Part shown: piece after piece, positions 1 to 64,000 of the stretch | Position numbering within the stretch: position 1 is the first letter of the stretch | Layout: every line of letters starts with the position of its first letter | Origin: Candidatus Omnitrophota bacterium | Lineage (GTDB): Bacteria; Omnitrophota; Gorgyraeia; Duberdicusellales; 4484-171 | DNA length: 64,000 nucleotides | Direction of reading: 5' to 3' | Assembly: GCA_016935525.1 (NCBI GenBank) | Contig: JAFGQU010000004.1 | Location: 65,314-129,313, forward strand | Notes under the pieces: generated by a model | Told to the model about the DNA's origin: nothing | What the model saw: only the letters and a program-made list of their open reading frames with translations | The model's database searches: none | Translations under genes and position numbers: made by a program

Positions 1-224
1 CATGGATGTAAATCTCAGTGAAATCATACGCAAAAGATATACATATCGCCGGTTGATCTTACAGGGTAAAATACTCCTCCCCTATAAAGCCGCGTCATGC
101 CTCATCGGCCCGGATTGCGCGTATCATCTTTATTCACTCATCGATACGACACTCCCTTACGATAAAAACGATAAGATCACCGAAATCAAAGAAACGTATT
201 GACCGCAGTTCTAAAAGAACCGGA

Positions 225-1619
225 TCATACCGCAACTTCTTCAATACGGACCGGATAATGCCCCTGGCGGGTATGATAAAACTCAAGGAACTCCTTCGGA
301 GAAAGGGACGGCAAAAGAGCATAGCGTTCTTTGATCTTTTTCTTGAATTCGTGGTGATACCGGATAAACGCCCCCATGTCCTGAGGAAATTCTTCCTCGT
401 CTACCCCCAGGAAGATACCCTGATGACGGGCATAGTTGAATATTTCTTCCCATTGATCGGGCCGGGAGATCCCGATCCCGCGCACTCCGTTAGAAAGCAA
501 AAACACATAGATATCATCGAAATCACCGTGCCGTTTTATATATTTTTTTACCGTCTCCATCGAGCTGGAAGTATTGAACGCCAGCCAGAACGGTACCGAC
601 CGGGTGAGGACCGACCATAACGGCTCCAGCAGCGCGAAACATTCGATCAGGACCCGCCGGGAAACGAAATCGTTCTTTCGGTACCACCAGCGGTAGAAAT
701 CGGCGGTAAACGCGCTGATATCTTCAGGATGGTCAAAAATGATCGTCATTACTTTATATCCGTTCTCTTTCGCGTAACGGATGATATCTTCGTGGAGCTC
801 GGGAGAAAACCCCCATTCGGCTTCTGGATACCGCCCGGTCGTCTCCGGCACGTCCCATTTTTTGAGAGGACTCCCCTGCTCTTTTAAAAATCTGCCCACC
901 CGGTCGCTTCCCTGCAGATATTCCCGATCCGAGACGTCACCTAATCCACCCACCTGAAAAAAATGGTGATCGGAAAACCGGGTTTTTTCCCATTGATAGG
1001 TGCACTCACAGACAAAGAGTGTCCCGCCGGGAATAAGATTGGTTTTTATGAAATGTTCGTACGTTTTTCCCAGCGTCCGGCGTTTCATCCGGAAATACCC
1101 CATCTTGCTCACCATCAACCGGTCCTGGACCGGATCGTGCATCTGATGCATGATCAGTTCGGGATTATGACGGTGAATCTCCTCCGCAACAGGCCGCCCC
1201 CACTCGGCGTCTTGTTTCAAGTCATCCGGGCCCATATCGCGTCGAATCGCTACCAGGAACGTCTGAGGAAGCCAGGGTATATCCAGGGCCGCACAGAGAT
1301 GGACCACCGCCCCGTTGGAAGAACCGATCATCATCCCGGGATACTGCTTGACCGGATACTGGCTGACCGCATGCCGAGACATCTCTTCGGCCTCGATCTG
1401 TGCGATCTTGTGATGGTCGATCCCCTCCATCGCTCCCACCCAGGTATAGATCCTCTGACGGGTTTTTTCCGGTAAGGAATTGAGAATACCACCGATAAAT
1501 CCCGGCAGTTTAGGCGGTAGGCCGATGGCTTCTGCTTCACGTTTGAGATAGTAACTCAAAGAATAAAGCATCGAAGAGGTAGAATCGAAATCGGGGATAT
1601 ACTCTTTGGCTCTGGACAT
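225..1619 (-). CDS. conserved hypothetical protein (464 aa), function unknown
   Basis: Long intact ORF with coding-like composition. No motif I can assign. Lies 7 bp upstream of the ldh stop on the same strand. Confidence 0.45.
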   Translation of the reverse strand: MSRAKEYIPDFDSTSSMLYSLSYYLKREAEAIGLPPKLPGFIGGILNSLPEKTRQRIYTWVGAMEGIDHHKIAQIEAEEMSRHAVSQYPVKQYPGMMIGSSNGAVVHLCAALDIPWLPQTFLVAIRRDMGPDDLKQDAEWGRPVAEEIHRHNPELIMHQMHDPVQDRLMVSKMGYFRMKRRTLGKTYEHFIKTNLIPGGTLFVCECTYQWEKTRFSDHHFFQVGGLGDVSDREYLQGSDRVGRFLKEQGSPLKKWDVPETTGRYPEAEWGFSPELHEDIIRYAKENGYKVMTIIFDHPEDISAFTADFYRWWYRKNDFVSRRVLIECFALLEPLWSVLTRSVPFWLAFNTSSSMETVKKYIKRHGDFDDIYVFLLSNGVRGIGISRPDQWEEIFNYARHQGIFLGVDEEEFPQDMGAFIRYHHEFKKKIKERYALLPSLSPKEFLEFYHTRQGHYPVRIEEVAV

Positions 1620-1626
1620 GGGAGAT

Positions 1627-2583
1627 CTACAGTTTTATCTGAGCGATGACACTTTTAAGCGTTTCGGCCGAATGAACAAACGCTTCCTGTTCGAATCCGG
1701 AAAGTTCGAGTTTAAGGAAATGTGCTACTCCGCTTTTATTTACCAGCGACGGGATACCTATACACACATCGTTTACGCCGTGATAATCCGAAATCAACGT
1801 TGAGACCGGCAGTATCGAGTTTTCGTCACGCAGGACCGCTTCGGTGATCCGCACCAAGGCCAGGGCGATCGCGTAATATGTCGCGCCTTTGGCATCGATG
1901 ATCTTATACGCGGCGTTTTTCACTTCTTCAAATATCCCGTTTAATTTTTTCTGCTGGTCGCAATGATTAAAATTTTTACAGAGCGGGCAATATTTTTCGA
2001 TTTTCATCCCGCCGATATCGGCGTTGCTCCATACCGGAAGTTCCGTATCGCCATGTTCACCGATGATATAGGCGTGGACATTACGCGGGTCGACCTCACA
2101 GTGTTCGCTGATCAGGTAACGAAACCGCGACGTATCAAGTACGGTCCCGGAACCGAACACACGGTTTTTCGGTAAACCGGATATTTTTAACGTGGCGTAA
2201 GTAAGGATATCCACGGGATTGCTGACAACGAGGATCACCGCGTTTTTGGCGTATTTCATCACTTCCGGTATAATCTGTTTAAAAATCTCGGTATTGGCCT
2301 GGACGAGATCGACGCGGGACTGACCCGGTTTCTGTTTTGCCCCGGCAGTAATCACGACCAGATCGGAATCAGCACAATTTTTATAATCGCCATAATAGAT
2401 CTCAGCCGGAAAGGTGAGGCTTAACCCGTGGTTTAAATCCATACATTCGCCCATGGCTTTCTTTTCGTTTCTATCGACGATCACGATCTCGCGGGCAATC
2501 CCGCGAGTCATCAGCGCGAACGCATAGGTACTGCCTACATTACCGGCACCGATAATCGATACTTTCGGTCTGGATTTTTTCAT
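1627..2583 (-). CDS. ldh: L-lactate dehydrogenase (LDH/MDH family)
   Basis: N-terminal Rossmann motif IIGAGNVGS. The substrate loop reads GAKQKPGQSR, with Gln at the LDH specificity position. Catalytic His sits in IGEHGDTE. Length of 318 aa is typical. Confidence 0.8.
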   Translation of the reverse strand: MKKSRPKVSIIGAGNVGSTYAFALMTRGIAREIVIVDRNEKKAMGECMDLNHGLSLTFPAEIYYGDYKNCADSDLVVITAGAKQKPGQSRVDLVQANTEIFKQIIPEVMKYAKNAVILVVSNPVDILTYATLKISGLPKNRVFGSGTVLDTSRFRYLISEHCEVDPRNVHAYIIGEHGDTELPVWSNADIGGMKIEKYCPLCKNFNHCDQQKKLNGIFEEVKNAAYKIIDAKGATYYAIALALVRITEAVLRDENSILPVSTLISDYHGVNDVCIGIPSLVNKSGVAHFLKLELSGFEQEAFVHSAETLKSVIAQIKL

Positions 2584-2693
2584 AATTTCTCCTTCTCTTT
2601 TTACTCCCGGGGCCGTCCTTTTTCAGGAAAACACATTGTATGAAATGAGTACGGTGGCATTTTATCGGTTGATAAAACAACTTACAAGGATAT

Positions 2694-3656
2694 TTATTTT
2701 AATAACGGTTGAATGTAATTAAACAAATATCCGATGGCAACGATGCCCAACGCCGTGATCCCAAAGAATATCAGGATCAACCTCATCCGCATCGCCCGCC
2801 GCAAAAGTACTGCTTCGGGAAGGCTTAAAGCCGCCGTCGCCATCATAAAGCTGAGGGCTGTCCCCAGCGGAATACCTTTCTGAAAAAGTACGACCGCGAT
2901 CGGGACGATCGCCGCACAACTGCCGTACATCGGCACTCCCAGCACGGTCGCGATCAATACCGTAAACCCTTCGGTTTTACTGATAAGGGTCTCAACCATA
3001 TCCTGCGGCACGTAGTTATGGATAACCGCTCCCAACCCCACTCCGACGATGATCCATAGCCAGAGTTTTTTCACGATGGATATCGCTTCATTGATACCGA
3101 ATATTATTCTTGATTTAATCGTCGGAGTCGCCGCACAGGCACATTGAGGATTATTTACCTGTGCCGATATATCTTTCCTTATAAACCGGTCAAGGTTCAT
3201 TTTTCCGAGAATAATCCCTACCATTACTCCGATAAGGATACCGCTTAAAGTATACAGCAGTGTGATCTTCCAGCCGAAAAATCCCAGCATCAGTACCACA
3301 AGGTACTCATTGATCAACGGAGAAGTGATAAGAAACGAAAAGGTGACTCCCAAAGGTATTCCCGCTTCCAGAAATCCGAAAAATATCGGGATAGAAGAAC
3401 AGGAACAGAACGGAGTGACCGCGCCAAACATCGAAGCAAATACATGGCCGAACATACCGCGACGCGCGATCCACTCTTTGATCTTTTGCGCCGACAGATA
3501 ACTGCGGATAAACCCGATAACGGAAATCATCACAAAAAGCAGCAGGATGATCTTGATCGTATCATAGACGAAGAAATGAAGCGGTTCGGCGAACGTGCTT
3601 TCCGGATCGAACCGCAGGACCGAATAGAGCAGCCAGGTTATGAATTCCGATAACAT
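2694..3656 (-). CDS. DUF318/ArsP-like permease with conserved TPFCSCS motif
   Basis: About 8 TM polytopic protein. It carries the AVTPFCSCSSIP motif, which matches the TPFCSCS signature of ArsP-family organoarsenical/thiol permeases, plus a second Cys pair (PQCACAATP). Confidence 0.55.
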   Translation of the reverse strand: MLSEFITWLLYSVLRFDPESTFAEPLHFFVYDTIKIILLLFVMISVIGFIRSYLSAQKIKEWIARRGMFGHVFASMFGAVTPFCSCSSIPIFFGFLEAGIPLGVTFSFLITSPLINEYLVVLMLGFFGWKITLLYTLSGILIGVMVGIILGKMNLDRFIRKDISAQVNNPQCACAATPTIKSRIIFGINEAISIVKKLWLWIIVGVGLGAVIHNYVPQDMVETLISKTEGFTVLIATVLGVPMYGSCAAIVPIAVVLFQKGIPLGTALSFMMATAALSLPEAVLLRRAMRMRLILIFFGITALGIVAIGYLFNYIQPLLK

Positions 3657-3677
3657 ATCTCTCCTCTTATTGTTATT

Positions 3678-4382
3678 TTATATCATTTCTAAAAACAAGC
3701 TAGATTTCTCTTTAGAAATAATCTTTCCATCCTGAAGAAAGATCGTACGGGATGCCTGTAACCCCAGTTTAGGATTATGAGTCGCAACGATTATCGTCAA
3801 TCCGTCTTCTTCGTTCAGTTTTTTGAAAATAGAAAATATTTCCTGCGCGCTTTTAGTATCAAGGTTTCCCGTCGGCTCGTCGGCAAGAAGCAGTTGAGGG
3901 GAAACCGCAAGCGCCCGGGCAATCGCTACCCGTTGACGTTCGCCGCCCGATAACTGTTTAGGCAGATGATTGATCCGGTGGCCTAATCCTACCCTTTCCA
4001 TAATCTCAAGAGAATGTTTCCGTTCTTTCGTCATACGGGAAAAATGGAGCGATAATTCGACATTTTCCAGAGCGGTGAGGCTAGGAATAAGTAAAAATTC
4101 CTGAAAAATAAAACTGATAATTCCCCTACGGTATTTCACAAGATCGTTCTCTCGGGCACAAGACACCTCATTCCCCAATACTTCTAACCGGCCACAACTC
4201 ACACTGTCTAAACACCCCATAAGGTCCAATAATGTCGTTTTCCCCGAACCGGACGGCCCCATTAATGAGACAAACTCACCGCATCGTATTTCAAGATCGA
4301 TATTGTTGACCGCATAGATTTCTTCAGCAAATAATTTATATATCTTAGTAAGATTATTCGCTTTGATAACCGGGGTACTCAT
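3678..4382 (-). CDS. ABC transporter ATP-binding protein (MacB/LolD-type)
   Basis: Walker A GPSGSGKTT, ABC signature LSGGERQRVAIARAL, Walker B LLLADEPTGNLD. Confidence 0.85.
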   Translation of the reverse strand: MSTPVIKANNLTKIYKLFAEEIYAVNNIDLEIRCGEFVSLMGPSGSGKTTLLDLMGCLDSVSCGRLEVLGNEVSCARENDLVKYRRGIISFIFQEFLLIPSLTALENVELSLHFSRMTKERKHSLEIMERVGLGHRINHLPKQLSGGERQRVAIARALAVSPQLLLADEPTGNLDTKSAQEIFSIFKKLNEEDGLTIIVATHNPKLGLQASRTIFLQDGKIISKEKSSLFLEMI

Positions 4383-4384
4383 CT

Positions 4385-5569
4385 TTACTCTCCTCGCCTT
4401 ATCGCTTCGATCGGGCGCATCGACGATGCTCTTAATGCCGGATATATTCCGGCAACTAAACCCATAATAATTGCCCCCATAAATGAACTCAGCAAGAGGC
4501 CACCGGTAATAACCACCAGATGACCGCTGGGAGCGTAAGGCAGGATACCGCGTAACATATGTTCCACCAATCTGGCGGCGATTATCGCAAAAAGATTACC
4601 CATTATTCCTCCCCACACACAGATCAAGGTAGTCTCAATCCAGATAATCCGGAAAATATCAAACCGCGATGCGCCAATGGCTTTCATCACTCCGATCTCT
4701 TTTGTCCGCTCGAATACCGACATGAGTATCGTATTTACCACACCGATCACGGCAACAAATATTGCGATGATCGCTATAGAATTGGTCATCACTTTTGCCG
4801 AAGATATCAGATTGAAGATCGTACCGCGTACCTCGGCCATACTTATTACCTGAATCCCGGGTTCATCATAGAGATCTTCTTCAAAACCGGCAATCTGGCT
4901 TATTTCTTTCAATTTTATGCCGATACCGGTGAGCTGGTCCGGTAAACCGAAAATATTCTGGGCAGTGACAAGCGGTAAAAAAATAAGCCCGTCATCCTGA
5001 GTCCCGGTACGTTCGAAGATACCGGCGACCGTAAGGATTTTTTCAATACCCGGGATGAATATTTTATCGCCGATCGAACGTTGTTCGAATTCGGCCGCTT
5101 CATATCCCATAATCACTTCTTCAGCATCGTCTTGAGAAAACCAGTTTCCCGATTTGAATTTTATCCACGGTTTTAAATCAAGAAACGAACGGTGTATGCC
5201 CATATAGAGAGCCAGTCCTCCCTGCCCGTTGTTTTTATCAGGATCATACACGGTATGGACCAGTTGAGGGGTAATCGCCGCGACCCGGGGATCATTGATA
5301 ATCTTGCTATACACCTCTTGATCCATATACCTCAGGCCCCCGCCGCCTTTAAGCATCAGCGTTGCCGCCTCATAAGGGCATCCTTTCGCTGTAATCAACA
5401 CCTGAAATCCCATTTTATCAATATCGCTGCGTAATCCCCGTTGATATCCTTCATCAAAACCCATAAGGCTCACCAGTACCGCGACTGCGACTCCCACCCC
5501 GCCGACAGTCAAAAATGACCTGATCTTTTTCCTTTGTAGATTCTTGAAGGCGATTGCGATAGATTTCAC
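4385..5569 (-). CDS. ABC transporter permease, FtsX/MacB-like
   Basis: N-terminal TM helix, a large periplasmic domain and a C-terminal FtsX-type 3-TM bundle. Its stop abuts the ATPase start. Confidence 0.8.
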   Translation of the reverse strand: MKSIAIAFKNLQRKKIRSFLTVGGVGVAVAVLVSLMGFDEGYQRGLRSDIDKMGFQVLITAKGCPYEAATLMLKGGGGLRYMDQEVYSKIINDPRVAAITPQLVHTVYDPDKNNGQGGLALYMGIHRSFLDLKPWIKFKSGNWFSQDDAEEVIMGYEAAEFEQRSIGDKIFIPGIEKILTVAGIFERTGTQDDGLIFLPLVTAQNIFGLPDQLTGIGIKLKEISQIAGFEEDLYDEPGIQVISMAEVRGTIFNLISSAKVMTNSIAIIAIFVAVIGVVNTILMSVFERTKEIGVMKAIGASRFDIFRIIWIETTLICVWGGIMGNLFAIIAARLVEHMLRGILPYAPSGHLVVITGGLLLSSFMGAIIMGLVAGIYPALRASSMRPIEAIRRGE

Positions 5570-5937
5570 TGTAATTCTACTCCTTGGCCGATCAGAGACG
5601 TATTTCCGGTACGGGCACTTACCGTGCCCTGGACAACCACCTTTTTCCCGACCATCTGGGGAATAGCGAATCCCGAAGGTTTAATATCCACATAGATCTC
5701 TCCGGTCGTATCGTTAAGATTAAACCAACATCCCGACGGGCATTCCCGTACGATCTTCCCGGAAACCGTAACGGTCTTACCGCTAAGTTCTCCCGGATTA
5801 CTGAGAATATTTCTTATCGGTACCGAAGTATACTCTGTAATCGGTTCACCGAACGATTCCGAAGAAACATTCGTAGTACACCCTATAATCAAAATTATAC
5901 CTGTAAATAAAGCTAAAAGATACGTTACCTGTTTCAT
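5566..5937 (-). CDS. small lipoprotein with predicted OB-fold and CPSGC motif
   Basis: Lipobox LIIGC. Beta-rich 123 aa protein with a CxxxC pair. Has 4-nt overlaps with both neighbouring genes. Confidence 0.5.
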   Translation of the reverse strand: MKQVTYLLALFTGIILIIGCTTNVSSESFGEPITEYTSVPIRNILSNPGELSGKTVTVSGKIVRECPSGCWFNLNDTTGEIYVDIKPSGFAIPQMVGKKVVVQGTVSARTGNTSLIGQGVELQ

Positions 5938-6584
5938 GGCCTCTCTCCTTTTTCCACTTTTCCTATACGGCTATTTTGCATACCGTCAAAATAAAACGCG
6001 TCTAAAAGAATAAGATTTTTCTTGATCCCCCGCAACGTATTGAAAAAATCTTCAGTCTCTCCCGGAGTCGGTTGTTTAATTTTTTCCAGCATATCCTGCC
6101 GATATAAGTCTTCTAAACCAAGACCGATGAATTGTTGAGTAAATGATTCATCCCGAAAGTACCGCGCCTGGGGCGAAGATATTCTTTGATAATAAAAATC
6201 TACTATGTTTCCCTCAAGATCGGTCGCAAGAATGATCTGTATCCCGCCGTAAGCCCCTTTTTGATTTATCCCGTGTACCCGGCCGATGACCTCTTTCCCT
6301 TTCAATACATCATAATAGGCATACGGGACATCTTCGGCTTCATAGACCGGATCCAACCGGTCATTAAGAAGCGATTCTACTTTCTTCTTTAATCCTTCTC
6401 GCCCGGCACCCTCTATTGTATGGAAGCTGGTCTTATATCCGGTACTTTCAGGGAAAATACGGCGGAGGTCCCGCTCGGGATCGTTTAAAGTGCATCCTAC
6501 CGCGGCACTGGCCGAATAAGTGATCAACAGGATACCTAAACTAATAAAGACCGTGATTACAGATTTGAAGGAATTAACCGCCAT
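5934..6584 (-). CDS. secreted FMN-binding-domain-like protein
   Basis: Signal peptide or lipobox (AAVGC). The central GINQKGAYGGIQIILATDLEGNIVDF segment resembles the FMN_bind fold. I did not find the canonical flavinylation motif (S/T)GAT. Confidence 0.4.
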   Translation of the reverse strand: MAVNSFKSVITVFISLGILLITYSASAAVGCTLNDPERDLRRIFPESTGYKTSFHTIEGAGREGLKKKVESLLNDRLDPVYEAEDVPYAYYDVLKGKEVIGRVHGINQKGAYGGIQIILATDLEGNIVDFYYQRISSPQARYFRDESFTQQFIGLGLEDLYRQDMLEKIKQPTPGETEDFFNTLRGIKKNLILLDAFYFDGMQNSRIGKVEKGERP

Positions 6585-7584
6585 AATAATAATATTGCAC
6601 TAACACGCTTGTATCAGCCGGCTCATCTACACGATTGAAATCATGGACTAATGCCGCTCTTAACGTAATATTCTCATTTACACGATACGCCAACCCCAGA
6701 CTGATAAGAGAATCATCCTGATTTTGTTCAGCCAGATCGTGAGCGAACGATTGAAACTGTATTTGAAAACTCAGATTTTGATTGCGCGGTAACGTATAAT
6801 CGTATTCTAAAAGATACCCTAATACCTCATCAGAATCATCCTGTCCATACGCTATTTCCCCTTTCACCAGGGAAGCCCCCATCAGTAATTGGCCGTCAAC
6901 ACCGATCCGTCTCTTCGATACCGCAGATTCCGAAAGAAGTCGGTTATGAGGAAACGTCTGCATCCCTTTTACATCGATCACGTCGCCATAGAGGATTGAG
7001 AACCCGTATTGCACATTTTCCGTCGGCGGCGTACCGACCCGCGCGCTCATTAAAAAACTTCTATCATGACGCCTCAGGCTCATTCCCGAACCGACTCCCA
7101 GAGCAAGTTTATAATCATACTTTCTCAAAAAACCTTCCAACGCCATACCCCAATCTTTCTTAAACCCGATATTCAACGGAGCTAACGTCTGTAACACAGT
7201 CCCGTGAGTATCGATTACGGGTTCAAGCCCGAACGCCGGATCGAAATGGCCGATTCTTAAATTCATTCCGTATCCCAATCGATATTGCATCCAGGCATTA
7301 TGCAGCTCGACGGCCCAGGCATCACGAGAATCCTCCAAGCTGTCATAAGAAAAACGTACCTGAAGGTCGGTGGTAAGAAAATCACCGTATTCACCGGAAA
7401 ACTTTCTAAAATCTTCAAAACCAAAAGAATTAGCCAGGGTACTGCTCTTTCCCGTCCATTGCTGTTGACGGCTGTATCCGCCGATAAGGTTGATCTCTTT
7501 ATTAAAAATCCGTTCCGAACCAGATACGGTATCTCCATTTATAAACCAGGCTGCCACCATAACAAATAACACGAAGGATCTCAT
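6574..7584 (-). CDS. outer-membrane beta-barrel protein
   Basis: Signal peptide followed by an alternating hydrophobic, aromatic-rich beta-strand pattern. Has a 4-nt overlap with csoR upstream. Confidence 0.45.
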   Translation of the reverse strand: MRSFVLFVMVAAWFINGDTVSGSERIFNKEINLIGGYSRQQQWTGKSSTLANSFGFEDFRKFSGEYGDFLTTDLQVRFSYDSLEDSRDAWAVELHNAWMQYRLGYGMNLRIGHFDPAFGLEPVIDTHGTVLQTLAPLNIGFKKDWGMALEGFLRKYDYKLALGVGSGMSLRRHDRSFLMSARVGTPPTENVQYGFSILYGDVIDVKGMQTFPHNRLLSESAVSKRRIGVDGQLLMGASLVKGEIAYGQDDSDEVLGYLLEYDYTLPRNQNLSFQIQFQSFAHDLAEQNQDDSLISLGLAYRVNENITLRAALVHDFNRVDEPADTSVLVQYYYYGG

Positions 7585-7865
7585 AACCGATGTAATTTTT
7601 GGACCACTCCGATAAGCTCTTCGATCTTCTTTTTCTTGTTTTTTTCCGCTTTACCGCGAAAGGTATCTACCACGCACGATTCGATATGGGTATGCAATAT
7701 CTTTTCGGCGACCCGATACAGCGCGTTGATCGAAGCATGGATCTGATTGACGATATCGATACAATATTCTTCTTTTTCGATCATCCGCTGGACACCTTTC
7801 ACCTGTCCCTCAATACGCCGCAACGCGGCAAGTTGTACCGTATGAGTCGTTTTTTGTTTCATCAT
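7581..7865 (-). CDS. csoR: CsoR/RcnR-family metal-sensing transcriptional repressor (copper-type C-H-C ligand set)
   Basis: 94 aa predicted helical-bundle protein. It carries Cys (EEYCID) and the HTHIESC motif, giving the x-C-H-C copper-ligand pattern of CsoR. Confidence 0.75.
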   Translation of the reverse strand: MMKQKTTHTVQLAALRRIEGQVKGVQRMIEKEEYCIDIVNQIHASINALYRVAEKILHTHIESCVVDTFRGKAEKNKKKKIEELIGVVQKLHRL

Positions 7866-7886
7866 CGATCTCCCCCTTTTATTTGT

Positions 7887-8429
7887 TTATTCGTCCACTA
7901 TTAATTTTGCCTTCATCTGGCTATGCCCCCGGCCACAGTATATCGAACATAAAACAGGAAATTCTCCGGTCTTATCGGCGACGAACTCGATTTTTTTCAC
8001 CTCACCTTTCTTCACCGTTGCGTTAATCCCATATTCTCCGATATACACTCCATGCGGGACGTCACGCGAGGTAGCCATCAGGCATACGATATCCCCTTTA
8101 TTGACAATTATATCCTGGGGTTCATATCCGAACCGGTAAGCTTGAAACGGTATTTCTTTTATCTTGGAAATATACTTTTCGGGATCTTCTTTGAATTTCC
8201 CGATACACATCGGGCAGCAGAAATAATACGTTTTACCTTTATAGGTATAAGAATATTCTTTCTGAGCCTCACCGCCCATTACCGGACAGATGCCCAAATC
8301 ATTCTCCGCCGACGGCGTCCCCATCTGATGAGCCATCCCCTGCCCCATCTCTTCACCATGATGATCTTGAGCCGTTACGCTTAAAGCCCCCAGACAAAAC
8401 AAGCCGATTAAAAAAATAACCTTTTTCAT
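7887..8429 (-). CDS. secreted YHS-domain + CuA-like cupredoxin copper-binding protein
   Basis: Signal peptide. YHS/TRASH motif CPVMG...YYFCCPMC. C-terminal cupredoxin region with H...[12 protein letters not shown], which matches the CuA pattern CxxxCGxxHxxM. Confidence 0.7.
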
Positions 8430-8444
8430 ACATATCCCCCCTAC

Positions 8445-8480
8445 GCAAGCCTATCATACCCCCTGGGGGTATGTCAATGA
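8445..8480 (-). promoter_or_regulatory. sigma70-like promoter overlapped by a perfect CsoR-type operator palindrome (ATACCCCC-N-GGGGGTAT)
   Basis: On the sense (minus) strand the sequence reads TTGACA-taccccc(a)gggggtatga-TAGGCT, then AGGGGGA RBS, then ATG at 8429. The 8+1+8 palindrome lies at 8456-8472. Confidence 0.55.
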
Positions 8481-8511
8481 CACTTTTTAAAAAATAATAT
8501 ACAAGGAAGGG

Positions 8512-9156
8512 TCAATGCTCATGACGGATACTTTCAGGGTTTTTCACAAAAAAAAGAGGAAAGACGATATCGCTTACGCAACAGGGCACCCATACCGCAA
8601 TAAATAGGAATAAGAATATCGCGGCATAAGCAAAAAAACTCACCGTCGCTCCTTTCGCCATGAGAATATGGAACAACGAAGCTGCGGTACTGACCAGAAC
8701 GTGGGCAAAATGAGGGAATTTGGTCGCGGGGTTGATATAGGCGATCATAATACCGATAAGCGCCATAGTCGTAATCAGCCACCATCTCTCGAGAAATCCG
8801 ATATGAGCATGCCGGTGCGGCATATCCAACAATACTTCTCCTATATAAGGCATGATCGAATCGCTTACCGTCGCAACTCCGATCGAACCTACATAGCCGA
8901 TTACCAACAACACAAAAAGGTTACAGTGACGCCGGTTATGGGGACAGACATGACGGTGGTACATCGAAGCGGTCACAAGAGCACTGAGGAGTACGTGAGC
9001 CGGATGGAATACGTAAAAGAATTCGTAAGAGACCTCGGGAGTGATGTTACGTAAGAATGCGATCAACCCGATGCCTAATAACGCTCCTAATGCCGTAAAC
9101 GGAGCATGATGACGTAATTCTTTGACGATCTCTCGGAACATAACGGTAGTGCTCAC
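8512..9156 (-). CDS. His/Cys-rich integral membrane protein (putative metal handling)
   Basis: 5-6 TM helices with clustered His/Cys (HRHVCPHNRRHC, MPHRHAHIGF, VPCCVSD). Its start overlaps the glgP stop. Confidence 0.45.
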   Translation of the reverse strand: MSTTVMFREIVKELRHHAPFTALGALLGIGLIAFLRNITPEVSYEFFYVFHPAHVLLSALVTASMYHRHVCPHNRRHCNLFVLLVIGYVGSIGVATVSDSIMPYIGEVLLDMPHRHAHIGFLERWWLITTMALIGIMIAYINPATKFPHFAHVLVSTAASLFHILMAKGATVSFFAYAAIFLFLFIAVWVPCCVSDIVFPLFFVKNPESIRHEH

Positions 9157-11630
9157 TTATGATAAGGGACGCGCCATATTTCTTTGGCGTATTCGGCGAT
9201 AGTCCGGTCGCTGGAAAACCGTCCGGCTTTAGCGACGTTGACGATACTCTTTTTCGTCCATTCTTCCTGATCCAGATAACATTGCGAGACTTTCTGCTGC
9301 ATTGCCAGATACGAATCGAAATCGGCACAGATCATAAACTTATCGTCACTTTCCAGGGATTGAATAATCGGTTCAAAGATACCGGGATTATAGGGAGCAA
9401 AAAAATTCGTCCGTAACAGATGGAATATATCGCGCAGTAACGGTGATTTCTGGATAGAATCATGAGGATTATACCCTTGCCGTTTTAGCGTCGCGACTTG
9501 TTCGGCAGTATGCCCGAAAATAAAAATATTGTCGCGGCCGACTTCCTGAGAGATCTCGACGTTTGCCCCGTCAAGCGTCCCGATAGTGAGCGCTCCGTTC
9601 AGCATAAACTTCATATTCCCGGTACCGGAAGCTTCGTATCCGGCAGTCGAGATCTGTTCGGACACATCCGATGCCGGAAATATTTTTTCCGCCAAGGATA
9701 CCCGGTAATTTTCCAGAAACGCCATACGCAGTTTATCTTTTATCGATTTATCCCGGTTGATCATATCGGCGATACTGGTCAGGAACTTTATAGTCAACTT
9801 TGCCATGACGTATCCCGGAGCGGCTTTTCCGCCCACCAGAAACGTCCGGGGATACACGAATTTTTTCGGGTCGTGTTTAAGCAGTAAATATTGCGATACG
9901 ATATAAAATCCGAAAAGGATCTGGCGTTTATACTCATGCATCCGTTTCACCTGCACATCAAAGATAGATTCCGGGTCGATCATGATCTCGGTTGTACGGG
10001 CGATATATTCGGCAAGTTTCTTTTTATTCTCATGTTTGATGTCCCGCCAGGCCTTGCGGAATGGAGCTTTGTCTTTATACGGGATCAATTTACTTAATTG
10101 CGACAGATCGATCACCCATTTGTCACCGATGGTATTGATGATCAGGTCCGACAAACCGGTATTGGCTTTCAGTAACCAGCGGCGTTGAGTGATCCCGTTC
10201 GTTTTATTATTGAATTTTTTAGGGAAAAATTCATAGAAATCGCGGAAGACCCCGGTCTTCAATAGTTCGGTATGTAATTCCGATACCCCGTTTACCGAAT
10301 GGCTTCCCACAATCGCCAGGTTCGCCATGCGGATCCGTTTATGGTCGCCTTCCTCGATGATCGACATCCTGGCGATACGGCCTTCATCGCCGGGAAACCT
10401 TTGCGAAACTTCTTCGAGGAACCGTTTATTGACCTCATAGATAATCTGCAGGTGTCGCGGCAATAGATTCTCCAGACGCGCCACCGACCATTTCTCCAAA
10501 GCTTCCGGCATCACCGTATGGTTAGTATAGGCAAATATCTGCACGACAATATCCCACGCTTCTTCCCATTGAAAATCGCTCTCATCAAGTAAAATACGCA
10601 TTAACTCGACGATACCCAAAATCGGGTGGGTATCGTTAAGTTGAATCGTCACTTTATCCGGCAGTTTAGACAAGTCTTCGTTTTTGACCCGGAACCGGCG
10701 GATAATATCGGCAATGGATGCGGCGACAAAAAAGTATTCCTGTTTAAGGCGAAGTTCTCTCCCCTGGCTGATATCGTCCATGGGATACAATACTTTGGAG
10801 ATGTTTTCCGAAAGGATCTTTTCATGTACGGCCTGTTCATAGTCGCCCTGATTAAAATATTCCAAATCGAATTCTTCGGTACTGCGTGCCGACCATAACC
10901 GCAACGTATTGACTACATCGTTCTTATATCCGGGGATCGGATAATCATAGGGCACCGCGAGGATGTTCTGGGTATCGACCCAATCCACACAAAACCGGCC
11001 GTGACGGTCTTTATACATCTGGGTCCTCCCGTAAAATTTTACCCGTACGGTATACTCCGGCCGGGCAAATTCCCAGGGGCTTTCCCGCCGTAACCATTCA
11101 TCAGGCAGTTCTATCTGAAACCCGTCTTTTATCTTTTGATGAAAAATACCGTAATCGTAACGGATACCATATCCGTATCCCGGGATGCCTAACGTCGCCA
11201 TCGAATCAAGAAAACAGGCGGCAAGCCGGCCTAATCCGCCGTTACCTAACCCGGCATCGAGTTCCTGCTGGCGAACCTCCTCAAAATTAAGGCCCAGTTC
11301 CGTAAGAGCCTGCGCGGTTTTATTCTCTAATCCCAGATTGAAAATATAGTTCCCCAAAAGCCGGCCGATTAAAAATTCCATTGAAAGATAATAGACCCGT
11401 TTCACATTCGCTTTATGATAATGCTGTTGAGTGTTGATCCAACGTTCCACTACCCGGTCACGGACAGTGAGCGCTAATGCTCGGAAATTGTCTTCCAGCG
11501 TCGCGCTGTATTGGTCTTTGGAAAGGGCATATTTTAAGTTGGCGCAGAATGAGGTCACAATACCTTCAACGGTATTTTTTTTACTGATCTCATCGCATTT
11601 TTCCTCTAGTTTTTTATTCATTTTTGCCAT
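9153..11630 (-). CDS. glgP: glycogen/alpha-glucan phosphorylase
   Basis: PLP-lysine motif EASGTGNMKFMLNGALTIGTLDGANVEI. About 825 aa from the internal Met (MAKMNKK). The ORF as reported extends to 11705. Confidence 0.9.
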   Translation of the reverse strand: MAKMNKKLEEKCDEISKKNTVEGIVTSFCANLKYALSKDQYSATLEDNFRALALTVRDRVVERWINTQQHYHKANVKRVYYLSMEFLIGRLLGNYIFNLGLENKTAQALTELGLNFEEVRQQELDAGLGNGGLGRLAACFLDSMATLGIPGYGYGIRYDYGIFHQKIKDGFQIELPDEWLRRESPWEFARPEYTVRVKFYGRTQMYKDRHGRFCVDWVDTQNILAVPYDYPIPGYKNDVVNTLRLWSARSTEEFDLEYFNQGDYEQAVHEKILSENISKVLYPMDDISQGRELRLKQEYFFVAASIADIIRRFRVKNEDLSKLPDKVTIQLNDTHPILGIVELMRILLDESDFQWEEAWDIVVQIFAYTNHTVMPEALEKWSVARLENLLPRHLQIIYEVNKRFLEEVSQRFPGDEGRIARMSIIEEGDHKRIRMANLAIVGSHSVNGVSELHTELLKTGVFRDFYEFFPKKFNNKTNGITQRRWLLKANTGLSDLIINTIGDKWVIDLSQLSKLIPYKDKAPFRKAWRDIKHENKKKLAEYIARTTEIMIDPESIFDVQVKRMHEYKRQILFGFYIVSQYLLLKHDPKKFVYPRTFLVGGKAAPGYVMAKLTIKFLTSIADMINRDKSIKDKLRMAFLENYRVSLAEKIFPASDVSEQISTAGYEASGTGNMKFMLNGALTIGTLDGANVEISQEVGRDNIFIFGHTAEQVATLKRQGYNPHDSIQKSPLLRDIFHLLRTNFFAPYNPGIFEPIIQSLESDDKFMICADFDSYLAMQQKVSQCYLDQEEWTKKSIVNVAKAGRFSSDRTIAEYAKEIWRVPYHK

Positions 11631-11717
11631 AGGGCTCCTTCTCTCAGCCGGCACCTTCATCCGGTACCAGCATATTATTATATGGCAGAAAGCGGTATCT
11701 GCCAATTATTCTGATTT

Positions 11718-12125
11718 TTATTTTTTCTTTAAAAAAAAGCCGTGTAACCGATCGAACGCTTTTTGGCGCCGGCTGCCGAATAGGCTGCGGTTCTGTTCGG
11801 CGACGAACCGGACGTCCTCCACGGTATAAAATGCCTGAGGATTAAACCCTTTTATCGTTTCCAGCAGTCCCTGGATACGGGCCCGGGGAACGACCATAAA
11901 GATGATCTTTACCGGACCGGTAGCTCCCTGGGCGTCTATCGCGGTAATCCCGTAATTCTGGCCGCGTAAGAAATCCGTAAGGCGTGAGGCGTCTCTATGG
12001 GTAATGACCCTCACCATAAGGTTGCCCAGAGAAAGTTTTCTTTCCAAAGAAATACCGACGAAATTACCCATACCGAACCCGGCGGTATACGCGATATAAT
12101 TGACCGGGTTCCCCATGTTCTTCAT
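11718..12125 (-). CDS. DUF2179 (YitT C-terminal-like) domain protein, possibly the 3' remnant of a yitT-type gene
   Basis: DUF2179-like block ITAIDAQGATGPVKIIFMVVPRARIQGLLETIKGFNPQAFYTVEDVRFV. The same reading frame stays open upstream through a hydrophobic segment with no ATG until a stop. Confidence 0.45.
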   Translation of the reverse strand: MKNMGNPVNYIAYTAGFGMGNFVGISLERKLSLGNLMVRVITHRDASRLTDFLRGQNYGITAIDAQGATGPVKIIFMVVPRARIQGLLETIKGFNPQAFYTVEDVRFVAEQNRSLFGSRRQKAFDRLHGFFLKKK

Positions 12126-12309
12126 GATCTGGCGTATCGCTAACAGCCAGATGAGTACTTCAAAAAAACCTAAAAGAGCCGAGAGTATCCTTATCCCGCG
12201 GGAGAAGGAGTAAAAAAGAAATAGTATATACCTCCGATTGCAGTCAAAAGCAAGAGCGCAAGAACGATAAAAAATATCTTTTTTTTATCTATCACGACAC
12301 ATCAACAGG

Positions 12310-13386
12310 TTAAAACCATCTTTTCTTTTTAAAAAAGATAACCATAGTGGCGGCGACCGTGATCATTAATCCCCAGGTAAATACGTATCCGAATTTCCAG
12401 TTCAATTCCGGCATGTTCCAGGGGAAGGCCGTATTGAAATTCATCCCGTAAAGCCCCGCGATAAAGGTGATCGGGATAAAGATGGTGGCGATCATCGTCA
12501 AAACTTTCATCACTTCGTTCATCTTGTTGCTAAGGCTGGAAAGATAAATATCAAGCATACCGGAGACCATATCCCGGAACGTTTCGACCGTATCGATCAC
12601 CTGGATGGTATGGTCATACAGATCCCGCAGGTATACTCTGGTATTTTTCTGGACTAATTTTGATTCTCCCCGTTCGAGATGGCTGACGGTCTCCCGCAGG
12701 GGCCATACCGATTTACGTAAGAATATGATCTCCTGTTTTAACCGGTGGATGATCTGTAATGTTGCCGGATCCGGATTACTTATCAACTCTTCCTCCATAT
12801 CTTCGATCTCTTCCCCGATTTTCTCAAGGATGACGTAGTAGTTATCGACGATCGCGTCGATAAGCGCGTAGGCTAAATAATCGCTGCCGTGTTTACGTAC
12901 CCGGCCTTTATTGCGGCGGATCCGGTCACGGATCTCATTGAACACATCGCCTTCCTGTTCCTGAAAAGAGATCACGTAATTTTTCCCTAAAATAAAACTT
13001 ACCTGCTCAGCTTTGACTCCGGCGCCTTTCTCGTAACTAAGCATATTCAATACAATGAAGATATAATGCTCAAGATCTTCATATTTAGGACGCTGTTCGG
13101 TATTGGCGATATCCTCTATGGTCAACGGGTGCAGGTCAAAGGCGGCGCCGATCTTCTCGATAATATCGAGCTGGTGTATCCCGTCGATATTGATCCAGGT
13201 CACCGTATTTTTTTCTTTGAACGGGAAACATTCTTCGACCGAAAGGGCCTGTTTTTCTTCTAATTGAGCCGGATCGTAATCAATGACCGTGATCCGCGGT
13301 CTTTCCCTTCGTTCTTCGCCGATATGAACGGGCGTTCCCGGGACCAACCCTGCGGTTTTCGATAGTTTTTTTATGAATTTAAGCAT
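12310..13386 (-). CDS. corA: magnesium/cobalt transporter CorA
   Basis: C-terminal two TM helices with the YGMNF signature. Acidic N-terminal cytoplasmic domain. Confidence 0.85.
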   Translation of the reverse strand: MLKFIKKLSKTAGLVPGTPVHIGEERRERPRITVIDYDPAQLEEKQALSVEECFPFKEKNTVTWINIDGIHQLDIIEKIGAAFDLHPLTIEDIANTEQRPKYEDLEHYIFIVLNMLSYEKGAGVKAEQVSFILGKNYVISFQEQEGDVFNEIRDRIRRNKGRVRKHGSDYLAYALIDAIVDNYYVILEKIGEEIEDMEEELISNPDPATLQIIHRLKQEIIFLRKSVWPLRETVSHLERGESKLVQKNTRVYLRDLYDHTIQVIDTVETFRDMVSGMLDIYLSSLSNKMNEVMKVLTMIATIFIPITFIAGLYGMNFNTAFPWNMPELNWKFGYVFTWGLMITVAATMVIFFKKKRWF

Positions 13387-13491
13387 GCTTTTCTCCTTAT
13401 CTTTTCCGGCCTGTCATCATTCTAACTTTGGTATAATATTTTGCAATAGGTATTTATTCATGGGTACACGACCGCAAGAGTACACCGGCGG

Positions 13492-14049
13492 TCAGCCTGA
13501 TTGTTCAGGAAGATATTTAAACTGATAGGTCGCTTTTGAAAGTTTTCTAAAGAGGATCTCGTCCTGGATGAATCCGGGCGAGGTATCGATAAGTTTCGAA
13601 AGCCCTTCCCAAAATCCAAACCAGCCAAGCGGCATAAGCACGATCGCCGACAGCTCTCTGGCCAACGTATTTAAGAACTTAAAGTAGGTAGCTAACGTTA
13701 AAAACGTCAATGAACCGATCCCGATAAGTACAAATATCGTACCGCGCAGGCGTGTGCTTCTTAATTCTTTTTTCTTCTGTAAATAACCGTGGAGAAAATG
13801 TTTTTTTAACCGCTGGGTGACCATCCGTTCCGATTTCTCATCTTTCAGGTCCAGCGGCGCGTATATAGTAATGATAAAATCCCCCCGGCGGGTCTCCCGG
13901 TACCGTTTTTTCAGTTCGGTTATGAAATCGCCCGATACCGTCCGTTCATTTAACGGCCGGGGATCGAAATCAGAGAACACGTCGTCCCAGGTATCGATCA
14001 CAATCGCGATTTCGCCGAGATCTTTTATGCGTTGGATGACTTCACTCAT
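13492..14049 (-). CDS. hypothetical membrane-anchored protein
   Basis: Soluble N-terminal domain followed by two C-terminal TM helices. No recognisable motif. Confidence 0.4.
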   Translation of the reverse strand: MSEVIQRIKDLGEIAIVIDTWDDVFSDFDPRPLNERTVSGDFITELKKRYRETRRGDFIITIYAPLDLKDEKSERMVTQRLKKHFLHGYLQKKKELRSTRLRGTIFVLIGIGSLTFLTLATYFKFLNTLARELSAIVLMPLGWFGFWEGLSKLIDTSPGFIQDEILFRKLSKATYQFKYLPEQSG

Positions 14050-14149
14050 ATTTCTTCGATTAAAGAAACAACAATGGAAACGTAATAACTTGACCTTACT
14101 ATTATTAAATCAGATATTCCGATATTGTAAAGGATCGCGAACATATCGG

Positions 14150-15421
14150 TTATCGTTTTAATTTGACTCCGAATGCCGCGCTCATCGCTTGGGTGAGATT
14201 ACGCAGAAGACGCCATTCGGTTTTCAGTTTGTCGGCGGGTTTACTCCACAAGGCGCGTGTACGCGGCGATGCCCGACGGTCCTGCCGGATGAGTTCTTCA
14301 TAGATATCGAGCGCTTTTATCACACTGGTCTTAAGCGAAAACCGCAACGCGGTATTACGGGCGTTTTGACGATACATAAATCTCTCTTCTTGCGACAACG
14401 ATGCGTATTTTTTCAAGCTTTGGGTAAAGTCGGCTACTTTATCGGAATGAAGCAAATGCCCGTTTAACCCGTGAATGACGATATCATTTACCCCGGGACC
14501 GGCAAGAGCGATGACCGGTACTTCGGTAGCCATCGCTTCGTTTAATACTATTCCTTGCGTTTCGGTCTTTGAAGCAAACACAAACACGTCCATCGCCCGG
14601 TACGCGCAGACCAGGTCTTCGTCAAAAAGGACCCCGGTAAAATGGAACCGGTCTTTTAATCCTTGGTCTCTAAAAAATTCCGTGACTTCTTTTTCCAGTA
14701 ATCCTTTACCGACCAGGAGAAAATGGGCATCGTGGTTGGCTTTCATAAAGTCTTTCACTGCTTCGATCAGAAAATGGATGTTTTTTTCGGGATTGATCCG
14801 GCCTACCGAACCTACCACGAAACTCTTTTGCGGAAGGTTCAATTTCCTGCGGGCCAAAGCACTGTCGTCTCTTTTAAACGTATCTACATCGATACCGGTA
14901 GGGATGGTCTCGATGGGGACCATCACTTTTCTGCGCCGCAGGAGCTGAGCGACGCCTCGGGACGGAGCAAATACATAATCACATAGATTCGCATAGCCGG
15001 ATGCCAGACGGATAACGAACCGTTGCACTTTTTTGGGGTTACCCGGCATATAATAAGTATACCGTTCATAGAGAGTATGAAAAGTAAATACCAACGGAAT
15101 ATCGTACTGGGCGGCGATCCGGAACGCGGTCTCACCCATAAGAAAAGGCTGATGTGAATGGACGATGTCCGGTTTAAACCGTTTCAGGGTCCGGGAAAGC
15201 ACTCCCGGAATAGGAAGATGAACGGAAAAATCGGTACCTCTTATCTTCTGTAGTGCGGGAATGCGGACTACTCCCCGTTCGCGCGGGGCGTCTTCAAAAT
15301 CGGGAGCGACAATGAGGACTTTATGCCCATATTTACGATATTGATTGCTGAAAATCTCAATCGATCGTTCCAAGCCTCCCACAATAGGCTTATAGGTGTT
15401 AGTCATGACAAGGATATTCAT
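14150..15421 (-). CDS. glycosyltransferase family 4 (GT-B, group 1)
   Basis: GT4 C-terminal EX7E-type region NEAMATEVPVIA. Two Rossmann halves. Confidence 0.75.
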   Translation of the reverse strand: MNILVMTNTYKPIVGGLERSIEIFSNQYRKYGHKVLIVAPDFEDAPRERGVVRIPALQKIRGTDFSVHLPIPGVLSRTLKRFKPDIVHSHQPFLMGETAFRIAAQYDIPLVFTFHTLYERYTYYMPGNPKKVQRFVIRLASGYANLCDYVFAPSRGVAQLLRRRKVMVPIETIPTGIDVDTFKRDDSALARRKLNLPQKSFVVGSVGRINPEKNIHFLIEAVKDFMKANHDAHFLLVGKGLLEKEVTEFFRDQGLKDRFHFTGVLFDEDLVCAYRAMDVFVFASKTETQGIVLNEAMATEVPVIALAGPGVNDIVIHGLNGHLLHSDKVADFTQSLKKYASLSQEERFMYRQNARNTALRFSLKTSVIKALDIYEELIRQDRRASPRTRALWSKPADKLKTEWRLLRNLTQAMSAAFGVKLKR

Positions 15422-15471
15422 GGTATTACATACATGAGTACCGGCGATAGAGAAGAAATATCTCTCCTGAT

Positions 15472-16449
15472 TTACTTATAGTTACTTCGGGCAAGGGCTT
15501 TTTTTGCCTGAGATAATACCGAATCTATCTGGTGGCGACGATAAGGGATACTACAACCGGCCACATCATGATGCCCTCCTCCGCCGTAATTTTCGGCAAT
15601 ACGAGCGACATTTATTTTTCCTTTGGAACGCAGACTGACCCGCAGGACCGTATCGGTTTTCTGACGGAACAATATCGCGATACGCACGCCTTTGATCGTC
15701 AGCATATCGTTCGCTACCGCGTCGGCATCTTCATCCTGCGCATGCAGTTTTTTAAAATCGTTTATTTTGAGGATCGACCAGACGATCCGGTTGTGAGATA
15801 AAAATGTACACCGGGTTAAGGCTAACGCGGAGATCAACACGTCTTCTTTAGTCTTCGACCAATAGACCAGTTCGGAAACCTTTTGAAAATCGACGCCGGT
15901 CTCAAGGAGCCGTCCGCAAAGAGAAAACGTGTAAGGGGTCACGTTCGGCAACCGGAACGAATTCGTTTCAACGATGATCGAAGTAAATATATTCCGGGCG
16001 ATCGCCTTATCGAGAGGGACTCCCAAGATGTCCAGCAATACATAGATTATCTCGCCTACACAAGAAGCGTGCGGCCAGATCAATTGCTGGTCGCCGAAGA
16101 CCTGGCGCATATCATGATGGTCTATCTCTAATATTTTTCCGGCCCGTTCAAATACACCGTATATCTTACCGAGCATTTCTTTTTTGCTGCAATCTACCGC
16201 GATCGCCAGATCTACCGGGGCTTTCAGAGTTTTTCGTACAGCGGATGCGCCAGGCAGAGATCTGAGTTTTTTAGGGATGCCGTCCTGGTTTAAAAAATAA
16301 ACCCGTTTCCCTTTTGTCTTTAGACCTAACCCTAACGCGAGCATCGAGCCGACACAATCTCCGTCGGGATTCATGTGGCCGGCGATAACGATAGTTTTCG
16401 CTTTTTGGATAAGACGAACAGCTGCTTTTATCTGGTTCATATAAAGCAA
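15472..16449 (-). CDS. nrnA: DHH-family phosphoesterase (NrnA-like oligoribonuclease / pAp phosphatase)
   Basis: DHH motifs IAGHMNPDGDCVGS and ILEIDHHD. C-terminal DHHA1 with GGGH. Confidence 0.75.
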   Translation of the reverse strand: MLYMNQIKAAVRLIQKAKTIVIAGHMNPDGDCVGSMLALGLGLKTKGKRVYFLNQDGIPKKLRSLPGASAVRKTLKAPVDLAIAVDCSKKEMLGKIYGVFERAGKILEIDHHDMRQVFGDQQLIWPHASCVGEIIYVLLDILGVPLDKAIARNIFTSIIVETNSFRLPNVTPYTFSLCGRLLETGVDFQKVSELVYWSKTKEDVLISALALTRCTFLSHNRIVWSILKINDFKKLHAQDEDADAVANDMLTIKGVRIAILFRQKTDTVLRVSLRSKGKINVARIAENYGGGGHHDVAGCSIPYRRHQIDSVLSQAKKALARSNYK

Positions 16450-16527
16450 GAAATTAAGGATGATTAATAAAAATATTATAACAGAAAGGGCTGGTTTCGT
16501 CAGAGGTTTTTAAATGCGCCCCCGGGT

Positions 16528-18108
16528 TTATCCACGGTCGGACTCCGGTTGGGATGATGCGACTTTCAAGCGGATCGTGACTTTGGCTCCCGTGTCTTTT
16601 TTATTTTCAACCGTAACCGTGCCCCTATGCATAAGTATGATATTATTCACTACCGAAAGCCCCAGTCCGGTTCCGCCCTGCAGGCGTTTTGTCGTGACAA
16701 AAGGATCGAATATCGATTCAAGCACTTCTTGAGGTATCCCGCATCCGGTATCTTCGATCTCGACAAATACCGCTTCTTCACCGATACGGAACGTATCGGT
16801 CCGGCGATGCCCGACACCGTCGCCCGACTCACTTAAGACTTTAGCGTAAGTCCGCAAGGTGAGAACACCTTGAGCCGGCATCGCTTGGATCGCGTTAAGG
16901 AAAAGATTCATACATACCTGTATAAGCTTATTTTCATCGACTACCACCGGAGGGATATGTTCATCAAAATCTTTATTTACTTTGATCCGGCTTTTATCCA
17001 ACTGGAATCTCACCAGTATCAGCGATTTTTCTAACAATTCGTTTACCGGATAGGCCGCAAGGTTTAATTCCGACGTTTTAGAAAAATCCAAAAGTTCTTT
17101 GATGATCCGGTCGGCCCGGGTGACTGCCTCACCCATATCACGGATCACCATTTGAATATTTTCGCATTCTGCGCCTTGAAATTCGTGACGGATATAATCG
17201 ATTCCCATAAGAATGGTCGTTAAAGGGTTTTTGACTTCATGAGCGACCCCGCTGGCTAATTTTCCTACTACTTCCATCTTTGCCGCGGCTACCAGTTGGC
17301 TTTGAGTATTCATCAATACCTCATAGGCGCGACGTAATTCTTCCTGAGTGTTTTTCAATTCGGTAATATCGATAATGACGCCGTCCAGGTATAAAAAGTT
17401 GCCGGCCGGATCAAACACCCCCTGGCCCCGTTCATATACCCATTTTATCCCCCCGGAAGAATGACACACGCGATATTCGATCGTGTAAGGTTTTTTGCCG
17501 CTCACCCCGGCCTGGACAATATCATCCACCATCTGCCGATCGTCAGGATAAATAATGCTGGCATACGTCCGTACGGAATTATTCAGAAATTCACCGGCCG
17601 GATATCCGCTTAAAGCTTCTATTTCCTGGCTGATATACTCCATTCTCCAATCGGGATCATTGGCACAACGGTAAATGACCCCCGGAACGTTTGCGACCAG
17701 AGTTTTCAGCTGCGTTTCGCTTTGCCGTAACGCGTTTTCCATATTTTTATTTTCGGTAACGTCAAAAATAGCTCCGATTAATCCCGCGACTCCGCCTTCT
17801 TCATCCGTAAAGGTCGCTTTATGGAAGATCACCTCGCGGATCTCACCCTGGCTGGTTTTGATCTTCCATTCATACACCTGTACTCCCGGGGTTTCCAATA
17901 ATTCGTTATCTTTCTGAAAATAAGTATCGGCGATCTCTTTGGGCCCTATATCGTACACAGTCTTACCGACTAACTCCTGGCGGGTCATCCCTACCAGCTC
18001 GGTAAACGCCCGGTTACAACCTACATATTGGCCTTCGCGGTTTTTATAGAAAATCGGTATCGGCAGAGAATCAATAAGTACCTGCAAAAAGTTATAGTTT
18101 TGCATCAC
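16528..18108 (-). CDS. cytoplasmic tandem-PAS sensor histidine kinase
   Basis: Two PAS domains, H-box HEVKNPLTTI, HATPase G-boxes (DTGCGIP, GGTGLGLS). No TM segments. No adjacent response regulator. Confidence 0.85.
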   Translation of the reverse strand: MMQNYNFLQVLIDSLPIPIFYKNREGQYVGCNRAFTELVGMTRQELVGKTVYDIGPKEIADTYFQKDNELLETPGVQVYEWKIKTSQGEIREVIFHKATFTDEEGGVAGLIGAIFDVTENKNMENALRQSETQLKTLVANVPGVIYRCANDPDWRMEYISQEIEALSGYPAGEFLNNSVRTYASIIYPDDRQMVDDIVQAGVSGKKPYTIEYRVCHSSGGIKWVYERGQGVFDPAGNFLYLDGVIIDITELKNTQEELRRAYEVLMNTQSQLVAAAKMEVVGKLASGVAHEVKNPLTTILMGIDYIRHEFQGAECENIQMVIRDMGEAVTRADRIIKELLDFSKTSELNLAAYPVNELLEKSLILVRFQLDKSRIKVNKDFDEHIPPVVVDENKLIQVCMNLFLNAIQAMPAQGVLTLRTYAKVLSESGDGVGHRRTDTFRIGEEAVFVEIEDTGCGIPQEVLESIFDPFVTTKRLQGGTGLGLSVVNNIILMHRGTVTVENKKDTGAKVTIRLKVASSQPESDRG

Positions 18109-18261
18109 TAAATTATTTATTTTGTAATCCCGGGCACTATTGTATACGCGGAGAGAAAATATACGAATGTAAAGCCATTATAATATGCTGTACTTTTTAC
18201 GCAAGAGGATTAATCGGGCCGATGAACACGCTAAAAAGACAGCCGGTTATGCGGATTTTCG

Positions 18262-19419
18262 TTATAGAGAAAGCAATCGGGATGCCTCATCGAGCTTCTC
18301 ATAGAGTTTGGGGATCCAGGCATCGCCCCAGAAAAGATAACAGCTCGTTTCGGCATCAAGGATCAGCTCTTTTGCTTCATCGATCTTCTTCTTCTGGGAG
18401 GCAGTAAGGCCTTTTTTCTTTTCTACATCATGATGCCGGCGCCTTACGCTAAAAAGCTTCTCGATCGCTCTTTTTTGCGATTCCGACCCGTTCCACTGAG
18501 AAAAATCGTATCCGGATGTGGATGCGACATTCCAGGCTCCGGTCTGGACACGAGCGTGATCGCGGGGAGGATATTTTTTTATGAATTCCGATATTTTTAC
18601 AGGAGTGATCCCGGCTTTTTTTTCTTTAATCTTCTCCATCAGCGGCGCAAAAAAATATCCAAAAAATCCGGAGTTCTCATCCATCTGCCGAAACCATCCT
18701 CCATTTTCGCCGTCCGACCAAGTAGTCACCAGTCGCGCTTTTTCTTGAGAAGAATATTCTTTTAATTTACGGGTCACCTCATCGATAAACCAGGAAGGGT
18801 TCATCCCGCTTTCCTGGGCATTGGAAATATCCCGGTTGCGCGGAATCACCGCGATTTCATTTTTTTCATATGTTATCCGGTAAGGTTTAAAACAATCGGG
18901 TTTCTCCCGGTCTTTAAGAGGTTTCACGTGTACATGATCGACTACCACATATTCATACCCGGCCTCATCCAAGGCCGGAATCATCTCCATAGAAAACGCC
19001 ATTTCCGACGGCCAGAATCCTTTCGGGCTCTTCTTGAACAGACGTTCCACGATATCTTTGCCGCGCTTTAACTGTTCGGCCCAATCTTCTCTGGGGATAA
19101 GCGGGAAGATCGGGTGGTAATAGCCCATACCGATAATCTCGATGTTATCGGCCTGACGGTACCGTTCGATCATCTCAGGGATATCTACGAACTTTTTGTA
19201 CCGGGAGACGATTTCGGGATCGGTGAACTGTTCGAGTAAAATCCCGGAAAACCCGACATGAAAAGAAACGATATCTTTATAGGTATCAGCGTACCGCGGG
19301 GCGCGTTCATAACATTTTATGATCTGTTGTGCTTCCCACTCGTTGGTATCGATAAGTAACCGCAGGTTTCCCGGCGGTTGATGCATATGTAATCCTAACG
19401 CATAATAAGTAGTCTTCAT
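18262..19419 (-). CDS. glycoside hydrolase family 57 protein (385 aa)
   Basis: GH57 region I LHMHQP, region III GFWPSEMA (nucleophile Glu), region IV WSDGENGGWF (acid/base Asp). Confidence 0.75.
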   Translation of the reverse strand: MKTTYYALGLHMHQPPGNLRLLIDTNEWEAQQIIKCYERAPRYADTYKDIVSFHVGFSGILLEQFTDPEIVSRYKKFVDIPEMIERYRQADNIEIIGMGYYHPIFPLIPREDWAEQLKRGKDIVERLFKKSPKGFWPSEMAFSMEMIPALDEAGYEYVVVDHVHVKPLKDREKPDCFKPYRITYEKNEIAVIPRNRDISNAQESGMNPSWFIDEVTRKLKEYSSQEKARLVTTWSDGENGGWFRQMDENSGFFGYFFAPLMEKIKEKKAGITPVKISEFIKKYPPRDHARVQTGAWNVASTSGYDFSQWNGSESQKRAIEKLFSVRRRHHDVEKKKGLTASQKKKIDEAKELILDAETSCYLFWGDAWIPKLYEKLDEASRLLSL

Positions 19420-19491
19420 TTCTATCCGATTGAGTAAAATCCGCTCTTAAAGGGGATCAAGGAGCTTACCGGAGCATACTGAGTCTGCCGG

Positions 19492-20229
19492 TCATACCCG
19501 CGCCAGCGCTTTTTCCGCTTCCCGTAACGCTTCTTTGCTGCCGATATCCAGCCATTCGCCGGTCAATGTGCTGCCGTAAACCGGTGATTTTTTAAGTACC
19601 CATTCGATATATTTGCCGGCGACATCAGACTGAGCCCCATTAGCAAGATATTCATGCAGATACCGCATCGATTGATAAGGGAAAAAGTATACGCAGGTAG
19701 CGACCAAGGTGGAGGAAGGTTTTTGCGGTTTTTCGATAAGTTCGATGATCCGCGATTTTTCATCAAGTTTGACCACACCGAACCGGGTTGCCTCCTCTTT
19801 TTTCTTCACGTCATAAAGAGCGATACAAGGGTGAGGCCGTACATGTAAGGAGAAATCGATGAAGTTAGTCAAGTCGTCTTCGAAAATATTGTCGCCCCCG
19901 ACGACCAGGCAATCTTCTCCTTCCTGCTTTAAAGCCAACTGGATCGCCTTAATCGCGCCTTTTCGGTCCTCAGGAGTATTTGACCCATCATTGACGATCT
20001 CTATATCAAACTGGTTTTTATTCCGCCATTTGAGAAAATGAGGATGGAAACGGTTATTCGATACCACACTCACCCCGGAAACCGGACAATAATTCTTCAG
20101 ATTATCTATTTTTTCTATAAGGTAATTGATGATCGGTTTATTATTCACCTCTAAAAGAGGTTTGGGAGTATTGACCGTGAGCGGATAAAGCCGGGTCCCA
20201 TACCCTGCCGCCAAAATCACTATGTTCAT
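19492..20229 (-). CDS. short-form sugar-1-phosphate nucleotidyltransferase (NDP-glucose pyrophosphorylase-like)
   Basis: N-terminal ILAAGYGTRLYPLT..PKPLL motif of the NTP_transferase family. At 245 aa it lacks the GlgC C-terminal left-handed beta-helix domain. Confidence 0.75.
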   Translation of the reverse strand: MNIVILAAGYGTRLYPLTVNTPKPLLEVNNKPIINYLIEKIDNLKNYCPVSGVSVVSNNRFHPHFLKWRNKNQFDIEIVNDGSNTPEDRKGAIKAIQLALKQEGEDCLVVGGDNIFEDDLTNFIDFSLHVRPHPCIALYDVKKKEEATRFGVVKLDEKSRIIELIEKPQKPSSTLVATCVYFFPYQSMRYLHEYLANGAQSDVAGKYIEWVLKKSPVYGSTLTGEWLDIGSKEALREAEKALARV

Positions 20230-20292
20230 GCCTTTACCCCCTCTCTTTCTGGGCTATTATAAAAGTTATTATACAATGTTTTTCCGTGTTTT

Positions 20293-21729
20293 TCATTTCA
20301 AAGATTCCTCGCCGCGCCGGCAGATCTCTTTGGCGTATTCAGTCCATACCCCCTGCCCCCAGTAACGGAAACAGCTGGTCTGGGACAACAGCAGGTAGAG
20401 TAACGCCTCTTTATATCTTTTATCGGCAGGATCGGGTTGTTTCTTGAACTTTTCATGAAAAGAAACGCTTAACGTATTGATCGGATCAAGGATATCTTCA
20501 TATCCTTTCACCCAGCTACGGTCATTGGTCCAGGATCCCCGGTCGAGATTGAAACTCGAGTCTTTCTGGTGAATTTTCTCGATCGCACGATCCGCCGCGC
20601 CGGGCGAGAATGTGGAAACTTCCTGCCAGATCCGATGCTGCGATATCGGTTGTATCGCGTCAAACGCATCTTCTTGTATCCCCTGCCCTTTGACATATTC
20701 AAGATATTCCGAGCCGTTCATCGCGACTACGCCTTCAGTTGAGATTTCACCGAACGCCTGTTTGAACCCGGCGGGAAACTCGTTCATCATTACTCCCCCG
20801 TTTTCTCCATCGCCGATCTGAAGCACAAACGGACAGATCGTCTTTTTTCCGTACTCTCGAGGATGTAAGCCTTTGGCTTCATAATAGGGTTGCATCTGGG
20901 CAACGAGTTTAGTATCCGACCCTTGAGTCTTGATCAAAGCGGTGATCTCGGCAACTTCATTTTTTGAATTTTTCGCGATCAACCGGTGAGGGAAATGAGG
21001 GTTACGGATGCCGGAACCGTCAAGATTCTCTACGGTATGTTCCTGGACCATAAGCCACTGGTATCCGCATTCTTTTAACGCTTTGATGTATTCATAACAT
21101 ACATCCGGATGTATGGGCAGATGCATTTCCGGTGGAGAAAAACCTTTTACTCTTCTTAACGCGTCCATTCCGAAAAGAGAAGCAAAATGGTGCCGCCAGG
21201 CGAGCATATGCAGTTTAAGATCGCACACCGGAGTGGAACTTGCCACCGCATGCGACCACATCGTACCCAGCCATTCCGCGTAACGATAATACTTCTTATC
21301 GCAGGTGATCTTTTTCAGATTCTCGATCACCTGAGTCTGGCCCATCTGAGGAAGGCCCCAAAACAAGTTGCCCGAATAATCAAGCATCACCCGGGGATTT
21401 TTCCCCTCCGAGACTAATTCACGTATGAAATCGGATATCCGGCTATAACACCATAAGAATACCGAAGCATTATGATTATCACCCATATCCTGATGTTCCA
21501 TCATATGCTGAAGGTTAGAGATAAGGCCGGCGCCTCTTATATCATCGGTGGATGCGGGAATAGTCGGCTGATGCATATGCAGAGCGACCCCGAAAGACGC
21601 CCGGACCCGGTCAAAATGAAGATTGGAAGTGTCCCGATAATCGTTCTTCACGGAAGACTGCAGCTCTTTTTCTGAATAAGTACCCCAGATATCAGGAAAC
21701 TGAGTAACACGAGGAATAGTCGTTTTCAT
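20293..21729 (-). CDS. glycoside hydrolase family 57 protein (AmyC-like, about 480 aa)
   Basis: Region I ALHMHQP, region III GFSPPEM, region IV GDGENGG. Start placed at MKTTIPR, which gives an ATGA overlap with the upstream branching-enzyme stop. The ORF as reported extends to 21858. Confidence 0.7.
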   Translation of the reverse strand: MKTTIPRVTQFPDIWGTYSEKELQSSVKNDYRDTSNLHFDRVRASFGVALHMHQPTIPASTDDIRGAGLISNLQHMMEHQDMGDNHNASVFLWCYSRISDFIRELVSEGKNPRVMLDYSGNLFWGLPQMGQTQVIENLKKITCDKKYYRYAEWLGTMWSHAVASSTPVCDLKLHMLAWRHHFASLFGMDALRRVKGFSPPEMHLPIHPDVCYEYIKALKECGYQWLMVQEHTVENLDGSGIRNPHFPHRLIAKNSKNEVAEITALIKTQGSDTKLVAQMQPYYEAKGLHPREYGKKTICPFVLQIGDGENGGVMMNEFPAGFKQAFGEISTEGVVAMNGSEYLEYVKGQGIQEDAFDAIQPISQHRIWQEVSTFSPGAADRAIEKIHQKDSSFNLDRGSWTNDRSWVKGYEDILDPINTLSVSFHEKFKKQPDPADKRYKEALLYLLLSQTSCFRYWGQGVWTEYAKEICRRGEESLK

Positions 21730-23444
21730 TTCTTTTTCCTTTTTTTTATAACGGTTTTTTTCAGCTTTACCGCCGGATGAGATGCCGGTTTTTTCTTTTT
21801 TCCGGTACGCGCGGGGTTTATTCTCCCGATTTTTCTGTCCAGATAATACCGGGCACAATCGATATGAGAAAAGATATTATCCCGCCACTCGACTTCACGC
21901 AGCCAATCCTCATCGAGAGTACCGCTGGTGATCAGAGACTCATAAATATGATGAAAACGGTTAATATGGGTTTTCACCCGTTTATGCGCGTAAGGGACCA
22001 TCGTCCCGGTCTTCATGATGAACGGCCAGTCACTCGATTCGGCAAGCAGCAATTCGCGTGCGGCCTGATTAAGCGCGCGACGCACAATACTTTTTTTAGA
22101 CCCGCTGGCCAGGTGAGACGAAAATTTCTCAATAAGTTCAGCCATACAACGGGCAGCTTGATGAAGATAAGGATATACCCAGTCGTTACTTCCTTCAAGC
22201 CAGAATTCGCTATACCCTTTATATCCCCAGGTCGAAAACGAAGGTAACGACATCTGATTAGTAGGATATTCGCTCAGGTATTCCGAAGGGGTGATCAATG
22301 TTACTGTCTGCTGGTCGTAGGCGATCTTTCTTATCAGAAAATCAATCCATAACGGCCCCTCAAACCACCAGTGGCCGAATAATTCAGCATCGTAAGGAGC
22401 AAGAATGATCGGTTTACGGTCCATATGATAGCTGAGATGTTCTATCTGTTTTTCCCGGTTATACATGAAATTACCGGCATGATTTGCCGCTTTTTCTTTC
22501 GCCCAGTCCGGCCGGTACGCTTCTTTATAGTCGGTATTGCCGGTAATACGCCAATACTTCATACCGGTATTGACCCGGAATCCCTCAGGATGGATATACG
22601 GTTTAATGTAATTATATTCCAGCTCATGCCCGATATCGCGATAATACTCCCGGTAATCCGGGTCGCCGGGATACCCTTCTTTCGAACTCCATACCTGTTT
22701 AGAAGATTCCCAATCGCGGCCGAACGCGGCGACTCCCGAAGGACAATAAATGGGAGCATACACGCTGTAACGGGGAACGGGATCGGCATTGATGATCCCG
22801 TGCGAATCGACAATGAAATAACGGATACCCGCTTCTTTCAGGACTTCATCCACCCCGGGATAATATCCGCATTCGGGAAGCCAGAATCCCCGCGGGGCTC
22901 GGCCGAAAGTCTTTTTATAATGTTCTACTCCCACTCGAACCTGAGCCCGTACACTTTCGGGATTCACGCTTAAATTGGGTAAAAAACCGTGCGTCGCGCA
23001 CGATCCGATGATCTCAACTACTCCCAGATCCTGAAATTTTTTGAATGCCGAGACCAGGTCACGATGATACCGGTCAAGAAAGATCTCTTTCGTCTCTTTG
23101 AACCGACGATTATACATAAGTGCCAGTCCGTGATAGTGAGGGTCGAAGCCGGTACGTTCGACTTCTTTTTCCGAAAGTTCTATCAATTTATTGATGTGCC
23201 GGACAAACCGGTTTTGCAGGAGGCCGTCGCGTAACATCGAAACGAGCGGCGGAGTAAAGGACATGGTCATACGGAACGGGACGCCGTCTTCGACGAGACG
23301 GTCAAATATCCGGATCAACGGAATATAGGTCTCGGTAATCGCTTCGAAAAGCCAGTTTTCTTCAAGAAAATATTCTTCTTCCGGGTGCCGGACAAACGGG
23401 AGGTGAGTATGAAGCAATAGGCATAAATATCCTTTTGACGTCAT
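21726..23444 (-). CDS. GH57-type 1,4-alpha-glucan branching enzyme
   Basis: LHTHLP (the HxHLP variant typical of GH57 branching enzymes), GFWLPECGYYPG, PYDAELFGHWWFEGP. About 570 aa with a Lys-rich C-terminal tail. Confidence 0.75.
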   Translation of the reverse strand: MTSKGYLCLLLHTHLPFVRHPEEEYFLEENWLFEAITETYIPLIRIFDRLVEDGVPFRMTMSFTPPLVSMLRDGLLQNRFVRHINKLIELSEKEVERTGFDPHYHGLALMYNRRFKETKEIFLDRYHRDLVSAFKKFQDLGVVEIIGSCATHGFLPNLSVNPESVRAQVRVGVEHYKKTFGRAPRGFWLPECGYYPGVDEVLKEAGIRYFIVDSHGIINADPVPRYSVYAPIYCPSGVAAFGRDWESSKQVWSSKEGYPGDPDYREYYRDIGHELEYNYIKPYIHPEGFRVNTGMKYWRITGNTDYKEAYRPDWAKEKAANHAGNFMYNREKQIEHLSYHMDRKPIILAPYDAELFGHWWFEGPLWIDFLIRKIAYDQQTVTLITPSEYLSEYPTNQMSLPSFSTWGYKGYSEFWLEGSNDWVYPYLHQAARCMAELIEKFSSHLASGSKKSIVRRALNQAARELLLAESSDWPFIMKTGTMVPYAHKRVKTHINRFHHIYESLITSGTLDEDWLREVEWRDNIFSHIDCARYYLDRKIGRINPARTGKKKKPASHPAVKLKKTVIKKRKKK

Positions 23445-23461
23445 CGAACTTTTTTAGATTT

Positions 23462-24601
23462 TTACGAACTGTATCGGGTTTTGTTGCGCCGTACCGAAGT
23501 AGTAATACCACGTTTCTCTATCTTATCTTGAGATTGTGCAACAAAATCAAGAGGAATATACCCGGCATCCGGCAACCCAAAACGGAGGGTAAACGTCCCG
23601 TCGGGACGTAACTTGATATTTTTATCACCCAGCCATACCGTCGCGTCCGGTTCGGTACGGCCGTATACAATCAGTTCAGTCCCGATCTCAAAGAAAAATT
23701 TTCTCACCGGAGACGGTTGATGACTCGCGCCTGAAGAAAGAGTTTCACTGGCGCCGCCTTTTTCAACCATCTCGGCAGAAGATCCCAGAAGGACCTTTCT
23801 TAAGAAATCGCTTCGCGATAATCCCTGGATCAACAGATCGTCAAGGACCACTTTCCCGTCCTGAAGGACTACCTGGTGCTCTTCACGATTCTCACGGGCA
23901 AGCCGCATCGCCACGATCCGCTGCAGGAGCGGAAAAAGACGGGAATAATACGCACGGATATCCGCTTCGGTAAGAAAAATACGGTCACGAAACCGCCGGC
24001 CGTGAGGAGTTACTCCTCCTTCAGTCTGTTTTTTTACGTTTTCGACCAGCACATATGGCTGTGTTTCCAGATCATCTTTTACTTCCATCCAGATCATTTC
24101 TGACCGGCCGGAAGACCCCTGACGGGGAGTAGAGACAAAATTGGAACGGGCAAGCCTCATGAATGTACCGTCGGGAGTACGTAACCCTACATCGGCGCAA
24201 TACGCCGTGTTATCCGACCAGGAATCGATATACCAATTGTGGGTAAACGGCCCGACATCAATATCGAACGCGCGGTTAGGCTGGTCTCCCTTTTTAAAAT
24301 CTTTATAGGTCACATCATATACCCGGACCGTCTGAGTAGACTGTTTAAAAGTCTCCTCTCCCAGATTGTGTTTAGCTTCTTCTAATTTTTCCGGAGCCAC
24401 ATTCCAGTAAGCATGGACCCAATGGGGATCCCGGGCCATAAGCGTAATGTTAGTATTGTTCTGTTGAGCAGGAAGATCCTGATTGTCGACCGAAACCGGT
24501 TTTGTCAATGTAGGCGGCCGTACCGGAACATATTCCGGAGATCTTGAGGGAATACTGGATGCGGCATTTGTTTGAGTTTTATTATTTTGTGAACGTGCCA
24601 C
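23462..24601 (-). CDS. DUF4912-domain protein
   Basis: DPHWVHAYWNV signature near the N-terminus. This family is commonly adjacent to GH57/glycogen genes. Confidence 0.5.
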   Translation of the reverse strand: MARSQNNKTQTNAASSIPSRSPEYVPVRPPTLTKPVSVDNQDLPAQQNNTNITLMARDPHWVHAYWNVAPEKLEEAKHNLGEETFKQSTQTVRVYDVTYKDFKKGDQPNRAFDIDVGPFTHNWYIDSWSDNTAYCADVGLRTPDGTFMRLARSNFVSTPRQGSSGRSEMIWMEVKDDLETQPYVLVENVKKQTEGGVTPHGRRFRDRIFLTEADIRAYYSRLFPLLQRIVAMRLARENREEHQVVLQDGKVVLDDLLIQGLSRSDFLRKVLLGSSAEMVEKGGASETLSSGASHQPSPVRKFFFEIGTELIVYGRTEPDATVWLGDKNIKLRPDGTFTLRFGLPDAGYIPLDFVAQSQDKIEKRGITTSVRRNKTRYSS

Positions 24602-24613
24602 TTAAATCCCCTT

Positions 24614-25774
24614 TTAACTATTATACACAATCAATGCCTGATCAGCTATTGTATCCCAGGAAAAAACCGTCTCAACCGCAACTCGCCCGTTACGCCCCAT
24701 CCATCGGCCATATTCAAAATCAGAGAACAACGTGCCTAACCCCCAGGCAATAGAATCGGGATGGATATAAGTTTTAAGACCGTTCACTTCATGCCAGATG
24801 ATCTCAGACGGCCCGCCTGAGTCACACGCGACGACCGGTTTACCCGAACTCCAGGCTTCAAGTAATACTATGCCAAACGGTTCGTTTCGACTGGGCACAC
24901 ATACACAGTCGCAGGCTTTATAAAGGTCCGCCAGACGCCACCCGTTGAGGAATCCGGGAAACCGGGTAGCATGACTCACCCCTAATTGTCCGGCCCTCTC
25001 TTCAACACTCCTGCGCATCTCACCGTCCCCGACAAACACGAATTTCGCATGGGGATAATATTTCAATATATGGGGGATCGCTTCGATCAACAGATCCGGC
25101 CCTTTTTGATATACGATCCTTCCCACGAAAAGGACCATCGGATCCATCGGGCCGATCCCGTACATAGTGCGCACTGCCGCCGGATCAATCCACCCGTCAT
25201 AATTCCAATAACTGATCCCGTTATAGATCACATCGATCTTTCCGTCGGGAACGTGATACATCCACTGTGCTTCATTTTTGAGAGATTTTGATACCGCGAT
25301 CACCCGGTCGGCACAGTAAGTGCCCAACCATTCGTGATGACGTATCCGTTCGGAGTTGCCGTTAAAAAAGTTATTCCCGCACCTCCCGTATTCGGTAGAA
25401 TGGAGGGTAAACACCCCTTTATGCCCTCTCCCCTTTTTTATCCAATCAAGCGCATTGGCGGTCAACCAGTCGTGAGCGTGGACAATATCAAACCGTCCGA
25501 TATGATTTTCGGTCTGAAAAAAAGCGTCAACGAAAGAACGGCACATATTGTTGGTTTCTTCAATGAAATCGGAATGGAAAGAATAAGGGCACCGATGATA
25601 GTGGACGCCGTGGATACATTCATACCACGGTTGGCCGGGGTCACCGACCCGGGTGAACACATGGATCTCATGCCCTTTACGGGCAAGAGCCGCGGCGAGC
25701 TCGGTAATATGAAACGCGATGCCTCCAACAGTGATGGAATGCAGGGATTCCCACGCAAAAAGAGCTACTTTCAT
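24614..25774 (-). CDS. glgA: glycogen-synthase-like GT-B glycosyltransferase (GT4/GT5)
   Basis: N-terminal KVALFAWESLHSITVGGIAFHITELA, which resembles archaeal-type glycogen synthases. C-terminal LEAWSSGKPVVACDSGG. Confidence 0.7.
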   Translation of the reverse strand: MKVALFAWESLHSITVGGIAFHITELAAALARKGHEIHVFTRVGDPGQPWYECIHGVHYHRCPYSFHSDFIEETNNMCRSFVDAFFQTENHIGRFDIVHAHDWLTANALDWIKKGRGHKGVFTLHSTEYGRCGNNFFNGNSERIRHHEWLGTYCADRVIAVSKSLKNEAQWMYHVPDGKIDVIYNGISYWNYDGWIDPAAVRTMYGIGPMDPMVLFVGRIVYQKGPDLLIEAIPHILKYYPHAKFVFVGDGEMRRSVEERAGQLGVSHATRFPGFLNGWRLADLYKACDCVCVPSRNEPFGIVLLEAWSSGKPVVACDSGGPSEIIWHEVNGLKTYIHPDSIAWGLGTLFSDFEYGRWMGRNGRVAVETVFSWDTIADQALIVYNS

Positions 25775-26083
25775 TTATGCACCCACTTCAAGAACCGAGT
25801 TGATTGTCCCGAAAGAATTTTTTGAAGTATTGGAATTGATCGGATCAGTCCACCACTGACCGTCTACGATAAATTTATATTCATACCGGCCGGGATTAAG
25901 GGTCATACCGATACTCCATACTCCGTTACGGTCCTTTTTCATTTTCGTGCCATTGGTGTTCCACGAATTAAAATCACCGGTTAGAGCGACTTTTTTGGCA
26001 TCAGGAGCGGTTAACTGAAAATCGACTTTCTTCCCGGCGCTCTTTTTAGCGACACTCGGTTTCAGGACTTTGGTAATTTTCAT
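25775..26083 (-). CDS. CBM48 / AMPK-beta-like glycogen-binding domain protein
   Basis: FQLTAPDAKKVALTGDFNSWNTNGTKMKKDRNGVWSIGMTLNPGRYEYKFIVDGQWWTDP matches the CBM48 fold signature. Start placed at MKITKV, which has an AAGGGGG RBS upstream. The ORF as reported extends to 26143. Confidence 0.6.
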   Translation of the reverse strand: MKITKVLKPSVAKKSAGKKVDFQLTAPDAKKVALTGDFNSWNTNGTKMKKDRNGVWSIGMTLNPGRYEYKFIVDGQWWTDPINSNTSKNSFGTINSVLEVGA

Positions 26084-26667
26084 ATTTGCCCCCTTTCTCT
26101 TGGTTTGGGTTATTTTCTTTTGCACCGAACTTTTGTTTCTCATTCTTACCCCCTTTTTTCTATTGTGCTCCCGGGCATACCTGTAGGATGCAATGAAAAT
26201 TCGTTATTGAAAAGATAATGGAAATGACTCCGGAACTTCCCTTTTATATAAAGACATCCCTGTCCATTCTGCTGGCAGGTATCAATCAGGAGATTATATT
26301 ATGTTATTAATTAAAGTTTTAGTCAATTATTTTTTTAAATAACTTATTATCCCTCTCGGCCGCCTGACGGACGAGAAGCATCCGTCCATCGAAAAAAGCT
26401 TTAAAATGAAGGGGTATTCTCCTCAGGGAACGCTTTTTGCCGGGAGAACCTCGGAAGCGGCCCGATGAAAAATCCCGGATCCGGTTCACCGAAAAACACC
26501 GGATTTTCTTCGGGAGCTTTTCCCGGCCGGGAGGCATCTCCTCTCGCCGGATAAAAAGACAGGGTATCTGATTATAATAAAAAGGCCCCTCAGAGGACGT
26601 ATTTGCGAACCCTTCACGCTCACGAAAAATACCCCTATTCATAAGAAAAATGACTACGGTTTTTTTG

Positions 26668-27096
26668 TTATAAATCAATCTGCTGTTTTCGGGAAAGGGA
26701 AAAATATCCTATACACTTTTCTTTGCGGTTCACTACATAGCGGAATTGGCCAAGATACAGGCTGTTTTTCTGGAGACATTTGATATAATCCCTTATCGGC
26801 CGCCAGAAAAAAGGATTTTCTTTCCGGTCGTAATCGATGAGGAGCGCGTCATGGGAATCTTGGGTGTACCGCAGGTCAAAATATCCCCAACGCCATCCGG
26901 AAAACATCAGGTTATACCCATACCCTTTACCTTCTTTACCATAAAAGACCTTACGATGATTACACCAGCTGAAATCAGGGAACCCGGTCAATATGTTTAC
27001 CCGATATTCTCCGTACAACTCTTCTAAAACCGGCTTTCGGGCAGCAGAGAAAAGTTCGTCAAGAGATTTGAAACTACGAGGCAATTGACCGGTCAT
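26668..27096 (-). CDS. hypothetical protein (possibly GXWXG/DUF4334-like)
   Basis: Intact ORF. Carries an SGWRWGYFDL segment. No confident motif. Confidence 0.35.
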   Translation of the reverse strand: MTGQLPRSFKSLDELFSAARKPVLEELYGEYRVNILTGFPDFSWCNHRKVFYGKEGKGYGYNLMFSGWRWGYFDLRYTQDSHDALLIDYDRKENPFFWRPIRDYIKCLQKNSLYLGQFRYVVNRKEKCIGYFSLSRKQQIDL

Positions 27097-27099
27097 TTT

Positions 27100-27675
27100 T
27101 TAAAAAATTTCCCTCCCGACTTTACTTAATAATTTCGCCAGATGAGCCAGAGGTAATCCCACCACGTTATAATAGCATCCTTCAATACGGTCAATAAATA
27201 CCGCGCCTAATCCCTGGATAGCAAACCCTCCGGCTTTATCAAAAGGAGAGACTTTTTCAAAATATCTTTTTATCTGCGTATCGGTCAAAGGATACATATA
27301 GATCTTCGTTTTCTCATAGCCGGTGAAACACCGGTTACGCCAGACATCCAGGACCGCGATCCCGGTATATACCCAGTGGGGATTGCGGGAAAGTTTTTTT
27401 AAAGTTCTTACCGCCGCCGCGAACGTCTTCGGTTTTCCGATGATCTTTTTTGAAACGACCACTACCGTGTCGGCGGCGATTATGATGCCGCGGTCAAGCC
27501 GGCCGGCTACGGACATGGCTTTGCTTTGCGCGTTCTTTATCACCAACTGACGGTAAGAACGGTATCCCCGTGAACGCTCGACGCTGTCGGAGACGATCAC
27601 TTGGAACTTTAAGCCGAGCTGAGCGAGTAGCTTTTTCCTCGCCGGCGACCGGGAAGCAAGAATAAGCGGCTGCAT
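27100..27675 (-). CDS. maf: Maf-like nucleoside triphosphate pyrophosphatase
   Basis: N-terminal LILASRSPARKKLL. Family-typical length of 191 aa. Confidence 0.85.
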   Translation of the reverse strand: MQPLILASRSPARKKLLAQLGLKFQVIVSDSVERSRGYRSYRQLVIKNAQSKAMSVAGRLDRGIIIAADTVVVVSKKIIGKPKTFAAAVRTLKKLSRNPHWVYTGIAVLDVWRNRCFTGYEKTKIYMYPLTDTQIKRYFEKVSPFDKAGGFAIQGLGAVFIDRIEGCYYNVVGLPLAHLAKLLSKVGREIF

Positions 27676-27689
27676 ACAGAGGGTATTGG

Positions 27690-28007
27690 TTACGCTTTCT
27701 TTTTCAACTTATCGATCTGGATATTGATCGCTTTGATCTCATTCAGCAGGATGTGTTCTTTTTTTACATCCACATCTTTAGATTCGGAAAGGTACGCGAC
27801 GGTTTTGCCCAATTCATAATAAAGTTTTTCTCTTTGTAACGTAAGGCTCAATACGTCCAGATTACTCTTGCCTTTACCGGACATGTCTTTGAGGTACTTC
27901 TCTCCTTTTTTCATCATCCCGTCGGCTTCTTTCATTACCTTATCGATATCTTTTTTCGTTTTCTTCCACAGTGTATCCATTTTTTCTTTCATATCCCCTT
28001 TTGCCAT
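27690..28007 (-). CDS. hypothetical Lys-rich coiled-coil protein
   Basis: Lys/Glu-rich heptad-like sequence. No domain assigned. Confidence 0.35.
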   Translation of the reverse strand: MAKGDMKEKMDTLWKKTKKDIDKVMKEADGMMKKGEKYLKDMSGKGKSNLDVLSLTLQREKLYYELGKTVAYLSESKDVDVKKEHILLNEIKAINIQIDKLKKKA

Positions 28008-28067
28008 AGATTATACCTCCATTTTTTAACGCCGGCCTGTATATTCGACTCTCTTTTTTACCTATCG

Positions 28068-28736
28068 TTACTTTTTAGTACAAATAAATATAAAATGGTT
28101 GGAAAAATAATAAGGAATAAACAGATTACGCAACCAGGTGAGCAGCGGTTTATTGAACTTATTATGGTGTGATACCCTGAGCACAGTCAACCCGGCTTCT
28201 TCGATAAACTGTTTCCATCGCGCAAAAGAGTAGAGCGCTTCGATCTCCTGGTGACGTACCGGCCCGGCGCCTTTACGTAATGTATCCCAGATGAATTTGT
28301 AATAATAAATATTCGGAACCATGATGACCGCCTGGCCTTGCGGCTTTATCACCCGACACATCTCACTGAGGATAGAGGGAATCGAAGGGAAATGTTCCAC
28401 GATCCCCAGCGCCGTCACATAATCGAAGATATTGTCGCCAAACGGGAGGGGATCGGCATTGGCGCAGAGGATCTGTTGCGGATTACTCACCCTCTTTCGG
28501 GCGATCTCGGTAGCATTTTCGGAAAGATCGATGCCCCACAGGTCTATGCCGTTGCCCTCAAGCCCCATAAGATAGGCTCCGGTACCGCAACCGATATCCA
28601 ATAGTTTTTCTCCTTTTTGAGGAGAGATCAATCGTTTGAAAAACTCGATTTCCCGTGATTTTACCGGATGCAGTTTAAATACATCTGCTACTGATTCGGA
28701 ATTGCCATAATACGAACGGTCGTAAAAGCTGCTCAT
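28068..28736 (-). CDS. class I SAM-dependent methyltransferase
   Basis: Motif I LLDIGCGTGAY. Post-I acidic residue. Confidence 0.75.
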   Translation of the reverse strand: MSSFYDRSYYGNSESVADVFKLHPVKSREIEFFKRLISPQKGEKLLDIGCGTGAYLMGLEGNGIDLWGIDLSENATEIARKRVSNPQQILCANADPLPFGDNIFDYVTALGIVEHFPSIPSILSEMCRVIKPQGQAVIMVPNIYYYKFIWDTLRKGAGPVRHQEIEALYSFARWKQFIEEAGLTVLRVSHHNKFNKPLLTWLRNLFIPYYFSNHFIFICTKK

Positions 28737-28784
28737 TGTTTCACCAAAAATCCTATCATATTTTTTGTAGTATTCTTTTAAAAA

Positions 28785-29177
28785 TCACTTTTGATCCATA
28801 CTTAAATTCCCGCCGCCGAAAAGCAATAATGTAAACAGGCTCATTAAAATGACCAATACATACTCGTATCCCCCGTCGGCGAGAAAAAACCCATGGATCA
28901 GATGGACCTTCGCCATAGCGATTAACATCACTCCCGTCAAGAGTAACGCGCTCAACCGGGTGAACAGGCCCAGGATAAGAAAAATCCCGCCGATAAATTC
29001 TACATAGGCAACGACAAATGCCAATGGCCCGGCCATCGGAAACCCTAAATCCGTCAGCATTTTAGTGAATCCGGCAATCCCGGGTCCGTCAAACATTCCA
29101 AACGCCTTCTGTAAACCATGCAGAATAAATATCGTACCTAACCCTAATCTGATCGGAAATACCGCCCATTCTTTCAC
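28785..29177 (-). CDS. DoxX-family membrane protein
   Basis: 130 aa, 4 TM, with the DoxX-like helix pattern. Has a 4-nt start/stop overlap with the upstream oxidoreductase. Confidence 0.65.
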   Translation of the reverse strand: MKEWAVFPIRLGLGTIFILHGLQKAFGMFDGPGIAGFTKMLTDLGFPMAGPLAFVVAYVEFIGGIFLILGLFTRLSALLLTGVMLIAMAKVHLIHGFFLADGGYEYVLVILMSLFTLLLFGGGNLSMDQK

Positions 29178-30313
29178 TTTCTACCTCCTGTTATAAGATG
29201 GTGAATAATCCCCCATTTATTTTTCATCCCGTAACTCCGGTATATACTTAAAATATAATGTAAAAACATTCCTATCCTTCCTTTTACTTTTACGCCTAAA
29301 GCAACTCCATAGGCACGATCATTCGCCAGAGGCACTACATAACCTAAATCACAAGGCTGATAAGGGATTAACCTCTGATCCTGTATACTGCGGATCAGAT
29401 TGCGCCCGGCGCATTGTCCTTGGGTGACCGCCGCCTGTACCGATAATCTCAAAGGGACTCCGTGATATTCAAAATAAGCGGTATCGCCGGCAACAAAAAT
29501 GTTTTCCCGGCCCTCAAGACGCAAATACCGATCGACCGGCAGCCGGTTCTGCGGTAACTTCTGAGCGGTAAGCCCCGCGCAAAAAAAAGGCGTACGCACC
29601 CCGCTTACCCATAAAAACATCGCATCTTCAAAGACTTGGCCGTCAGATAATTCTATCCTTTTATTTTGACAATCTTTTACGGTAGCGTTATAGATACGGC
29701 CGATTTTCAGCTGGTCCAAGTTCCGTTCTACATGTTTTTTTATCCACTCCGGCAACGGCCCCAAAAGCGAAGAAGTTTTCTCTACAATCGTTATAGTTTT
29801 ATTTTGGTTATTTCGGTCCAAATACGCCCTTATATTGGTAGCAAGTTCAATACCGGTATACCCTCCTCCGGCAATAATAAACCGGGAATATTCGTTCCTT
29901 TTTAAAACCTCAACGATTTTTTTTACCTCATCGATATCATTAAATGTATACGCTTGTTCTTTCAATACGTCGTTTCCGTAAAAATTAGTGACTGTTCCCG
30001 GAGAAATGATCAGGTAATCATAATCCAATTTTCCCTGACGCATCTCCAAGATAGATTTTTGCGTATCAATGGCAATAACCTCGTCGCATACAAAGCGCGC
30101 CCGGCAATCTCCGGCAATCTTCGCCAAAGGATATTGAAGATACCGGGCCGGGATCCTTTTTCCGATAATATCGGGTAATAACGGCAAAAACTGGGAAGAA
30201 CGACGTGTATCGACAAGGGTTATTTCTAAATCGGTAGGGGTGCTCCGCGCGAGCGTTTTTAACGCATTGATACCGGCAAACCCGCCGCCGACGATAACAA
30301 CTTTTTTACTCAT
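29174..30313 (-). CDS. FAD-dependent pyridine nucleotide-disulfide oxidoreductase (NDH-2 / sulfide:quinone oxidoreductase type)
   Basis: Two dinucleotide-binding motifs: VVIVGGGFAG and FIIAGGGYTGIE. Confidence 0.75.
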   Translation of the reverse strand: MSKKVVIVGGGFAGINALKTLARSTPTDLEITLVDTRRSSQFLPLLPDIIGKRIPARYLQYPLAKIAGDCRARFVCDEVIAIDTQKSILEMRQGKLDYDYLIISPGTVTNFYGNDVLKEQAYTFNDIDEVKKIVEVLKRNEYSRFIIAGGGYTGIELATNIRAYLDRNNQNKTITIVEKTSSLLGPLPEWIKKHVERNLDQLKIGRIYNATVKDCQNKRIELSDGQVFEDAMFLWVSGVRTPFFCAGLTAQKLPQNRLPVDRYLRLEGRENIFVAGDTAYFEYHGVPLRLSVQAAVTQGQCAGRNLIRSIQDQRLIPYQPCDLGYVVPLANDRAYGVALGVKVKGRIGMFLHYILSIYRSYGMKNKWGIIHHLITGGRK

Positions 30314-30445
30314 AATCTGTCCTTTTATGTGCCGAGAGCTATTTTACCACAACCTTACCATAATTATAATATCAAAAGTCTCGCCCCCTCTTTTCGAGAA
30401 ATCTGCAGGTTGCCGATATTTTTCACCTATGATAGAATACAGCCG

Positions 30446-31375
30446 ATGAGAATCCATACTCAAAAATCGGTTTCTCTCTTTATCGGTCACTGGATACAGG
30501 CAATCCGCCCGTTCGCGTTTACCGCATCGATAATCCCGGTGACTCTGGGCGCAGTATTCGCTTTTGCGGGTCCATACCCGATCCGGTGGGAACTTTTTCC
30601 GTTGGTCCTGGTCTGTGCTCTGTTTTTTCACGCCGGCACCAATCTTGTGAACGATTACTACGATTTCACACGCGGTATCGATACGCTCGACAGTTTCGGG
30701 TCAAGCCGGATCCTTCCCGAACATAAGCTTACTCCCCGCCAAATCCATAGAAGCGCTCTTTTTTGTTTTGGATGCGGGTTTGGCTTGGGGATTATTCTGG
30801 TGATAATCCACGGATTACCGATGTTAGGATTGGGAATGATCGGCCTTTTAGGCGGGTATTTTTATACTGCCCGTCCAGTCGAATACAAATACCGGGCTCT
30901 GGGCGATATTTTCGTATTTATACTGATGGGACCGCTGATGGTGATCGGCTCATTTTTCGCGCTGACCGGGACATATCATCCCGGCATATTCTATGTTTCT
31001 TTACCGATAGGTTTTCTGGTCACGGCAATTCTTCATGCCAATAACCTGCGCGATATCGATCATGACCGACAAGCTCGCATCAAAACGTTCGCGAACATGT
31101 TAGGGCACCGTAACGCTCAGATAGAATATCTGATCTTGATCGGGGGAGCTTATCTCAGCGTACTTATATTAATTATCAGCCGAACTATATCACTCTGGGG
31201 GATACTGGTCTTTTTAAGTGTCCCGGTAGCTTTAAAAAATATCATGGCCATCGAAAAAAGTAAACCCCATACTCCCCAAGATCTCGCCGCCATCGATAAA
31301 GAGACCGCGAAACTCCATTTTCTTTTCGGTGCATTAATGATCGTCTCGTTCTATCTTGAGACAATCATCACATGA
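30446..31375 (+). CDS. UbiA-family aromatic/isoprenoid prenyltransferase (MenA-like motifs)
   Basis: Asp-rich motifs NLVNDYYDFTRGID and NNLRDIDHD. About 8 TM. Start placed at MRIHTQKS. The ORF as reported begins at 30329. Confidence 0.75.
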   Translation: MRIHTQKSVSLFIGHWIQAIRPFAFTASIIPVTLGAVFAFAGPYPIRWELFPLVLVCALFFHAGTNLVNDYYDFTRGIDTLDSFGSSRILPEHKLTPRQIHRSALFCFGCGFGLGIILVIIHGLPMLGLGMIGLLGGYFYTARPVEYKYRALGDIFVFILMGPLMVIGSFFALTGTYHPGIFYVSLPIGFLVTAILHANNLRDIDHDRQARIKTFANMLGHRNAQIEYLILIGGAYLSVLILIISRTISLWGILVFLSVPVALKNIMAIEKSKPHTPQDLAAIDKETAKLHFLFGALMIVSFYLETIIT

Positions 31376-31992
31376 AACACGTTTGGTTTTTCATACTTCT
31401 TGCCTTTTTTTTCTGGTTCTTACTTTTTTTCCCTCCGGTCGCTCGTAGTACTCCTTTTTGGCCGATGATGGCGACAAGCGTCACTATATTAAGCGGATGG
31501 GCATTGTATAGCCAACAGGCCTCTTTAAACAGATTGTTTTATTTTAAATCCCATCATATATGGATAGGGATCTTTTCCGCATTGTTTCTTTATGGGGTAT
31601 TTTGGGCGGGCAGAGCATTGATCAACATAATTTTTATGCAAAGCGGCCATTTTATTCAATCGATCTATCAAACAAAACAAAATACTTCACCGATGACGAT
31701 AAGCCTCCTTTTGTTATGCATTATCGGGCCGGGCGAGGAGATTTTCTGGCGGGGATATATCCAACATACGCTCACAAAAAAAACTGGCATAACGAGCGGA
31801 TATTTCTTTTCGGTTTTTCTCTATATCCTTGTACATATCTGGTCGTGTAATCCTCTATTACTTATCGCTTCCGGTATCTGCGGATTATTCTGGGGATGGT
31901 TATTTTTACGGACACGAACGCTTTGGCCGGGAATCATATCGCACGCGTTATGGGATATTCTGGTATTCGTTCTTTTTCCGCTTGCAGCTTGA
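31372..31992 (+). CDS. CPBP-family intramembrane metalloprotease (CAAX protease homolog)
   Basis: EEIFWRGYIQ and HALWD motifs. ATGA overlap with the upstream prenyltransferase gene. Confidence 0.7.
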   Translation: MKHVWFFILLAFFFWFLLFFPPVARSTPFWPMMATSVTILSGWALYSQQASLNRLFYFKSHHIWIGIFSALFLYGVFWAGRALINIIFMQSGHFIQSIYQTKQNTSPMTISLLLLCIIGPGEEIFWRGYIQHTLTKKTGITSGYFFSVFLYILVHIWSCNPLLLIASGICGLFWGWLFLRTRTLWPGIISHALWDILVFVLFPLAA

Positions 31993-32023
31993 GTTGCCCT
32001 TTAAGCTATGTTAAGATATTTTA

Positions 32024-33064
32024 ATGATTACTGAACTTAAAAAGGCTATTGACCGTAAAATCCCTTCTTTTATAAAAAGTATCGATACCACGTACTCCTT
32101 AAGCAAGATCTCTCCCCTGCTTTATACCTGTATTAAAGATTTCGTGACCCGTGACGGGAAACGGGTCCGGCCGATTCTTTTTGTCGTGGGCTATCTTGGA
32201 TTTGCCAAAAAAACCGCCCCCCGGCTCTACACCAGCGCTCTGGCGATAGAACTGCTCCACGATTTCATGCTGGTCCATGACGATATTATCGATAAATCGG
32301 ATACCCGGCGGGGCAGACCTTCGATGCACGCGTTACTCAACACTCATCTTAAAAAACTTCGCGGGTTGAAGTTTGACGGACAGGACCTGGCGATCGTGGT
32401 CGGAGACGTGATGTACGCGATGGCGATCGACGCGTTCCTCGCGATCAAAGAGGAACCTTACCGTAAAGAAAAAGCGCTTAAAAATTTTATCCGGGCGGCG
32501 ATCTTCACCGGCGGCGGGGAATTCATCGAACTGCTCAATGACGCAAAAAAGATCGAACAGGTCACTAAAAACGATATCTATAAGATCTACGATTTTAAAA
32601 CCGCCTATTATACTTTTGCTACTCCGCTTTCAACCGGAGCGATCCTTGCCGGCGCGCCTGCATCTGCGATACGCGGCCTTTCCAGTTACGGAGTCGCGTT
32701 AGGCCGGGCGTTTCAGATCAAAGACGATATTTTGGGAATATTCGGTAATGAAAAGCAAATCGGAAAATCGACCCTTTCCGATCTGCAGGAATCGAAGAAG
32801 ACGCTGCTTATCTGGAATACTTTTCTTAATTCTTCCGCGAAAGACAGGTTACGGATTAAAAAAATGCTTACTAAAGATAAAGTCACCCGAGGAGACCTCT
32901 CACTGATGCAACAGCTTATCACCCGAACGGGGGCGCTCGATTATGCCCATAGCGAGATCAAACGCCTCATAGGTCAAGCCCAGGGTATCGCTGAAAAGAT
33001 TCCAATGCACCAAAAATACAAAAAACTACTTCTCACGTATCCCGCTCAGCTTCTCCGCGTGTAA
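32024..33064 (+). CDS. polyprenyl diphosphate synthase (GGPP-synthase-like)
   Basis: First Asp-rich motif LVHDDIIDKSDTRRG (DDxxD) and second Asp-rich motif FQIKDDILG. Confidence 0.85.
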   Translation: MITELKKAIDRKIPSFIKSIDTTYSLSKISPLLYTCIKDFVTRDGKRVRPILFVVGYLGFAKKTAPRLYTSALAIELLHDFMLVHDDIIDKSDTRRGRPSMHALLNTHLKKLRGLKFDGQDLAIVVGDVMYAMAIDAFLAIKEEPYRKEKALKNFIRAAIFTGGGEFIELLNDAKKIEQVTKNDIYKIYDFKTAYYTFATPLSTGAILAGAPASAIRGLSSYGVALGRAFQIKDDILGIFGNEKQIGKSTLSDLQESKKTLLIWNTFLNSSAKDRLRIKKMLTKDKVTRGDLSLMQQLITRTGALDYAHSEIKRLIGQAQGIAEKIPMHQKYKKLLLTYPAQLLRV

Positions 33065-33116
33065 TATTTCCCCTTTTCTTAAAGATCATTATTCAAGAAG
33101 TATGTCGAAAGATTGG

Positions 33117-33343
33117 ATGTATTTTTACCACAGAGCTCACAGAGAGCATAGAGGAAAATAAAATAGTCCGTCTCGGTTTATCAAGGATATTTGGTTTCTT
33201 CCCATCGAATATCGATGGGATATTTTTGCAAAAACAATTAAAACCGGAAAATATAATTTTCCGGTTTCATGCGGTTTTTGCAAAGAAAAGCGCAAAAACG
33301 CGAAACCAAATGTCCGTCTTATTATCTCTGTGGGACTCTGTGT
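33117..33343. repeat. MITE-like repeat, copy A (inverted relative to copy B)
   Basis: 227 bp bounded by ACCACAGAGCTCACAGAG ... CTCTGTGTCCTCTGTGGT terminal inverted repeats. Internal palindromes CCCATCGAATATCGATGGG and AAACCGGAAAATATAATTTTCCGGTTT. About 75-80 % identical to 58519-58758 when reverse-complemented. Confidence 0.7.
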
Positions 33344-33396
33344 CCTCTGTGGTAGAACTATCTCTCTTTTAGCAAACACAACTTGATAAGAGGAAA

Positions 33397-34272
33397 TCAG
33401 AAACAGACGAATTTACATGTTCCCGCTTGCACGTCGAGTGCGATCTCGTTTTGGGGATCAAGAGTAAGCGCTTTGGTGATATATTCTTCGTATTTGGCAA
33501 GATCGCCTTTGGCGCGATAGGCTTGCGCTAACCGCGCGTATATATCGGGAAACCGCGGATCTTTTACGATCGCTTTTTCCAGGTATTCTATACCTTTATC
33601 GATATCCCGCCCCAGTACCGGCGGGATGAGCATATAATAACTCCCCATACCGTAAAGCACCGAAACACTGTCCGGCTTGATCTTTTCGGCCGCTTTCAAA
33701 TGAGGCAATACCGCCGCGCCGTTGACGGCTTTTGAAAGCGGCCCGCCATAATGGGCGATCATTCCTTTGGCTCCGGCATACAGGCCGTGAGCGTTGGCCA
33801 TATTCATAGAATTCACTTTTTGTTCGCCTAACCGCAACACGGTTGCGGTAAGCCTTACGGTCTCTTCGAATTCCATCTGCATATAACGGATATACCCTAA
33901 ACTGATATAAGCCGGAGCAAATTGAGGATCCTGGGCGATTACCTCTTTCAGTATCCGTTCGGACTCACCGTACCGGTGGCCGCGCCGTAAACACTCGGCA
34001 ATACCCCATCGGGCCGGAATATCTTGAGGATTGAGACCATACAGTTTCTGAAATATCTTTTCGGCTTTTTCGTCCTCGTGTGCGGTCAAATACGCTAACG
34101 CCAGCGTATAAAGTTCCGCGGGTAAAGCGGTATTTTGATCTATCTGCGCCTCGGCTTCCGGTAGAGTCATCGTATCGGCTCGTTCATGGAGCCTGATCCA
34201 GTCGAAATCCGCGCCCATACCGAAAGAACCTATCCAACAGGTTATTAGAAAAAAAACAATGATTCTCTTCAT
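33397..34272 (-). CDS. secreted TPR-repeat protein
   Basis: Signal peptide. Repeated TPR-like A/Y/L helical hairpins. Confidence 0.6.
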   Translation of the reverse strand: MKRIIVFFLITCWIGSFGMGADFDWIRLHERADTMTLPEAEAQIDQNTALPAELYTLALAYLTAHEDEKAEKIFQKLYGLNPQDIPARWGIAECLRRGHRYGESERILKEVIAQDPQFAPAYISLGYIRYMQMEFEETVRLTATVLRLGEQKVNSMNMANAHGLYAGAKGMIAHYGGPLSKAVNGAAVLPHLKAAEKIKPDSVSVLYGMGSYYMLIPPVLGRDIDKGIEYLEKAIVKDPRFPDIYARLAQAYRAKGDLAKYEEYITKALTLDPQNEIALDVQAGTCKFVCF

Positions 34273-34568
34273 GAACGCATCTTCTTTTTAAAAAATTCCC
34301 AGGACACTATAGTAAGCGTCACTAAACTGAAATTAAACAGAAAATCTTCCAGAGGTATCGTCCCGTATTTTATCCCGAGAATCATCTTAGGATTATACCG
34401 GACAATACCCGCGCCGGTGATAAAGCCGTTGACGATAATCATCAATATCACAAACAGCATGAAATATACCCAGAATTTTTTGTTTTTCAGCAGGGAAACT
34501 CCCGTTATACGGTCGATCAGTATCGTTACTACGACTGAAATGGCGGCAAAAACGGTATATTCTTTCAT
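34269..34568 (-). CDS. lycopene cyclase domain protein (heterodimeric CrtYc/Yd-type subunit)
   Basis: 99 aa, 3 TM, with the IPLEDFLF (PxE[ED]) motif of lycopene-cyclase-domain proteins. Confidence 0.6.
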   Translation of the reverse strand: MKEYTVFAAISVVVTILIDRITGVSLLKNKKFWVYFMLFVILMIIVNGFITGAGIVRYNPKMILGIKYGTIPLEDFLFNFSLVTLTIVSWEFFKKKMRS

Positions 34569-34569
34569 A

Positions 34570-34872
34570 TCACTTTTTCCAAAAATAATTCACTGTTTCC
34601 CAGGTAAACACACAACAAAAAGGTATGACAATAAAAAAAAGCGCCTCTTCTAACGGTACATTGACGATATAAATATTACCTACGCTCGCGGGATCAAAAA
34701 ACCAATGGCCGCGCCAGGTAGCTCCTACATCCCATATTCCGAAACCCAAAAGGATAATGGTGGTAGTTTTTACTAACGCCCGCCAATTACGCCAGAAGCC
34801 CAGCCCAGGCCAGAAACTCAATAAAAACGGGAATATACCGGATAAAAAAAGAACCCACATATACCGGGACAT
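34570..34872 (-). CDS. lycopene cyclase domain protein (second heterodimer subunit)
   Basis: About 100 aa from MSRYMWVLF, with the VPLEEALFF motif. The ORF as reported extends to 35025 into crtB. Confidence 0.55.
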   Translation of the reverse strand: MSRYMWVLFLSGIFPFLLSFWPGLGFWRNWRALVKTTTIILLGFGIWDVGATWRGHWFFDPASVGNIYIVNVPLEEALFFIVIPFCCVFTWETVNYFWKK

Positions 34873-34938
34873 AAAAAGATTGTATCTTAAATGCCCCCCT
34901 TGTTCAAACGAAAACTCTATTGATTCACACAGGTTTAC

Positions 34939-35829
34939 GTGTACAATGAAAAAATGATGGCGGCCAAAGGCGATTCCCTGATCAAAGCCGGATACAAAAT
35001 TGCCCGTACACTGACCCGTATCCATGCCCGTACGTTTTATTTCGCTTCACTCTTTTTAACCGCGGCCCAAAAACCGGCGGTTTATTCAGTATACGCGATC
35101 TGCCGCAGGAGCGATGATATCGTCGATACGGAAGGAAATTCCGATAGAAAAAAGGACCTCGCGGCGATGGAAAACAAAATAACGCACGCTTACTCGAACG
35201 AGCCGCTTCCCGACCCGTTACTCGCTGCGTTCCGTCATACCGTACACGAATATGCCATCCCGAAAAGCTATTTTGACGAACTCCTCAAAGGTATGGCTAT
35301 GGATCTGGAAAAACCGCGGTATGAAAATTTTCAGGAACTCTCGCTTTATTGTTACCGGGTAGCCGGCGTGATCGGGCTGATCATACTTAAGATATTCAAA
35401 ACGGACACCCCCGAAGCCGAACCGCCAGCGATCGCGCTAGGGATCGCCATGCAACTTACCAATATCTTAAGAGATATCCGTGAAGATTATCTTAAAAAAA
35501 GAATATATGTTCCTCAGGACGAACTGCGCCGGTTCGGAGTAACCGAGACTCAATTGGCTCAACATACCGTAGATAATAATTTTATCGCACTGATGAGGTT
35601 TCAAATCGACCGAGCTCATGAGTATTACCGCCAATCGGCCGAAGGGGTTAAATTGATCAAGGCTGCCCGCGACCGGTATGTCGCCGGAATAATGAAAGAA
35701 GCCTATGAAAAGATCCTTGATGAGATAGAATTAAAAAATTACGATATATTTTCTCAGAAAGTATTTGTACCGTTAAGAAAAAAGATAATGACCGCGTTAC
35801 GGTTATTAGGAAAAGAGACCTGGGCATGA
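34939..35829 (+). CDS. crtB: phytoene synthase (squalene/phytoene synthase family)
   Basis: YCYRVAGVIGL and NILRDIREDY Asp-rich motifs. Its stop overlaps the ispH start (ATGA). Confidence 0.8.
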   Translation: MYNEKMMAAKGDSLIKAGYKIARTLTRIHARTFYFASLFLTAAQKPAVYSVYAICRRSDDIVDTEGNSDRKKDLAAMENKITHAYSNEPLPDPLLAAFRHTVHEYAIPKSYFDELLKGMAMDLEKPRYENFQELSLYCYRVAGVIGLIILKIFKTDTPEAEPPAIALGIAMQLTNILRDIREDYLKKRIYVPQDELRRFGVTETQLAQHTVDNNFIALMRFQIDRAHEYYRQSAEGVKLIKAARDRYVAGIMKEAYEKILDEIELKNYDIFSQKVFVPLRKKIMTALRLLGKETWA

Positions 35830-36668
35830 AGATCAATCTCGCCCGTTCGGCAGGATTTTGTTTTGGAGTAAAAAGAGCGTTAAAGCTTGCCTATCAAACC
35901 GCGAAAGCAAGACCTTCGGTGGTAATGCTCGGCGATATCGTCCATAACGAAGAAGTCGTAAAAGATATCACTGCCGCCGGTATAAAGAAAATAGACCGTC
36001 TGGGTAAAGGCAAAAAAACTACCCTGCTTATCCGCGCGCACGGCGCCTCTAAAAAGACGATCGAGCGGGCCCACACACAAGGCTACGCTATCGTTGACGC
36101 TACCTGCCCGATGGTGAAAGAGATCCATACTCTGGCCCATACGGCCGAACGTCAAGGGTATACCGTCATCATCATCGGAGACAAAAAACACGATGAGGTG
36201 CAGGGAATCATCGGACAACTGCAGAGTAACGCTCTCGTGATCGACTATCTCAAAAATATACCTACGCGAAAGCTTACTTCTCTGACTAAAGCCGCGGTAG
36301 TAGTCCAATCGACTCAGAATATGGAAAAAGTATTGGAGATCGTCGATAAAATAAAAAAATACGTCCCCGACCTGAAATTTTTTAATACTATCTGTAACCC
36401 TACCCGGATCAAGCAGAAAGAGATCCTCACTTTACCGCTGGAGAACGACGTAATCCTGGTGATCGGCTCAAAGATGAGCGCAAATACCCGGCGGCTCTAT
36501 GAACTCGCCCGGGGTCTTAATCGCCGTACCTACTGGATCCAGTCAAAAAAAGAACTGCGGAAACGCTGGTTTAAAAATACCCGCAGCGTAGGGATAACTG
36601 CCGGAGCATCTACTCCCGATAAAATCACAAACGAGATCGTCGCTTACCTTAAAACCTTCACTCTGTGA
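35826..36668 (+). CDS. ispH: 4-hydroxy-3-methylbut-2-enyl diphosphate reductase
   Basis: N-terminal NLARSAGFCFGVKRA and the conserved Cys triad context of IspH/LytB. 280 aa. Confidence 0.9.
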   Translation: MKINLARSAGFCFGVKRALKLAYQTAKARPSVVMLGDIVHNEEVVKDITAAGIKKIDRLGKGKKTTLLIRAHGASKKTIERAHTQGYAIVDATCPMVKEIHTLAHTAERQGYTVIIIGDKKHDEVQGIIGQLQSNALVIDYLKNIPTRKLTSLTKAAVVVQSTQNMEKVLEIVDKIKKYVPDLKFFNTICNPTRIKQKEILTLPLENDVILVIGSKMSANTRRLYELARGLNRRTYWIQSKKELRKRWFKNTRSVGITAGASTPDKITNEIVAYLKTFTL

Positions 36669-36679
36669 CCTTTTGTATA

Positions 36680-38119
36680 TTACGATTGTTCGATAAGATC
36701 GGCAACGATACGTGAAGAGGCGATCACCGGTGGGAGCCCTTCTCCGGGTTGAGTGCTGCATCCGACAAAATAGGCATTTTTATAACGCCGGTCGCGGTTC
36801 GGCGGACGAAAAAAGGCGCTTTGCATAAGCGTATGGGCAAGGCCAAACGTCGCGCCATGGTACACGTTATAACGGGAAACGAAATCTTCCGGATAAAACC
36901 GGTGTTCTACTTCGATCAAATCTTCGATATCCTCGCCGATGACGGTTTTGATCTTTTCAAATACCAGTTTTCTTAACCGCGGTTCATACTCACGGAACTG
37001 GCCTTGATAGGTCTCCAAGTTAGGTACCGGTATCAGGATATAGACGATATCTTTACCGGGCGGCGACATCAAAGGGTCTGTCACCGTCGGTACATGGACA
37101 TAAAATGAAGGGTCAGCGGGCACGACCCCTTCATGGAATATTTCGTTCAAATTCTTATCGAGGTCTTCGGCAAAGAAAAGGTTATGATGTTCTAGGTTTT
37201 TTATCTTCTTCTTCAAACCCAGATAGAGCAGGTATACCGAACAGGAATACTCATATTTGGGAAGCATACGATTAAGTAAAGTCTTCTGCGCATAGGCATA
37301 ATCGGCATTGACGACGGCAATATCGAACTGTTCTTTTTGACCGTGCACAGAAAGCGCCGGTTGACGGCGGTACTGGATGTGTGTTACCTCGCTGTCGTAA
37401 TGGAACTCCACCCCGAATTCCCGTCCCAACCGTTCCAGGTTTAAAGGGATCTGATACATCCCTCCCAAAGGATGGAACACTTTCTGGACATGATCGGCGT
37501 AGGTGATCACACTGTAGAATGCCGGAGCGTGGAAAGGAGACACTCCGATAAACATCGCTTCAAAAGTAAAGGCATAGACAAGTTCGTCAGTCTTAAAGAA
37601 ATCGTGGGCCAGACGCCAATAGGTCTTATGGGTCTTTAGTTTCCACAACAGGCTCCAATAAGCGGGATTACACAGCGCTTTGGGAGTAAAACTTTTATAC
37701 AGCAACGGTTCGACCGATGTATACATATCCCCTACATCGGCAAGAAACCTATCGAACTGCCGAGAGCTGCCCGGTTCGATTTTTTCCAGTTCCGCTTTCG
37801 TCTTCTCGCTGTCACGATAGATGACCAGTTCTTTCCCGGAAGGATAAAATATCTTGTAATGGATATCGAGCGGAGCCAGATGAAGATAGTCGGAAAGATC
37901 ACGACCGCAGTAATCAAAGATCTCTTTGAAAAAAGAAGGCATCAATACAAACGAAGGGCCGGTATCGAATTTAAATCCGGCATCTTCGATAATATGCGCC
38001 CGGCCGCCGGGACGGGGAAGTTTTTCGAACACATCGACTTTATATCCGCGGGATCCCAGACGGGCCGCAGTCGCAAGCCCTCCTACTCCCGCGCCGACAA
38101 TAGCGATATGTTTTTTCAT
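36680..38119 (-). CDS. crtI: phytoene desaturase (CrtI family)
   Basis: N-terminal FAD fold IAIVGAGVGGLATAARL. C-terminal CrtI signature region YFVGCSTQPGEGLP. Confidence 0.8.
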   Translation of the reverse strand: MKKHIAIVGAGVGGLATAARLGSRGYKVDVFEKLPRPGGRAHIIEDAGFKFDTGPSFVLMPSFFKEIFDYCGRDLSDYLHLAPLDIHYKIFYPSGKELVIYRDSEKTKAELEKIEPGSSRQFDRFLADVGDMYTSVEPLLYKSFTPKALCNPAYWSLLWKLKTHKTYWRLAHDFFKTDELVYAFTFEAMFIGVSPFHAPAFYSVITYADHVQKVFHPLGGMYQIPLNLERLGREFGVEFHYDSEVTHIQYRRQPALSVHGQKEQFDIAVVNADYAYAQKTLLNRMLPKYEYSCSVYLLYLGLKKKIKNLEHHNLFFAEDLDKNLNEIFHEGVVPADPSFYVHVPTVTDPLMSPPGKDIVYILIPVPNLETYQGQFREYEPRLRKLVFEKIKTVIGEDIEDLIEVEHRFYPEDFVSRYNVYHGATFGLAHTLMQSAFFRPPNRDRRYKNAYFVGCSTQPGEGLPPVIASSRIVADLIEQS

Positions 38120-38219
38120 TTTCTATCTGCCTTTTTGTATCACGGAAAGGATCAGTGGACCCGAACCGAACTGAAAACATTGTATCACGCGATTTGCGGT
38201 ATAGATAGATAAAACAAGA

Positions 38220-38933
38220 TCATTCCGGATGCTCTTTATGGGGCCGTGAGGTATCGGTAAGCCGTTCGGGATGATGTTTGACTACTTCGGCTTTTACCAT
38301 ATAAATAATATCTTCGGCGATATTCGTCACGTGATCGGCGATCCGTTCCAGATGACGGGTGATCAAAAGGAGCGGGATAGCGCGGGGAACACATTTTCCG
38401 TTCTTGACCATATATTCATATACCAATTCGTCAAAGATCATATTTCTGAGTTTATCGGCTTCCGGGTCCGAAAGGATCACCGATCTGGCCAGTTGTTCAT
38501 CCTGGTTTACAAACGCGTCGATCACGTCTTTGATCATCCGGCGTACTACCGCGGTAAGTTTAGGGATATCGATCAGCGGTTTGATTAAAGGCTCGTTACC
38601 TAAATCGAGGACCCGTTGCGATATATTTACGGCAAGATCTGCGATCCGTTCGAGTTCGGCGTTGATGCTCATACCGGTAGTGATAAACCGCAGGTCCCGC
38701 GCTTTAGGATTCTGCAGGGCCAAAAAATCGATTGCCATCTCTTCGATCAACAGTTCCTGCTCGTCAATGATATGGTCGTCATCGATAACGCCCCGGGCAA
38801 GTGTAAGATCGCGGTTTTTTAGGGATTCGACCGACTTATAGATCGCTTCTTCGGTCAACGTCGCCATCTTCAGGATCTCGGTGTTAAACTTTTTCAGATC
38901 ATTTTCGAAATGTCTTTTGATATTCATAAGCAC
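38220..38933 (-). CDS. phoU: phosphate signalling complex protein PhoU
   Basis: Two PhoU repeats with ERIADLAVNI / ERIADHVTNIAEDI motifs. Confidence 0.85.
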   Translation of the reverse strand: MLMNIKRHFENDLKKFNTEILKMATLTEEAIYKSVESLKNRDLTLARGVIDDDHIIDEQELLIEEMAIDFLALQNPKARDLRFITTGMSINAELERIADLAVNISQRVLDLGNEPLIKPLIDIPKLTAVVRRMIKDVIDAFVNQDEQLARSVILSDPEADKLRNMIFDELVYEYMVKNGKCVPRAIPLLLITRHLERIADHVTNIAEDIIYMVKAEVVKHHPERLTDTSRPHKEHPE

Positions 38934-39048
38934 TCCTTGATTCTTTCTCTCTCTATCTTTCTGCCTTTAAAATTATCGCCTCTCCTGAGGTATTCTTCAA
39001 TCGTTTTACTCAAAGGATACCGGATGATAAAAACACCGTCGGAACTGA

Positions 39049-39810
39049 TCATCCAAACCGCCCGGTAATATAGTCTTCAGTGACTTTCTTGGCCGGGTTA
39101 GTAAAGATCTTTGGCGTAAGGTCATATTCGACCATCTGGCCTAACATGAGAAACGCGGTATAATCGGAAATCCGCGCGGCCTGTTGCATATTATGAGTAA
39201 CGATGATAATCGTATACCTTTTTTTCAATTCCTGGATAAGTTCTTCGATTTTTGAAGTCGAAGTAGGGTCAAGGGCCGATGCCGGTTCGTCCATAAGCAA
39301 CACTTCCGGTTCGACCGCAAGAGCCCGGGCAATACAGAGCCGTTGCTGCTGGCCGCCGGAAAGGGCAAGAGCGCTGTCGTTCAGACGGTCTTTCACCTCG
39401 CCCCATAATGCCGCGTCTTTAATGCTTTTTTCTACTTTACGGCGGATATATTGCCGGTCTTTTATCCCGTTGACGCGTAACCCGTAGGCGACGTTCTCAA
39501 AAATAGATTTAGGAAACGGATTCGGTTTCTGAAATACCATCCCGATTTTCCGGCGGACATCCACTACATCCTCATCCGGGCCATAAATGTTATGGCCGTC
39601 AAGCAACACCTCCCCTTCAATCCGGGCATGAGGGATAAGATCGTTCATCCGGTTCAACAAGCGGATAAGCGTTGATTTTCCGCATCCGGATGGGCCGATG
39701 ATCGCCGTCACCCGGTTACGGTACACTTGTATATTAATATCACACAACGCCTGTTTGGTGCCGTAATAAAAGTTCATGTTTTTTATTTCCATCCGTACTT
39801 TTTCATCCAT
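39049..39810 (-). CDS. pstB: phosphate ABC transporter ATP-binding protein PstB
   Basis: [25 protein letters not shown], and the PstB-typical C-terminus. Start placed at MDEKVR. The ORF as reported extends to 39894. Confidence 0.9.
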
Positions 39811-40655
39811 TAACTCATACTCCTTTGTTTTTGCCGTATAAAGATCGCCAAAGTAGAAACCGTAAGTACCAGTATCAAAAGAATAAGGGCGCACCCGTAG
39901 GCGATCTTCGTCTGGGCGACCGGATGGGCCCCTTCGGTCATTAACGCGTAAATATGATAAGGTAACGCCATCACTTCCGAAAAGATCGATTTGGGATATC
40001 CACGCATGTAAAACGTTCCGGCGGTAAACAGGATCGGAGCGGTCTCACCGGCTACCCTTCCCACACTTAAGATCACTCCGGTCAAAATCCCCGGTAACGC
40101 CGAAGGAACGACGATCTTCTTTATGGTATACCATTGCGTCGCCCCCAGCGCAAGGGACGCTTCGCGGTACGACTGGGGTACCGCCATAAGCGATTCCTGT
40201 GATGCGGAGATGATACTGGGTAACACCATGATCGCTAACGTAAGACAACCGGAAAGGATCGAAACTCCGAATCCTAAAAATTTCACGAATACCGCCATAC
40301 CGAACAGGCCGAATACTACCGAAGGTACCCCGGCAAGATTATTGATACTGATCCGGATGATATTTACCACTACACTTTTCGGGCTATATTCACACAGATA
40401 TACCGCACAGGCCAAACCCAGAGGAAGCGCGATCATAATCGAACCCAGAGTAAGATAAAAAGTACCGACAATCGCCGGAGCGACCCCGCCCTGGGTCATG
40501 AATTTACGGGGAACGTCGGTCAAAAATTGCCAGGAAATGGCGCCGGCTCCGCGGACCACTATAAAATAGATCAACGTACCTAAAAAGAATACCGTGATCA
40601 ACGCGCATAACGAAAGACAGATAAACCCCAGTTTCTGAGTAATATCTTTATTCAT
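39810..40655 (-). CDS. pstA: phosphate ABC transporter permease PstA
   Basis: 6 TM permease with an EAA-like loop. Position in the pst operon. Confidence 0.85.
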
Positions 40656-41551
40656 CGTCCTAACCCTAATTTTACACGGAACCGGCGGCTGATTATTTCC
40701 GCGATGATATTAAAAACCAGGGTGAAAAGAAAAAGGATCAACCCGATTGCAAATAACGCGTGATAATGCGCCCCGCCCATGACCGCCTCACCCATTTCCG
40801 CGGCAATCGTCGCGGTCATCGGACGGACCGGCTGAAAAAACGAATGCGGAATCACCGCCGCACCGCCGCAGACCATTAATACCGTCATTGTCTCGCCGAT
40901 CGCCCGGCTCATCCCTAAGATGATCGCCGTAGAAATACCGCTTCCGGCCGCCGGCATGATCACATTGATAAGGGTCTGCCAACGGTTCGCGCCCAACGCG
41001 TAAGACGCCTCCCGAAAGCTTTTCGGTACAAAACTTAACGCGTCTTCGGCAATACTGCATACCGTAGGAGTCGCCATGATCCCGAGCATCAGGCTACCGG
41101 TAAAAGCGTTTAACCCGACGGATAAATGAAAAGTCCTCTGGATGAAAGGAGCAACGATGACCATACCGAAAAATCCGTACACGATCGAAGGTATCGCCGC
41201 CAGGATCTCGATCAACGGTTTTAAAACCGATTTCTGTGTATACCCGGCCAATTCATGGATATAAAGCGCGCTGCCGACTCCGAGCGGCACACACACCCCC
41301 AGCGCTCCTATCGTCACCCATAACGACCCTAACATGATCGGTAAAATACCGAATTCGGCATCGGCATGAGTCGGATACCAATATCGGCCGAACAGAAAGT
41401 CAAACACACTGACTTTCTGGAATATCGGTAACCCTTCTTTAAAAAGTATCACCGTAATCCCTAACAAAAAAAACAAAGACGCAAACGCCAGTATCGTAAA
41501 GATACCGCGATATATATTTTCTTTAAATTTTGTGACGTTTTTAATTTTCAT
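40652..41551 (-). CDS. pstC: phosphate ABC transporter permease PstC
   Basis: 6 TM permease. Position in the pst operon. Start placed at MKIKNV. The ORF as reported extends to 41638. Confidence 0.85.
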   Translation of the reverse strand: MKIKNVTKFKENIYRGIFTILAFASLFFLLGITVILFKEGLPIFQKVSVFDFLFGRYWYPTHADAEFGILPIMLGSLWVTIGALGVCVPLGVGSALYIHELAGYTQKSVLKPLIEILAAIPSIVYGFFGMVIVAPFIQRTFHLSVGLNAFTGSLMLGIMATPTVCSIAEDALSFVPKSFREASYALGANRWQTLINVIMPAAGSGISTAIILGMSRAIGETMTVLMVCGGAAVIPHSFFQPVRPMTATIAAEMGEAVMGGAHYHALFAIGLILFLFTLVFNIIAEIISRRFRVKLGLGR

Positions 41552-41683
41552 CCTTTTAAAAACCAAGATTTTCTTTCCGGGACACACCCGATGGCCGCAG
41601 CAAAATAAAAAAAGGCACCACGGCAGGATGGAAAACATCCCGCCGTGTACCTTAAGAAAGGAGTCCTACGCCTTGTGACCCGT

Positions 41684-42511
41684 CTATTTTAACGGGACAA
41701 ACCCGTTCTCTTTTGCCAGACTCTGACCTTCCCAGCTTAACACAAAATCCATAAAATTCTTTATCGCGCCGGTAGGCTTTCCATTAGTATACATGAACAG
41801 CGGCCGGGCTAACGCATACGTTCCCGAAAGTACTGTCTCCTCCTTCGGCATGACCCCGTCGACCGGGATCGCTTTTACGGTCGAATCGACATACCCCAAT
41901 CCGACATACCCGATCGCGCCGGGCGTTGTCTGGACCACTTGTTTTACCGCCGCGTTCGACGCTTCCAGTAACGCGTCCGGACGGGTCTTCGCTTTATGCA
42001 GAGCCAGTTCGGTAAAAGCTTCAAACGTTCCCGAGGCTGAATCGCGGCCGATCACCACGATCTTTCCTCCGCTCCCGCCGACATCCGACCAGCTGGAAAT
42101 ACCTCCGGTATAGATCGCTTTGAGATCTTTTTTACTAATCGCGCTGATCCGGTTTGCGTTATTCACAATCACGGCAATACCGTCCATCGCCACGACATGG
42201 GCTTTAGGGTCTTTTCCCCGGCTGATCGCGCTGGATAATTCGGCGTTTTTGATCGGCCGGGACGCATCGCCGATATCGGCAGTACCGTCGATGATCGAAG
42301 CGATCCCTACTCCGGAACCGCCGCCCTGTACGGAAATGTTTACGGAAGGATTTTGGTCCATATAGCTTTCCGCGCAGGCCTGGGCAATCGGGAGGACGGT
42401 CGTCGACCCTTTGATCGTGATAGTATCAGCGTGAGCATTCACCGGACATACCAACGCGAATATCGCCAGTGTCAGAGTGTATATTCCTAATTGTCGTTTC
42501 AGTTTATTCAT
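41684..42511 (-). CDS. pstS: phosphate-binding protein PstS
   Basis: Signal peptide. Periplasmic binding-protein fold with an STVLP / GSGVG-like phosphate-binding loop. Confidence 0.85.
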   Translation of the reverse strand: MNKLKRQLGIYTLTLAIFALVCPVNAHADTITIKGSTTVLPIAQACAESYMDQNPSVNISVQGGGSGVGIASIIDGTADIGDASRPIKNAELSSAISRGKDPKAHVVAMDGIAVIVNNANRISAISKKDLKAIYTGGISSWSDVGGSGGKIVVIGRDSASGTFEAFTELALHKAKTRPDALLEASNAAVKQVVQTTPGAIGYVGLGYVDSTVKAIPVDGVMPKEETVLSGTYALARPLFMYTNGKPTGAIKNFMDFVLSWEGQSLAKENGFVPLK

Positions 42512-42554
42512 CCTTATTCCTCCTTTACATAATTATGTTGTCCCTTATCTTGCG

Positions 42555-43787
42555 TTAGAACTTCATAAGCCAATCAAGCTGTAAGATATGGACTTTTCCC
42601 GTCCCTTTGATCTGTTTCATCTGATAATAATCAACGCCAAGAGAGGTATTCGGCCCTAAGCCGTAGGCTAATATCACTTCATGTCCTTTTACGTTGGTCT
42701 CTCCGCTATAGGCATCGGAATCAGGGAATGTATCCAGCCAGGCATCTTTTTCGAGCCGGCGATATATATATTTCAACTGCCAGTCACCTCGGTTCTTGAT
42801 TTTATCGGCACCGAACGCCATACCGAGGAGATATCCGTTTTCGGCTTCATCAGGATCAAAGTTGTGGATATATTCGCCGAAAAGAGACAAAGCCGGGACG
42901 ATCCCGCCGAACGGTTCTTTTACCTTCAATTTAAAGTTAGGGTTAATCGAATTGAAATTATATTTGTAGCCGGACGCGGTCATGGTCGGCCCGCCTTCGG
43001 CATGATCTAACGTACTGTCTTTGACTCCATTAAATCCCCAGTAAGCGACTCCGCCTTCCATACTCACCGTATCGCTGATCTTGTATTTCATCGCCGGCTG
43101 AAACACATACATCATCGGATCCGATGTATCCGATGACGATTCATCCAGAATAAACGCCCCGGTATTGAACATCCAGGTCACATCGCCGGACTTTTTGGCA
43201 AAAGCTAACGCGATACCTCCCGGATTGATATCGCCATCCCAGAGCAGATCGTCCTGAAGCATCACCACGTTTTTCATCCCGGCGATCTTACCGGCTTTGA
43301 CTGTTGCCCAGTCATTAGGGGTATAGGTCGCATAGGCATAATCCAGACGGATATCCGGGGTCTCAAACGTATTGTCGAAGGTCTGGTTCGTGGAACGGGG
43401 ATCGGTCCCGCCGGTCGCGAGTCCCGCGGCAACCTTGACCTTATCGTTCACCTTCGACTCCATACCCAGACGGAAACGCATGCGATAACGTTGCCGATCG
43501 TCAGAGTTCGGCTTATCTTCGTACTGATACCGTAATCTTAGGTCTCCTTTTAACTTCATGGTCTGGATCCATTGCGGTAACGATTCGGAAGTACCCCGGA
43601 CGAGCTCTTTACGTACCTCTTCTTGGGTCTCGGTAAGGATCGTTTGAGCTTCCCCGTAACTGAGCACGCCTTTTTCCACTAACTTCTCTACCAGGATATC
43701 GATCTCACCGGCGCGGGCATCGCAGGCAAACGCCATTGATCCGAAGAGAATAGCGGCGACTAAAAATGATTTGAGACTGTTTCCCAT
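42555..43787 (-). CDS. outer-membrane porin (candidate phosphate-selective porin of the Pho regulon)
   Basis: Signal peptide (MGNSLKSFLVAAILFGSMAFA), with AGGAG RBS upstream. Beta-barrel-like and aromatic-rich, ending in a terminal F. Immediately upstream of pstS. The ORF as reported extends to 43892. Confidence 0.55.
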   Translation of the reverse strand: MGNSLKSFLVAAILFGSMAFACDARAGEIDILVEKLVEKGVLSYGEAQTILTETQEEVRKELVRGTSESLPQWIQTMKLKGDLRLRYQYEDKPNSDDRQRYRMRFRLGMESKVNDKVKVAAGLATGGTDPRSTNQTFDNTFETPDIRLDYAYATYTPNDWATVKAGKIAGMKNVVMLQDDLLWDGDINPGGIALAFAKKSGDVTWMFNTGAFILDESSSDTSDPMMYVFQPAMKYKISDTVSMEGGVAYWGFNGVKDSTLDHAEGGPTMTASGYKYNFNSINPNFKLKVKEPFGGIVPALSLFGEYIHNFDPDEAENGYLLGMAFGADKIKNRGDWQLKYIYRRLEKDAWLDTFPDSDAYSGETNVKGHEVILAYGLGPNTSLGVDYYQMKQIKGTGKVHILQLDWLMKF

Positions 43788-44098
43788 TGCTCTTACTCCT
43801 CCTTTTTTATGTAGGTGATTATTATTATTCATATACCGAACGGGTAGTGGATATGTGACAAAAAAATTGTTCAGATGCATATTCGTGACCACTCACCTCC
43901 TCTCTCACCAGTTTTTTTATTAATCGCGGGCAATCCTTATAATGTAGATTCATACAAAATTCGTTTTCCCAGAACGAAGAAAGTTCTCTCAATCGTGCCG
44001 ATTTTTTTGTGCAAAAACTTTTTCTTACCCCTTTTTGAAAAAACCGACATTGGTGATGGCTATTGTTCACAGTCTTCATCTTTTTCTGATATGAGTAG

Positions 44099-44341
44099 TC
44101 AGTTCTCAATAAAGTTGCGCAGTCGTCTTAAGTCCACTTCTACCCGGCGGATCGATTCGATAAGGTACCGATATTCCGGATGAGCCCCTCTTTCGATCGC
44201 ATCCAACAGATCTCCGAGCGTAGTGACTTGACAACGTAAATAACTGACGACATAATCCTGATTTACACTTGAAATCGTCGGCATATTCATCTTGTCTTTC
44301 ATCCCTCTCCTGTTATTTCCATTTTCATCCTGTATATTCAT
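44099..44341 (-). CDS. small hypothetical protein between phoR and the porin
   Basis: 80 aa ORF in the Pho cluster. No motif. Confidence 0.3.
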   Translation of the reverse strand: MNIQDENGNNRRGMKDKMNMPTISSVNQDYVVSYLRCQVTTLGDLLDAIERGAHPEYRYLIESIRRVEVDLRRLRNFIEN

Positions 44342-44436
44342 CCTGATTTTATTATCAACAATCGTGTGAAAGCGGGTTTACGACTCTGTGAAATGTCTGT
44401 GAACTTAAAGGGAAAATGGCCAAAAATCGGGGCAGG

Positions 44437-46215
44437 TCAGACGCGGGGGACGGTAAAACTGAAGGTAGATCCTGTTCCTAACTCGCTCTTCACAAATACC
44501 TCGCCGCCATGAGCGACGATGATATGTTTCACGATGGACAAACCGAGTCCGGTTCCGCCTAATTCCCGGGAACGGGCTTTATCGACCCGGTAGAACCGTT
44601 CGAAAATACGCGGGACATCGGAAGAGGGAATACCGATACCGGTATCGGTCACCTCTATCCGTACCAATTTCTCTTGGGAGCGTGCGCGGATATATATCCG
44701 GCCACCTTTACGGTTATACTTTATGGCGTTATCGATAAGATTTAAAAGCACCTGAGCCAGACGGTTTTCATCGCCGAGAACCGCCGGGATATCAGCCGGG
44801 ATATCTTTCTCGATCGTGATCGTATTTTTCTCGGCGTATTTCTTTAACCCGGAAACGACCCGGTCAAGGACCGGAGGGATATTACAGGGTTTTAAATCCA
44901 GTTTCAGTTTTCCCGATTCGATCTTGGAAAGATCGAGGATATCATCGATAAGCCAGGCGAGCCGGTCGGCATCGGAATAAATGATCCGGACAAAATCTTC
45001 GGCATTCTCTTTATCCTGGAGAGCCCCTTCCAGAAGGGTCTCGGCATATCCTTTAATGCTGGCGATGGGAGTGCGCAGTTCATGGGAAACGTTCGCGACA
45101 AAATCCCGGCGGACCCGTTCCAGCCGTTTCAGTTCGGTCACATCATGGAATACCAAGACCGCTCCTTCGATCTGTCGTTGCCGGATGACCGGCGTGGCAT
45201 AGACCAGAAGCACTTTTTCCTGGGGGATGAATATGGAAAGTTCCCGGGTAGTCACTGCCCGTTTATGCTGTAACACGTCGTCGGTTATCTCCTGGATCTC
45301 GATGTTACGGATGACTTCCAACGGTTTTTTTCCGGCCGGATCCGAATTGATCGACCATAGATTCTGTAACGTATGGTTCATCAGCAATATCGAACCGTCA
45401 CCGTCGACTACCATGACCCCTTCGAACATGCTTAACAGGACCGCTTTCAGGCGGGCCGTACTTGACATCACCTCTTCGATCCGGGATTTTATCTGTTCAG
45501 ACATATAATTGATAGTCTTAGCCAATTCCCCGATCTCATCGTTCGTCGAGACCCAGATCCTCCGGGAAAAATCTCCGCCGGCGATACCGCGGGCGGTCGA
45601 AGCGATCTCTTTTATCGGCCGGGAAATGAAGACTAACGCGACGAAACTTACCGGTATCGCCAGAAAGAAAGTAGCGATAAGAGCGAGGAAAAGGATCTTC
45701 TTCAAGCGGGCGGAAATCAATTTTATTTCCGAAAGCGGCAGAGAAAGCCGGACTACTCCTTCCGGACGGGTACTGCCGAATACGGAGGCGATATACAGCA
45801 TCTCCTGGTCGACCGTAGCGCTGAACCGGCGGCTTTCTCCGGTTCCCGAAACAAAAGCATCCTGTACTTCCGGACGATAGAGATGGTTCTCTACATTGTA
45901 GAGAGTTTCTCCGTCAAGCTCGGAATCACCCAACACCTTACCGTCAAGGCCGATGATCGTGACTCTTACTCCCAGGTCCCGGCTGATCTTATCGGCAACA
46001 GGATCTAACTCCTGATACCCGAGGTTTTCTGAAAAATATTCTTCAAGCAACGATTGTGATAACAGAGTCTGCTTGAGAAGGTTCTCTTTTATCCGGGAAT
46101 AGGCATATTGCCGCAGATTATAATTAAGATAAAAAAATATTCCCAATAGACTCACGGCAAAAATAACCGCGAACACAAAAGTGATCTTCACATGGAGGTC
46201 TACCCGTAATCTCAT
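44437..46215 (-). CDS. phoR: phosphate regulon sensor histidine kinase (PhoR-like)
   Basis: 2 TM plus HAMP, PAS, H-box SHELRTPI, HATPase (DTGIGIP, GGTGLGLSIVK). Adjacent to phoB and pst. Confidence 0.8.
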   Translation of the reverse strand: MRLRVDLHVKITFVFAVIFAVSLLGIFFYLNYNLRQYAYSRIKENLLKQTLLSQSLLEEYFSENLGYQELDPVADKISRDLGVRVTIIGLDGKVLGDSELDGETLYNVENHLYRPEVQDAFVSGTGESRRFSATVDQEMLYIASVFGSTRPEGVVRLSLPLSEIKLISARLKKILFLALIATFFLAIPVSFVALVFISRPIKEIASTARGIAGGDFSRRIWVSTNDEIGELAKTINYMSEQIKSRIEEVMSSTARLKAVLLSMFEGVMVVDGDGSILLMNHTLQNLWSINSDPAGKKPLEVIRNIEIQEITDDVLQHKRAVTTRELSIFIPQEKVLLVYATPVIRQRQIEGAVLVFHDVTELKRLERVRRDFVANVSHELRTPIASIKGYAETLLEGALQDKENAEDFVRIIYSDADRLAWLIDDILDLSKIESGKLKLDLKPCNIPPVLDRVVSGLKKYAEKNTITIEKDIPADIPAVLGDENRLAQVLLNLIDNAIKYNRKGGRIYIRARSQEKLVRIEVTDTGIGIPSSDVPRIFERFYRVDKARSRELGGTGLGLSIVKHIIVAHGGEVFVKSELGTGSTFSFTVPRV

Positions 46216-46219
46216 AAGC

Positions 46220-46906
46220 TCATTCGCTGAAACGGTACCCGATACCGCGTACGGTTTCTATCATCTTTCCGGGTTTCCCCAATTTTTGCCGGAGCCGTTT
46301 TATATGCGTATCTACCGTACGGGTAGTGATATCGGAAGCGATATCCCAGACATCTTCCAACAACCGGTCACGCGACTGGACCCGGCCGCGGCGTTCAAGC
46401 AGGACCTTAAGAAGTTTAAATTCCATAGCGGTAACCGTCACTTCCTTCTGGTTCACCAAGACTTTGTGACGGGAAATATCCAGAGTCAGCTTATCGGCGA
46501 CAAGTACGTCTTTCGTTTCTTTTATGCTTTGGGTCCGCCGGCGTAACACCGCTTTTATCCGTAACGTGAGCTCGCGCATACTGAACGGTTTGACCACATA
46601 ATCTTCGGCACCCAGTTCTAACCCGATAACCCGGTCGATCTCTTCTCCCCGGGCGGTAAGCATTAAAACCGGGATAGATGAAGTAACCGGATCCTGTTTG
46701 ATCTTTTTACATACCTCGAATCCGTCTAATTCCGGCAACATGATATCCAGGAGAATAAGGTCAAACGTCTGATGTCCCAATATGTCCAGAGCCTCTTCCC
46801 CGCTGGGAGATACCGTACAGGCAAATCCGGCTTTTTCCAGATTATATTTGACCAGTTTGGAAATATGCGTATCGTCTTCGACAATAAGGATTGATGCTTT
46901 GGCCAT
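46220..46906 (-). CDS. phoB: OmpR/PhoB-family response regulator
   Basis: REC domain (ILIVEDD, D in LDIMLP). Winged-helix C-terminus ending GIGYRF. Confidence 0.85.
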   Translation of the reverse strand: MAKASILIVEDDTHISKLVKYNLEKAGFACTVSPSGEEALDILGHQTFDLILLDIMLPELDGFEVCKKIKQDPVTSSIPVLMLTARGEEIDRVIGLELGAEDYVVKPFSMRELTLRIKAVLRRRTQSIKETKDVLVADKLTLDISRHKVLVNQKEVTVTAMEFKLLKVLLERRGRVQSRDRLLEDVWDIASDITTRTVDTHIKRLRQKLGKPGKMIETVRGIGYRFSE

Positions 46907-47072
46907 AATGGGATTGCCTTGATTATGCTTTGGGCTATTATAACAAAAAGATGGCTCAGGGTAAATCAGGACGTTAAAATATCATACACGAACCTTTAGA
47001 CAAATAAAATAAGATATGGTAATATAATTATCCTTACATAAAGGCAAAATAATTCAAACTACACTATAGGAT

Positions 47073-48755
47073 ATGGTCAAAGACGTCATTTTCGGTATTA
47101 TCGGGGGATTGGGATTATTCCTGTTCGGAATGAAATACCTTTCCGACGGCCTGCAAAAGGTCGCCGGCACGAAATTACGCCGAACGTTACGGTCACTCAC
47201 CCAGAACCGGTTCCGGGGAATCCTTTTAGGCGCGTTCGTTACCAGTATTATCCAATCGAGCAGCGTGACGACGGTCATGCTGGTCGGCCTGATCAATGCC
47301 GGTATTATCAGTTTGATGCAAGGGGCCAGTGTCGTCATCGGAGCCAATATCGGCACCACGATCACCGCTCAGATCATCGCGTTTAAAATAGCGAAATACG
47401 CGCTTCCCGCGTTAGGTATCGGGGTCGCGTTGATGCTCTTGGCGCGGAAAAAGAAGATGCAGTTCTGGGGACAGGTGATCTTCGCGTTCGGTATGATATT
47501 CCTGGGACTGGCGACGATGTCCAACGTGATGAAACCGCTTAAAGATGTCCCGGCGGTCACCGAGTTTTTCGTCCAGCTCAGTACTAATCCCGTGTTAAGT
47601 ATTCTGCTGGCCACTCTCTTTACGGTCGCCGTTCAATCCAGCAGCGCTGCGATCGGTATGGTAATCGCGCTGGCTTCGGTCGGATTGATCGATTTCCCGG
47701 CAGCACTCTATCTTATTCTCGGCGACAATATCGGGACCACGATCACGGCCTGGCTTGCGGCATTAGGCGGAAGCATCTCGGCTCGCAGGATGGCCTGTTT
47801 TCACAGTCTGTTCAATGTGGTCGGAGTGACTTATTTTGCCTTTTTGGTCCACTCCGGGATATATCCCCACTTTATCGATATCATAACTCCGGGAGCGATC
47901 ACTACCGAAACTATTGCCCGTCATATCGCCAATGCTCATACCTTTTTTAATGTCTTTAATGCCGCGCTATTCCTTCTGATCATGGGTCCGGTAGTACACC
48001 TTACCCAGAGAATCATCCCCGGGAAAGATATCTATGTATCGGCGGAATTCAAATATCTTCAGGATAAACTGCTTTCCACCCCCGAAATCGCCGTCGAAAG
48101 CGCGAAAAAAGAATTGGTAGCTATGGCCGAGATGGTACACCAGACGATCAAGACCGCGGTCGAAGGGTTTTTCGCAAAAGATAAGAAATCTATCCCGCAC
48201 GTACAGACCCAGGAAAACGCGATCGACCATCTTCAGCACGATATTACGTTTTATCTGGCAAAACTCGCGACTCAACAGCTTACGCCTCACCTGGCCTCCC
48301 AGCTTCCGCCGCTTCTGCATTCGATCAACGATTTAGAACGTATCTCCGACCATGCCGTGAATGTCGCCGAACTTACCGAAAAAGTATATTCCGATAGCCT
48401 CAGTTTTTCCAATAAAGCTCTGGCGGAGATGCGCACGCTGTATGCCAAAGTGGAAGATATGTTCGACGATACTATCGACGCGGTAAAAAGCAACGACACC
48501 CGGGCAATCGACCGGATCCTCCAGCAGGAAGGCGAGATCAACACGTTACATATCGAATACCGAGCCCGCCATTCCCAACGGTTATGCGAGAACAAATGCG
48601 ACCCGTTAAGCGCGCTGATATTCGTCGATTTCATCAATAATCTGGAAAAAATGGCCGATCACCTGACCAATATCGCCCAGGCCGCCCGGGGAGATTTCCT
48701 CTTCCAGAACGATATCGATAAACCTAAACCCGACGTCCTCCTGCACCCCTCGTAG
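47073..48755 (+). CDS. Na+/Pi cotransporter (NptA family) with C-terminal PhoU-like domains
   Basis: Two Na_Pi_cotrans repeats (GANIGTTITA, GDNIGTTITA) followed by PhoU-like helical repeats. Confidence 0.8.
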   Translation: MVKDVIFGIIGGLGLFLFGMKYLSDGLQKVAGTKLRRTLRSLTQNRFRGILLGAFVTSIIQSSSVTTVMLVGLINAGIISLMQGASVVIGANIGTTITAQIIAFKIAKYALPALGIGVALMLLARKKKMQFWGQVIFAFGMIFLGLATMSNVMKPLKDVPAVTEFFVQLSTNPVLSILLATLFTVAVQSSSAAIGMVIALASVGLIDFPAALYLILGDNIGTTITAWLAALGGSISARRMACFHSLFNVVGVTYFAFLVHSGIYPHFIDIITPGAITTETIARHIANAHTFFNVFNAALFLLIMGPVVHLTQRIIPGKDIYVSAEFKYLQDKLLSTPEIAVESAKKELVAMAEMVHQTIKTAVEGFFAKDKKSIPHVQTQENAIDHLQHDITFYLAKLATQQLTPHLASQLPPLLHSINDLERISDHAVNVAELTEKVYSDSLSFSNKALAEMRTLYAKVEDMFDDTIDAVKSNDTRAIDRILQQEGEINTLHIEYRARHSQRLCENKCDPLSALIFVDFINNLEKMADHLTNIAQAARGDFLFQNDIDKPKPDVLLHPS

Positions 48756-48875
48756 GATAGCGTATAGCGGTGAGCGTTTAGCGGATAGACAAAGATCTAT
48801 TCTCTTCCCTCCCTCTTAGAAAAAACGGATGAACCCAAACTATAGACGGGAGACGAAAAAAGGATTTAAAAGAGG

Positions 48876-49079
48876 TTATTCTATTTCTTTGAATTCGGCA
48901 TCGATGATATCCTGGCCTTGACGGGCATTCTCTCGAGCCGAACCTCGATGAGAATAATATTTCTTGGAGCGGGTCTGCGGAAAATAAAAAGAACGGACCA
49001 GCCACACTATCCCCCGGATAGCCATATTCACGATAAGAAAGAAAAGCCAGAAAGAAAGAAGCAGACTGATAAACTTCAT
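48876..49079 (-). CDS. putative small membrane protein
   Basis: 67 aa ORF with one clear TM helix. Weak evidence only. Confidence 0.25.
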   Translation of the reverse strand: MKFISLLLSFWLFFLIVNMAIRGIVWLVRSFYFPQTRSKKYYSHRGSARENARQGQDIIDAEFKEIE

Positions 49080-49126
49080 GGTTTTGATTATACCGGAACA
49101 TGCGAGGAGGGTCTCTTCTAAAAAAG

Positions 49127-51229
49127 TTAATCTACTTTTGTCCGGTATTCTTTACGTTCTTCGAGGATTTTTTCGGAAATATCATAAGGAACTTCGACAT
49201 ATTTTTCAAAATGCATCGAATAGTTCGCCCGGCCGCTGCTTAACGACCGTAACGTAGTCGCGTAACCGAACATTTCCGAAAGCGGCACTTCCGTTGATAC
49301 GACCTGGAGAGGCCCTTTTACTTCCATACCCAGGATTTTTCCCCGACGGGAACATATATTGCCGACGACATCTCCCACATATTGTTCGGGAGTAGTGATC
49401 TCTACCGACATTGACGGTTCAAGCAGTACCGGCATAGACCGCATGAACGCTCGTTTAAAAGCGCTGGAAGCGGCGATTTTAAAGGCTATCTCGGATGAAT
49501 CGACCTCATGGTAAGAACCATCGATCAATCTCACTTTTACATCGACGACGGAATATCCGGCATAGACCCCTTTACGCATCGCCTCGATGATCCCTTTTTC
49601 GATCGGCGGGATATATTCCCGGGGAATCGATCCCCCTTTGATCGCATTGATGAATTCAAACCCTTCACCGGGAACTGCCGGGAGGATCTCGATCACCACG
49701 TGCCCGTATTGACCGCGGCCTCCGGTCTGTTTGGCGTACTTATAGTTTTCCGTAGTAGATGTGGTAATCGTCTCACGATAGGCGACCCGGGGCTGACCTA
49801 CCTGGGCATCTACTTTAAATTCGGTTTTAAGCCGGTCGACGATCACTTCCAGATGTAATTCTCCCATACCGGAAATAATCGTCTCTTCGGTTTCGCTATC
49901 GGTATGCACGGTAAACGTCGGGTCTTCTTCGGCTAAACGGTGAAGCCCTTTTGCCAGTTTTTCCTGTTCGTCTCGAGAGGAAGGAGTCACGCTTACCGCG
50001 ATAACCGGTGCCGGAAATTCTATGGCTTCCAGAACGATCTTATTGTCTTCGGTACAGAGAGTATCTCCGGTAACGGTATGTTCAAGCCCGATTGCCGCAG
50101 CAATATCTCCGGCAAAAATATCTTCCCGGCTTTCCCGTTCATTGGCATGCATCTGGAGTATCCGGCCGATACGTTCTTTACGTTCTTTTGTCGCATTATG
50201 GATGAATTCGCCCGCTTTTATCGAACCGGAATACACGCGAAAATAGACCAGCTTACCCATATGCGGGTCCGACTGCACTTTAAATGCCAACGCCGTAAAC
50301 GGCTCGTTATCATCAGGGTTTCTGATTATCTTCTGAGCGATATCGTCCGGATCATGGCCGTTTACCGCCGGCAAATCTATAGGCGAAGGCAGATAGAAGT
50401 TAATCGCATCCAGTAATCGCTGGATTCCTTTGTTCTTGAACGCCGACCCGCAGAGTGCCGGGACGACCTTATTCTGAATAGTCCCCTGACGGATGGCCCG
50501 GATCAATTCTTCTTTAGCGATCTTATCTTCAGATTCTAAATATTTTTCCATTAAGCTGTCATCGAGTTCGACGGCTTTTTCGACCATGATATGATGATGT
50601 TTTTTAGCAAGCTCAAGATAATCGGCAGGAATATCTTCGATATGGTAATTCTTCCCCAACGATTCGTCATCATAGATATACGCTTTCATCTCCATCAGGT
50701 CGATGATCCCCAGAAAATTCTCTTCTGCTCCGATAGGGACCTGCAAAGGGATCACATTGGCCCCTAGATCTTTTTCGATATGCTGTATCACACCGAAGAA
50801 ATCCGCGCCGACCCGGTCCATCTTGTTGATGAACGCAAGTTTCGGCACTTCATATTTATTGGATTGATGCCATACTTTTTCCGATTGAGGCTCGACGCCG
50901 CCTACGGCGCAGAACACGGCCACGGCCCCGTCAAGGACCCGCAGGCTCCGTTCTACCTCGACGGTAAAATCGACGTGTCCGGGAGTATCGATGATATTAA
51001 TACGGTGATCATCCCAGTAACAGGTCGTTGCCGCAGACGTAATGGTGATCCCGCGCTCCTGTTCCTGTTTCATCCAATCCATCTGGGCTTTCCCTTCATG
51101 GACTTCTCCGATCTTATGAGATCGGCCGGTATAGAAAAGGATCCGTTCGGTGACCGTAGTCTTTCCGGCATCGATATGGGCCATGATCCCGATATTTCTT
51201 ACTTTTTCTAAATTTACTTTACGGGCCAT
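49127..51229 (-). CDS. fusA: elongation factor G family GTPase (stand-alone paralog)
   Basis: G1 [10 protein letters not shown]3 DTPGHVDF, G4 NKMD, with domains II-V. Not flanked by rpsL/rpsG/tuf. Start placed at MARKVNL. The ORF as reported extends to 51247. Confidence 0.85.
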
Positions 51230-51438
51230 CTTTGGATTTCCTTTCATGAGACCGCAACTTATGGAATGAAATGGCCATAAGTCACCTGGTCAAATTCGAC
51301 TACGGACTTTTACTCACTCACGTTCTAAAATTCCAAGTCTCATTTGACAAGGTGCTATTATAGACGATATTGATAATAAATCAAGGAAAGTTTTTGCACT
51401 TTGGAAAAAACAAAAGCCGGGACCACCCCAGTGAAGCC

Positions 51439-52044
51439 CTAACGGGCAAAGCGGGTCAATTGTTCCCACCATGTATTGAGATGGGTATTCTTGATCGTAG
51501 AAAAAAGACGCTTGGCCGGTACACTTTTAAGAAACCGGGGAGCTTTCTGCATGAATTTTTTCGCGCACGCGTATCCCTGTTCGTCATATTCTTTCGCCTG
51601 CAAGATGCATTCCAGGATATCGGCATCACGGGCAATAATACTTTCTGGAGTTTCCTGACGCACATATTCCCGGCGCAGACGGGTAAGTTCTTTTTTGATA
51701 CGGGGGGGAAGTCGATCGATCTGTTCGTAAAAAGCCGCCTCTTCAGCTTCCTCGATCTTCACATACCGTTGAGCCATCTTATGCAGATCCCCGATACGGG
51801 TTTCATGGATATCGTTAAATAACGCCATCGTCATCACTTTATAGGGATCGGCATCTGCCGCAAGCGCCAGGACAAATGCCAATACCGCACAACGGAAACT
51901 ATGCTCGGCCACACTTTCGGGATCCTTGACCCCTACCACCCACCAGCCCGAACGTTTTATCTGTTTCAGCAATCCCGCCTCGCTTAAAAACAAGGCCAGC
52001 GTTTCCATATCATTCTTTTTAGGTTTACGTTTCTTTTGCGCCAT
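51439..52044 (-). CDS. HD-domain hydrolase (YfbR-like 5'-deoxynucleotidase)
   Basis: H...HD...D motif: ESVAEHSF, FNDIHETRIGD. Confidence 0.75.
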   Translation of the reverse strand: MAQKKRKPKKNDMETLALFLSEAGLLKQIKRSGWWVVGVKDPESVAEHSFRCAVLAFVLALAADADPYKVMTMALFNDIHETRIGDLHKMAQRYVKIEEAEEAAFYEQIDRLPPRIKKELTRLRREYVRQETPESIIARDADILECILQAKEYDEQGYACAKKFMQKAPRFLKSVPAKRLFSTIKNTHLNTWWEQLTRFAR

Positions 52045-52158
52045 ACTATTACATTATAAATCCTAAATCCGAATATCGAAATCCTAAACAAATCCTAATT
52101 ACCAAAACATACAAAACAAGAAATAAAGAAAATTATCTATTATAAATACCTCACTGTC

Positions 52159-52650
52159 TTATTCCGAGAGCAAAGTTTCACATAAACAATCCCATGCTTT
52201 TAGGCCTTCTGCTCTTGCAGCCTTAGCAAGATTTTTATCAGCAGTAATTAATATAGGTTGGGATTCTCCTAAAAGCTTTCCAAAGATCCCTCTTTTCATA
52301 GTACATAACTGGAAGGCGTCGGATATATCTAAAGAATACTGTTTTGATAAAAATTCTACTTCTTGATATACGTTAACATCCCATATATCATCCCCCTTTA
52401 TAGAAAGACTATTATTTCTTAAATAGGCAAGGAGCAAGTAGGACGCAGAAAAGTATTCTTTTTCACTAATTACATTAGAATAAAAGCATTTAGTTTTTAA
52501 AACCCCCAGCGTTTCTGCAAAGCATATAGCAGTTGTATAGAAATTAGAATGATTTTTAAAATAATCTCTTATCGGGCCACTCCCTTCCTCCTTAACAATA
52601 AGTTTAATTAACGCAGAAGTATCTAAAAAATGTACCCGTATAATTTCCAT
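52159..52650 (-). CDS. PIN-domain protein (VapC-like, orphan)
   Basis: N-terminal FLDTSALIKL acidic PIN motif. The gene is markedly AT-rich compared with its neighbours. No antitoxin ORF on either side. Confidence 0.55.
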   Translation of the reverse strand: MEIIRVHFLDTSALIKLIVKEEGSGPIRDYFKNHSNFYTTAICFAETLGVLKTKCFYSNVISEKEYFSASYLLLAYLRNNSLSIKGDDIWDVNVYQEVEFLSKQYSLDISDAFQLCTMKRGIFGKLLGESQPILITADKNLAKAARAEGLKAWDCLCETLLSE

Positions 52651-52725
52651 ACCCTATCATCTCTTCTTATACTCTTCATCTCCGTTTAAGATTTTGGTCA
52701 TTCGGATTTGCTTCGTGCTTCGGAT

Positions 52726-53538
52726 TTAGAATTTCGGATTTTGTAAATTTTGTTGTTTGGTAATTTCATAACAAAACACCGCCGTACTCATCGCCACATT
52801 CAAAGAAAGCCGGGCCCCGGGCATCGGCAGGGTTATTTTTTTATCGAGCTGTTTGACGACCCCCGGACGGATACCGCTCCCCTCGGCCCCGACTACCAGA
52901 CATAACGGAAAAGGGAGACGGGCAGTATTGATATTTTCTCCGCCGTCGACCAAGGTACCGACCAGCCAATACCCGGCGTCTTTTATTTTATTGAACGCAT
53001 CCTGCGGATTCACCTGAGCAACCGGGACAAAATTTTCGCCGCCCGAAGCTATATGCAATACGGTCTCATTGATCGAACAGGCGCGATGCCGGGGGATAAT
53101 CAATCCGAACCCCCCAAAACAGGCGCATACTCTTAAAATCGCCCCCAGATTTACCGGATCTTCTATCCCATCGAGAAAGATCAAAGCGGACCTTTTGCCG
53201 GACTTTTCGGCAAGAAGATCTTCAAGTTCATGATACACAAACGGCTCGACTTCGGCGATAACGGTAAACGTACGTTCGCTGGGTAAAGACGAGTGAGCTC
53301 TCAGCTGTTTCATCGCACACAGAGAGATTGCCTGCGACGTGATCATTTTGATAAGACGCTGATCTTTAAAATTATCCCGGATATATATTCTCCTGATCGT
53401 ACGCGGAGCATGGATGATCCTGGTTTCTATAGAATTTTTTCCATATAAATATATCGATCTACGGGCGGGCGGGCGGGGATCCCGATACGTAAGATCCTTT
53501 TTATTATGTGATCTCCTCGGCATATTCAAGATACTCAA
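52726..53538 (-). CDS. SpoU/TrmH-family RNA 2'-O-methyltransferase (RlmB-like)
   Basis: SpoU motifs GNLGAILR, LVVGAEGSGIRPGV. Substrate-binding N-terminal domain. Confidence 0.8.
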   Translation of the reverse strand: MSILNMPRRSHNKKDLTYRDPRPPARRSIYLYGKNSIETRIIHAPRTIRRIYIRDNFKDQRLIKMITSQAISLCAMKQLRAHSSLPSERTFTVIAEVEPFVYHELEDLLAEKSGKRSALIFLDGIEDPVNLGAILRVCACFGGFGLIIPRHRACSINETVLHIASGGENFVPVAQVNPQDAFNKIKDAGYWLVGTLVDGGENINTARLPFPLCLVVGAEGSGIRPGVVKQLDKKITLPMPGARLSLNVAMSTAVFCYEITKQQNLQNPKF

Positions 53539-53553
53539 AGCCCCCTTTCTCTC

Positions 53554-54300
53554 CTATTGTACATGAATCGAGGCCTGTGAGTCAAAAGGATTGGTACGGA
53601 GTGCCAGTGAAAAAAGATAGGGGTACGACTCCTTTAGATGCCGCAGATACCCTACCCATTCGGCGACAAGACGGGCATACACCCGTTTTATATCTCCGGT
53701 GAGATGGGTATAGTCGGTATCCGGCAAAGAAGTAAGCTCATCCCGATGCATGAGTTCTTCAGTCAAGTGAGTCACGGCCCACAACAGGTCCGTAAACGAA
53801 TCGTGTTCAAGTAAGTGGGAGTTCTCCAGCAACCTCAGGAGAAAATCCTTTTTTTGCCTACAGAATTCTCTCACATCATCCAGGTTTTCGCGACGCATTG
53901 CTATAGTGTAAGGATATTCCCGCATACGTTTCTCGACGGCAAGAAACCGCTTTTTAGACCAGGAATTATCGATCAATAACTGTTCAGACAATTTTCCCGG
54001 GTCGGTTTGAAATCCGGTCAACTTTTTAAGTAATACGGTCCCCACTTCACTGAAAAAAACTCCGATCACCATATTCATCTTTTTCAAAAGGATCATTTTT
54101 TCACGTTGATGAAGCAATCGGTGGATGATCAAGGTGACCAGAAGCACCTCAACCGGCACAAAGGCGATATCTCCCACCAAATAGATAAAAATATGGTGGG
54201 CATCATGAAACATAAGGTAATGAGCGAAATACATAGCCGCCGAAAGACCTACAAGAACCACACCTAACATTATCTGCCAATTGATTTTTCTCATTACCAA
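53554..54300 (-). CDS. hypothetical membrane protein
   Basis: Two N-terminal TM helices and a helical cytoplasmic domain. No motif. Confidence 0.4.
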   Translation of the reverse strand: MVMRKINWQIMLGVVLVGLSAAMYFAHYLMFHDAHHIFIYLVGDIAFVPVEVLLVTLIIHRLLHQREKMILLKKMNMVIGVFFSEVGTVLLKKLTGFQTDPGKLSEQLLIDNSWSKKRFLAVEKRMREYPYTIAMRRENLDDVREFCRQKKDFLLRLLENSHLLEHDSFTDLLWAVTHLTEELMHRDELTSLPDTDYTHLTGDIKRVYARLVAEWVGYLRHLKESYPYLFSLALRTNPFDSQASIHVQ

Positions 54301-54327
54301 AAGAGGGGTTTATCCCCCCTTCCCTTC

Positions 54328-54510
54328 TTACGCATCAAACTGGCTTGCTCCGTGGTATTGCTTCCACTGAGGACCGTATTTGATGATCCATTCGACCGCG
54401 GCACTGGCAAATCCTATTTCCCGGTTTGACTTTTCGCTTTCGATCCATTTATGTTTACGGATCTCATCTAAGACCCGCGGATCTTTTAAATAATTATAAG
54501 ACTTATCCAT
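54328..54510 (-). CDS. small conserved hypothetical protein (60 aa)
   Basis: AAAGGAG RBS 8 nt upstream of the ATG. Well-formed coding sequence. Confidence 0.4.
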   Translation of the reverse strand: MDKSYNYLKDPRVLDEIRKHKWIESEKSNREIGFASAAVEWIIKYGPQWKQYHGASQFDA

Positions 54511-54609
54511 AGCTCTACTCCTTTCTCACGGGGGGATTATTCAATTATAATAGGAGATTTTAAGAAGTCAATCTTTAATGAATATTTGACGGGGAAATAT
54601 TCTTTGGGT

Positions 54610-54685
54610 TAGCCCGTTTTCCCGTGTACCCGTTCTCTGAAACGGGAAATCCCGCCAAAGGCGGGATAACGCGAGAACGGGCAAA
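54610..54685 (-). promoter_or_regulatory. nested multi-hairpin element in the 3' region of the ABC-F gene
   Basis: CCCGTTCTC...GAGAACGGG 9-bp outer stem (54629-54637 with 54673-54681). It encloses a CCCGCC-AAA-GGCGGG hairpin and a GAAACGGG / CCCGTTTT pairing. No U-run follows. Confidence 0.3.
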
Positions 54686-54696
54686 TGCGTGAACGA

Positions 54697-56613
54697 TTAA
54701 ATATCAAGGAATTGCGTTTTTAATTTATCGATTTGAGAATCTATCTTCGCTATTTTGTGTTCTATTTTATCCGCCTTTTTCTGGTATTCTTTTTTTACCG
54801 CTTCATCATGCGTAGGATTGGAAAGAATGCGCTGTTTTACCGATAATTCTATTTCCAGCTTTTCTTTGTTCTTGCGTAAACTTTTTATTCTTTTGGAGAT
54901 CTCCGCATTATGGACGCGGAGTTTTTTTTCTTTTTCTTTTTTCTGTACCCGCTCGATTTTCTTCTGTTCCTTGCGGTTCACGACCGGTCCATCTCTATAG
55001 GCTACTCTATCTCCCTGCGGTTGCGATTCGTTATGTTTCTTCTTTTCAAGGTAATAATCGAATTTTCCGGGATATTTACGGACACATCCGGCTTTGACAT
55101 CATAGACGGTATTGGCTACCGACCGGACAAAATGGACATCGTGACTGATACATACCAGCGTCCCCTCATACACATTCAAAGCCCGGATCAACGCATCTAC
55201 CGCATCGACATCCAGATGGGTAGTCGGTTCGTCTAAAAGCAAAAAGTTCGGCGGATTGATGAGAAGTTTTGCCAGATTAAGCCGTGATTTCTCTCCGCCG
55301 GATAAAACCTTTACCATTTTTTCGACATCATCTCCGGTAAATAAAAATGTCCCCAATATCGTCCGGAGAGCCTCCTGCCGCATATCGCCTGGTGCCACAC
55401 TGTAAGCTTCTTCCAATACCGTATTTTGTGGATTGAGGATATCCATCCTATCCTGAGAAAAATAACCTACCTCTACTTTATGCCCGAGGATCCGGTTGCC
55501 TTTATCCACCGGCACTACCCCGGCAAGGATCTTGAGTAATGTCGATTTCCCCGCGCCGTTGGGCCCGGTAAGCACCGCTTTTTCTCCCCGGATGATCTCG
55601 AAATCGAAATCTTTATATACCTGAATAGGACCGTAAGACTTATCGATCCTTTCGAGTTTGACGACCCGGTAGCCGCTGGCGGTGGTTTTGGAAAAATGGA
55701 AATTACGTACGCTCTCGGTACGGTCGGGAGGTATTTCGATCGTCTCCATTTTCTCCAGTACCCTTTTTTTCGCCCTCACTTGCGCCGCTTTATTCGGTTG
55801 AGCATGAAAACGGGAAACGAATAGTTCCAGTTGCTGACGTTTCTTTTCCTGTTCGCGGGATTGTTTAAGGAGATGTTCCCGTTGCTGTTGTTTGATCGAC
55901 CGGTAATGCTCATAATTCCCGGCCATTTTCTCGAGATTCGCATGTTCAAGAACGAGCGTGGAATTCGTCACCTCATCCAAAAACGCCCGGTCATGAGAAA
56001 TCATAATAAAAGTGCCTTCAAAACCGGCAAGATAATCTTTAAACCATAACGTCGCATCGAGATCAAGATAGTTCGTCGGTTCATCCAAAAGCAGCAGGTC
56101 ATACGTACAGGTTAAAAGTTTTGCTAAAAGCACTCTCATCTGCCACCCCCCGCTTAACTCGACGATAGGCCGGTGGAAATCGGTTTCGGTAAAACCTAAT
56201 CCGGATAATATCTTTTCTCCCTTATGCTGTAATTGAAAATATCCCAGATGTTCCAGTTCCGAAATAACTTCGCTATAACGGTGGGTTATCGCGCGGTTTT
56301 CCTGCTCTAACTGGTCCCGTTCTTTACAGAGCTGTACGATATGCCCGTCGGCCCGCATCAATTCCCCCATCACCGTATGGGTAGAATGGAATTGTTTTTC
56401 CTGAGGAAGGTATCCGATACGTGTACCGCGCGCTACCTGGATCGTCCCACCGGATATCTCTTCTTTTTGCAGAATGATCCTGAATAACGTCGATTTTCCC
56501 GCGCCGTTGGGCCCGATCAGGCCGATCTTTTCGCCACGGTTGACAGCCAGGTTCACATCCTGGAGAAGATACTTTCCGGAAAATTGTTTTGCCACGTTAT
56601 TCAGAATAATCAT
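54697..56613 (-). CDS. ABC-F family ATPase (two ABC domains, C-terminal coiled coil)
   Basis: Two Walker A motifs (GPNGAGKST twice), two LSGG signatures, a linker and a Lys/Glu-rich C-terminal arm. No TM domain. Confidence 0.85.
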   Translation of the reverse strand: MIILNNVAKQFSGKYLLQDVNLAVNRGEKIGLIGPNGAGKSTLFRIILQKEEISGGTIQVARGTRIGYLPQEKQFHSTHTVMGELMRADGHIVQLCKERDQLEQENRAITHRYSEVISELEHLGYFQLQHKGEKILSGLGFTETDFHRPIVELSGGWQMRVLLAKLLTCTYDLLLLDEPTNYLDLDATLWFKDYLAGFEGTFIMISHDRAFLDEVTNSTLVLEHANLEKMAGNYEHYRSIKQQQREHLLKQSREQEKKRQQLELFVSRFHAQPNKAAQVRAKKRVLEKMETIEIPPDRTESVRNFHFSKTTASGYRVVKLERIDKSYGPIQVYKDFDFEIIRGEKAVLTGPNGAGKSTLLKILAGVVPVDKGNRILGHKVEVGYFSQDRMDILNPQNTVLEEAYSVAPGDMRQEALRTILGTFLFTGDDVEKMVKVLSGGEKSRLNLAKLLINPPNFLLLDEPTTHLDVDAVDALIRALNVYEGTLVCISHDVHFVRSVANTVYDVKAGCVRKYPGKFDYYLEKKKHNESQPQGDRVAYRDGPVVNRKEQKKIERVQKKEKEKKLRVHNAEISKRIKSLRKNKEKLEIELSVKQRILSNPTHDEAVKKEYQKKADKIEHKIAKIDSQIDKLKTQFLDI

Positions 56614-56671
56614 CTTGCACGTACCTCACCATACATCCTAAGGGGAATGAGAGTAAAAGGGGGGTAGATTT

Positions 56672-57487
56672 TCAGTATTCTATTTTTGCGATATCGGATT
56701 TTTTGATAGTAACGCGCCCTTCACCTTTACCTAAATCAAGTTTTACGATAATCCTGTCTCCTAATTCCTGGATAATATTCCCTTTAATTATCCGTCCGCT
56801 CTTAAGCACGATCGTCGCGGCATCTTTTTCTTCGACTTTAATACTGATATTCTTAAACCGGGCAGCAAATTCCGTGATGATTTCCTGGGGAATAAACCGG
56901 TAAATCCCATACAACGCCCCGATGACAAAGAGGAGTCCGAACACCACCTTCAGGAAAGAAAGCACACGCAGATGTTTCATCTTACCTGCGGAAGTCGCTA
57001 TTCCCCGGCCGTGACGTTTAGAATAATATAATGCTTCGTCAGCCCGGCGAAAAAGGATATCGACCGAAGTCCCGTCTGCAGGGTACGACGAGATACCGCA
57101 ACTCATACACAACTTAAACATTTTCCCCTGATAAATAAACGGACTGTGATCGATATTATACATACAACGTAATGATAATTTAAAAGCCTCTTTGCCGGTA
57201 AGAGCAGGAAGCACTATCACGAATTCATCTCCTCCGTAACGGAAAATCGCGCCTTTTTCCTGAATAGTATACCGTAACACGTTCGACAGGTGTTTCAACA
57301 CTTCGTCGCCGAACTGATGACCGTAACGGTCATTAAACTTTTTAAAATGGTCCAGGTCAATGATCACCAATGACGCGGATTTCTGGTTGGATTGGGCTTT
57401 CGCCAGCGCTTCTTCCAGAAACGGCACGAGCGCCTCTCTGCGGTAAAACCCGGTTAAAGCATCTTTATGCGTATGTTCAAGTATCAT
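56672..57487 (-). CDS. GGDEF-domain diguanylate cyclase with C-terminal TM anchor
   Basis: RYGGDEF active site and I-site-like RRAD. One TM helix plus a short C-terminal domain. Confidence 0.8.
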   Translation of the reverse strand: MILEHTHKDALTGFYRREALVPFLEEALAKAQSNQKSASLVIIDLDHFKKFNDRYGHQFGDEVLKHLSNVLRYTIQEKGAIFRYGGDEFVIVLPALTGKEAFKLSLRCMYNIDHSPFIYQGKMFKLCMSCGISSYPADGTSVDILFRRADEALYYSKRHGRGIATSAGKMKHLRVLSFLKVVFGLLFVIGALYGIYRFIPQEIITEFAARFKNISIKVEEKDAATIVLKSGRIIKGNIIQELGDRIIVKLDLGKGEGRVTIKKSDIAKIEY

Positions 57488-57712
57488 ATCGAGTCGGATC
57501 TGTCGGAAAGATCGTTAATGTCTTGATATATAATAGCCTAATCCGAGCGGGGCTTTTTTTCAAGCACTTTTTTGAGTTCTTCCCCACTGTACAAAGAATA
57601 GGGAAGGACTTGATTACAGAGATTTCAGAAAAGATGACAGTGATTTTTACAATATGCTCAGTATTATTTTAATTGTATAATTCAAGAGATCTGTGTACAC
57701 CGGAGAAATGTA

Positions 57713-57770
57713 ACCACAGAGCTCATAGAGTTGTACAGAGAAGATACACTTACATAAAATCCGGGAAAGT
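57713..57770. repeat. MITE-like repeat, partial copy C (5' arm only)
   Basis: AACCACAGAGCTCATAGAGTTGTACAGAGAAGATAC matches the 5' terminal region of copies A and B, then diverges. Confidence 0.45.
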
Positions 57771-57793
57771 TTCTTTTTTTGAACGATACCGAT

Positions 57794-58285
57794 TTAATTC
57801 TGTATGAGCAAAGTGATTTCTACCGGAATAAGTCCGCGATCAAGCGAAGCAATACGGGCAAATGCGGCACGGGTCAGATCGATTATTCTGCCGTTTTTTA
57901 CCAAACGTCTTGCCGGGCCACGATCGTTGACCCGTACCACTACGTATTTGCCGTTCTCAAGGTTTTTCACTTTGATCAGAGTATTAAACGGCACGTCCCA
58001 TAAGGCACAGGTAAGCTGAGAATCATCGAATTTTTCCATATTCGCCGTGGTGGGAAGGATCCCGGGATCGGTCTCGGAATACCATGAAGCTACTCCCTGT
58101 TGAGAGATGTGCTCATCAAATTGAGCCGTTATTTCCTGGGAAAAACCGGGAAATACAAAGAAGATCAGGGTACATATGCCCAAAAAGACGGCGATGAACC
58201 GCGTGTGAGAGGCAAATAAAAAACCCATCTTAAGCTTAAAGATGGGTTGAATTATGAAACGTACCAGTGGCAACCGGGCTACCAT
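57794..58285 (-). CDS. RlpA-like double-psi beta-barrel (septal ring lytic transglycosylase family) protein
   Basis: GVASWYS...GKYVVVRVNDRGP DPBB signature. N-terminal TM/signal sequence. Confidence 0.7.
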   Translation of the reverse strand: MVARLPLVRFIIQPIFKLKMGFLFASHTRFIAVFLGICTLIFFVFPGFSQEITAQFDEHISQQGVASWYSETDPGILPTTANMEKFDDSQLTCALWDVPFNTLIKVKNLENGKYVVVRVNDRGPARRLVKNGRIIDLTRAAFARIASLDRGLIPVEITLLIQN

Positions 58286-58518
58286 AGGATTCCTCCTTTA
58301 GGTCCAAGGCTTTGCGTCCCCCGATTTCTCGGAGTTTGCCTTTTTCACTTTGAGAGACTGGTATATTTTATCAGTCCCTAAATTGTCAATTATCTCCTAC
58401 ATTCTACCTAATATATGCCATATATACGGCCAGAAAATCAAGGCCCCGGCAGAAAAAAAACAATCTTTGGTTACAATGTATTATTCAGGGGGTGTCTTCA
58501 CAGAATGGATGCATTGTA

Positions 58519-58758
58519 ACCACGGAGAACACAGAGTTTCACAGAGAGAATACAGAAGATATTTGGGCTCGCGCTTTTATGATATAAAAGCGTGTTTCTT
58601 TGCAAAAACAATGAATAGCGGGGAATATGATTTCCGGCTTTCTGTGGTTTTTGCAAAGATGCCCCATCGATATTCGACGGGGATACACCAAATATCTTCT
58701 GTACGCCGAGATTGAAAAATCTCATTTTTACCTCTGTGAACTCCGTGCACTCTGTGGT
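58519..58758. repeat. MITE-like repeat, copy B
   Basis: 240 bp bounded by ACCACGGAGAACACAGAG ... CTCCGTGCACTCTGTGGT terminal inverted repeats. Internal hairpin CCCCATCGATATTCGACGGGG and TTTTTGCAAAGA motifs shared with copy A. Confidence 0.7.
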
Positions 58759-58823
58759 GAAATTTCCCTAGTTGTAAATAAATCTCTTAAATTATTCAGT
58801 TATACAAGGGGGGAAGAGAAGAA

Positions 58824-59849
58824 TTAGACTGAGGAGTGTCTCTGGAAAGCGTAAGAAACTATTTTTTCAAGCAATTTCGGATAGGGGATCCCGGCTTTTT
58901 TTGCCGCTTCAGAAAATTCGTCATCTCTATTTAAAGAAGGATTCGCATTTGCCTCCAGAATATAAATACGCGCATCGGGAGTTACCCGGATATCAAAACG
59001 GGCATATCCGCCCATATTCAATACGCGATACGCTCGTTTAAAGACATCGGTAATACCTTTTTCTAATCCTTGCGGCAGTTTACCGGCGAACATGTTCTTT
59101 ATCCCCCATTTTTCCCGGTAATCGTTATCCCATTTCGCTTTATACGTAGCGATCTGAGGTTCATCATCGGGAAATTTCCCGAATTTCATCTCCCGTAACG
59201 GCAGGATCTTAATACGTTTGTTGCCCATCATACTTACATAGAGTTCCCGGCCGGTGATGTATTCTTCGGCAATCGCATCCATATTCATGTTCTCATGAAT
59301 AAACTTTACCCGTTCGATCAAACCAGCTTCGGAATCAACGACCGAGGCGAGCGAAATACCGCGCGATGCTTCTTCACATAACGGTTTTACGATCAAAGGA
59401 AGCCTCAGGCGTTTTAACAGCCATATCTTATGGTTACGGAAAAAAGCATAAAACCGCGGGACCCGGATACGATGATAACTCAGGATTTTCTTACTGAGCG
59501 CTTTATCGTTACAGATAAAAAGAGTCCCGGAAGAAGCTCCGGTGAAAGGGATCCCGATCAATTCCAAAAGTGAAACCACATTTTTATCTAACTGGGTTTT
59601 TTGAGCGAACACCTCAACAAGATTAAAGATCACATCCGGACGGTTTTCTTTTACCTCCTCTAACAGAGGAGTAATATCATTATATAATCCTAAAAGTGAG
59701 ACCTGATGACCTGAAGACTTCAGGGCTTTATAGGCGTACGCTTCGGTATCCCAGTCCGGATCATTAAAAAATTCGTCTTTAAACTCGTAGCCGCGCGGCG
59801 TAAGATAAGGGACATCAAAAAGAAGCAAAATCTTGAACTTCTTTCTCAT
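58824..59849 (-). CDS. ATP-grasp ligase (D-Ala-D-Ala ligase/RimK-like)
   Basis: ATP-grasp fold with KPLCEEASRGI, EEYITGRE, YILEANANPSL motifs. Confidence 0.7.
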   Translation of the reverse strand: MRKKFKILLLFDVPYLTPRGYEFKDEFFNDPDWDTEAYAYKALKSSGHQVSLLGLYNDITPLLEEVKENRPDVIFNLVEVFAQKTQLDKNVVSLLELIGIPFTGASSGTLFICNDKALSKKILSYHRIRVPRFYAFFRNHKIWLLKRLRLPLIVKPLCEEASRGISLASVVDSEAGLIERVKFIHENMNMDAIAEEYITGRELYVSMMGNKRIKILPLREMKFGKFPDDEPQIATYKAKWDNDYREKWGIKNMFAGKLPQGLEKGITDVFKRAYRVLNMGGYARFDIRVTPDARIYILEANANPSLNRDDEFSEAAKKAGIPYPKLLEKIVSYAFQRHSSV

Positions 59850-60883
59850 CGATCACCTCGAAAATTCCCGGTATAAAGATATTTCATGATCAAACTCGTA
59901 ATATAACTCGATAGATTTAAAATGGTCAAAGCCTCATCCGGTGCGGCTAAAAGCCGAAGCGCACGGCACCGTTCGCCAATAGTATTCAGCAGGTCATCGA
60001 TGATATATTTTTTTTCTCCGGTCCAGGCCGACACGTTGTTACGGATATCTTTTTTATATTTTTTTATCACATCCGCCACAAACCGGGAAGTCTTTTTATC
60101 CTGATCTTCGGTCCAGACCGAAAATATTTTTTTCAGGTTGGCATCGTGAAAATCAGGAAAGTTTTCTTCATAGGAAAGCCGTTTCTTTTTATAAAAGGTT
60201 TTTAAGGTGATCCTCAATTTTGCCGCCGCCCAGTATTTTTTACCGCAAGGCACCTGCGGGGATTTGTCCGCTATATCCTTCATGAGTTCATTCACATACT
60301 CAAGCTTATCCAGCGCTTTCCACCCCTTATATTGAGCGCGCCAATCAAGGTCGGGCGTAAGCCATACGGCAAACGTTTCGGCAAAGTCTTCATCGGGATG
60401 GTATTGAGCGTAATAATCTTCAAGGTGCCTTACGAAATTTTTGCTGTAAGGGCGGAACCGGTAGGTATCTTCATACTCTTTGGAAAAAGGCCCGAATATG
60501 TTATGCCATTTTTTCCGGCGATGGAGTTTAAAAGCGTAATTTATAGCGTGCCCGGTCTCATGCCGTAAGAGTTTCATGCACCACTGTTTTGTCCCACCTT
60601 CGACTTCCAGGACCATCTTTTTTTCCAGTTTCATCAACACCGGATGAGCTAAATAAAAAGGGATCCCCACAACCGGTTCGCCGTCGGGAGTAAGCCATTC
60701 ATCAGCCAGATAACAGACCGGTCGGAATCGAACGCCGTTCTGCTCAAGCTCGCTATAGAGTTGACCGACACAATCCTCAAGCCATGTCCCTTCAAGTCGG
60801 ATAGGCAAGTCGCTGATCTTAAGCCTTAGCAGTTCTTCTTCCTCAAGGAGGGTAAGATCTATTTTTTTATCCGGCATCGGCAC
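59846..60883 (-). CDS. putative HExxH zinc metallopeptidase-like protein
   Basis: HETGHAINY plus a downstream DEDFAETFA (third-ligand-like) motif. Has a 4-nt overlap with the ATP-grasp gene downstream. Confidence 0.5.
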   Translation of the reverse strand: MPMPDKKIDLTLLEEEELLRLKISDLPIRLEGTWLEDCVGQLYSELEQNGVRFRPVCYLADEWLTPDGEPVVGIPFYLAHPVLMKLEKKMVLEVEGGTKQWCMKLLRHETGHAINYAFKLHRRKKWHNIFGPFSKEYEDTYRFRPYSKNFVRHLEDYYAQYHPDEDFAETFAVWLTPDLDWRAQYKGWKALDKLEYVNELMKDIADKSPQVPCGKKYWAAAKLRITLKTFYKKKRLSYEENFPDFHDANLKKIFSVWTEDQDKKTSRFVADVIKKYKKDIRNNVSAWTGEKKYIIDDLLNTIGERCRALRLLAAPDEALTILNLSSYITSLIMKYLYTGNFRGDR

Positions 60884-60887
60884 AAGA

Positions 60888-61502
60888 CTATTTTACCTGA
60901 GTATGGATTATTTTTACGCAATCAAAATAATATACGCCTTTACCCGGCAGGCGCGGTTCGAACTGAAAACTCATGATCGGAAAATCCATTATATCGTTAA
61001 GCTGAGCCGTTTCCGGCTGCCAATCATGACGGGGGAAAAAATGGGCAAACGGACAGACGATATCTTTCCATCCCTTCACATCGTCGGAAAGGAGAAACCG
61101 CCAATATTCGCCTTGCGCATCTTTCACATCAAAAGCGATGACCGCCCCGGAGCCGGCACCGTACATGGAGACCTCAAGAGCGTTATATTTTTTCCAGGAG
61201 ACTTCTTGAGGAGAAACGGTCCAGGCCGCAGCGCCTTTCACGTCTAATCCGTATCCCCGGGCAATCCACATGTATCCGGAAGGAGTCAGATTATACTCGA
61301 TTTTTAACGATTGATTCCCGCATTGAGAAAACTCTTTGCTTGCGCTCACCGTCACCTGCGCTCCTTCTCCTGAGCCGTAATCAACTGTAGAAGCATTAAG
61401 CTCTTCTTCAAAACTATCGATTACTACATCAGGAGCTCCCCCCATGCAACCGGCCAAAAGAATGCATATCCCTGCAATAAAGAACTCTTTTTTACTCAGC
61501 AT
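60888..61502 (-). CDS. lipoprotein, beta-rich (possible carbohydrate-binding-like fold)
   Basis: Lipobox LLAGC. 204 aa. No motif. Confidence 0.4.
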   Translation of the reverse strand: MLSKKEFFIAGICILLAGCMGGAPDVVIDSFEEELNASTVDYGSGEGAQVTVSASKEFSQCGNQSLKIEYNLTPSGYMWIARGYGLDVKGAAAWTVSPQEVSWKKYNALEVSMYGAGSGAVIAFDVKDAQGEYWRFLLSDDVKGWKDIVCPFAHFFPRHDWQPETAQLNDIMDFPIMSFQFEPRLPGKGVYYFDCVKIIHTQVK

Positions 61503-61615
61503 AAATTCCTCCCTCTGTGGTTCTTCTCGTTTTGAGTCGACAGTAAAACCTGCCTGGGTATTTAGAATATATCACCTTAAAAAATGACAACCTTACACAG
61601 ATACGGTCAGAGGGA

Positions 61616-62542
61616 TCACGATACAAGCTTCGATCGTGTTCCTCCCAGAAGACATACTCGGTTTTTCCCCAGTTTCTTTGCTTGATATAATGCTTTATCG
61701 GAAAGTCCCAGCAACTCCTGTTTATCAAACGCATCTTCTCTGAACGTAGCAATACCAATACTGACCGTAATGGCGACGGGAGCATCATCTTCTGTACAAA
61801 ACTCGCTTGTAGCGATGAGATTTACGAGGTTTGCGGCAAGAACCGAAGCGCCTTCTTTATCGGTATGGGGAGCGATAATAATAAACTCTTCTCCTCCGTA
61901 ACGGGCAACAAAATCGGTATTTCGACTGCGTAGGCAAAGGATATTGGCAAGATCCCTTAATACTTTATCACCAAAAGGATGGCCATAGGTATCATTACAT
62001 TTTTTGAAATCATCGACATCGATCATCAATGTTGAAAATTTTTGTTCGTAACGCATGCTCCGGTCAATTTCACGATCCAGGATCTCTTCTAAATAACGCC
62101 GGTTGTATACCTGGGTGAGCGGATCCAATAAAGCCATTTCCTGATAGATCTTTTTCTGTTTTGCTTCTTGGACTAGTTTCTGCCGCTCAATCGCATGCTG
62201 TACTGCCAGCGTCAGCTCATCAAGGTTAAAAGGTTTAGTAATATAATTATCTGCCCCTTTTTTCATCGCTTCGATCGCAAGGGCCATCGATCCATAGGTT
62301 GCCGCAACAATAACGGAAGTTTCCGAATCGAGTTCTTTCAGTTTAGTTAATACTTCGATCCCTTTGATTTCCGGATTATCGACCTCCGTGATGACCACAT
62401 TAAAACTTTTCTGGGCAAAGACCGCCAGAGCCTCTTCAATCGTCCGGGCGATGACCACCTCATATTCTTTATCCAACCACCCGGCCAGAGTATATGCAGT
62501 ATTTTGGTCACTATTTACAATAAGGATCTTCTGTTTTTCCAT
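61616..62542 (-). CDS. response regulator receiver + GGDEF diguanylate cyclase (PleD/WspR-like)
   Basis: REC domain (ILIVNSDQ, phospho-Asp context VVITEVD) followed by GGDEF with the RYGGEEF motif. Start placed at MEKQKILIV. The ORF as reported extends to 62569. Confidence 0.8.
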   Translation of the reverse strand: MEKQKILIVNSDQNTAYTLAGWLDKEYEVVIARTIEEALAVFAQKSFNVVITEVDNPEIKGIEVLTKLKELDSETSVIVAATYGSMALAIEAMKKGADNYITKPFNLDELTLAVQHAIERQKLVQEAKQKKIYQEMALLDPLTQVYNRRYLEEILDREIDRSMRYEQKFSTLMIDVDDFKKCNDTYGHPFGDKVLRDLANILCLRSRNTDFVARYGGEEFIIIAPHTDKEGASVLAANLVNLIATSEFCTEDDAPVAITVSIGIATFREDAFDKQELLGLSDKALYQAKKLGKNRVCLLGGTRSKLVS

Positions 62543-62643
62543 ATATGCTCCTTTTTCAGAAGGACACATACAGCCAATATACGGTTTATCTTATCATAGG
62601 CTTGAGTTTTCGAGAATATTTTTTTCGGTCGTGACGGGATATT

Positions 62644-63909
62644 CTATTTTTTCGAGGAAGAAGAGATCTCTTCGGCGAGTGCGCGATAACTCATATTCCA
62701 CAGCTCTGAGAGGACACGGTAGGATTCCTTGGGAATACGCGGATTTATTCCTTTTTCTTCTTGAGGGTCGATCTTGACGATACCGAACCATTCTTCGTTC
62801 ATATTCATGTTATTGGGAGCGCGGATATCGAAATAATAAGCGCCTTCGGACCATCCCGCTTCGGTATCGTGGTAACACCACCCTTCACTGTATCCTTCAT
62901 TATGTTTCCACCATTCATCCGTCCATTCGAAGATCACCCCGCCCAGACAATTCCCCTGCGGGTTGCCGCCGGGAACCGTATTACTGAAAATATCGCGCCA
63001 CTGCAGGCCCAGATATTCCGCCTGGATACCTTCTCCCGGGACGTTATTCAGAGAATCGTAAGAATCGCAGCCGAATTCCGCAAGTATCACCGGCCGGTCA
63101 AAAGTATAACGTATATTTTCAAATAGATTGCCGAACCGTTTCCCACGATAAGAAAGGACCGCGAGCACGTCGACATCCGGACAAGTCTTTGCCGCCGCGT
63201 TCAGCATACTGATTTCTCCGTTACCGAGAGCGACCGGATGTCGGGAATCGATCTTTTTTATCTCAAGAGCGATTTCATTTACCAACGAATAATATATCTC
63301 GGCCCGCTTCAATACCTGATTATAAGGCGTCTCTATCGCTTCGATCTCCGGGGAAGTCCAGAACCCGATCTTTCCGGAAAAAGTATAGTTGTTCTCATTG
63401 CCGAGGATCCACATCAATACTCCGGGAGAGTCTTTCAATTCCCCTACGATCTTCAACACCCGTTCTTTTACCATCGCCCGGAATGCCTGATCGCTATAGT
63501 TAGGGCCGGGAACCTCCCATAACCCCAGCCAATCGCTCACAATAGTGTAAATCCCGAACTTTTTATACATATCATTGATAAATTCTTTTACCTGATCGAT
63601 CTCAGCCACCGGGACCGAATAGATCCGTACGGCATTCACTCCCATCTTCTTCATAAGTTTACCGTCGGTGAGCCAGGGTTTGGCCGGATCGGAGAAAAAA
63701 CTGTAGTCATACCCTTTACAGACCGGAGTGGGGTTATACACGACCCCTTTGACGACAAAAGGACGGTTACGGACATAAAAACTATACCCGCCCTTGGTGT
63801 TTTTTTTGATTTTTACGGGAGGAGTAGCCGAGGAAAACAGGCCGCCTAAAAAAAGAAAGCAGGCAATACACAGACTGCCTGCTTTCTGAACCGAACGATT
63901 ATTTTTCAT
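62644..63909 (-). CDS. secreted TIM-barrel glycoside hydrolase (clan GH-A; GH5/GH72-like)
   Basis: Signal peptide. Acid/base region WILGNENN and nucleophile region ILAEFGCDSY, in the NE...E arrangement of clan GH-A. Confidence 0.6.
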   Translation of the reverse strand: MKNNRSVQKAGSLCIACFLFLGGLFSSATPPVKIKKNTKGGYSFYVRNRPFVVKGVVYNPTPVCKGYDYSFFSDPAKPWLTDGKLMKKMGVNAVRIYSVPVAEIDQVKEFINDMYKKFGIYTIVSDWLGLWEVPGPNYSDQAFRAMVKERVLKIVGELKDSPGVLMWILGNENNYTFSGKIGFWTSPEIEAIETPYNQVLKRAEIYYSLVNEIALEIKKIDSRHPVALGNGEISMLNAAAKTCPDVDVLAVLSYRGKRFGNLFENIRYTFDRPVILAEFGCDSYDSLNNVPGEGIQAEYLGLQWRDIFSNTVPGGNPQGNCLGGVIFEWTDEWWKHNEGYSEGWCYHDTEAGWSEGAYYFDIRAPNNMNMNEEWFGIVKIDPQEEKGINPRIPKESYRVLSELWNMSYRALAEEISSSSKK

Positions 63910-64000
63910 ATTTTATTTCATCCAGGTAGAATACTACGCCGGCAGGATCATTCACATCAATGTTCGTTGCCCAGGCGAATCCCCCGATGACATAAGAAAG

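Follow-up and report, generated by a model that had tools for sequence, protein, structure and literature searches.

Eight head-to-tail genes were found on the minus strand of the window (the whole 64-kb stretch of DNA that was analyzed, from an uncultured Omnitrophota bacterium), running from position 8429 to 2694 with a single promoter ahead of them (Table 1). The seven open reading frames reported by an initial annotation were all present, with positions and minus-strand orientation as it had described. The same annotation had the genes joined by overlaps of 4–11 nt. This was the case at four of six junctions, with 4-nt overlaps at csoR/porin-like gene, 216-aa/123-aa gene, and 123-aa gene/permease, and an 11-nt overlap between the porin-like and 216-aa genes. 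However, the permease and ABC ATPase genes are separated by 2 nt, and the YHS-cupredoxin gene and csoR by 21 nt. A gap of 21 nt also lies between the ABC ATPase and ArsP_1-family permease genes.

Table 1. Genes and regulatory features of the csoR-cassette locus (positions in the window)
Feature	Position	Strand	Evidence
YHS-cupredoxin, 180 aa	7887..8429	-	Pfam YHS 8e-12, COX2 1e-6
csoR, 94 aa	7581..7865	-	Trns_repr_metal 7.5e-25
Porin-like outer-membrane protein (OMP), 336 aa	6574..7584	-	signal peptide, weak porin matches
RnfG/NqrC-fold extracytoplasmic protein, 216 aa	5934..6584	-	
OB-fold lipoprotein, 123 aa	5566..5937	-	DUF4920 26.5 bits, cut-off 25
MacB-type (type VII ABC) permease, 394 aa	4385..5569	-	MacB_PCD 1.3e-19, FtsX 3.1e-18
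ABC ATPase, 234 aa	3678..4382	-	ABC_tran 6.8e-31
ArsP_1-family permease, 320 aa	2694..3656	-	ArsP_1 7e-65
Promoter	8448..8477	-	-35 TTGACA (8477-8472), 18-nt spacer, TG-extended -10 TAGGCT (8453-8448); read by eye
CsoR-type operator	8456..8472	.	perfect 17-bp palindrome ATACCCCC-N-GGGGGTAT, within promoter spacer

The cassette was found in at least 316 genomes at species level, spanning about ten phyla, including Omnitrophota, Planctomycetota, Lentisphaerota, Acidobacteriota, Desulfobacterota, Cloacimonadota, and Elusimicrobiota; nearly all carriers are metagenome-assembled genomes. In all 80 loci inspected from these 316 genomes, the core genes come in the order porin-like protein, RnfG-like, permease, and ATPase; the porin-like gene was nearly universal, and the cassette moves as one unit among unrelated flanks. 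The initial annotation had listed the YHS-cupredoxin and ArsP-like permease genes with the block; they are accessory genes outside this core. The cassette is surrounded by csoR, YHS, CuA-type, and ArsP-like genes in Omnitrophota, Planctomycetota, and Lentisphaerota; in Atribacterota, the order is CopA (an HMA P-type ATPase), YHS, OB lipoprotein, permease, and ATPase. Judged from these gene orders, the copper context of the module arose independently at least two times. No cassette protein matched a membrane-fusion protein/adaptor (HlyD) or OEP model, and neither a membrane-fusion protein nor a TolC-type channel was among the flanking families conserved across the 80 loci, in line with the suggestion that the cassette lacks MacA/TolC partners, although these may be encoded elsewhere in the genome. 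Recurrent neighbors of the cassette were Rrf2, cysteine synthase, and homocysteine-synthesis genes.

In the permease, Pfam placed MacB_PCD at residues 18–232 (profile positions 1–203 of 207) and FtsX at residues 264–385. The MacB_PCD domain lies between TM1 and TM2 and is followed by a C-terminal FtsX domain, as in type VII ABC permeases. The best PDB match was MacB (5gko, 1e-24, full-length alignment), and permease identity between phyla was 61–75%. The periplasmic Cys64, in the motif KGCP, was conserved in 100% of 77 homologues and is absent from MacB; by this alignment it is a subfamily-specific invariant. Cys317 in TM3 is common to MacB. The permease did not belong to the LolC/LolE equivalog TIGR02212 (79.7 bits, cut-off 362) and scored far under the NCBIfam cut-offs for LolCE, MacB, and FtsX. 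The gene adjoining that of the permease encodes the cognate ATPase, which is of the LolD/MacB/FtsE type and matched the NCBIfam LolD, DevA, and MacB NBD models, each under its cut-off.

The 123-aa lipoprotein (lipobox Cys20) was assigned to DUF4920/BOF, the YgiW-like OB fold, by its Pfam match and its fold. It carries the motif E65-C66-P-S-G-C70-W71. The initial annotation had described an OB-fold lipoprotein with a CPSGC cysteine pair; the fold was confirmed and C66 is invariant, but C70 is missing in 27% of family members, so that the pair is not invariant. In a second subfamily (20 loci), the OB lipoprotein is absent; its place is taken by a secreted YtkA-like protein in which MPSMxGAHDSG and VMPGxWE motifs are conserved.

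The 216-aa protein, labeled earlier as FMN-binding-like, has the RnfG/NqrC fold and belongs to an orphan family of 396 clusters at 50% identity. The fold is the part of that label that stood: no significant Pfam FMN_bind match was obtained with the window protein or with 50 diverse members, and the flavinylation motif [S/T]GA[S/T] is missing in 82 of 83 members, which makes a flavin redox role unlikely. An invariant Arg occurs near the expected flavinylation position, and no ApbE gene was found within the neighborhood listed. The Borrelia lipoprotein BB0365 likewise has this fold but no flavin. Family invariants are the N-terminal AAVGC[TSDE]LNDPDRD, C31, and H104, together with the polar residues R38, D39, E82, D85, Q108, Q116, Q133, R185, and K189; C31 may be a mere lipidation site and not a ligand. 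As had been anticipated, the 216-aa and 123-aa proteins, an RnfG/NqrC-fold orphan and a DUF4920/BOF lipoprotein, fell outside LolA/LptE-like and other well-characterized families. In a distant branch of the RnfG-fold family, the domain is fused to DUF3179, a family listed among selenoproteins.

The 336-aa protein is probably a porin-like, and not TolC-like, outer-membrane beta-barrel, as judged from its profile matches. The window protein reached 21.6 bits against a Pfam porin model with a gathering cut-off of 27. Among 28 family members, weak Porin_4 matches were obtained for 13 and weak Porin_O_P matches for 10, and none matched OEP/TolC in Pfam. A PDB sequence search with the window protein gave no match. 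H113, H127, and W145 are invariant in the family, and in nearly every complete locus the gene immediately precedes that of the 216-aa homologue.

Of the two accessory proteins, the 180-aa one is secreted and joins a YHS domain to a CuA-type cupredoxin. It aligned to the CuA domain of Thermus ba3 (2cua, 8e-14) with all five ligands of the CuA site kept (H-x34-C-x3-C-x3-H-x2-M), and its best NCBIfam matches were to the NosZ CuA domain. Of 80 related loci, only about 5 contain YHS or cupredoxin genes. The ArsP_1-family permease, for which weak matches below cut-off to the SaoE and SO_0444 Cu/Zn efflux models (NCBIfam) were obtained, is a possible inner-membrane metal exporter; an ArsP_1-like gene is close to the cassette in only three loci (L001, L032, and L065).

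A perfect CsoR-type operator had been proposed for the upstream promoter, and the 17-bp palindrome indeed sits in the promoter spacer. A simple promoter scan passed over this promoter because its -10 element agrees at only three of six positions. The layout TTGACA-TACCCC..GGGGTA-TGnTAnA also occurs upstream of csoR in five loci (L003, L017, L019, L024, and L026). With flanking bases, the palindrome arms reach 9 nt (8455-8473). The 64-kb window contains a single perfect copy, and three matches with up to three mismatches (0.31 expected). The repressor itself scored 87.6 bits against Trns_repr_metal (DUF156; Pfam cut-off 22.8), and its best PDB matches were the CsoR structures 4adz, 4m1p, and 2hh7. 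In alignment, its C35, H60, and C64 coincide with the Cys/His/Cys Cu(I) ligands of Streptomyces lividans CsoR (4adz), giving the x-C-H-C fingerprint, and a GC-rich inverted repeat covers the promoter of its own operon, as is typical of CsoR. The gene set also co-occurs with csoR elsewhere, a point on which the initial annotation had staked its proposal: csoR is the next gene upstream in 35 of the 51 OB-containing loci that extend far enough upstream. A related palindrome was found upstream of csoR in 22 of these 35, in several phyla, and in none of 34 loci without csoR. CsoR control of the cassette, with predicted derepression by copper, is thus well supported at the sequence level. Neither csoR nor the operator occurs in the other 16 of the 51 loci with an OB gene or in any of the 20 second-subfamily loci, and the core is therefore possibly not copper-specific everywhere.

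We propose, with a probability of about one half, that the cassette works as a self-contained envelope module, derepressed by copper, which uses ATP to clear periplasmic Cu(I). The regulatory step is well supported. At low copper, CsoR would occupy the spacer palindrome and block transcription; cytoplasmic Cu(I) bound at C35/H60/C64 would then release it, and the eight genes would be expressed as one transcript. Copper transport by the cassette is what we infer for the subsequent steps. Periplasmic Cu(I), supplied by a P-type ATPase encoded elsewhere, by the ArsP-like permease at the operon end, or from outside, would be captured by the thiolates of C66 and, usually, C70 in the OB lipoprotein, and possibly also by the secreted YHS-CuA protein of this genome. 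The permease-ATPase pair would pass no substrate over the inner membrane. Instead, cytoplasmic ATP hydrolysis would move the periplasmic domain (Cys64, M72, and M82), which would pass copper outward. Such cytoplasm-to-periplasm mechanotransmission is established for the MacB class (review PMC8277102). The RnfG-fold protein (C31 and H104) and the porin-like barrel (H113 and H127), whose genes consistently adjoin and here share 11 nt, would form the outer-membrane exit in place of the MacA/TolC or CusB/CusC pair. Every extracytoplasmic component keeps an invariant Cys, His, or Met. In its most specific form, the proposal is tentative and rather doubtful: a new envelope-wide metal route in which a type VII ABC mechanotransducer would pass Cu(I) along thiolate/imidazole ligands from permease Cys64 to OB Cys66 and to C31/H104 of the RnfG-fold protein, with exit by way of the barrel (H113/H127) and without a membrane-fusion protein or TolC-type channel, the RnfG/NqrC flavin-binding fold having been co-opted to serve as an adaptor or plug that handles metal.

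The cassette shares the MacB periplasmic core, the FtsX C-terminal domain, and a LolD/MacB/FtsE-type ATPase with MacAB-TolC, LolCDE, FtsEX, HrtBA, and DevBCA, and the expected mode, in which cytoplasmic ATP hydrolysis drives periplasmic work, with type VII ABC systems in general. Unlike in MacAB-TolC, the ATPase is a separate polypeptide, the MacA-like adaptor and TolC-like channel are absent from the cassette, the partners are a porin-like barrel, an RnfG-fold protein, and an OB-fold lipoprotein, and control is by a metal sensor. In contrast to RnfG/NqrC, the 216-aa gene lies outside any Rnf or Nqr operon. The proposed job, taking periplasmic Cu(I) out through the outer membrane with the aid of a small OB-type periplasmic metallochaperone, is that of CusCFBA, whose CusF is likewise a small beta-barrel. 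However, no cassette protein matched an RND pump, a CusB adaptor, or a CusC channel, and the cassette would use ATP and not proton-motive force, Cys and not Met/His/Trp ligands, and CsoR and not CusRS. With the csoR-copZA operons of Bacillus, Listeria, Streptomyces, Mycobacterium, and Leptospira (PMC11442865), the locus shares the repressor family, the ligand triad, the GC-rich promoter palindrome, and autoregulation, but the regulated genes are an envelope ABC cassette and not a P-type ATPase with CopZ. The arrangement had been called unlike known cop/cus/cue layouts; the literature searched yielded no account of this one. The cassette is best placed as a variant within type VII ABC systems, apparently an undescribed one.

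Copper might be a mere inducer in one branch of a general envelope exporter or extractor whose substrate is not a metal but a lipid, a copper-damaged lipoprotein, a thiol/sulfur compound, or a copper-chelating metabolite. We consider this unlikely. In its favor, csoR is missing in one third of the OB-containing loci and in the entire second subfamily, substrates of known MacB-family members include lipoproteins, peptides, and haem, and the invariant polar residues of the 216-aa protein resemble a ligand or cofactor pocket more than a metal relay. The recurrent Rrf2, cysteine synthase, and homocysteine-synthesis neighbors and the DUF3179 fusion point the same way. On the other hand, copper genes flank the module in two independent arrangements, Cys or Met/His motifs occur in the accessory proteins of both subfamilies, and the invariant periplasmic Cys of the permease is specific to the subfamily.

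It is less probable still that the cassette delivers copper as a metallochaperone machine like NosDFY-NosL, with ATP-driven movement of the periplasmic domain transferring Cu(I) from the lipoprotein to a cuproprotein of the periplasm, YHS-CuA in this case. The likeness lies in an ABC ATPase-driven periplasmic copper device with a Cu(I) lipoprotein, a pairing that parallels NosL and NosDFY (review PMC7558416), and in a NosZ-related CuA protein with a complete ligand set encoded by the first gene of the operon. However, the cassette is of type VII and not ABC-2, it has no NosD or NosL homologue, and derepression at copper excess suits detoxification, not supply. Moreover, the putative recipient is nearly always missing from related loci, whereas the outer-membrane protein, which NosDFY-NosL does not include, is nearly universal. 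An extracytoplasmic redox system, suggested by the initial annotation, in which a flavin-carrying RnfG-like protein and the CuA protein would act on periplasmic copper, oxidizing Cu(I) or reducing Cu(II), is very unlikely. The near-complete lack of the flavinylation motif, the Arg near its expected site, the missing FMN_bind matches, the neighborhood without ApbE, and the flavin-free BB0365 all argue against it, as does the poor conservation of the CuA protein with the cassette.

The textbook copper exits of Gram-negative bacteria are P-type ATPases at the inner membrane and CusCBA-type RND pumps at the outer membrane. If Cu(I) clearance by the cassette holds true, an adaptor-free, ATP-driven copper route on a MacB-type motor would be added, and the cassette would be the first MacB-superfamily member found with a defined metal role; in a 2021 review, the sole mention of heavy metals is a suggested link for YbbAP. 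Functions would likewise be gained for three families without one, namely the RnfG-fold 216-aa proteins, the DUF4920-like OB lipoproteins, and the porin-like family. The conserved csoR-operator pair is predicted to offer a ready copper-responsive switch. The carriers are mostly anaerobes of sediments and groundwater, settings where copper-sulfide chemistry matters. One carrier species is Victivallis vadensis, of which cultured strains exist, and the copper proposal is therefore open to testing.

The ORF check of the window, which belongs to a Candidatus Omnitrophica metagenome-assembled genome, revealed eight genes that all run in one direction on the minus strand, between 8429 and 2694. Start/stop overlaps of 4, 11, 4, and 4 nt were found at four junctions, and the remaining junctions were gaps of 2 and 21 nt. 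Because of these overlaps and short gaps, the genes fit a single transcription unit. The sole sizeable gap upstream of the operon contained promoter elements, with a palindrome filling their spacer. This palindrome had one perfect copy in the whole 64 kb, and three matches at ≤3 mismatches compared to 0.31 expected. The 3-mismatch matches at 258-274 and 13879-13895 were treated as chance occurrences, since they were not near promoters of related genes.

Features of the operon and its surroundings in the window
Feature	Position	Strand	Remark
ORF 1, YHS-cupredoxin protein, 180 aa	7887-8429	minus	
ORF 2, CsoR, 94 aa		minus	
ORF 3, porin-like protein, 336 aa		minus	
ORF 4, RnfG/NqrC-fold protein, 216 aa		minus	
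ORF 5, OB-fold lipoprotein, 123 aa		minus	
ORF 6, MacB-type permease, 394 aa		minus	
ORF 7, ABC ATPase, 234 aa		minus	
ORF 8, ArsP-like permease, 320 aa		minus	starts 21 nt past the ATPase stop
Upstream gap	8430-8511		
Promoter -35, TTGACA	8477-8472		read by eye
Promoter -10, TAGGCT, TG-extended	8453-8448		18-nt spacer to -35; read by eye
Perfect palindrome, ATACCCCC-N-GGGGGTAT	8456-8472		fills the promoter spacer
214-aa His/Cys-rich membrane protein	8512-9156	minus	motifs HxxH, RHxC, CC; ends 83 nt ahead of the first operon gene
464-aa ORF	225-1619	minus	downstream of a lactate dehydrogenase gene; no Pfam family on record

The 94-aa protein was a CsoR-family repressor (Pfam 7.5e-25). It aligned to the solved CsoR structures 4adz, 4m1p, and 2hh7, with C35, H60, and C64 falling onto the Cu(I) ligands of the solved proteins. 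The initial annotation had proposed a CsoR-controlled copper system of the envelope, and homologues of the gene set were indeed accompanied by csoR elsewhere. In subfamily A, the group of related loci that contain the OB lipoprotein gene, 51 loci had enough upstream sequence, and in 35 of them the gene immediately preceding the porin-like one was csoR. The 17-bp palindrome ATACCC(C)-N3-5-GGGGTAT preceded csoR in 22 of the 35 csoR-bearing loci and was found in 0 of 34 loci without csoR; at several loci it was set in a TTGACA...TGnTAnA promoter frame like that of the window. Strict matches in the 1.19 Mb of fetched sequence were nearly all upstream of csoR. It is highly probable that the operon is under copper-responsive regulation. 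In the well-supported scheme, CsoR seated in the promoter spacer would repress the operon, and Cu(I) would release it.

Relatives of the 216-aa protein were encoded in 316 genomes, as found by a pattern and tblastn scan with one genome per GTDB species, and 396 clusters of this family emerged when 1.84 billion representative proteins were searched with a profile. The best 80 loci, and others retrieved via exact-protein look-ups, were examined by phmmer using the window proteins. All complete loci encoded the porin-like protein, the 216-aa homologue, the MacB-type permease, and the ATPase, in that order. The genes flanking this cassette varied by locus, and no adaptor or TolC-like family was present among the conserved flanks. 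Relative to the window protein, permease identity was 61-75% within subfamily A, compared with 61% in Atribacterota and roughly 50% in subfamily B, which is unusually high across phyla for a MacB-type protein. Such identity combined with changing flanks suggests that the cassette is under strong constraint and has spread horizontally. In a Sedimentisphaerales MAG, a phage-integrase fragment directly past the cassette (locus L001, 10916-11113) fits such movement.

Subfamily A (loci L011-L070) carried the OB lipoprotein gene between the 216-aa and permease genes, and its hosts were Omnitrophota, Planctomycetota, Lentisphaerota (including Victivallis vadensis), Acidobacteriota, Cloacimonadota, Desulfobacterales, Eisenbacteria, and Poribacteria. 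The OB gene was missing from subfamily B (L071-L090), which occurred in Aminicenantes, Desulfobacteraceae, Elusimicrobiota, NC10, and one Burkholderiales MAG. In 17-18 of these 20 loci, a secreted protein of ~160 aa was encoded, nearly always immediately upstream of the porin-like gene. This protein matched YtkA weakly (3e-4) and contained conserved G-x-K-C, MPSMxGAHDSG, and VMPGxWE motifs. The Atribacterota loci (L007-L010, L092, L093) encoded the OB lipoprotein, the permease, and one or two ATPases, without the porin-like and 216-aa genes. This version was embedded in a CopA-YHS cluster, with the order CopA (an HMA P-type ATPase), YHS, OB lipoprotein, permease, ATPase, ATPase, DUF1573 in most loci examined; in some, CopA alone preceded the OB gene, and in others YHS alone. 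Elsewhere, optional neighbours were YHS or YHS-cupredoxin genes (L014, L018, L033, L044, L054) and ArsP-like permeases (L001, L032, L065). A third of the loci in subfamily A, and every locus in subfamily B, had no csoR. The copper assignment is strongest for the branch containing the window. Of note, Rrf2 regulators, cysteine synthase (PALP), HcyBio (homocysteine synthesis), and NifS/NifU/ThiF recurred no more than a few kb from the cassette, at L003, L005, L014, L016, L020, L053, L058, L065, and in Atribacterota. They may reflect synteny within lineages, or copper handling may be linked to thiols and sulfur.

The 394-aa permease comprised a complete MacB periplasmic core domain and an FtsX C-terminal domain. 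Among solved structures, its top match was MacB (1e-24), followed by LolF, YtrF, LolE/C, and FtsX, and it scored far below the NCBIfam cut-offs of all these systems. The 234-aa protein was an ordinary ATPase of the LolD/MacB/FtsE type. Residue conservation was computed over about 80 homologues per protein. In the periplasmic domain of the permease, C64 (100%), M72 (96%), and M82 (93%) stood out. C64 sits in the motif KGCP directly past the first strand of this domain, and the alignment showed no Cys at this position in MacB. C317 in TM3 was also conserved, but the corresponding residue of MacB is a Cys too, so C317 was rejected as a metal ligand and regarded as a feature of the superfamily, not as evidence of metal handling. 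A second ABC ATPase gene followed the first at L018, L025, L043, L059, and the Atribacterota loci, which suggests that some versions have heterodimeric nucleotide-binding domains.

The 336-aa protein carried a signal peptide, and its porin matches all stayed below threshold. Within its family, Porin_4 matched 13 and Porin_O_P 10 of 28 members, all weakly, and no OEP/TolC match was seen. H113 and H127 (99-100%), W145 (99%), and M168 (95%) were conserved. In the OB lipoprotein, C66 and W71 were conserved at 100%, C70 at just 73%. Neither the 336-aa nor the 216-aa family profile matched any PDB chain, even with E-value limits of 10 and 1.

In the 216-aa protein, C31 and H104 were conserved at 100%, and the surroundings of C31 were nearly invariant (AAVGC[TSDE]LNDPDRD in all 83 family sequences). 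This region could be an atypical lipobox (A-V-G-C), in which case the lipidated C31 would not be a ligand. It would also fit an RnfG-like uncleaved anchor, or cleavage by signal peptidase I that leaves the Cys close to the N-terminus so created. The domain calls of the initial annotation were correct, except that the label "FMN-binding-like" holds for the fold only: the [S/T]GA[S/T] flavin-attachment motif was absent from 82 of the 83 members, and Pfam FMN_bind matched 0 of 50 diverse members. By eye, the invariant R185 lies near the expected position of the flavinylated Thr. No ApbE gene was found near the cassette in the window neighbourhood. A LolA/LptE-like identity of the 216-aa and 123-aa proteins, which that annotation had named as an example of an outcome that would contradict it, was rejected on the predicted folds. 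In one remote branch of this family (P0276-P0290 and similar proteins, about 490-545 aa), the domain was fused C-terminally to DUF3179, listed among selenoprotein families in reviews; C31 was kept in this branch and H104 replaced.

Both the permease and the ATPase of the cassette belong to the type VII ABC superfamily. In contrast to MacAB-TolC, the cassette has no adaptor and no TolC, and the permease falls far below the LolCDE equivalog cut-off. The cassette also differs from CusCFBA, as it lacks RND, CusB, and CusC components, and from NosDFYL in its ABC type. The FtsX of a Corynebacterium CopRS paper was rejected as a related system because the cell-division gene was meant. Full-text literature searches, with most subscription journals outside their scope, returned no description of the layout and no mention of DUF4920, and a MacB-type copper system was absent from two broad reviews. 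The cassette represents a type VII ABC system whose set of partners is new and whose substrate is probably a metal. It is widespread, highly conserved, and wholly uncharacterised.

MacB-type transporters pass ATP-driven movement to their periplasmic domain and do not carry substrate across the inner membrane (PMC8277102). Copper in the periplasm is therefore the most likely target of the module. Cu(I) would be captured by a small chaperone, which in subfamily A is the OB lipoprotein with its Cys residues and in subfamily B the YtkA-like protein with its Met and His residues, and the permease domain bearing C64 would accept and expel the metal. Exit through the outer membrane would be provided by the porin-like barrel and the RnfG-fold protein, always adjacent and translationally coupled, which together would take the place of the adaptor and TolC-type channel of MacAB and CusCBA. 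We give the transport model as a whole a probability of about 0.5.

Other explanations were weighed against copper transport. Copper could be a mere inducer in one branch and the substrate a non-metal; the csoR-less loci, the large number of polar residues that are invariant in the 216-aa protein, and the repeated presence of Rrf2 and cysteine-metabolism genes nearby speak for this reading, which we nevertheless consider doubtful. A NosDFY/NosL-like machine delivering copper to a CuA protein is unlikely, because a CuA gene was rarely found with the cassette. Least probable is a flavin-based periplasmic redox system: the 216-aa protein shares the fold of FMN_bind (RnfG/NqrC) proteins, but it fails the sequence and motif tests, and the missing flavinylation motif led us to reject it as a covalent flavoprotein.

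The secreted 180-aa protein of the window combines a YHS domain with a cupredoxin that aligned to the Thermus ba3 CuA domain (8e-14) and kept the full H-x34-C-x3-C-x3-H-x2-M binuclear CuA ligand set. Its top NCBIfam matches were NosZ C-terminal domains. For an Omnitrophota genome it is unusual to encode a CuA protein that stands alone and is controlled by CsoR; this one may serve as a copper sink or electron carrier. The 320-aa protein was an ArsP_1 permease that weakly resembled the SaoE and SO_0444 Cu/Zn efflux models. The 214-aa membrane protein encoded next to the operon matched nothing in Pfam or NCBIfam and was found in none of the 90 related loci; it could be another metal transporter.

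Follow-up and report, generated by a model that had tools for sequence, protein, structure and literature searches.

What does a CuA-type domain do in a small secreted protein that is encoded at the head of a copper-sensing operon? CuA centres are features of heme-copper oxidases and N2O reductase. A recent exception to this distribution is PmoD, which is non-canonical (PMC6189053). In the window, meaning the whole stretch of 64,000 nucleotides that was analyzed, a YHS/TRASH metal-binding module is joined to a CuA-type cupredoxin domain in one exported polypeptide. Literature searches, including those combining YHS, CuA, CusCBA, TRASH, and RND, found no published work on this architecture of YHS plus cupredoxin. 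The gene and its promoter comprise the following features:

8472-8477, minus strand: -35 hexamer TTGACA of the operon promoter, read from the sequence
8455-8473, no strand assigned: CsoR operator, CATACCCCC-T-GGGGGTATG, a perfect palindrome of 19 bp, found as an inverted repeat with 9-nt arms that are 100% complementary
8448-8453, minus strand: probable -10 hexamer TAGGCT, following the -35 hexamer at a spacing of 18 nt
7887-8429, minus strand: gene of the secreted YHS-CuA cupredoxin fusion protein, 180 aa, with its stop codon at 7887-7889
8367-8429, minus strand: Sec-type signal peptide, residues 1-21, judged by eye from the sequence
8295-8366, minus strand: disordered His/Met-rich tail, residues 22-45, supported by model confidence and composition
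8166-8294, minus strand: YHS/TRASH metal-binding module, residues 46-88, supported by Pfam and the Cys pattern
7890-8165, minus strand: CuA-type cupredoxin domain, residues 89-180 (92 residues), supported by Pfam, PDB alignment, and Foldseek

The N-terminus reads as a Sec-type signal peptide, as had been proposed from the sequence alone, with neither a twin-arginine motif nor a lipobox, and a hydrophobic N-terminus of equivalent kind is present in all homologues. The segment that follows is modeled with low confidence (pLDDT <50 for residues 20-41 in the AlphaFold model), and across the family His and Met make up 20% of the tail versus 4.2% of the folded body, a five-fold enrichment. The translation of 8166-8294 contains the motif CPVMG...YYFCCPMC by which the sequence-only reading had recognized a YHS domain. 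Cysteines of this module follow the pattern C48-X22-C71(C72)-X3-C75, accompanied by M51 and M74. Residues 56-88 score 45.3 bits against the Pfam YHS family (PF04945; gathering cut-off of 30.3), and weaker matches to TRASH families also cover the module. Across 109 homologous sequences, C48 and C75 are invariant, C71 and C72 are at least 90% conserved, and 107 sequences have C-X19-23-C-X3-C; the fusion protein itself has the C-X19-22-C-X3-C spacing of YHS ligands. Those ligands are defined as conserved Cys (or Asp), and the documentation of copper binding by YHS domains is indirect only (PMC4626032).

The cupredoxin domain has all five CuA side-chain ligands, namely H126 (8052-8054) and, in the last loop, those of C161-S-I-Y-C165-G-R-G-H169-S-Q-M172 (7914-7949). 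Residues 87-173 score 29.0 bits against the Pfam COX2 periplasmic domain (PF00116; gathering score of 22), and phmmer against PDB sequences returned an ungapped 85-residue alignment to the CuA domain that belongs to ba3 oxidase in Thermus thermophilus (E = 6e-14; entries 2cua and 2lln). The segment that the sequence-only reading had matched to a CuA ligand pattern is present, and the residues H, C, C, H, and M pair with known ba3 ligands in the alignment. Both domain identities that this reading gave are borne out by the Pfam cut-offs passed and by this alignment, at a similarity well above what chance would give. Across the 109 sequences, conservation of H126 is 90% or more and the other four ligands never vary, and H-X34-C-X3-C-X3-H-X2-M is kept in all 102 fusion-family members scored. 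Scores against full-length NCBIfam models stay below their cut-offs (CoxB, 40.8 vs. 147.7; Sec-NosZ, 48.7 vs. 625; L-NosZ, 59.6 vs. 700), and the part of these profiles that is matched is the C-terminal CuA portion only.

Overlay of a structure model on solved CuA domains had been named beforehand as a check on the domain assignment. The AlphaFold model, which has pLDDT >90 for residues 45-180, superposes without gaps on 2cua and 6pty at an rmsd of 0.8 Å over 92 columns; overall, Foldseek gave 0.8-1.0 Å over 92 columns for Thermus CuA domains and 1.8 Å for NosZ CuA domains, in agreement with a Greek-key cupredoxin fold. The gapless superposition puts the His, Cys, and Met residues at the ligand positions of solved structures, so that their co-location follows by homology, and the best homologues, which might have turned out to be non-copper proteins, are copper proteins. 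The five-ligand site is a canonical CuA motif that would hold two copper ions, putatively as a purple, mixed-valence Cu1.5-Cu1.5 centre.

Many species genomes carry the fusion, among Omnitrophota, Elusimicrobiota, and uncultured phyla close to them, and all of the carriers are uncultured and represented by MAGs. The fusion is one branch of a wider cupredoxin family of ~1,440 sequence clusters (E <= 1e-10), and the canonical CuA ligand set is retained in 144 of the best 149 cluster representatives of that family.

The fusion gene is the first of eight genes in its operon, downstream of the operator-bearing promoter. As stated before this analysis, the operon is of the CsoR type: a CsoR-type operator lies upstream of the fusion gene and a CsoR-family gene follows 21 nt after it. 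The operator includes TAC-N9-GTA (8457-8471) with C/G tracts and a 1-nt palindrome centre, which agrees with the CsoR motif 5'-TAC-X9-GTA-3' with G-tracts in the literature (PMC3902906), and this palindrome sits between the -35 and -10 hexamers. In related loci L001, L004, and L006, TTGACA likewise abuts the operator upstream of the homologue, and the -10 hexamers TATACT, TATATA, and TATAAT, respectively, have the same spacing as TAGGCT in the window. The latter matches the consensus at three of six positions, which is why a consensus promoter scan did not flag it. Among 36 fusion genes, 10 have an operator-like motif within 200 nt upstream, compared with ~0.2 expected from a background of 0.005 per 200 nt. 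The seven genes that follow the fusion gene are:

7581-7865, minus strand: CsoR-family Cu(I)-sensing repressor, 94 aa (Pfam Trns_repr_metal, 87.6 bits)
6574-7584, minus strand: porin-like secreted beta-barrel protein, 336 aa (Pfam Porin_4, 21.6 bits, a weak match below the cut-off)
5934-6584, minus strand: secreted 216-aa protein with no assigned family, within the operon
5566-5937, minus strand: DUF4920/OB-fold lipoprotein, 123 aa (Pfam DUF4920, 26.5 bits vs. a cut-off of 25)
4385-5569, minus strand: MacB/FtsX-type ABC exporter permease (Pfam MacB_PCD and FtsX)
3678-4382, minus strand: ABC transporter ATPase (Pfam ABC_tran)
2694-3656, minus strand: ArsP_1-family permease, with which the tight gene packing of the operon ends (Pfam ArsP_1, 219.5 bits)

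The repressor has the Cys-His-Cys ligand signature of CsoR (C35/H60/C64), and its assignment combines membership in the CsoR/RcnR fold family, this signature, and the G-tract TAC-N9-GTA operator. Its best NCBIfam match is the copper-sensing RicR equivalog, at a score of 65 that does not reach the cut-off of 175. The start of the porin-like gene overlaps the csoR stop by 4 nt, and a gene with 47% identity occupies the same position in locus L055. The 216-aa protein is 57% identical to its syntenic counterpart in L055, and searches of Pfam, NCBIfam, and PDB sequences found no match to it; with no profile or PDB-sequence match, its interpretation as a diverged FMN-binding domain was dropped. The motif ECPxGCWFNL of the DUF4920 lipoprotein is conserved in L055, and ArsP-type genes also end several homologous efflux operons (L015, L020, L029, and L044). 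Upstream of the fusion gene, a His-rich 214-aa membrane protein (8512-9156) was considered as the counterpart of a ~240-aa partner in relatives and rejected for lack of similarity; it too had no match in Pfam, NCBIfam, and PDB-sequence searches.

Gene context in relatives points to copper efflux. Across the related loci that were fetched, which span several phyla, 32 of 36 fusion genes are within 7 kb of genes for RND/OEP/MFP components, CopA, or MacB; model scores place the RND pumps in CusA/CzcA and the ATPase in the copper P1B group. For seven of the loci Pfam annotation was available precomputed, and it includes no CusF-family domain. In Cus-like operons of L039, L045, and L058, the architecture is split, with a secreted YHS-only gene adjoining a secreted CuA-only gene, suggesting that the two modules are functionally tied. 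The next gene after the fusion gene encodes a small RnfD-like (18 of 36) or DoxX (4 of 36) membrane protein in 22 of 36 cases. It is directly downstream and frequently overlapping, and CuA-only genes have the same partners. Against Pfam NQR2_RnfD_RnfE, the RnfD-like partner reaches 29.7 bits (cut-off of 27.7), and its match to RnfD of PDB 9eri has E = 0.004.

Location of the gene in a copper-sensing efflux operon makes it most likely that the fusion protein handles toxic copper rather than serving respiration. With somewhat more confidence than doubt, we suggest that it is a periplasmic multi-site copper-handling protein that acts as a buffer and hand-off factor, similar to CopI and CusF. Cytoplasmic Cu(I) would free CsoR from the operator that overlaps the promoter, and the fusion protein would then be made and exported by Sec. 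In the periplasm, the disordered His/Met-rich tail would catch Cu(I) or Cu(II), the Cys-rich YHS/TRASH module would hold Cu(I) through thiolates, and the C-terminal cupredoxin would build a canonical thiolate-bridged two-copper centre of the CuA type, such that the three kinds of site could jointly sequester several copper ions per molecule. Cu(I) would subsequently be handed to the envelope exporter with which the gene shares its operon; in the window this is predicted to be the MacB-type ABC system with the OB-fold lipoprotein and the porin-like protein, and in most relatives a CusCBA-type RND pump or CopA. We infer the buffering and hand-off activity, the direction of transfer, and the actual copper occupancy.

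Several observations count against a buffer. A canonical CuA site is made for electron transfer and not for labile metal exchange, and a very large family in which the full H/C/C/H/M set stays invariant is easier to reconcile with a redox centre than with a simple sink. A simple soluble buffer has no need of a polytopic partner such as the RnfD-like or DoxX neighbour found in 22 of 36 cases, and in L055 the same MacB-type operon has the YHS module alone, implying that the cupredoxin is dispensable for that exporter. We regard as possible but rather unlikely a reading in which a CuA electron-transfer centre interconverts the Cu(I) and Cu(II) bound by the tail or YHS module in the periplasm, either by oxidizing Cu(I) independently of oxygen or by reducing Cu(II) to feed a Cu(I)-specific pump, with electrons exchanged with the membrane through the co-encoded RnfD-like/DoxX protein or another partner in the genome. 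The full ligand set among the best representatives of the wider family and in every fusion scored is consistent with such chemistry, as is the position of the RnfD-like or DoxX gene directly downstream, with the RnfD match above its Pfam cut-off. For CopI, the current model likewise has Cu(I) being oxidized at its cupredoxin centre (PMC13308877). However, the fusion gene in the window has neither an RnfD-like nor a DoxX neighbour (the sole DoxX-like ORF of the window is 20 kb away and a weak match), the RnfD-like partners show no SGAT-type flavinylation motif or conserved Cys/His/Met cluster in an alignment read by eye, and no electron donor or acceptor was identified. Moreover, in the anoxic habitats typical of the carrier phyla, copper is already mostly Cu(I). 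A bolder extension, which we hold to be doubtful, is that the fusion proteins and the much larger family of stand-alone secreted or lipoprotein cupredoxins with a canonical CuA motif are the first natural soluble canonical CuA proteins, and that with translationally coupled RnfD-like/DoxX partners they form an oxygen-independent periplasmic copper oxidoreductase by which anaerobic phyla, most of them uncultured, make Cu(I)/Cu(II) ready for efflux. This would be a third biological use of CuA besides cytochrome oxidase and N2O reductase.

Supply of copper to another cuproenzyme, such as an oxidase or N2O reductase encoded at another place in the genome, by a metallochaperone or maturation factor, or alternatively a role as a periplasmic copper sensor, seems improbable. 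Periplasmic chaperones for CuA assembly are well known (reviewed in PMC7558416), and the best domain-level NCBIfam matches of the fusion protein are the CuA domains of L-NosZ, NosZ, and CoxB. Yet the precomputed Pfam annotation of the seven loci shows no cox, nos, sco, or PCuAC genes (a seed-based scan of the other loci covered efflux-related families only), derepression of CsoR at high copper follows a logic of detoxification and not of supply, and the protein retains a full CuA site, which known chaperones do not. Least probable is a role in respiratory electron transfer, with the protein either a heme-copper oxidase subunit II that is degenerate or stands alone, or a piece of NosZ, and with its place beside csoR a matter of chance. 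The COX2 match is above its Pfam cut-off and the closest solved structures are those of ba3 subunit II and NosZ, but scores against full-length CoxB, NosZ, and L-NosZ fall far under their cut-offs. The protein also has no transmembrane hairpin, subunit I gene, or beta-propeller domain to go with it, and its homologues have the copper-efflux context described above in several phyla. Oxidase and nos genes are absent from the operon of the window and from the precomputed Pfam listings of the seven loci. Identity as a COX2 subunit or NosZ fragment is rejected on the grounds of architecture, of family cut-offs, and of context, and the suggestion of the sequence-only reading that the protein is not part of a respiratory complex is thereby supported (no hairpin, no subunit I or NosZ catalytic domain, low CoxB/NosZ scores, and efflux context in 32 of 36 loci).

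Here, going by sequence, a complete canonical CuA domain forms part of a small, soluble, exported protein together with another copper module, and its gene is tied to a copper sensor and to copper exporters. Should the site prove real, bioinorganic chemistry would gain a natural soluble CuA protein to study, and these organisms would have a component of copper tolerance in the niche of CusF and CopI, under conditions in which multicopper oxidases that depend on oxygen cannot function. Should the domain do no more than store copper, it would show how a site for electron transfer can be turned into a sink for metal, with CupA as a parallel.

Among known systems, the closest in structure is the CuA domain of subunit II of Thermus thermophilus ba3 oxidase (2cua, 1ehk, and 2lln), with an rmsd of 0.8-1.0 Å over 92 ungapped columns, 34% identity, an identical H-X34-C-X3-C-X3-H-X2-M, and a loop, CNQYCGLGHQNM, that the fusion loop resembles. 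Unlike ba3 subunit II, the fusion protein has neither an N-terminal membrane helix nor a subunit I partner; it adds a signal peptide, the His/Met-rich tail, and the YHS module, and is encoded in a CsoR-controlled efflux operon. CusF has an OB-fold and a Met2-His-Trp site, and its fold and ligands are unrelated to those of the fusion protein. Nevertheless, CusF, a chaperone for Cu(I)/Ag(I), is a small periplasmic protein encoded within a CusCBA-type operon (PMC7558416), as the fusion protein is in related operons.

CupA of Streptococcus pneumoniae (4f2e and 2mry) shares a cupredoxin-like fold and a gene located in a copper-regulated export operon. It has a binuclear copper cluster bridged by Cys and passes Cu(I) to an exporter (PMC7558416), but the ligands are Cys and Met only and the protein is membrane-anchored, whereas the fusion protein is Sec-exported and keeps both His; sequence similarity to 2mry and 4f2e is not significant (phmmer E = 0.09). 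CupA serves CopA at its cytoplasmic face. It is a true chaperone with this fold that drifted to a Cys/Met-only site, in contrast to the full set of the fusion protein.

CopI, the copper-tolerance cupredoxin of Rubrivivax gelatinosus, Vibrio, and Pseudomonas, is described as a modular periplasmic copper buffer that is important at low oxygen (PMC13308877) and is thought to buffer or oxidize Cu(I) (PMC13308877; PMC7558416). Both CopI and the fusion protein are periplasmic cupredoxins of copper stress with extra copper sites in disordered His/Met-rich segments. By its description, however, CopI is set apart: it has a mononuclear green type-1.5 His-Cys-His-Met site, whereas the fusion protein has a binuclear CuA motif with the loop C-X3-C-X3-H-X2-M and a Cys-rich YHS/TRASH module, and the His/Met region of the fusion protein is N-terminal while the conserved region of CopI is internal. 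PmoD of methane and ammonia oxidizers is likewise a non-respiratory cupredoxin with a CuA-type centre and is linked by genetics to copper-dependent physiology (PMC6189053). In PmoD, the site spans a homodimer and its ligands are non-canonical, whereas in the fusion protein all ligands are canonical and predicted to be contributed by one chain, with one His coming from an early loop and the last loop supplying the remaining four.

The minus-strand gene at 7887-8429 encodes a secreted protein of 180 residues in which a YHS module is joined to a CuA-type cupredoxin domain. Sub-range translation (8166-8294 and 7914-7949) recovers the motifs quoted in the sequence-only reading. Parts of the protein and of its upstream region are as follows:

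8477-8472, coding strand (minus): hexamer TTGACA, from sequence reading
8471-8457, coding strand (minus): operator core TACCCCCAGGGGGTA, followed by three bases, from sequence reading
8453-8448, coding strand (minus): hexamer TAGGCT, from sequence reading
8295-8366, minus strand: tail of 24 residues, from translation
8166-8294, minus strand: YHS module starting GICPVMGG, from translation
7914-7949, minus strand: CuA ligand loop of 12 residues, from translation

Read by eye, the N-terminus appears to be a Sec-type signal peptide cut before QD, in line with the signal peptide first proposed, with neither a twin arginine nor a lipobox. In Pfam, residues 56-88 match the YHS domain (45.3 bits; cut-off of 30.3) and residues 87-173 match the COX2 periplasmic (CuA) domain (29.0 bits; cut-off of 22), with a sub-threshold match to Cupredoxin_1. 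The YHS module has cysteines arranged C48-X22-C71-X3-C75, a TRASH-type spacing (PMC4626032) that is kept in 107 of 109 members. The tail that separates signal peptide and YHS module varies in sequence across homologues and is 20% His and Met, versus 4.2% for the folded part.

The C-terminal domain truly belongs to the CuA-type cupredoxins. When aligned to the CuA domain from Thermus thermophilus ba3, DVPHG of the fusion protein falls opposite DVIHG and the ligand loop opposite CNQYCGLGHQNM, which puts H126, C161, C165, H169, and M172 on the five side-chain ligand positions. The last four never vary among 109 homologues, and H126 is kept in at least 90%; the full pattern H-X34-C-X3-C-X3-H-X2-M is present in all 102 sequences scored. 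An AlphaFold2 model built from the homologues has a mean pLDDT of 84.9 (above 90 for residues 45-180, below 50 for residues 20-41). In Foldseek comparisons with the PDB, Thermus CuA domains rank first (rmsd of 0.8-1.0 Å over 92 columns, 30-34% identity), followed by those of NosZ (1.8 Å). Because the model superposes gap-free on solved CuA domains, the ligands are predicted to be co-located, and the top structural matches are copper proteins; the CuA assignment thus withstands both outcomes named beforehand as grounds for rejecting it, scattered ligands and non-copper best homologues. The protein is nevertheless outside the CoxB and NosZ families. NCBIfam models of L-NosZ, Sec-type NosZ, CoxB, and nitrosocyanin match it only through their C-terminal CuA parts, with scores far under the full-length cut-offs.

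The cupredoxin domain is not confined to YHS fusions. Searched alone against 1.84 billion cluster representatives, it has 4,331 matches at E ≤ 1e-3 and 1,440 clusters at E ≤ 1e-10. C-X3-C-X3-H-X2-M is kept in 144 of the best 149 matches, which are mostly proteins of 120-200 residues with a signal peptide or lipobox, one cupredoxin, and no YHS domain; a few (P0121, P0127, P0144, and P0149 of this search) have two or three cupredoxins in tandem. The motif is therefore widespread in stand-alone cupredoxins and the YHS fusion is one branch of a large family, for which we found no experimental literature.

Gene organization supports the proposal that the fusion gene is the first of a CsoR operon. 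Within the 82-nt gap 5' of the gene, the operator reads CATACCCCC-T-GGGGGTATG, a perfect palindrome that agrees with the CsoR operator motif 5'-TAC-X9-GTA-3' with G-tracts (PMC3902906). Homologues in three related loci (L001, L004, and L006) are preceded by an identical layout of −35 hexamer, operator, 18 nt, and −10 hexamer. A gene for a CsoR/RcnR-family protein (87.6 bits, Pfam) with the Cu(I)-sensor signature of Cys35, His60, and Cys64 lies 21 nt 3' of the fusion gene. Genes for a porin-like protein, a 216-residue secreted protein, a DUF4920/OB-fold lipoprotein, a MacB/FtsX permease, an ABC ATPase, and an ArsP_1 permease follow, with junctions that overlap by 4-11 nt or leave gaps of 2-21 nt, and a 110-nt gap separates the last from lactate dehydrogenase. 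The tight packing, operator, and CsoR neighbor together identify the fusion gene as first in the operon. Immediately 5' of the operator, a gene at 8512-9156 (minus strand) encodes a 214-residue, His- and Cys-rich polytopic membrane protein with zero matches in Pfam, NCBIfam, or PDB sequences. Its start overlaps the stop of a glycogen phosphorylase gene (9153-11705) by 4 nt, and the closest relative, L010, has a 76% identical gene in the same position (7275-7916).

The exporter module under CsoR control (2694-7584, minus strand) is a MacB/FtsX-type ABC system, rather than a Cus-type RND pump or CopA, with no recognizable membrane-fusion protein; a copper exporter of MacB type would be unusual. 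Related locus L055 has the entire downstream module from CsoR to the ABC gene (1976-6856; 40-73% identity), but the preceding protein there has only the YHS module and stops at the linker. The lipoprotein (5566-5937, minus strand) has the motif ECPSGCWFNL (ECPTGCWFNL in L055). In the setting of a copper operon, an OB fold combined with Cys-x-x-Cys-Trp resembles CusF, an OB-fold protein with a cation-pi Trp, and by this analogy the lipoprotein may be a metallochaperone of the pump. The 216-residue protein (5934-6584, minus strand) belongs to no known family and contains GAYGGIQIILATDLEGNIVDFYY, which, as an unverified lead, may resemble the core of FMN-binding (RnfG/NqrC/NosR-type) domains; it has no profile or PDB-sequence match as such a domain and no flavinylation motif.

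Relatives of the fusion gene are also associated with copper export. An identical database entry is named only "YHS domain-containing protein" (Candidatus Omnitrophica MAG), and a word-indexed search found 147 clusters of the same architecture (51-65% identical, generic names only) from Omnitrophota, Elusimicrobiota, and Patescibacteria where a source is named. Scanning GTDB with one genome for every species confirmed 226 stretches as related; the best 80 loci, all from MAGs, are mostly of Omnitrophota but also of Elusimicrobiota, Ratteibacteria, Saganbacteria, Ignavibacteria, and Victivallales. Called-gene tables of seven loci reveal two recurring orders: fusion gene, DoxX or ∼240-residue membrane protein, CsoR, outer-membrane factor, membrane-fusion protein, and RND pump; or CopA (YHS and HMA domains), fusion gene, and 240-residue protein. 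The RND pumps exceed the CusA/CzcA heavy-metal model (1040 bits vs. 701) and the P-type ATPase passes the copper P1B model. In a seed-based census of all fetched loci, 36 distinct ORFs have both motifs. RND/OEP/MFP, CopA, or MacB genes are within 7 kb of 32 of these, CsoR is near 15, and 10 have an operator-like motif within 200 nt upstream (background of 0.005 per 200 nt). Some Cus-type operons instead have adjacent YHS-only and CuA-only genes (L039 6776-7654, L045 7860-8788, and L058 7863-8642), and both products have a signal peptide and a His/Met-rich stretch of their own; the CuA-only proteins are secreted or lipoproteins and their YHS-only partners are secreted. Occurrence in split and fused forms implies that the modules are functionally tied. 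Upstream of CopA in L003 (3206-5285) and L009 (3726-5296) are genes for a fusion of YHS to a pyridine-nucleotide-disulfide oxidoreductase (∼351 residues), a YHS protein of 51-58 residues, and a P-II protein, which suggests that a YHS-flavoprotein reductase adjoining the copper ATPase is a further copper/thiol redox component.

The best-supported reading, which we hold to be somewhat probable, is that the fusion protein buffers copper at several sites in the periplasm and hands it off. Copper would induce it through CsoR, the tail and YHS thiolates would catch copper, the cupredoxin would bind a further pair of ions bridged by thiolates, and Cu(I) would be handed on to the co-encoded exporter. 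CuA centers are built for electron transfer, and the main rival, a copper oxidoreductase working with an RnfD-like or DoxX membrane protein, is a lesser but real possibility given that the ligand set is conserved strictly and in full. A membrane partner is also conserved among relatives: the gene directly 3' is RnfD-like for 18 and DoxX for four of the 36 ORFs. The RnfD/NqrB-like proteins of ∼240 residues (L004 8537-9259, L007 8534-9271, L003 8522-9235, L009 8546-9295, and ∼20 further loci) are often encoded with an overlap of a few bases, likewise 3' of CuA-only genes. Their best score with Pfam NQR2_RnfD_RnfE is 29.7 bits (cut-off of 27.7), and a 10-sequence profile matches RnfD of PDB 9eri over the N-terminal half (E = 0.004). 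In other genomes this position is occupied by DoxX proteins, weakly similar to HvfX of copper-binding RiPP systems. However, no such partner is beside the fusion gene in the window, where the only DoxX-like ORF (28788-29180) is a weak match. Furthermore, the ∼240-residue alignment conserves H-I-F-N-P-A-N and M-L-I-E-P-K-T-S-G but has neither an SGAT-type flavinylation motif nor a Cys/His/Met cluster, hence no recognizable cofactor motifs. Gene context and family cut-offs make a chaperone for another cuproenzyme unlikely and a respiratory subunit more unlikely still.

Copper-induced cupredoxins of the periplasm are already an established theme. Full-text literature searches found no paper on the YHS and CuA-cupredoxin architecture. 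Were the fusion protein a natural, soluble CuA protein of canonical type with a part in copper detoxification, bioinorganic chemists would be surprised. The proposed role of the fusion protein as copper buffer resembles those of CopI, CupA, and CusF, whose defining features it lacks. CopI binds copper at a mononuclear site, CusF is an OB-fold protein, and CupA, with a site of only Cys and Met, is not significantly similar (E = 0.09); PmoD has a noncanonical CuA site between two chains. The proposed niche is that of CusF in cusCFBA (PMC7558416), and the proposed mechanism matches the current model of CopI, in which a modular protein buffers copper, matters when oxygen is low, and may oxidize Cu(I) at its cupredoxin center (PMC13308877).

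Follow-up and report, generated by a model that had tools for sequence, protein, structure and literature searches.

In this contig of an uncultured Omnitrophota bacterium, a perfect palindrome lies directly in front of a string of genes, which raises the questions of which regulator would act at this site and to which signal it would respond. The analysis covered 64 kb of the contig (hereafter the window), and all positions given below without a locus number refer to it. The gap that holds the palindrome measures 82 bp; it runs from the stop of the upstream gene, at 8512, to the first member of the string, whose genes are all encoded on the minus strand and are separated by gaps or overlaps of −11 to +21 nt. 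On the plus strand, positions 8456-8472 read ATACCCCCTGGGGGTAT. This is the perfect 8-1-8 inverted repeat that a preliminary description of this DNA had claimed, and a repeat finder extended it even to a perfect 9-1-9 repeat, CATACCCCC-T-GGGGGTATG (8455..8473, no strand assigned), with a single base between the arms.

The palindrome is embedded in what appears to be a promoter. Read on the minus (sense) strand, the order of elements is cat-TTGACA-TACCCCCAGGGGGTATGA-TAGGCT-tgcgtAGGGGGGAtatgt-ATG. The -35 hexamer TTGACA (8477..8472) abuts the box with an overlap of 1-2 nt, sharing the last base of the 8-1-8 repeat, and the spacer between TTGACA and TAGGCT amounts to 18 nt, which the palindrome fills completely. 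TAGGCT (8453..8448) would function as part of an extended -10 element, TG-a-TAGGCT (8456..8448, minus strand), the TG of which (8456..8455) is formed by outer bases of the 9-1-9 palindrome. As TAGGCT agrees with TATAAT at only three of six positions, a generic promoter scan did not call a promoter with this hexamer at the locus, and positional conservation in relatives was therefore used for the assignment instead (see below). The ATG of gene 1 (8429..8427, minus strand) follows 18 nt downstream of the -35/box/-10 unit and 26 nt downstream of the box itself. It is preceded at a distance of 5-6 nt by the Shine-Dalgarno-like sequence AGGGGGGA (8442..8435, minus strand), which contains a run of six G (8441..8436); the ribosome-binding site had been given as AGGGGGA in the preliminary description and is corrected here. 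Judged from the position of the -10 element, transcription is predicted to start near 8441, which would result in a leader of approximately 11-13 nt that begins within the Shine-Dalgarno sequence. We also observed that the operator's left half (ATACCCCCT, 8456-8464) recurs in the region of the ribosome-binding site (ATCCCCCCT, 8434-8442), at a distance of 22 nt, or about two helical turns. This recurrence may be accidental, given a G-rich Shine-Dalgarno sequence, or may represent an auxiliary half-site.

The form of the box points to the CsoR family. The general operator motif of these repressors, 5'-TAC-N9-GTA-3' (the 'GTA dyad') flanking G-tracts, is found in Streptomyces lividans, Staphylococcus aureus, Listeria monocytogenes and Bacillus subtilis, and a consensus for streptomycetes, ATATACCCCTNAGGGGTATAT, is most conserved at positions 3-8 and 14-19 (PMC3902906). 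A base swap in the TAC/GTA dyad abolished binding, and two tetramers were found per site; the operators of S. lividans read TATACCCCCTAGGGGTAA (copZA2) and GTACCCCCTAGGGGTAT (copZA1) (PMC3902906). In the window, positions 8457-8471 consist of TAC-CCCCTGGGG-GTA and thus form the dyad, the C5-T-G5 tracts are present, and the conserved ATACCC and GGGTAT blocks of the Streptomyces consensus are matched at 12 of 12 positions, which bears out the earlier statement that the site resembles known CsoR boxes (PMC3902906). With its TAC-N9-GTA dyad, its C/G tracts and its ATAC/GTAT arms, the site is most similar in kind to the operators of csoR, copZA1 and copZA2 in S. lividans, the 'type 2' operators of the CsoR/RcnR family. 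The core of the two copZA sites (TACCCCCTAGGGGTA) and that of the window site (TACCCCCTGGGGGTA) are nearly identical and differ only in the centre. In contrast to S. lividans, the window site does not match the AT/AT at the very ends of the 21-nt consensus; it is furthermore perfectly symmetric, placed exactly in the -35/-10 spacer and followed by an eight-gene operon without copZA.

A candidate for the protein that would bind this box is found within the operon itself. Its second gene, gene 2 (7865..7581, minus strand), codes for a 94-aa protein that matches PF02583, 'metal-sensitive transcriptional repressor', with an E-value of 7.5e-25 and 87.6 bits (cutoff 22.8), and the box is thereby linked to csoR through the promoter of the operon. 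The best relatives with solved structures are CsoR of S. lividans (4ADZ, 2.9e-15), of Geobacillus thermodenitrificans (4M1P) and of Mycobacterium tuberculosis (2HH7). Residues C35, H60 and C64 align on the Cu(I) ligands of the S. lividans protein, which we take to be C75/H100/C104, and on those of the M. tuberculosis protein, with a Cys-His-Cys spacing of 25/4. In M. tuberculosis CsoR, the ligands are C36/H61/C65, and the x-C-H-C pattern is the fingerprint of copper sensors (PMC8643695). Second-shell residues (Y34 and E83) and DNA-contact residues (R17 and Q41) are present as well; in an alignment of 29 homologues, C35, C64, Y34, E83, R17 and Q41 were invariant and H60 nearly so. R17 and Q41 are the counterparts of R57 and Q81 in S. 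lividans, the alanine mutants of which gave no binding isotherm, DNA binding being abolished (PMC3902906). The regulator has the C-H-C ligands and the R57/Q81 equivalents in common with its S. lividans counterpart, as well as autoregulation, which is predicted from the position of the box; it differs in the RLXR motif, in which the first Arg is replaced by Ala (ALRR).

Could such a site arise by chance? In the window, perfect palindromes whose arms measure 8 nt or more are fairly frequent: we counted 18 hits (approximately 15 distinct sites) compared to about 5.6 in first-order Markov simulations, an excess of about two to three times. Two other long examples are CATACATCCGGATGTATG (21098-21115) and ACCGATACCGGTATCGGT (44632-44649), both of the 9-0-9 type. 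Palindromy was therefore rejected as evidence by itself, and significance was sought in the particular motif and in where it lies. When up to three mismatches are allowed, the 17-mer occurs in the 64-kb window solely at 8456-8472 (0.17 occurrences expected), and the exact pattern TACCC-N5-GGGTA is likewise found once in the window, at this site. Scored with a weight matrix derived from 95 distinct boxes near csoR homologues elsewhere, the site obtained 28.0 of a maximum of 29.5 bits, whereas the runner-up in the 64 kb reached 15.3 bits and lies inside a coding region. The regulon scan that had been suggested earlier, run over the 64-kb window, thus returned one box only, and a second CsoR site was not found in it. 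The concern that many palindromes might be equally good, which had also been voiced in the preliminary description, holds for palindromes in general, which are in excess, but not for the specific motif, which is unique in the window and enriched upstream of csoR.

The commonness of perfect palindromes is also what lends some credit to the view that the repeat is accidental, or that it acts in RNA as a hairpin or as the terminator of the upstream gene (8512-9156); the sequence is indeed able to form an 8-bp hairpin. Against the RNA variant, no U-tract comes after the palindrome on the sense strand, a terminator scan made no call at the palindrome, and the region folded no better than shuffled sequence (z = −0.24), so that a hairpin or terminator was rejected. 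A search of Rfam returned nothing at the operator locus. Against chance speak the uniqueness of the motif in the window and its conservation at orthologous promoters, where the central bases vary. We consider an accidental or RNA-level origin extremely improbable.

To follow the box beyond the window, one genome per species was scanned with a CsoR alignment, which yielded 80 csoR-homologue loci from many phyla (individual loci are given below as L numbers). TACCC-N5-GGGTA is present in 57 of 82 loci. Within the 80 loci (approximately 600 kb), we found 67 boxes compared to 0.44-0.53 expected, or about 130 times the expectation; for 48 of these boxes, the distance to the csoR gene downstream is 0-200 nt. 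The closest relatives, whose CsoR proteins are 47-68% identical to the one in the window, belong to the Omnitrophota and Planctomycetota. The box was found at orthologous promoters in L003, L005, L013, L015, L016, L083, L085, L127-L132, L134 and L135, and its five central bases vary among close relatives. The promoter layout is retained together with the box: a cTTGACA directly 5' of the box and TGnTAnnnT after it occur in L003, L005, L013, L015, L016, L127-L132 and L134. At the position of TAGGCT, the relatives carry TATATT, TATACT, TATAAT or TAAACT, mostly after TGn. These are much better -10 hexamers at an identical position and support the assignment of TAGGCT, to which the comparison adds the extended -10 TG. 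The coordinates and this conserved layout confirm that TTGACA and TAGGCT flank the box on the sense strand as first described, and they agree with the proposed repressor-on-promoter architecture, in which the box would fill the -35/-10 spacer in the window as in the relatives. One locus deviates from the pattern: in L133, the box upstream of csoR (~4640-4654) has a broken left arm (TAGGGTAGGGGGGTA), with TTGACA and TGGTATACT kept; this operator may have decayed or may be asymmetric.

A dyad between -35 and -10 is also what an activator of the MerR/CueR type would bind, and the position of the palindrome as well as an 18-nt spacer slightly above the optimum, combined with a weak -10, would suit such a regulator. 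MerR-type promoters have spacers of 19-20 nt, though, which is longer than the 18 nt found here, and no MerR-family gene is present among the adjacent genes examined. The co-occurrence of the box with csoR across phyla at approximately 130 times the expectation, together with its match to sites shown to bind CsoR (PMC3902906), makes a different regulator of this kind very unlikely. Placement of an operator in the -35/-10 spacer has in addition a precedent within the CsoR family itself. NreA, a nickel-responsive member from Mesorhizobium, likewise uses a dyad operator in the -35/-10 spacer of the compact promoter of the regulator's own operon (PMC12724321).

We therefore interpret the palindrome as the operator of the CsoR-family repressor that is encoded by gene 2 of the operon, with an estimated probability of about 0.85. 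This reading is supported by the motif match, by csoR in cis, by the enrichment of the box near csoR and by the conserved promoter layout. It sustains the earlier claim of a CsoR-type operator, as far as can be judged from sequence, since a PF02583 gene with the x-C-H-C pattern lies in the putatively controlled operon and 67 boxes stand against 0.5 expected. What counts against it are the weak -10 (TAGGCT, 3/6) and the very short leader that the promoter would imply, together with the likeness to CstR operators, the conserved His8 and the absence of copA from the window that are taken up below. By analogy with characterised CsoR proteins, apo-CsoR would bind the TAC-N9-GTA/C5-T-G5 box in such a way that two tetramers sandwich one operator. 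As the box fills the whole spacer between -35 and extended -10, the bound repressor would exclude RNA polymerase. A rise in cytoplasmic Cu(I) would then lead to Cu(I) being held by Cys35, His60' and Cys64', upon which the repressor would leave the DNA and the operon would be transcribed. The genes released in this manner would comprise a YHS-CuA-cupredoxin protein, CsoR itself (negative autoregulation), a porin-like protein, an RnfG/NqrC-like protein, a DUF4920 protein, a MacB-type ABC transporter and probably an ArsP_1 permease. Binding, its stoichiometry, the transcription start, the effector and the extent of the operon are all predictions.

The only serious rival to this reading concerns the effector. 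The same pair of operator and repressor could respond to a signal other than Cu(I), either to persulfide and related reactive sulphur species, as in CstR, or to nickel or cobalt, as in the H-C-H-C sensors of the InrS/NreA/NcrB type. The cst operators of the persulfide sensor CstR, ATATACCCTTATGGGGTATAT, have the same form and are practically indistinguishable from the window site (PMC8643695). Because CstR and CsoR operators look alike, the box does not define the effector, and the assignment of copper rests on His60 and on the gene context. CstR proteins do not have a His at the Y position, which in the window protein is occupied by His60 (PMC8643695), a residue that is required for Cu(I) allostery; the gene context is moreover of the copper type and, unlike in CstR loci, devoid of a sulfurtransferase or persulfide reductase. 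A nickel or cobalt sensor would gain from the N-terminal His8, which is invariant in the clade of the regulator and leaves room for a possible fourth ligand as in the H-C-H-C sensors. His8 is located 10 residues before Ile18 of the RIEGQ motif; the W-position His of RcnR and InrS presumably lies approximately 15 residues before the same Ile, so that His8 would be about 5 residues out of register. The operator of the nickel sensor NreA differs as well, having TCC-N9-GGA arms instead of TAC-N9-GTA and a single G7 tract (type 1), and NreA differs further in its nickel effector and its leaderless transcript (PMC12724321).

The gene content gives arguments for both sides. Neither copA nor copZ is among the cargo genes of the window, which would be in favour of a different effector: no copA gene and no HMA motif were found in the 64 kb, and the cargo hence differs from that of the classic copZA regulon. 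Gene 1, on the other hand, carries a YHS domain and a CuA-type motif, the window also contains the gene of an SO_0444-like permease, and in relatives the orthologous boxes stand before genes for Cu-type P1B-1 ATPases and Cus-like pumps. Two box promoters per locus were found in L127/L128 and in L129/L130. The first one precedes a copA-type P1B ATPase with an HMA CxxC, CPC, SEHP and MxxSS (in L127, a small P-II gene is located between the promoter and the ATPase gene), and the second one precedes genes in the order YHS-cupredoxin-(x)-csoR-OEP-CusB-like-RND. In L131/L132, csoR-OEP-x-CusB-like-RND stands behind the box. Boxes before copA-type ATPase and Cus-like genes are what a classic copper regulon looks like, and they speak for Cu(I) as the effector in this clade. 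Taken with His60 and the TAC/GTA arms, an effector other than Cu(I) appears improbable, at roughly the level of an outside chance.

With Cu(I) as the preferred effector, the question arises what the CsoR-family repressor would control. Gene 1 (8429..7887, minus strand) encodes a secreted protein with a YHS domain (Pfam YHS, 8.4e-12) and a CuA-type cupredoxin domain (COX2, 1.1e-6). It consists of a signal peptide, a His/Met-rich N-terminal stretch, the YHS domain and the cupredoxin domain with the motif C-x3-C-x3-H-x2-M; its best partial matches are the C-terminal domain of NosZ and CoxB, and orthologues come after the CsoR box in L127-L130. Downstream of csoR, gene 3 (7584..6574, minus strand), the start of which overlaps the csoR stop, encodes a porin-like outer-membrane protein of 336 aa that shows a weak similarity to Porin_4 (2e-4, below the curated cutoff); a porin-like gene is kept after csoR in L003 and L133-L135. 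The 216-aa product of gene 4 (6584..5934, minus strand), which has an N-terminal anchor, gave no Pfam or NCBIfam match. Its AlphaFold2 model (pLDDT 89) resembled RnfG/NqrC, which are FMN-binding subunits, in a Foldseek search with an E-value of approximately 1e-4 and a TM-score of approximately 0.5. More than 440 homologues with 50-65% identity exist, all of them unannotated, and Thr183 in the motif 'ATLRG' is nearly invariant; it lies, in approximate register, roughly where RnfG and NqrC carry the flavinylated Thr. Gene 5 (5937..5566, minus strand) encodes a DUF4920/OB-fold protein of 123 aa, gene 6 (5569..4385, minus strand) a MacB/FtsX-type ABC permease (MacB_PCD, 1.3e-19; FtsX, 3.1e-18) and gene 7 (4382..3678, minus strand) an ABC ATPase of the LolD/MacB type. 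After a gap of 21 nt follows gene 8 (3656..2694, minus strand), which codes for an ArsP_1 permease (7.2e-65) with similarities to the NCBIfam families SaoE (1e-32) and SO_0444 (Cu/Zn efflux, 5e-29), both below their cutoffs. A terminator scan called none inside the gene string. Gene 8 is probably the last gene of the operon; co-transcription is predicted, with the end of the operon behind either gene 7 or gene 8.

The six genes from csoR to the ABC ATPase (3678-7865, minus strand) recur as a unit. The order csoR, porin-like gene (~337 aa), gene for a 207-218-aa protein without a Pfam family, DUF4920-like gene, MacB/FtsX permease and ABC ATPase was found again in L003 (4001-8197), L133 (4677-8851), L134 (4675-8891) and L135 (4691-8871), with a permease identity of 67-74% in these loci. 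A box precedes csoR in L003, L134 and L135, with the degenerate version described above in L133. The slot after csoR, which is occupied by this module in the window, contains the CusCBA-like genes OEP-CusB-like-RND in the relatives L127, L129 and L131. The presence of a CusCBA-like pump in the same slot in sister genomes suggests that the module may be an alternative envelope system for the handling of copper. It may be, although we would put this at somewhat below even odds, that such a system, hitherto undescribed, is widespread in Omnitrophota and Planctomycetota and replaces CusCBA after csoR. The module might, for example, link a redox reaction in the periplasm to ATP-driven expulsion. 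The literature searched contained no mention of DUF4920 and no link of CsoR to a MacB-type transporter, and a search for Omnitrophica together with CsoR gave nothing specific.

Compared to the CsoR-copZA systems of B. subtilis, S. aureus and Listeria, in which Cu(I) releases a tetrameric repressor from a G-tract pseudopalindrome at a copper-export promoter (PMC3902906), the locus stands apart in its genes, a YHS-cupredoxin protein and a module of a MacB-type ABC transporter and a porin-like protein, and in its host, a diderm bacterium of a candidate phylum. The operator is conventional, and the unusual part of the locus is the conserved, undescribed cargo module. The arrangement is a textbook one in an uncultured Omnitrophota bacterium and not a new mechanism; it will not surprise a specialist, and the operator by itself leaves the current understanding of CsoR unchanged. 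Its value lies rather in a confident regulatory annotation at the sequence level in the Omnitrophota, a candidate phylum without a cultured or genetic model, and in the finding that conservation of the CsoR box, and of its position between -35 and -10, reaches far beyond the Firmicutes and Actinobacteria, in which both were defined. The box can also be used as a regulon marker, which ties the MacB-type ABC module and the 216-aa protein with its more than 440 homologues to metal stress, probably copper stress.

Some further features of the window were observed in passing. The gene upstream of the promoter (8512-9156, minus strand) encodes a His-rich multi-pass membrane protein of 214 aa without a family match and ends 34 nt upstream of the -35 hexamer; its GTG start overlaps the stop of a glycogen phosphorylase gene (9153-11705). 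As this gene was not found in any of the related csoR loci that were examined, it was left out of the system. Downstream of an L-lactate dehydrogenase gene (1627-2583), an ORF of 464 aa (225-1619, minus strand) gave no Pfam match. At 58266-58350 on the minus strand, the window contains a c-di-GMP-I riboswitch aptamer (RF01051), which matches the model over its full length with 79 bits compared to a gathering score of 35.

What the first reader, a model, noticed from the sequence alone, without database searches (positions are those of the whole stretch)
18262..26143. GH57-based glycogen island: three GH57 paralogs including a GH57 branching enzyme, DUF4912, CBM48 and a short NDP-sugar pyrophosphorylase
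Seven co-directional genes form the block. They are a CBM48 protein, a glycogen-synthase-like GT, DUF4912, a GH57 branching enzyme (HxHLP), an AmyC-like GH57 (ATGA-coupled to the branching enzyme), a 245-aa nucleotidyltransferase and a 385-aa GH57. No GH13 GlgB or GlgX, and no canonical about 420-aa GlgC, are present here. Two features are non-classical. One is the all-GH57 toolkit. The other is the NDP-glucose donor, presumably made by a short nucleotidyltransferase that lacks the GlgC regulatory domain. The role of the DUF4912 protein is unknown.
Basis: partly seen in the sequence, partly recalled or inferred. Interest (0 to 1): 0.6.

Follow-up and report, generated by a model that had tools for sequence, protein, structure and literature searches.

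The report
Conserved GH57 alpha-glucan gene module
An uncultivated Omnitrophota bacterium carries a seven-gene operon for making and remodelling a glycogen-like sugar store, and its core pairs an AmyC-type GH57 enzyme with an uncharacterised DUF4912 protein, a gene pair seen in at least five phyla and absent from the literature searches made here.

Summary
All seven minus-strand genes exist at 18262-26143, in an NCBI Omnitrophota MAG. Two labels were swapped. The 572-aa "branching enzyme" is the AmyC-like gene: T. maritima AmyC scores 532 bits, and it lacks the flexible Tyr loop of high-activity GH57 branching enzymes. The 478-aa "AmyC-like" gene is a divergent catalytic-domain-only GH57 with amylopullulanase-type motifs. 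It has no Pfam hit but a GH57 fold.

The block is not one unit. In 80 Omnitrophota loci the array (CBM48)-GT-DUF4912-GH57(AmyC-type)-GH57x is almost invariant: GT 64/66, BE 68/69, GH57x 56/59, CBM48 44/64. The short nucleotidyltransferase (1/55) and the 385-aa GH57 (4/49) are lineage-specific add-ons.

"No GH13, no GlgC" holds for the 64-kb window, but a glycogen phosphorylase lies 6.5 kb away. In relatives the same module sits beside canonical GlgA, GlgB, GlgC, GlgX, MalQ and GlgP. The module therefore adds to the classical pathway in the phylum rather than replacing it.

The new point is the DUF4912 to AmyC-type GH57 gene pair. It recurs in Hydrogenedentota, Abyssobacteria, Poribacteria and Planctomycetota MAGs and in 33 of 48 metagenome loci. 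DUF4912 is probably a non-catalytic partner of these weakly branching enzymes. Everything here is computational.

The parts
26298..26326 (-). Sigma-70-like promoter candidate (TTGACT-17-CATAAT, 10 of 12) about 155 nt upstream of the CBM48 gene
   Evidence: Weak evidence only: the number of promoter-like sites in the region is no higher than in shuffled sequence.
25775..26143 (-). 122-aa stand-alone CBM48 protein with a Lys-rich N-terminus and no signal peptide. Probably a glycogen/alpha-glucan-binding adaptor.
   Evidence: PF16561 61 bits and PF02922 46 bits. The FNSW, YKF and DGQWW motifs are visible in the sequence. Present upstream of the GT in 44 of 64 Omnitrophota loci.
24614..25774 (-). 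386-aa retaining GT-B glycosyltransferase on the GT4/GT5 border. Probably an NDP-glucose-dependent alpha-1,4-glucan synthase, or a GlgM-like maltose-1-phosphate synthase.
   Evidence: Pfam. TIGR02149 scores 146 bits against a cut-off of 302. PDB profile hits: MshA 120, GlgM 117 (full length), P. abyssi glycogen synthase 103 bits. Only 28% identity over 127 aa to the phylum's own GT5 GlgA. Present in 64 of 66 loci at 63-87% identity.
23462..24601 (-). 379-aa DUF4912 protein. It has a basic disordered N-terminus, a DUF4912 beta-sandwich (residues 48-166), a conserved helix (LTEADIRAYYSRLFP), GASE-type repeats and a small C-terminal beta domain (about residues 300-366).
   Evidence: PF16258 107 bits. 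Alignment A2. AF2 model with pLDDT above 90 for residues 50-160. FN3-like fold matches. It was the search query for all 80 loci, and BE57 follows it in 68 of 69.
21726..23444 (-). 572-aa GH57 plus BE_C enzyme of the AmyC/TmGBE57 type, a loop-less 'GH57 branching enzyme', with a Lys-rich C-terminal tail.
   Evidence: Pfam. PDB: AmyC 2b5d 532 bits, collinear over residues 4-529, against 311, 291 and 248 bits for true GBEs, whose beta-strand and Tyr-loop insertions align to gaps in the query. All 109 DUF4912-linked homologues have the same loop-less segment lengths.
20293..21729 (-). 478-aa divergent catalytic-domain-only GH57 ('GH57x'), translationally coupled to the previous gene by an ATGA overlap. 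Motifs are amylopullulanase-type: HMHQP, PPEM, DGENGG and QTSCFRYW.
   Evidence: E201 and D307 are invariant in 32 homologues. Present in 56 of 59 loci at 62-84% identity.
19492..20229 (-). 245-aa sugar-1-phosphate nucleotidyltransferase, catalytic domain only. A lineage-specific insertion.
   Evidence: PF00483 137 bits. The best NCBIfam families are all far below cut-off. Best PDB hit is the short RmlA 3hl3, 79 bits. Found at this position only in the nearest relative L002.
18262..19419 (-). 385-aa small GH57 ('GH57s'), a paralog of GH57x carrying HMHQP, WPSEM, DGENGG and ETSCYLFW. A variable accessory gene.
   Evidence: PF03065 127 bits. PDB: T. litoralis 4-alpha-glucanotransferase 2.7e-13 and SmApu 1e-8. 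Present after GH57x in 4 of 49 loci.
9153..11705 (-). 850-aa GT35 glycogen/alpha-glucan phosphorylase, the likely degradative partner. It lies outside the reported block.
   Evidence: PF00343 1102 bits. Orthologues lie within 10 kb of the module in L042, L050, L052, L065 and L070. The orthologue in L065 scores 1193 bits on TIGR02093.

Best explanation
The locus is a cytoplasmic operon for building and remodelling alpha-1,4/alpha-1,6-glucan (glycogen-like polymer).

Its ancestral unit is a two-gene pair: a DUF4912 protein followed by a loop-less, AmyC-type GH57 enzyme. Omnitrophota expanded this pair into a fixed array of CBM48 protein, GT4-like glucosyltransferase, DUF4912, AmyC-type GH57 and a second, amylopullulanase-like GH57.

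Proposed mechanism (inferred, not shown):
- The GT extends alpha-1,4 chains from an NDP-glucose, or supplies maltose-1-phosphate.
- The AmyC-type GH57 transfers chain segments, by alpha-1,6 branching and alpha-1,4 transglycosylation.
- GH57x trims or debranches.
- The CBM48 protein and the DUF4912 protein are non-catalytic. They bind the polymer and/or the enzymes and hold the catalysts on the growing particle.

In this genome two lineage-specific genes were added. One is a short hexose-1-phosphate nucleotidyltransferase, a likely local source of NDP-glucose. The other is an extra small GH57. A phosphorylase 6.5 kb away mobilises the polymer. The module supplements the classical GlgC/GlgA/GlgB route in the phylum rather than replacing it.
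For: - Domain content and intact catalytic motifs in all three GH57s.
- None of the seven N-termini contains a hydrophobic signal-peptide-like stretch (sequence).
- Operon-like spacing and the ATGA overlap. The BE57 to GH57x junction stays within -38 to +42 nt in the 45 loci measured.
- Near-invariant order in 80 Omnitrophota loci, with 62-87% identity for the three enzymes.
- Neighbours in relatives pass curated cut-offs or carry the defining domains. GlgA scores 560 against a cut-off of 328. GlgB scores 977 against 741. GlgX scores 838 against 641. MalQ scores 674 against 477. GlgP scores 1193 against 553. The 417-aa GlgC carries the LbH_GLGC domain.
- GlgP is present in the window.
- The DUF4912 to GH57+BE_C pair occurs in Hydrogenedentota, Abyssobacteria, Poribacteria and Planctomycetota MAGs and in 33 of 48 metagenome loci. 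All these enzymes are of the loop-less type.
- A triad of DUF4912, BE57 and a second GH57 occurs in another lineage.
- DUF4912 is an Ig/FN3-like beta-sandwich with cross-phylum conserved Trp and Tyr residues, and it occurs in tandem arrays of 3-10 copies, as binding modules do.
- AmyC-type enzymes have low intrinsic branching activity: 10.5 against 480-550 mU/mg (PMC10346327).
Against: - No experiment of any kind supports this, and no expression data were found.
- The GT cannot be assigned. MshA, GlgM and archaeal glycogen synthase score alike.
- The nucleotidyltransferase specificity is unknown, and its best matches are RmlA-like.
- Gemmataceae and 14 of 48 metagenome loci have DUF4912 without an adjacent GH57.
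- Some DUF4912 arrays sit in apparently secreted proteins with a PstS-like domain, so the domain is not restricted to glycogen.
- The FN3-like fold is generic. Glucan binding is inferred, not shown.
- Non-Omnitrophota homologues carry a Rho_N domain, which hints at nucleic-acid rather than glucan binding.
Confidence: 0.6

Rival explanations
1. The block is a self-sufficient, non-classical glycogen pathway that replaces GlgC, GlgA, GlgB and GlgX with a short nucleotidyltransferase, a GT4-like synthase and three GH57 enzymes.
For: No GH13 and no GlgC-size enzyme lies in the 64-kb window. The block contains a donor-forming enzyme, a GT, a branching-type GH57 and two amylopullulanase-like GH57s. 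A different non-GlgC nucleotidyltransferase (an NTP+LbH+PGM fusion) sits in a DUF4912/BE57/GlgA locus of another lineage.
Against: The nucleotidyltransferase and the 385-aa GH57 are absent from nearly all orthologous loci (1 of 55 and 4 of 49). In relatives the module lies beside canonical GlgA, GlgB, GlgC, GlgX and MalQ. Published Omnitrophota MAG tables list GlgA, GlgB and GlgC. The rest of the 216.7-kb source contig and genome was not available for inspection.
Confidence: 0.2
2. The module makes a specialised small alpha-glucan or a precursor rather than bulk glycogen. One option is a mycobacterial MGLP-like oligosaccharide, by analogy with the Rv3032 GT4 plus Rv3031 GH57 cluster. Another is a GlgM-type maltose-1-phosphate route in which a GH57 takes over the polymerising role of GlgE.
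For: The pairing of a GT4-like GT with a GH57 mirrors Rv3032/Rv3031 (PMC4555173). GlgM (6tvp) is a full-length, near-top structural relative of the GT at 117 bits, and TIGR02149 is the best NCBIfam family. Coexistence with classical GlgA and GlgB in relatives argues for a non-redundant product. A methyltransferase follows GH57x in L003.
Against: No methyltransferase or acyltransferase is conserved in the array. TIGR02149 scores less than half its cut-off. No GlgE, TreS or Pep2 appears among the recurrent neighbours. CBM48 and the phosphorylase point to a glycogen-like polymer. No GH57 is known to use sugar-1-phosphate donors (own knowledge).
Confidence: 0.12
3. The block is a catabolic locus. 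The GH57 enzymes degrade imported starch or maltodextrin, or prey glycogen, and the GT and CBM proteins are incidental.
For: AmyC was first described as an amylase and has high hydrolytic activity (title of PMC6616209). The amylopullulanase-type motifs of GH57x and GH57s imply hydrolysis of alpha-1,4 and alpha-1,6 bonds. A phosphorylase lies nearby. Omnitrophota are described as sugar fermenters.
Against: There are no signal peptides. There are no transporter or binding-protein genes in or next to the block. A GT is invariant in the array (64 of 66). Biosynthetic GlgA and GlgC are adjacent in relatives.
Confidence: 0.08

Closest known systems
Thermotoga maritima AmyC (TmGBE57, PDB 2b5d), the loop-less majority class of GH57 'glycogen branching enzymes'
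   Same: The 572-aa protein aligns collinearly over residues 4-529 at 532 bits. It has the GH57 and BE_C domains and the catalytic Glu (WLPECGY) and Asp (YDAELFGHWW). [quoted passage not shown]
   Different: It has a Lys-rich C-terminal tail. It is always preceded by a DUF4912 gene and, in Omnitrophota, followed by a coupled second GH57. Whether AmyC itself has a DUF4912 neighbour could not be checked.
Classical bacterial glycogen genes glgC-glgA-glgB-glgX-glgP
   Same: The inferred chemistry is the same: NDP-glucose formation, alpha-1,4 elongation, alpha-1,6 branching, trimming and phosphorolysis. A GT35 phosphorylase is present. In relatives the classical genes are physically adjacent.
   Different: The GT is not GT5 GlgA (TIGR02095 scores 85 against a cut-off of 328; 28% identity over 127 aa to the phylum's own GlgA). 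The nucleotidyltransferase lacks the LbH regulatory domain. The branching and trimming enzymes are GH57, not GH13. There are two extra non-catalytic proteins.
Aquifex aeolicus GH57 amylopullulanase AaApu (477 aa, catalytic domain only)
   Same: GH57x (478 aa) and GH57s share its architecture and motif pattern. AaApu has HMHQP, WPPEAS, DGENCW and AEGSDW. GH57x and GH57s have HMHQP, (S/W)P(P/S)EM, DGENGG and (Q/E)TSC..(Y/F)W. The best Foldseek hit of GH57x is the S. marinus amylopullulanase.
   Different: There is no detectable sequence similarity by phmmer or hmmsearch for GH57x. TM-scores are only 0.44-0.50. Activity is untested.
Mycobacterial MGLP cluster Rv3030-Rv3032, and archaeal GT4+GH57 clusters noted as unresolved in Chem Rev 2024 (PMC11046441)
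   Same: A GT4-type alpha-1,4-glucosyltransferase is encoded next to a GH57 branching-enzyme-like protein, alongside a separate classical glycogen pathway.
   Different: There is no conserved methyltransferase or acyltransferase. CBM48, DUF4912 and a second GH57 are present instead.
Plant PTST proteins (CBM48 plus coiled coil) that target starch synthases to granules (own knowledge, not tested here)
   Same: A small non-catalytic CBM48 protein is encoded with a glucan synthase. This suggests an adaptor that brings an enzyme lacking its own CBM to the polymer.
   Different: This is a functional analogy only. There is no coiled coil and no evidence of interaction.

Membership tests
CAZy GH57 (the 572-aa and 385-aa proteins) | Pfam PF03065 above the gathering score, plus the catalytic Glu (CSR-3) and Asp (CSR-4) | tested here: met
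   Scores are 142 and 127 bits against a cut-off of 21.2. The motifs WLPEC/YDAELFGHWW and WPSEM/SDGENGG are visible in the sequence.
CAZy GH57 (the 478-aa GH57x) | Sequence-model membership (PF03065) | tested here: not met
   No Pfam or NCBIfam hit at E of 0.01 or better. No PDB sequence or profile hit. Some close homologues do carry a precomputed PF03065 hit.
CAZy GH57 (the 478-aa GH57x) | (beta/alpha)7-barrel GH57 fold with conserved sequence regions and the catalytic Glu/Asp | tested here: met
   The AF2 model has pLDDT 83 and pTM 0.87. The top seven Foldseek PDB hits are all GH57, with E from 2e-8 to 6e-6. hhalign to the 385-aa GH57 gives probability 97.5%, with HMHQP, PEM, DGENGG and TSC..W aligned. 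E201 and D307 are invariant.
High-activity ('true') GH57 glycogen branching enzymes (T. kodakarensis / P. horikoshii / T. thermophilus type) | A flexible loop of 17-20 aa with a Tyr at its tip, plus two adjacent beta-strands (PMC10346327) | tested here: not met
   In the alignments to 5wu7 and 3n8t the target insertions after query residues 196 and about 222 align to gaps in the query. Segment lengths are identical to the loop-less type in all 109 homologues. NF041133 and NF041566 score 345 and 314 bits against cut-offs of 1000 and 920.
AmyC/TmGBE57-type GH57 (GH57 plus BE_C, loop-less) | A full-length collinear match to AmyC together with a BE_C (PF09210) domain | tested here: met
   2b5d scores 532 bits with E of 1e-158 over residues 4-529. 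PF09210 scores 122 bits.
GH57 amylopullulanase (AaApu type), for GH57x and GH57s | [quoted passage not shown] | not testable with these tools
   The motif pattern matches. The activity needs an enzyme assay.
GlgC, ADP-glucose pyrophosphorylase (the 245-aa protein) | NTP_transferase plus a C-terminal LbH regulatory domain, and TIGR02091 above its cut-off | tested here: not met
   The protein has the catalytic domain only. TIGR02091 scores 70.6 against a cut-off of 424.9.
RmlA, glucose-1-phosphate thymidylyltransferase (the 245-aa protein) | TIGR01207 or TIGR01208 above the cut-off; context of rmlBCD genes | tested here: not met
   Scores are 73.5 against 360.7 and 111.6 against 320.3. No rmlBCD-like genes are among those annotated in the window.
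GT5 glycogen synthase GlgA (the 386-aa GT) | TIGR02095 above its cut-off | tested here: not met
   It scores 85.4 against 328.5. Only the N-terminal PF08323 domain passes, at 64.6 against 22.7. Similarity to the phylum's GlgA is weak.
GT4 GlgM, alpha-maltose-1-phosphate synthase (the 386-aa GT) | TIGR02149 above its cut-off; glucose-1-phosphate as acceptor | tested here: inconclusive
   It aligns full length, but at 145.7 against 302.4. PDB 6tvp scores 117 bits, equal to MshA at 120. The acceptor cannot be tested here.
CBM48 | PF02922 or PF16561 above the gathering score | tested here: met
   Scores are 46.4 against 22.4 and 60.8 against 26.8.
Pfam DUF4912 (PF16258) | The model scores above its gathering score | tested here: met
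   It scores 107 against 29.4 over residues 48-166.
Mycobacterial MGLP-type cluster | A conserved methyltransferase and acyltransferase beside the GT4 and the GH57 | tested here: not met
   Neither occurs in the conserved array. A methyltransferase follows GH57x only in L003.

The most novel reading that the evidence does not exclude
DUF4912 proteins are the missing partner of the loop-less AmyC-type GH57 enzymes, which make up about 92% of annotated GH57 'branching enzymes'. They bind the enzyme and/or the glucan. That would turn a weak branching enzyme into an effective one, or place it on the nascent granule. Their Rho_N or Lys-rich N-termini may tether granule biogenesis to a polyanionic cell structure, by analogy with the plant PTST/MFP1 granule-initiation factors. 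This would make the DUF4912 plus GH57 pair a two-component glucan-remodelling unit conserved across at least five phyla.
Probability: 0.3. Interest if true: 0.7.

Novelty: new variant of a known kind. Interest (0 to 1): 0.55.

Why it matters
Three open points in prokaryotic alpha-glucan metabolism become directly testable.

1. Most GH57 "branching enzymes" lack the Tyr loop and branch poorly in vitro (PMC10346327). A conserved upstream partner gene offers an explanation and an obvious co-assay.

2. GT4-type transferases nested among GH57 genes are flagged as unresolved in the 2024 Chem Rev survey (PMC11046441). Here such a GT is fixed in a phylum-wide array at 63-87% identity, which gives good targets for biochemistry.

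3. DUF4912 has about 5,900 clusters at 50% identity. The full-text searches made here found no functional study of it. Gene-neighbourhood evidence now ties one large branch of the family to alpha-glucan enzymes.

For Omnitrophota, which are ultra-small and uncultivated, the module is among the most conserved multi-gene arrays seen here. It suggests that glucan storage is central to their physiology.

Tried and rejected
- Sequence and profile searches of GH57x against the PDB found nothing meaningful. Only structure prediction plus Foldseek, and hhalign to the paralog, placed it in GH57.
- Rfam over window 8000-30000 gave no match. There is therefore no known riboswitch or leader.
- The promoter and terminator scan is not above chance for promoters. 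One candidate upstream of the CBM48 gene is listed with low weight.
- I tried to decide the GT between glycogen synthase, GlgM and MshA using a 21-sequence profile. The scores were too close (120, 117 and 103 bits).
- The source genome beyond the window could not be reached. It is not a species representative in genome contigs; the best locus had 67% identity. The exact-match look-up returned only a 19.7-kb Logan contig. Absence of glgC and glgB genome-wide is therefore untested.
- Literature searches for DUF4912 and for GH57 with Rho-like proteins found no functional study.
- I considered and rejected 'DUF4912 is a glycogenin-like primer', because it has no GT domain.
- I considered and rejected 'secreted amylolytic system', because there are no signal peptides or transporters.

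Full report
**Source and anatomy.** The window comes from an NCBI metagenome-assembled genome labelled Candidatus Omnitrophica/Omnitrophota. The 478-aa and 379-aa proteins are identical to MBN2482844.1 and MBN2482846.1, on a 216,718-bp contig. The same locus is on a 19.7-kb Logan contig.

Seven minus-strand ORFs fill 18262-26143. The spacings are 0, 12 and 17 nt, then a 4-nt ATGA overlap, then 63 and 72 nt. A 153-nt gap precedes the next gene, a PAS histidine kinase. None of the seven N-termini contains a hydrophobic signal-peptide-like stretch (sequence). No Rfam family matches in 8000-30000. A sigma-70-like site lies upstream of the first gene at 26326-26298, but such sites are no more frequent here than in shuffled sequence.

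**Check of the seven labels.** Pfam confirms six of them:
- CBM48/AMPK1_CBM for the 122-aa protein.
- A GT-B transferase with an N-terminal Glyco_transf_5 domain for the 386-aa protein.
- DUF4912 for residues 48-166 of the 379-aa protein.
- GH57 plus BE_C for the 572-aa protein.
- A bare NTP_transferase domain for the 245-aa protein.
- GH57 for the 385-aa protein.

The 478-aa protein has no Pfam or NCBIfam hit and no PDB sequence or profile hit.

An AlphaFold2 model built on 32 homologues has pLDDT 83 and pTM 0.87. Its seven best Foldseek PDB matches are all GH57 enzymes: S. marinus amylopullulanase, the GH57 branching enzymes and AmyC. GH38 mannosidases, the related fold, come next.

A profile of the 478-aa family aligns almost end to end with the 385-aa GH57, with probability 97.5% and E of 7e-12. 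The HMHQP, PEM, DGENGG and TSC..W motifs are in register. The same profile barely matches the 572-aa paralog, with probability 8.8%. The putative nucleophile E201 and acid/base D307 are invariant.

These motifs resemble those of the Aquifex aeolicus catalytic-domain-only amylopullulanase, which are HMHQP, WPPEAS, DGENCW and AEGSDW (PMC12106739). So there really are three GH57 paralogs, but the 478-aa one is amylopullulanase-like, not AmyC-like.

**The 'branching enzyme' is the AmyC-like gene.** Against the PDB, the 572-aa protein matches T. maritima AmyC (2b5d) at 532 bits, collinear over residues 4-529. The P. horikoshii, T. kodakarensis and T. thermophilus branching enzymes reach only 311, 291 and 248 bits. 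Their insertions after query residues 196 and about 222 align to gaps in the query.

[quoted passage not shown] The loop-less majority is about 92%. Its representative is TmGBE57, the T. maritima GH57 GBE, which that paper's reference list identifies with AmyC. It branches at 10.5 mU/mg against 480-550 for the T. kodakarensis enzyme, and shows more alpha-1,4-transglycosylation (PMC10346327). 'GH57 branching enzyme' is therefore right at the subfamily level. The enzyme belongs to the class whose in-vivo role is still unclear.

**The GT and the nucleotidyltransferase.** The best NCBIfam family for the GT is TIGR02149, the GlgM/'glgA_Coryne' family, aligned full length at 146 bits against a cut-off of 302. 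With a 21-sequence profile, MshA (120 bits), GlgM (117, full length) and the P. abyssi glycogen synthase (103) are nearly tied. The GT shares only 28% identity over 127 residues with a bona fide GT5 GlgA from the same phylum.

It is a retaining GT4/GT5-border transferase. Its alpha-glucan role rests on context.

The 245-aa enzyme resembles short RmlA-like, archaeal GlmU-N and AglF-type hexose-1-phosphate nucleotidyltransferases. All of these are far below their cut-offs. Its nucleotide and sugar cannot be called.

**The rest of the window.** I scanned the ORFs of 300 aa or more with Pfam. Two of 318 and 320 aa were not scanned, and a 379-aa ORF was annotated through. No GH13 enzyme and no GlgC-like protein was found. 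A GT35 glycogen phosphorylase (850 aa, 1102 bits) lies at 9153-11705 on the same strand, and a second GT4 at 14150-15421.

**Conservation within the phylum.** A scan of one genome per species with the DUF4912 protein family returned 80 loci. All are Omnitrophota-type, although some carry automated 'Planctomycet*' labels. Results from tblastn and ORF clustering, counted over loci with enough flanking sequence:
- GT directly upstream of DUF4912 in 64 of 66 loci.
- The AmyC-type GH57 directly downstream in 68 of 69.
- GH57x next in 56 of 59.
- CBM48 first in 44 of 64.
- The short nucleotidyltransferase in 1 of 55, and only in the nearest relative.
- The 385-aa GH57 in 4 of 49.

Identities to the window proteins are high for an entire phylum, with medians of 71% (GT), 72% (BE57) and 66% (GH57x). 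The BE57 to GH57x junction stays within -38 to +42 nt in the 45 loci measured.

**Neighbours of the module in relatives.** The recurrent neighbours are classical glycogen genes that pass curated cut-offs or carry the defining domains:
- GlgA (GT5).
- GlgB (GH13).
- GlgX.
- MalQ.
- GlgP.
- A 417-aa GlgC with an LbH_GLGC domain.

Other recurrent neighbours:
- A T. litoralis-type GH57 4-alpha-glucanotransferase.
- A GH57+DUF3536 protein.
- A 403-aa GH57.
- Tandem GalT-like genes.
- A LuxR-type two-component pair, identified by eye from its sequences.

Published tables for Ace Lake Omnitrophota also list GlgC, GlgA and GlgB (PMC8542988). The 'non-classical, all-GH57, no GlgC' picture is therefore local to this stretch of this genome. 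The module is an addition to the classical pathway, not a substitute for it, at least across the phylum.

**DUF4912.** The Omnitrophota protein has five parts:
- A variable Lys-rich N-terminus.
- The DUF4912 domain.
- A conserved helix.
- GASE-type repeats.
- A conserved C-terminal beta domain (FFFE..LIVYGRTEPDA..DGTFTLRFALPDG).

The model is confident only for the DUF4912 domain, with pLDDT above 90. That domain is an FN3/Ig-like beta-sandwich.

A profile of the domain finds 5,857 clusters at 50% identity. These include proteins with 3-10 tandem copies. One has six copies fused to a PstS-like binding protein.

Outside Omnitrophota, the homologues keep the DUF4912 and C-terminal domains but start with a Rho_N domain. 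These are the 'Rho-like' proteins noted without a function in cyanobacteria (PMC13613805).

Their gene context is striking. A GH57+BE_C gene follows immediately in Hydrogenedentota, Abyssobacteria, Poribacteria and Planctomycetota MAGs. In three of these the pair stands alone among unrelated genes; in Abyssobacteria a second GH57 precedes it. The same holds in 33 of 48 metagenome loci with enough downstream sequence. Gemmataceae and 14 of those 48 loci lack it.

All 109 DUF4912-linked GH57+BE_C proteins, 73 from Omnitrophota and 36 from elsewhere, have the loop-less AmyC-type segment lengths.

One other lineage has DUF4912, BE57 and a second 553-564-aa GH57, tightly packed. Another embeds the pair between a GH57 4-alpha-glucanotransferase, a GalT-like gene, an NTP-transferase/phosphoglucomutase fusion and GlgA.

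None of the full-text searches made here (DUF4912; GH57 with 'Rho termination factor') turned up a paper linking DUF4912 to GH57 enzymes or glycogen.

**Interpretation.** Shown by computation:
- The gene content.
- Intact catalytic motifs.
- A phylum-wide fixed order.
- Physical linkage to classical glycogen genes.
- A cross-phylum gene pair of DUF4912 and an AmyC-type GH57.

Inferred:
- The GT makes alpha-1,4 chains, or maltose-1-phosphate.
- BE57 branches or transglycosylates.
- GH57x trims or debranches.
- The CBM48 and DUF4912 proteins are non-catalytic binding or targeting partners.
- The window-specific nucleotidyltransferase feeds NDP-glucose locally.
- The phosphorylase degrades the product.

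The main uncertainties are these:
- The GT's true reaction.
- The donor nucleotide.
- Whether DUF4912 binds glucan, enzyme or nucleic acid. The Rho_N and Lys-rich ends point to a polyanion.
- Whether this genome has classical glg genes elsewhere.

**Comparison and novelty.** The system works like a glycogen operon, and each enzyme belongs to a known superfamily. It differs from every described arrangement in three ways:
- Its fixed five-gene architecture.
- Its use of a GT4-like transferase alongside, not instead of, GT5 GlgA in the phylum.
- The DUF4912 partner of a loop-less GH57.

Co-occurrence of GH13 and GH57 branching enzymes with complementary action is known in Petrotoga (PMC10708623). 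GT4 genes nested among GH57 genes are flagged as unresolved in archaea (PMC11046441). The mycobacterial Rv3032/Rv3031 pair is a formal analogue (PMC4555173).

I rate this a new variant of a known kind. Interest is moderate at 0.55. Most of that comes from the testable DUF4912 to AmyC-type GH57 partnership rather than from the 'all-GH57 island' idea originally proposed.

Noticed in passing
window 9153-11705 (-): An 850-aa GT35 glycogen/alpha-glucan phosphorylase (PF00343, 1102 bits) lies 6.5 kb downstream of the block on the same strand.
   Followed up: partly
window 14150-18108 (-): A run of three genes, PAS histidine kinase (526 aa), DHH/DHHA1 phosphoesterase (325 aa) and a second GT4 (423 aa), follows the block. 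The same order is kept in the nearest relative L002 at 61-73% identity. In many other Omnitrophota a LuxR-type response regulator and a histidine kinase sit directly upstream of the CBM48 gene instead.
   Followed up: partly
window 26084-26143, 24480-24601 and 21726-21830 (protein termini): Three proteins of the block carry Lys-rich, probably disordered tails: the CBM48 N-terminus, the DUF4912 N-terminus and the BE57 C-terminus (...GKKKKPASHPAVKLKKTVIKKRKKK). Some DUF4912 homologues even score for the histone-H1-like PF07382 family (P0211, P0229). Outside the phylum a Rho_N domain takes the N-terminal position. The meaning is unknown.
   Followed up: no
proteins P0241, P0243, P0245, P0258, P0260, P0331, P0334: These are giant proteins of 824-1633 aa with 3-10 tandem DUF4912 domains. 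P0243 fuses six copies to a PstS-like PBP_like_2 domain. Several start with a hydrophobic, signal-like N-terminus. So DUF4912 is also used as a repeated module outside the cytoplasm.
   Followed up: partly
L006, L012, L026, L030, L035, L044, L046, L048 (tandem) and L142:4844-5953: GalT-like (HIT-family hexose-1-phosphate nucleotidyltransferase) genes, often as tandem duplicates, recur next to the module in Omnitrophota. One sits directly upstream of DUF4912 in an unrelated lineage. They may provide an alternative route to or from NDP-glucose.
   Followed up: partly
L142:9362-11845: An 827-aa fusion of NTP_transferase, LbH and phosphoglucomutase domains lies between an AmyC-type GH57 and GlgA in a non-Omnitrophota metagenome locus. 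It is another non-GlgC way of making an NDP-hexose within a glycogen locus.
   Followed up: no
L003:14298-15035: A 245-aa SAM-dependent methyltransferase takes the position after GH57x where the window has its 245-aa nucleotidyltransferase. It has the same length but is an unrelated family.
   Followed up: no
L002, L009, L010, L016, L018 and other loci: Many MAGs titled 'uncultured Planctomycetia/Planctomycetales bacterium', and one titled 'Deltaproteobacteria', carry the Omnitrophota-type five-gene array at 44-67% DUF4912 identity. Their taxonomic labels are probably automated and imprecise.
   Followed up: no
window 225-1619 (-), 6574-7584 (-), 62644-63909 (-): Two sizeable ORFs (464 and 336 aa) have no Pfam family. 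A 421-aa ORF has only weak, sub-threshold TIM-barrel glycosidase matches (GH72 and GH2_C).
   Followed up: no
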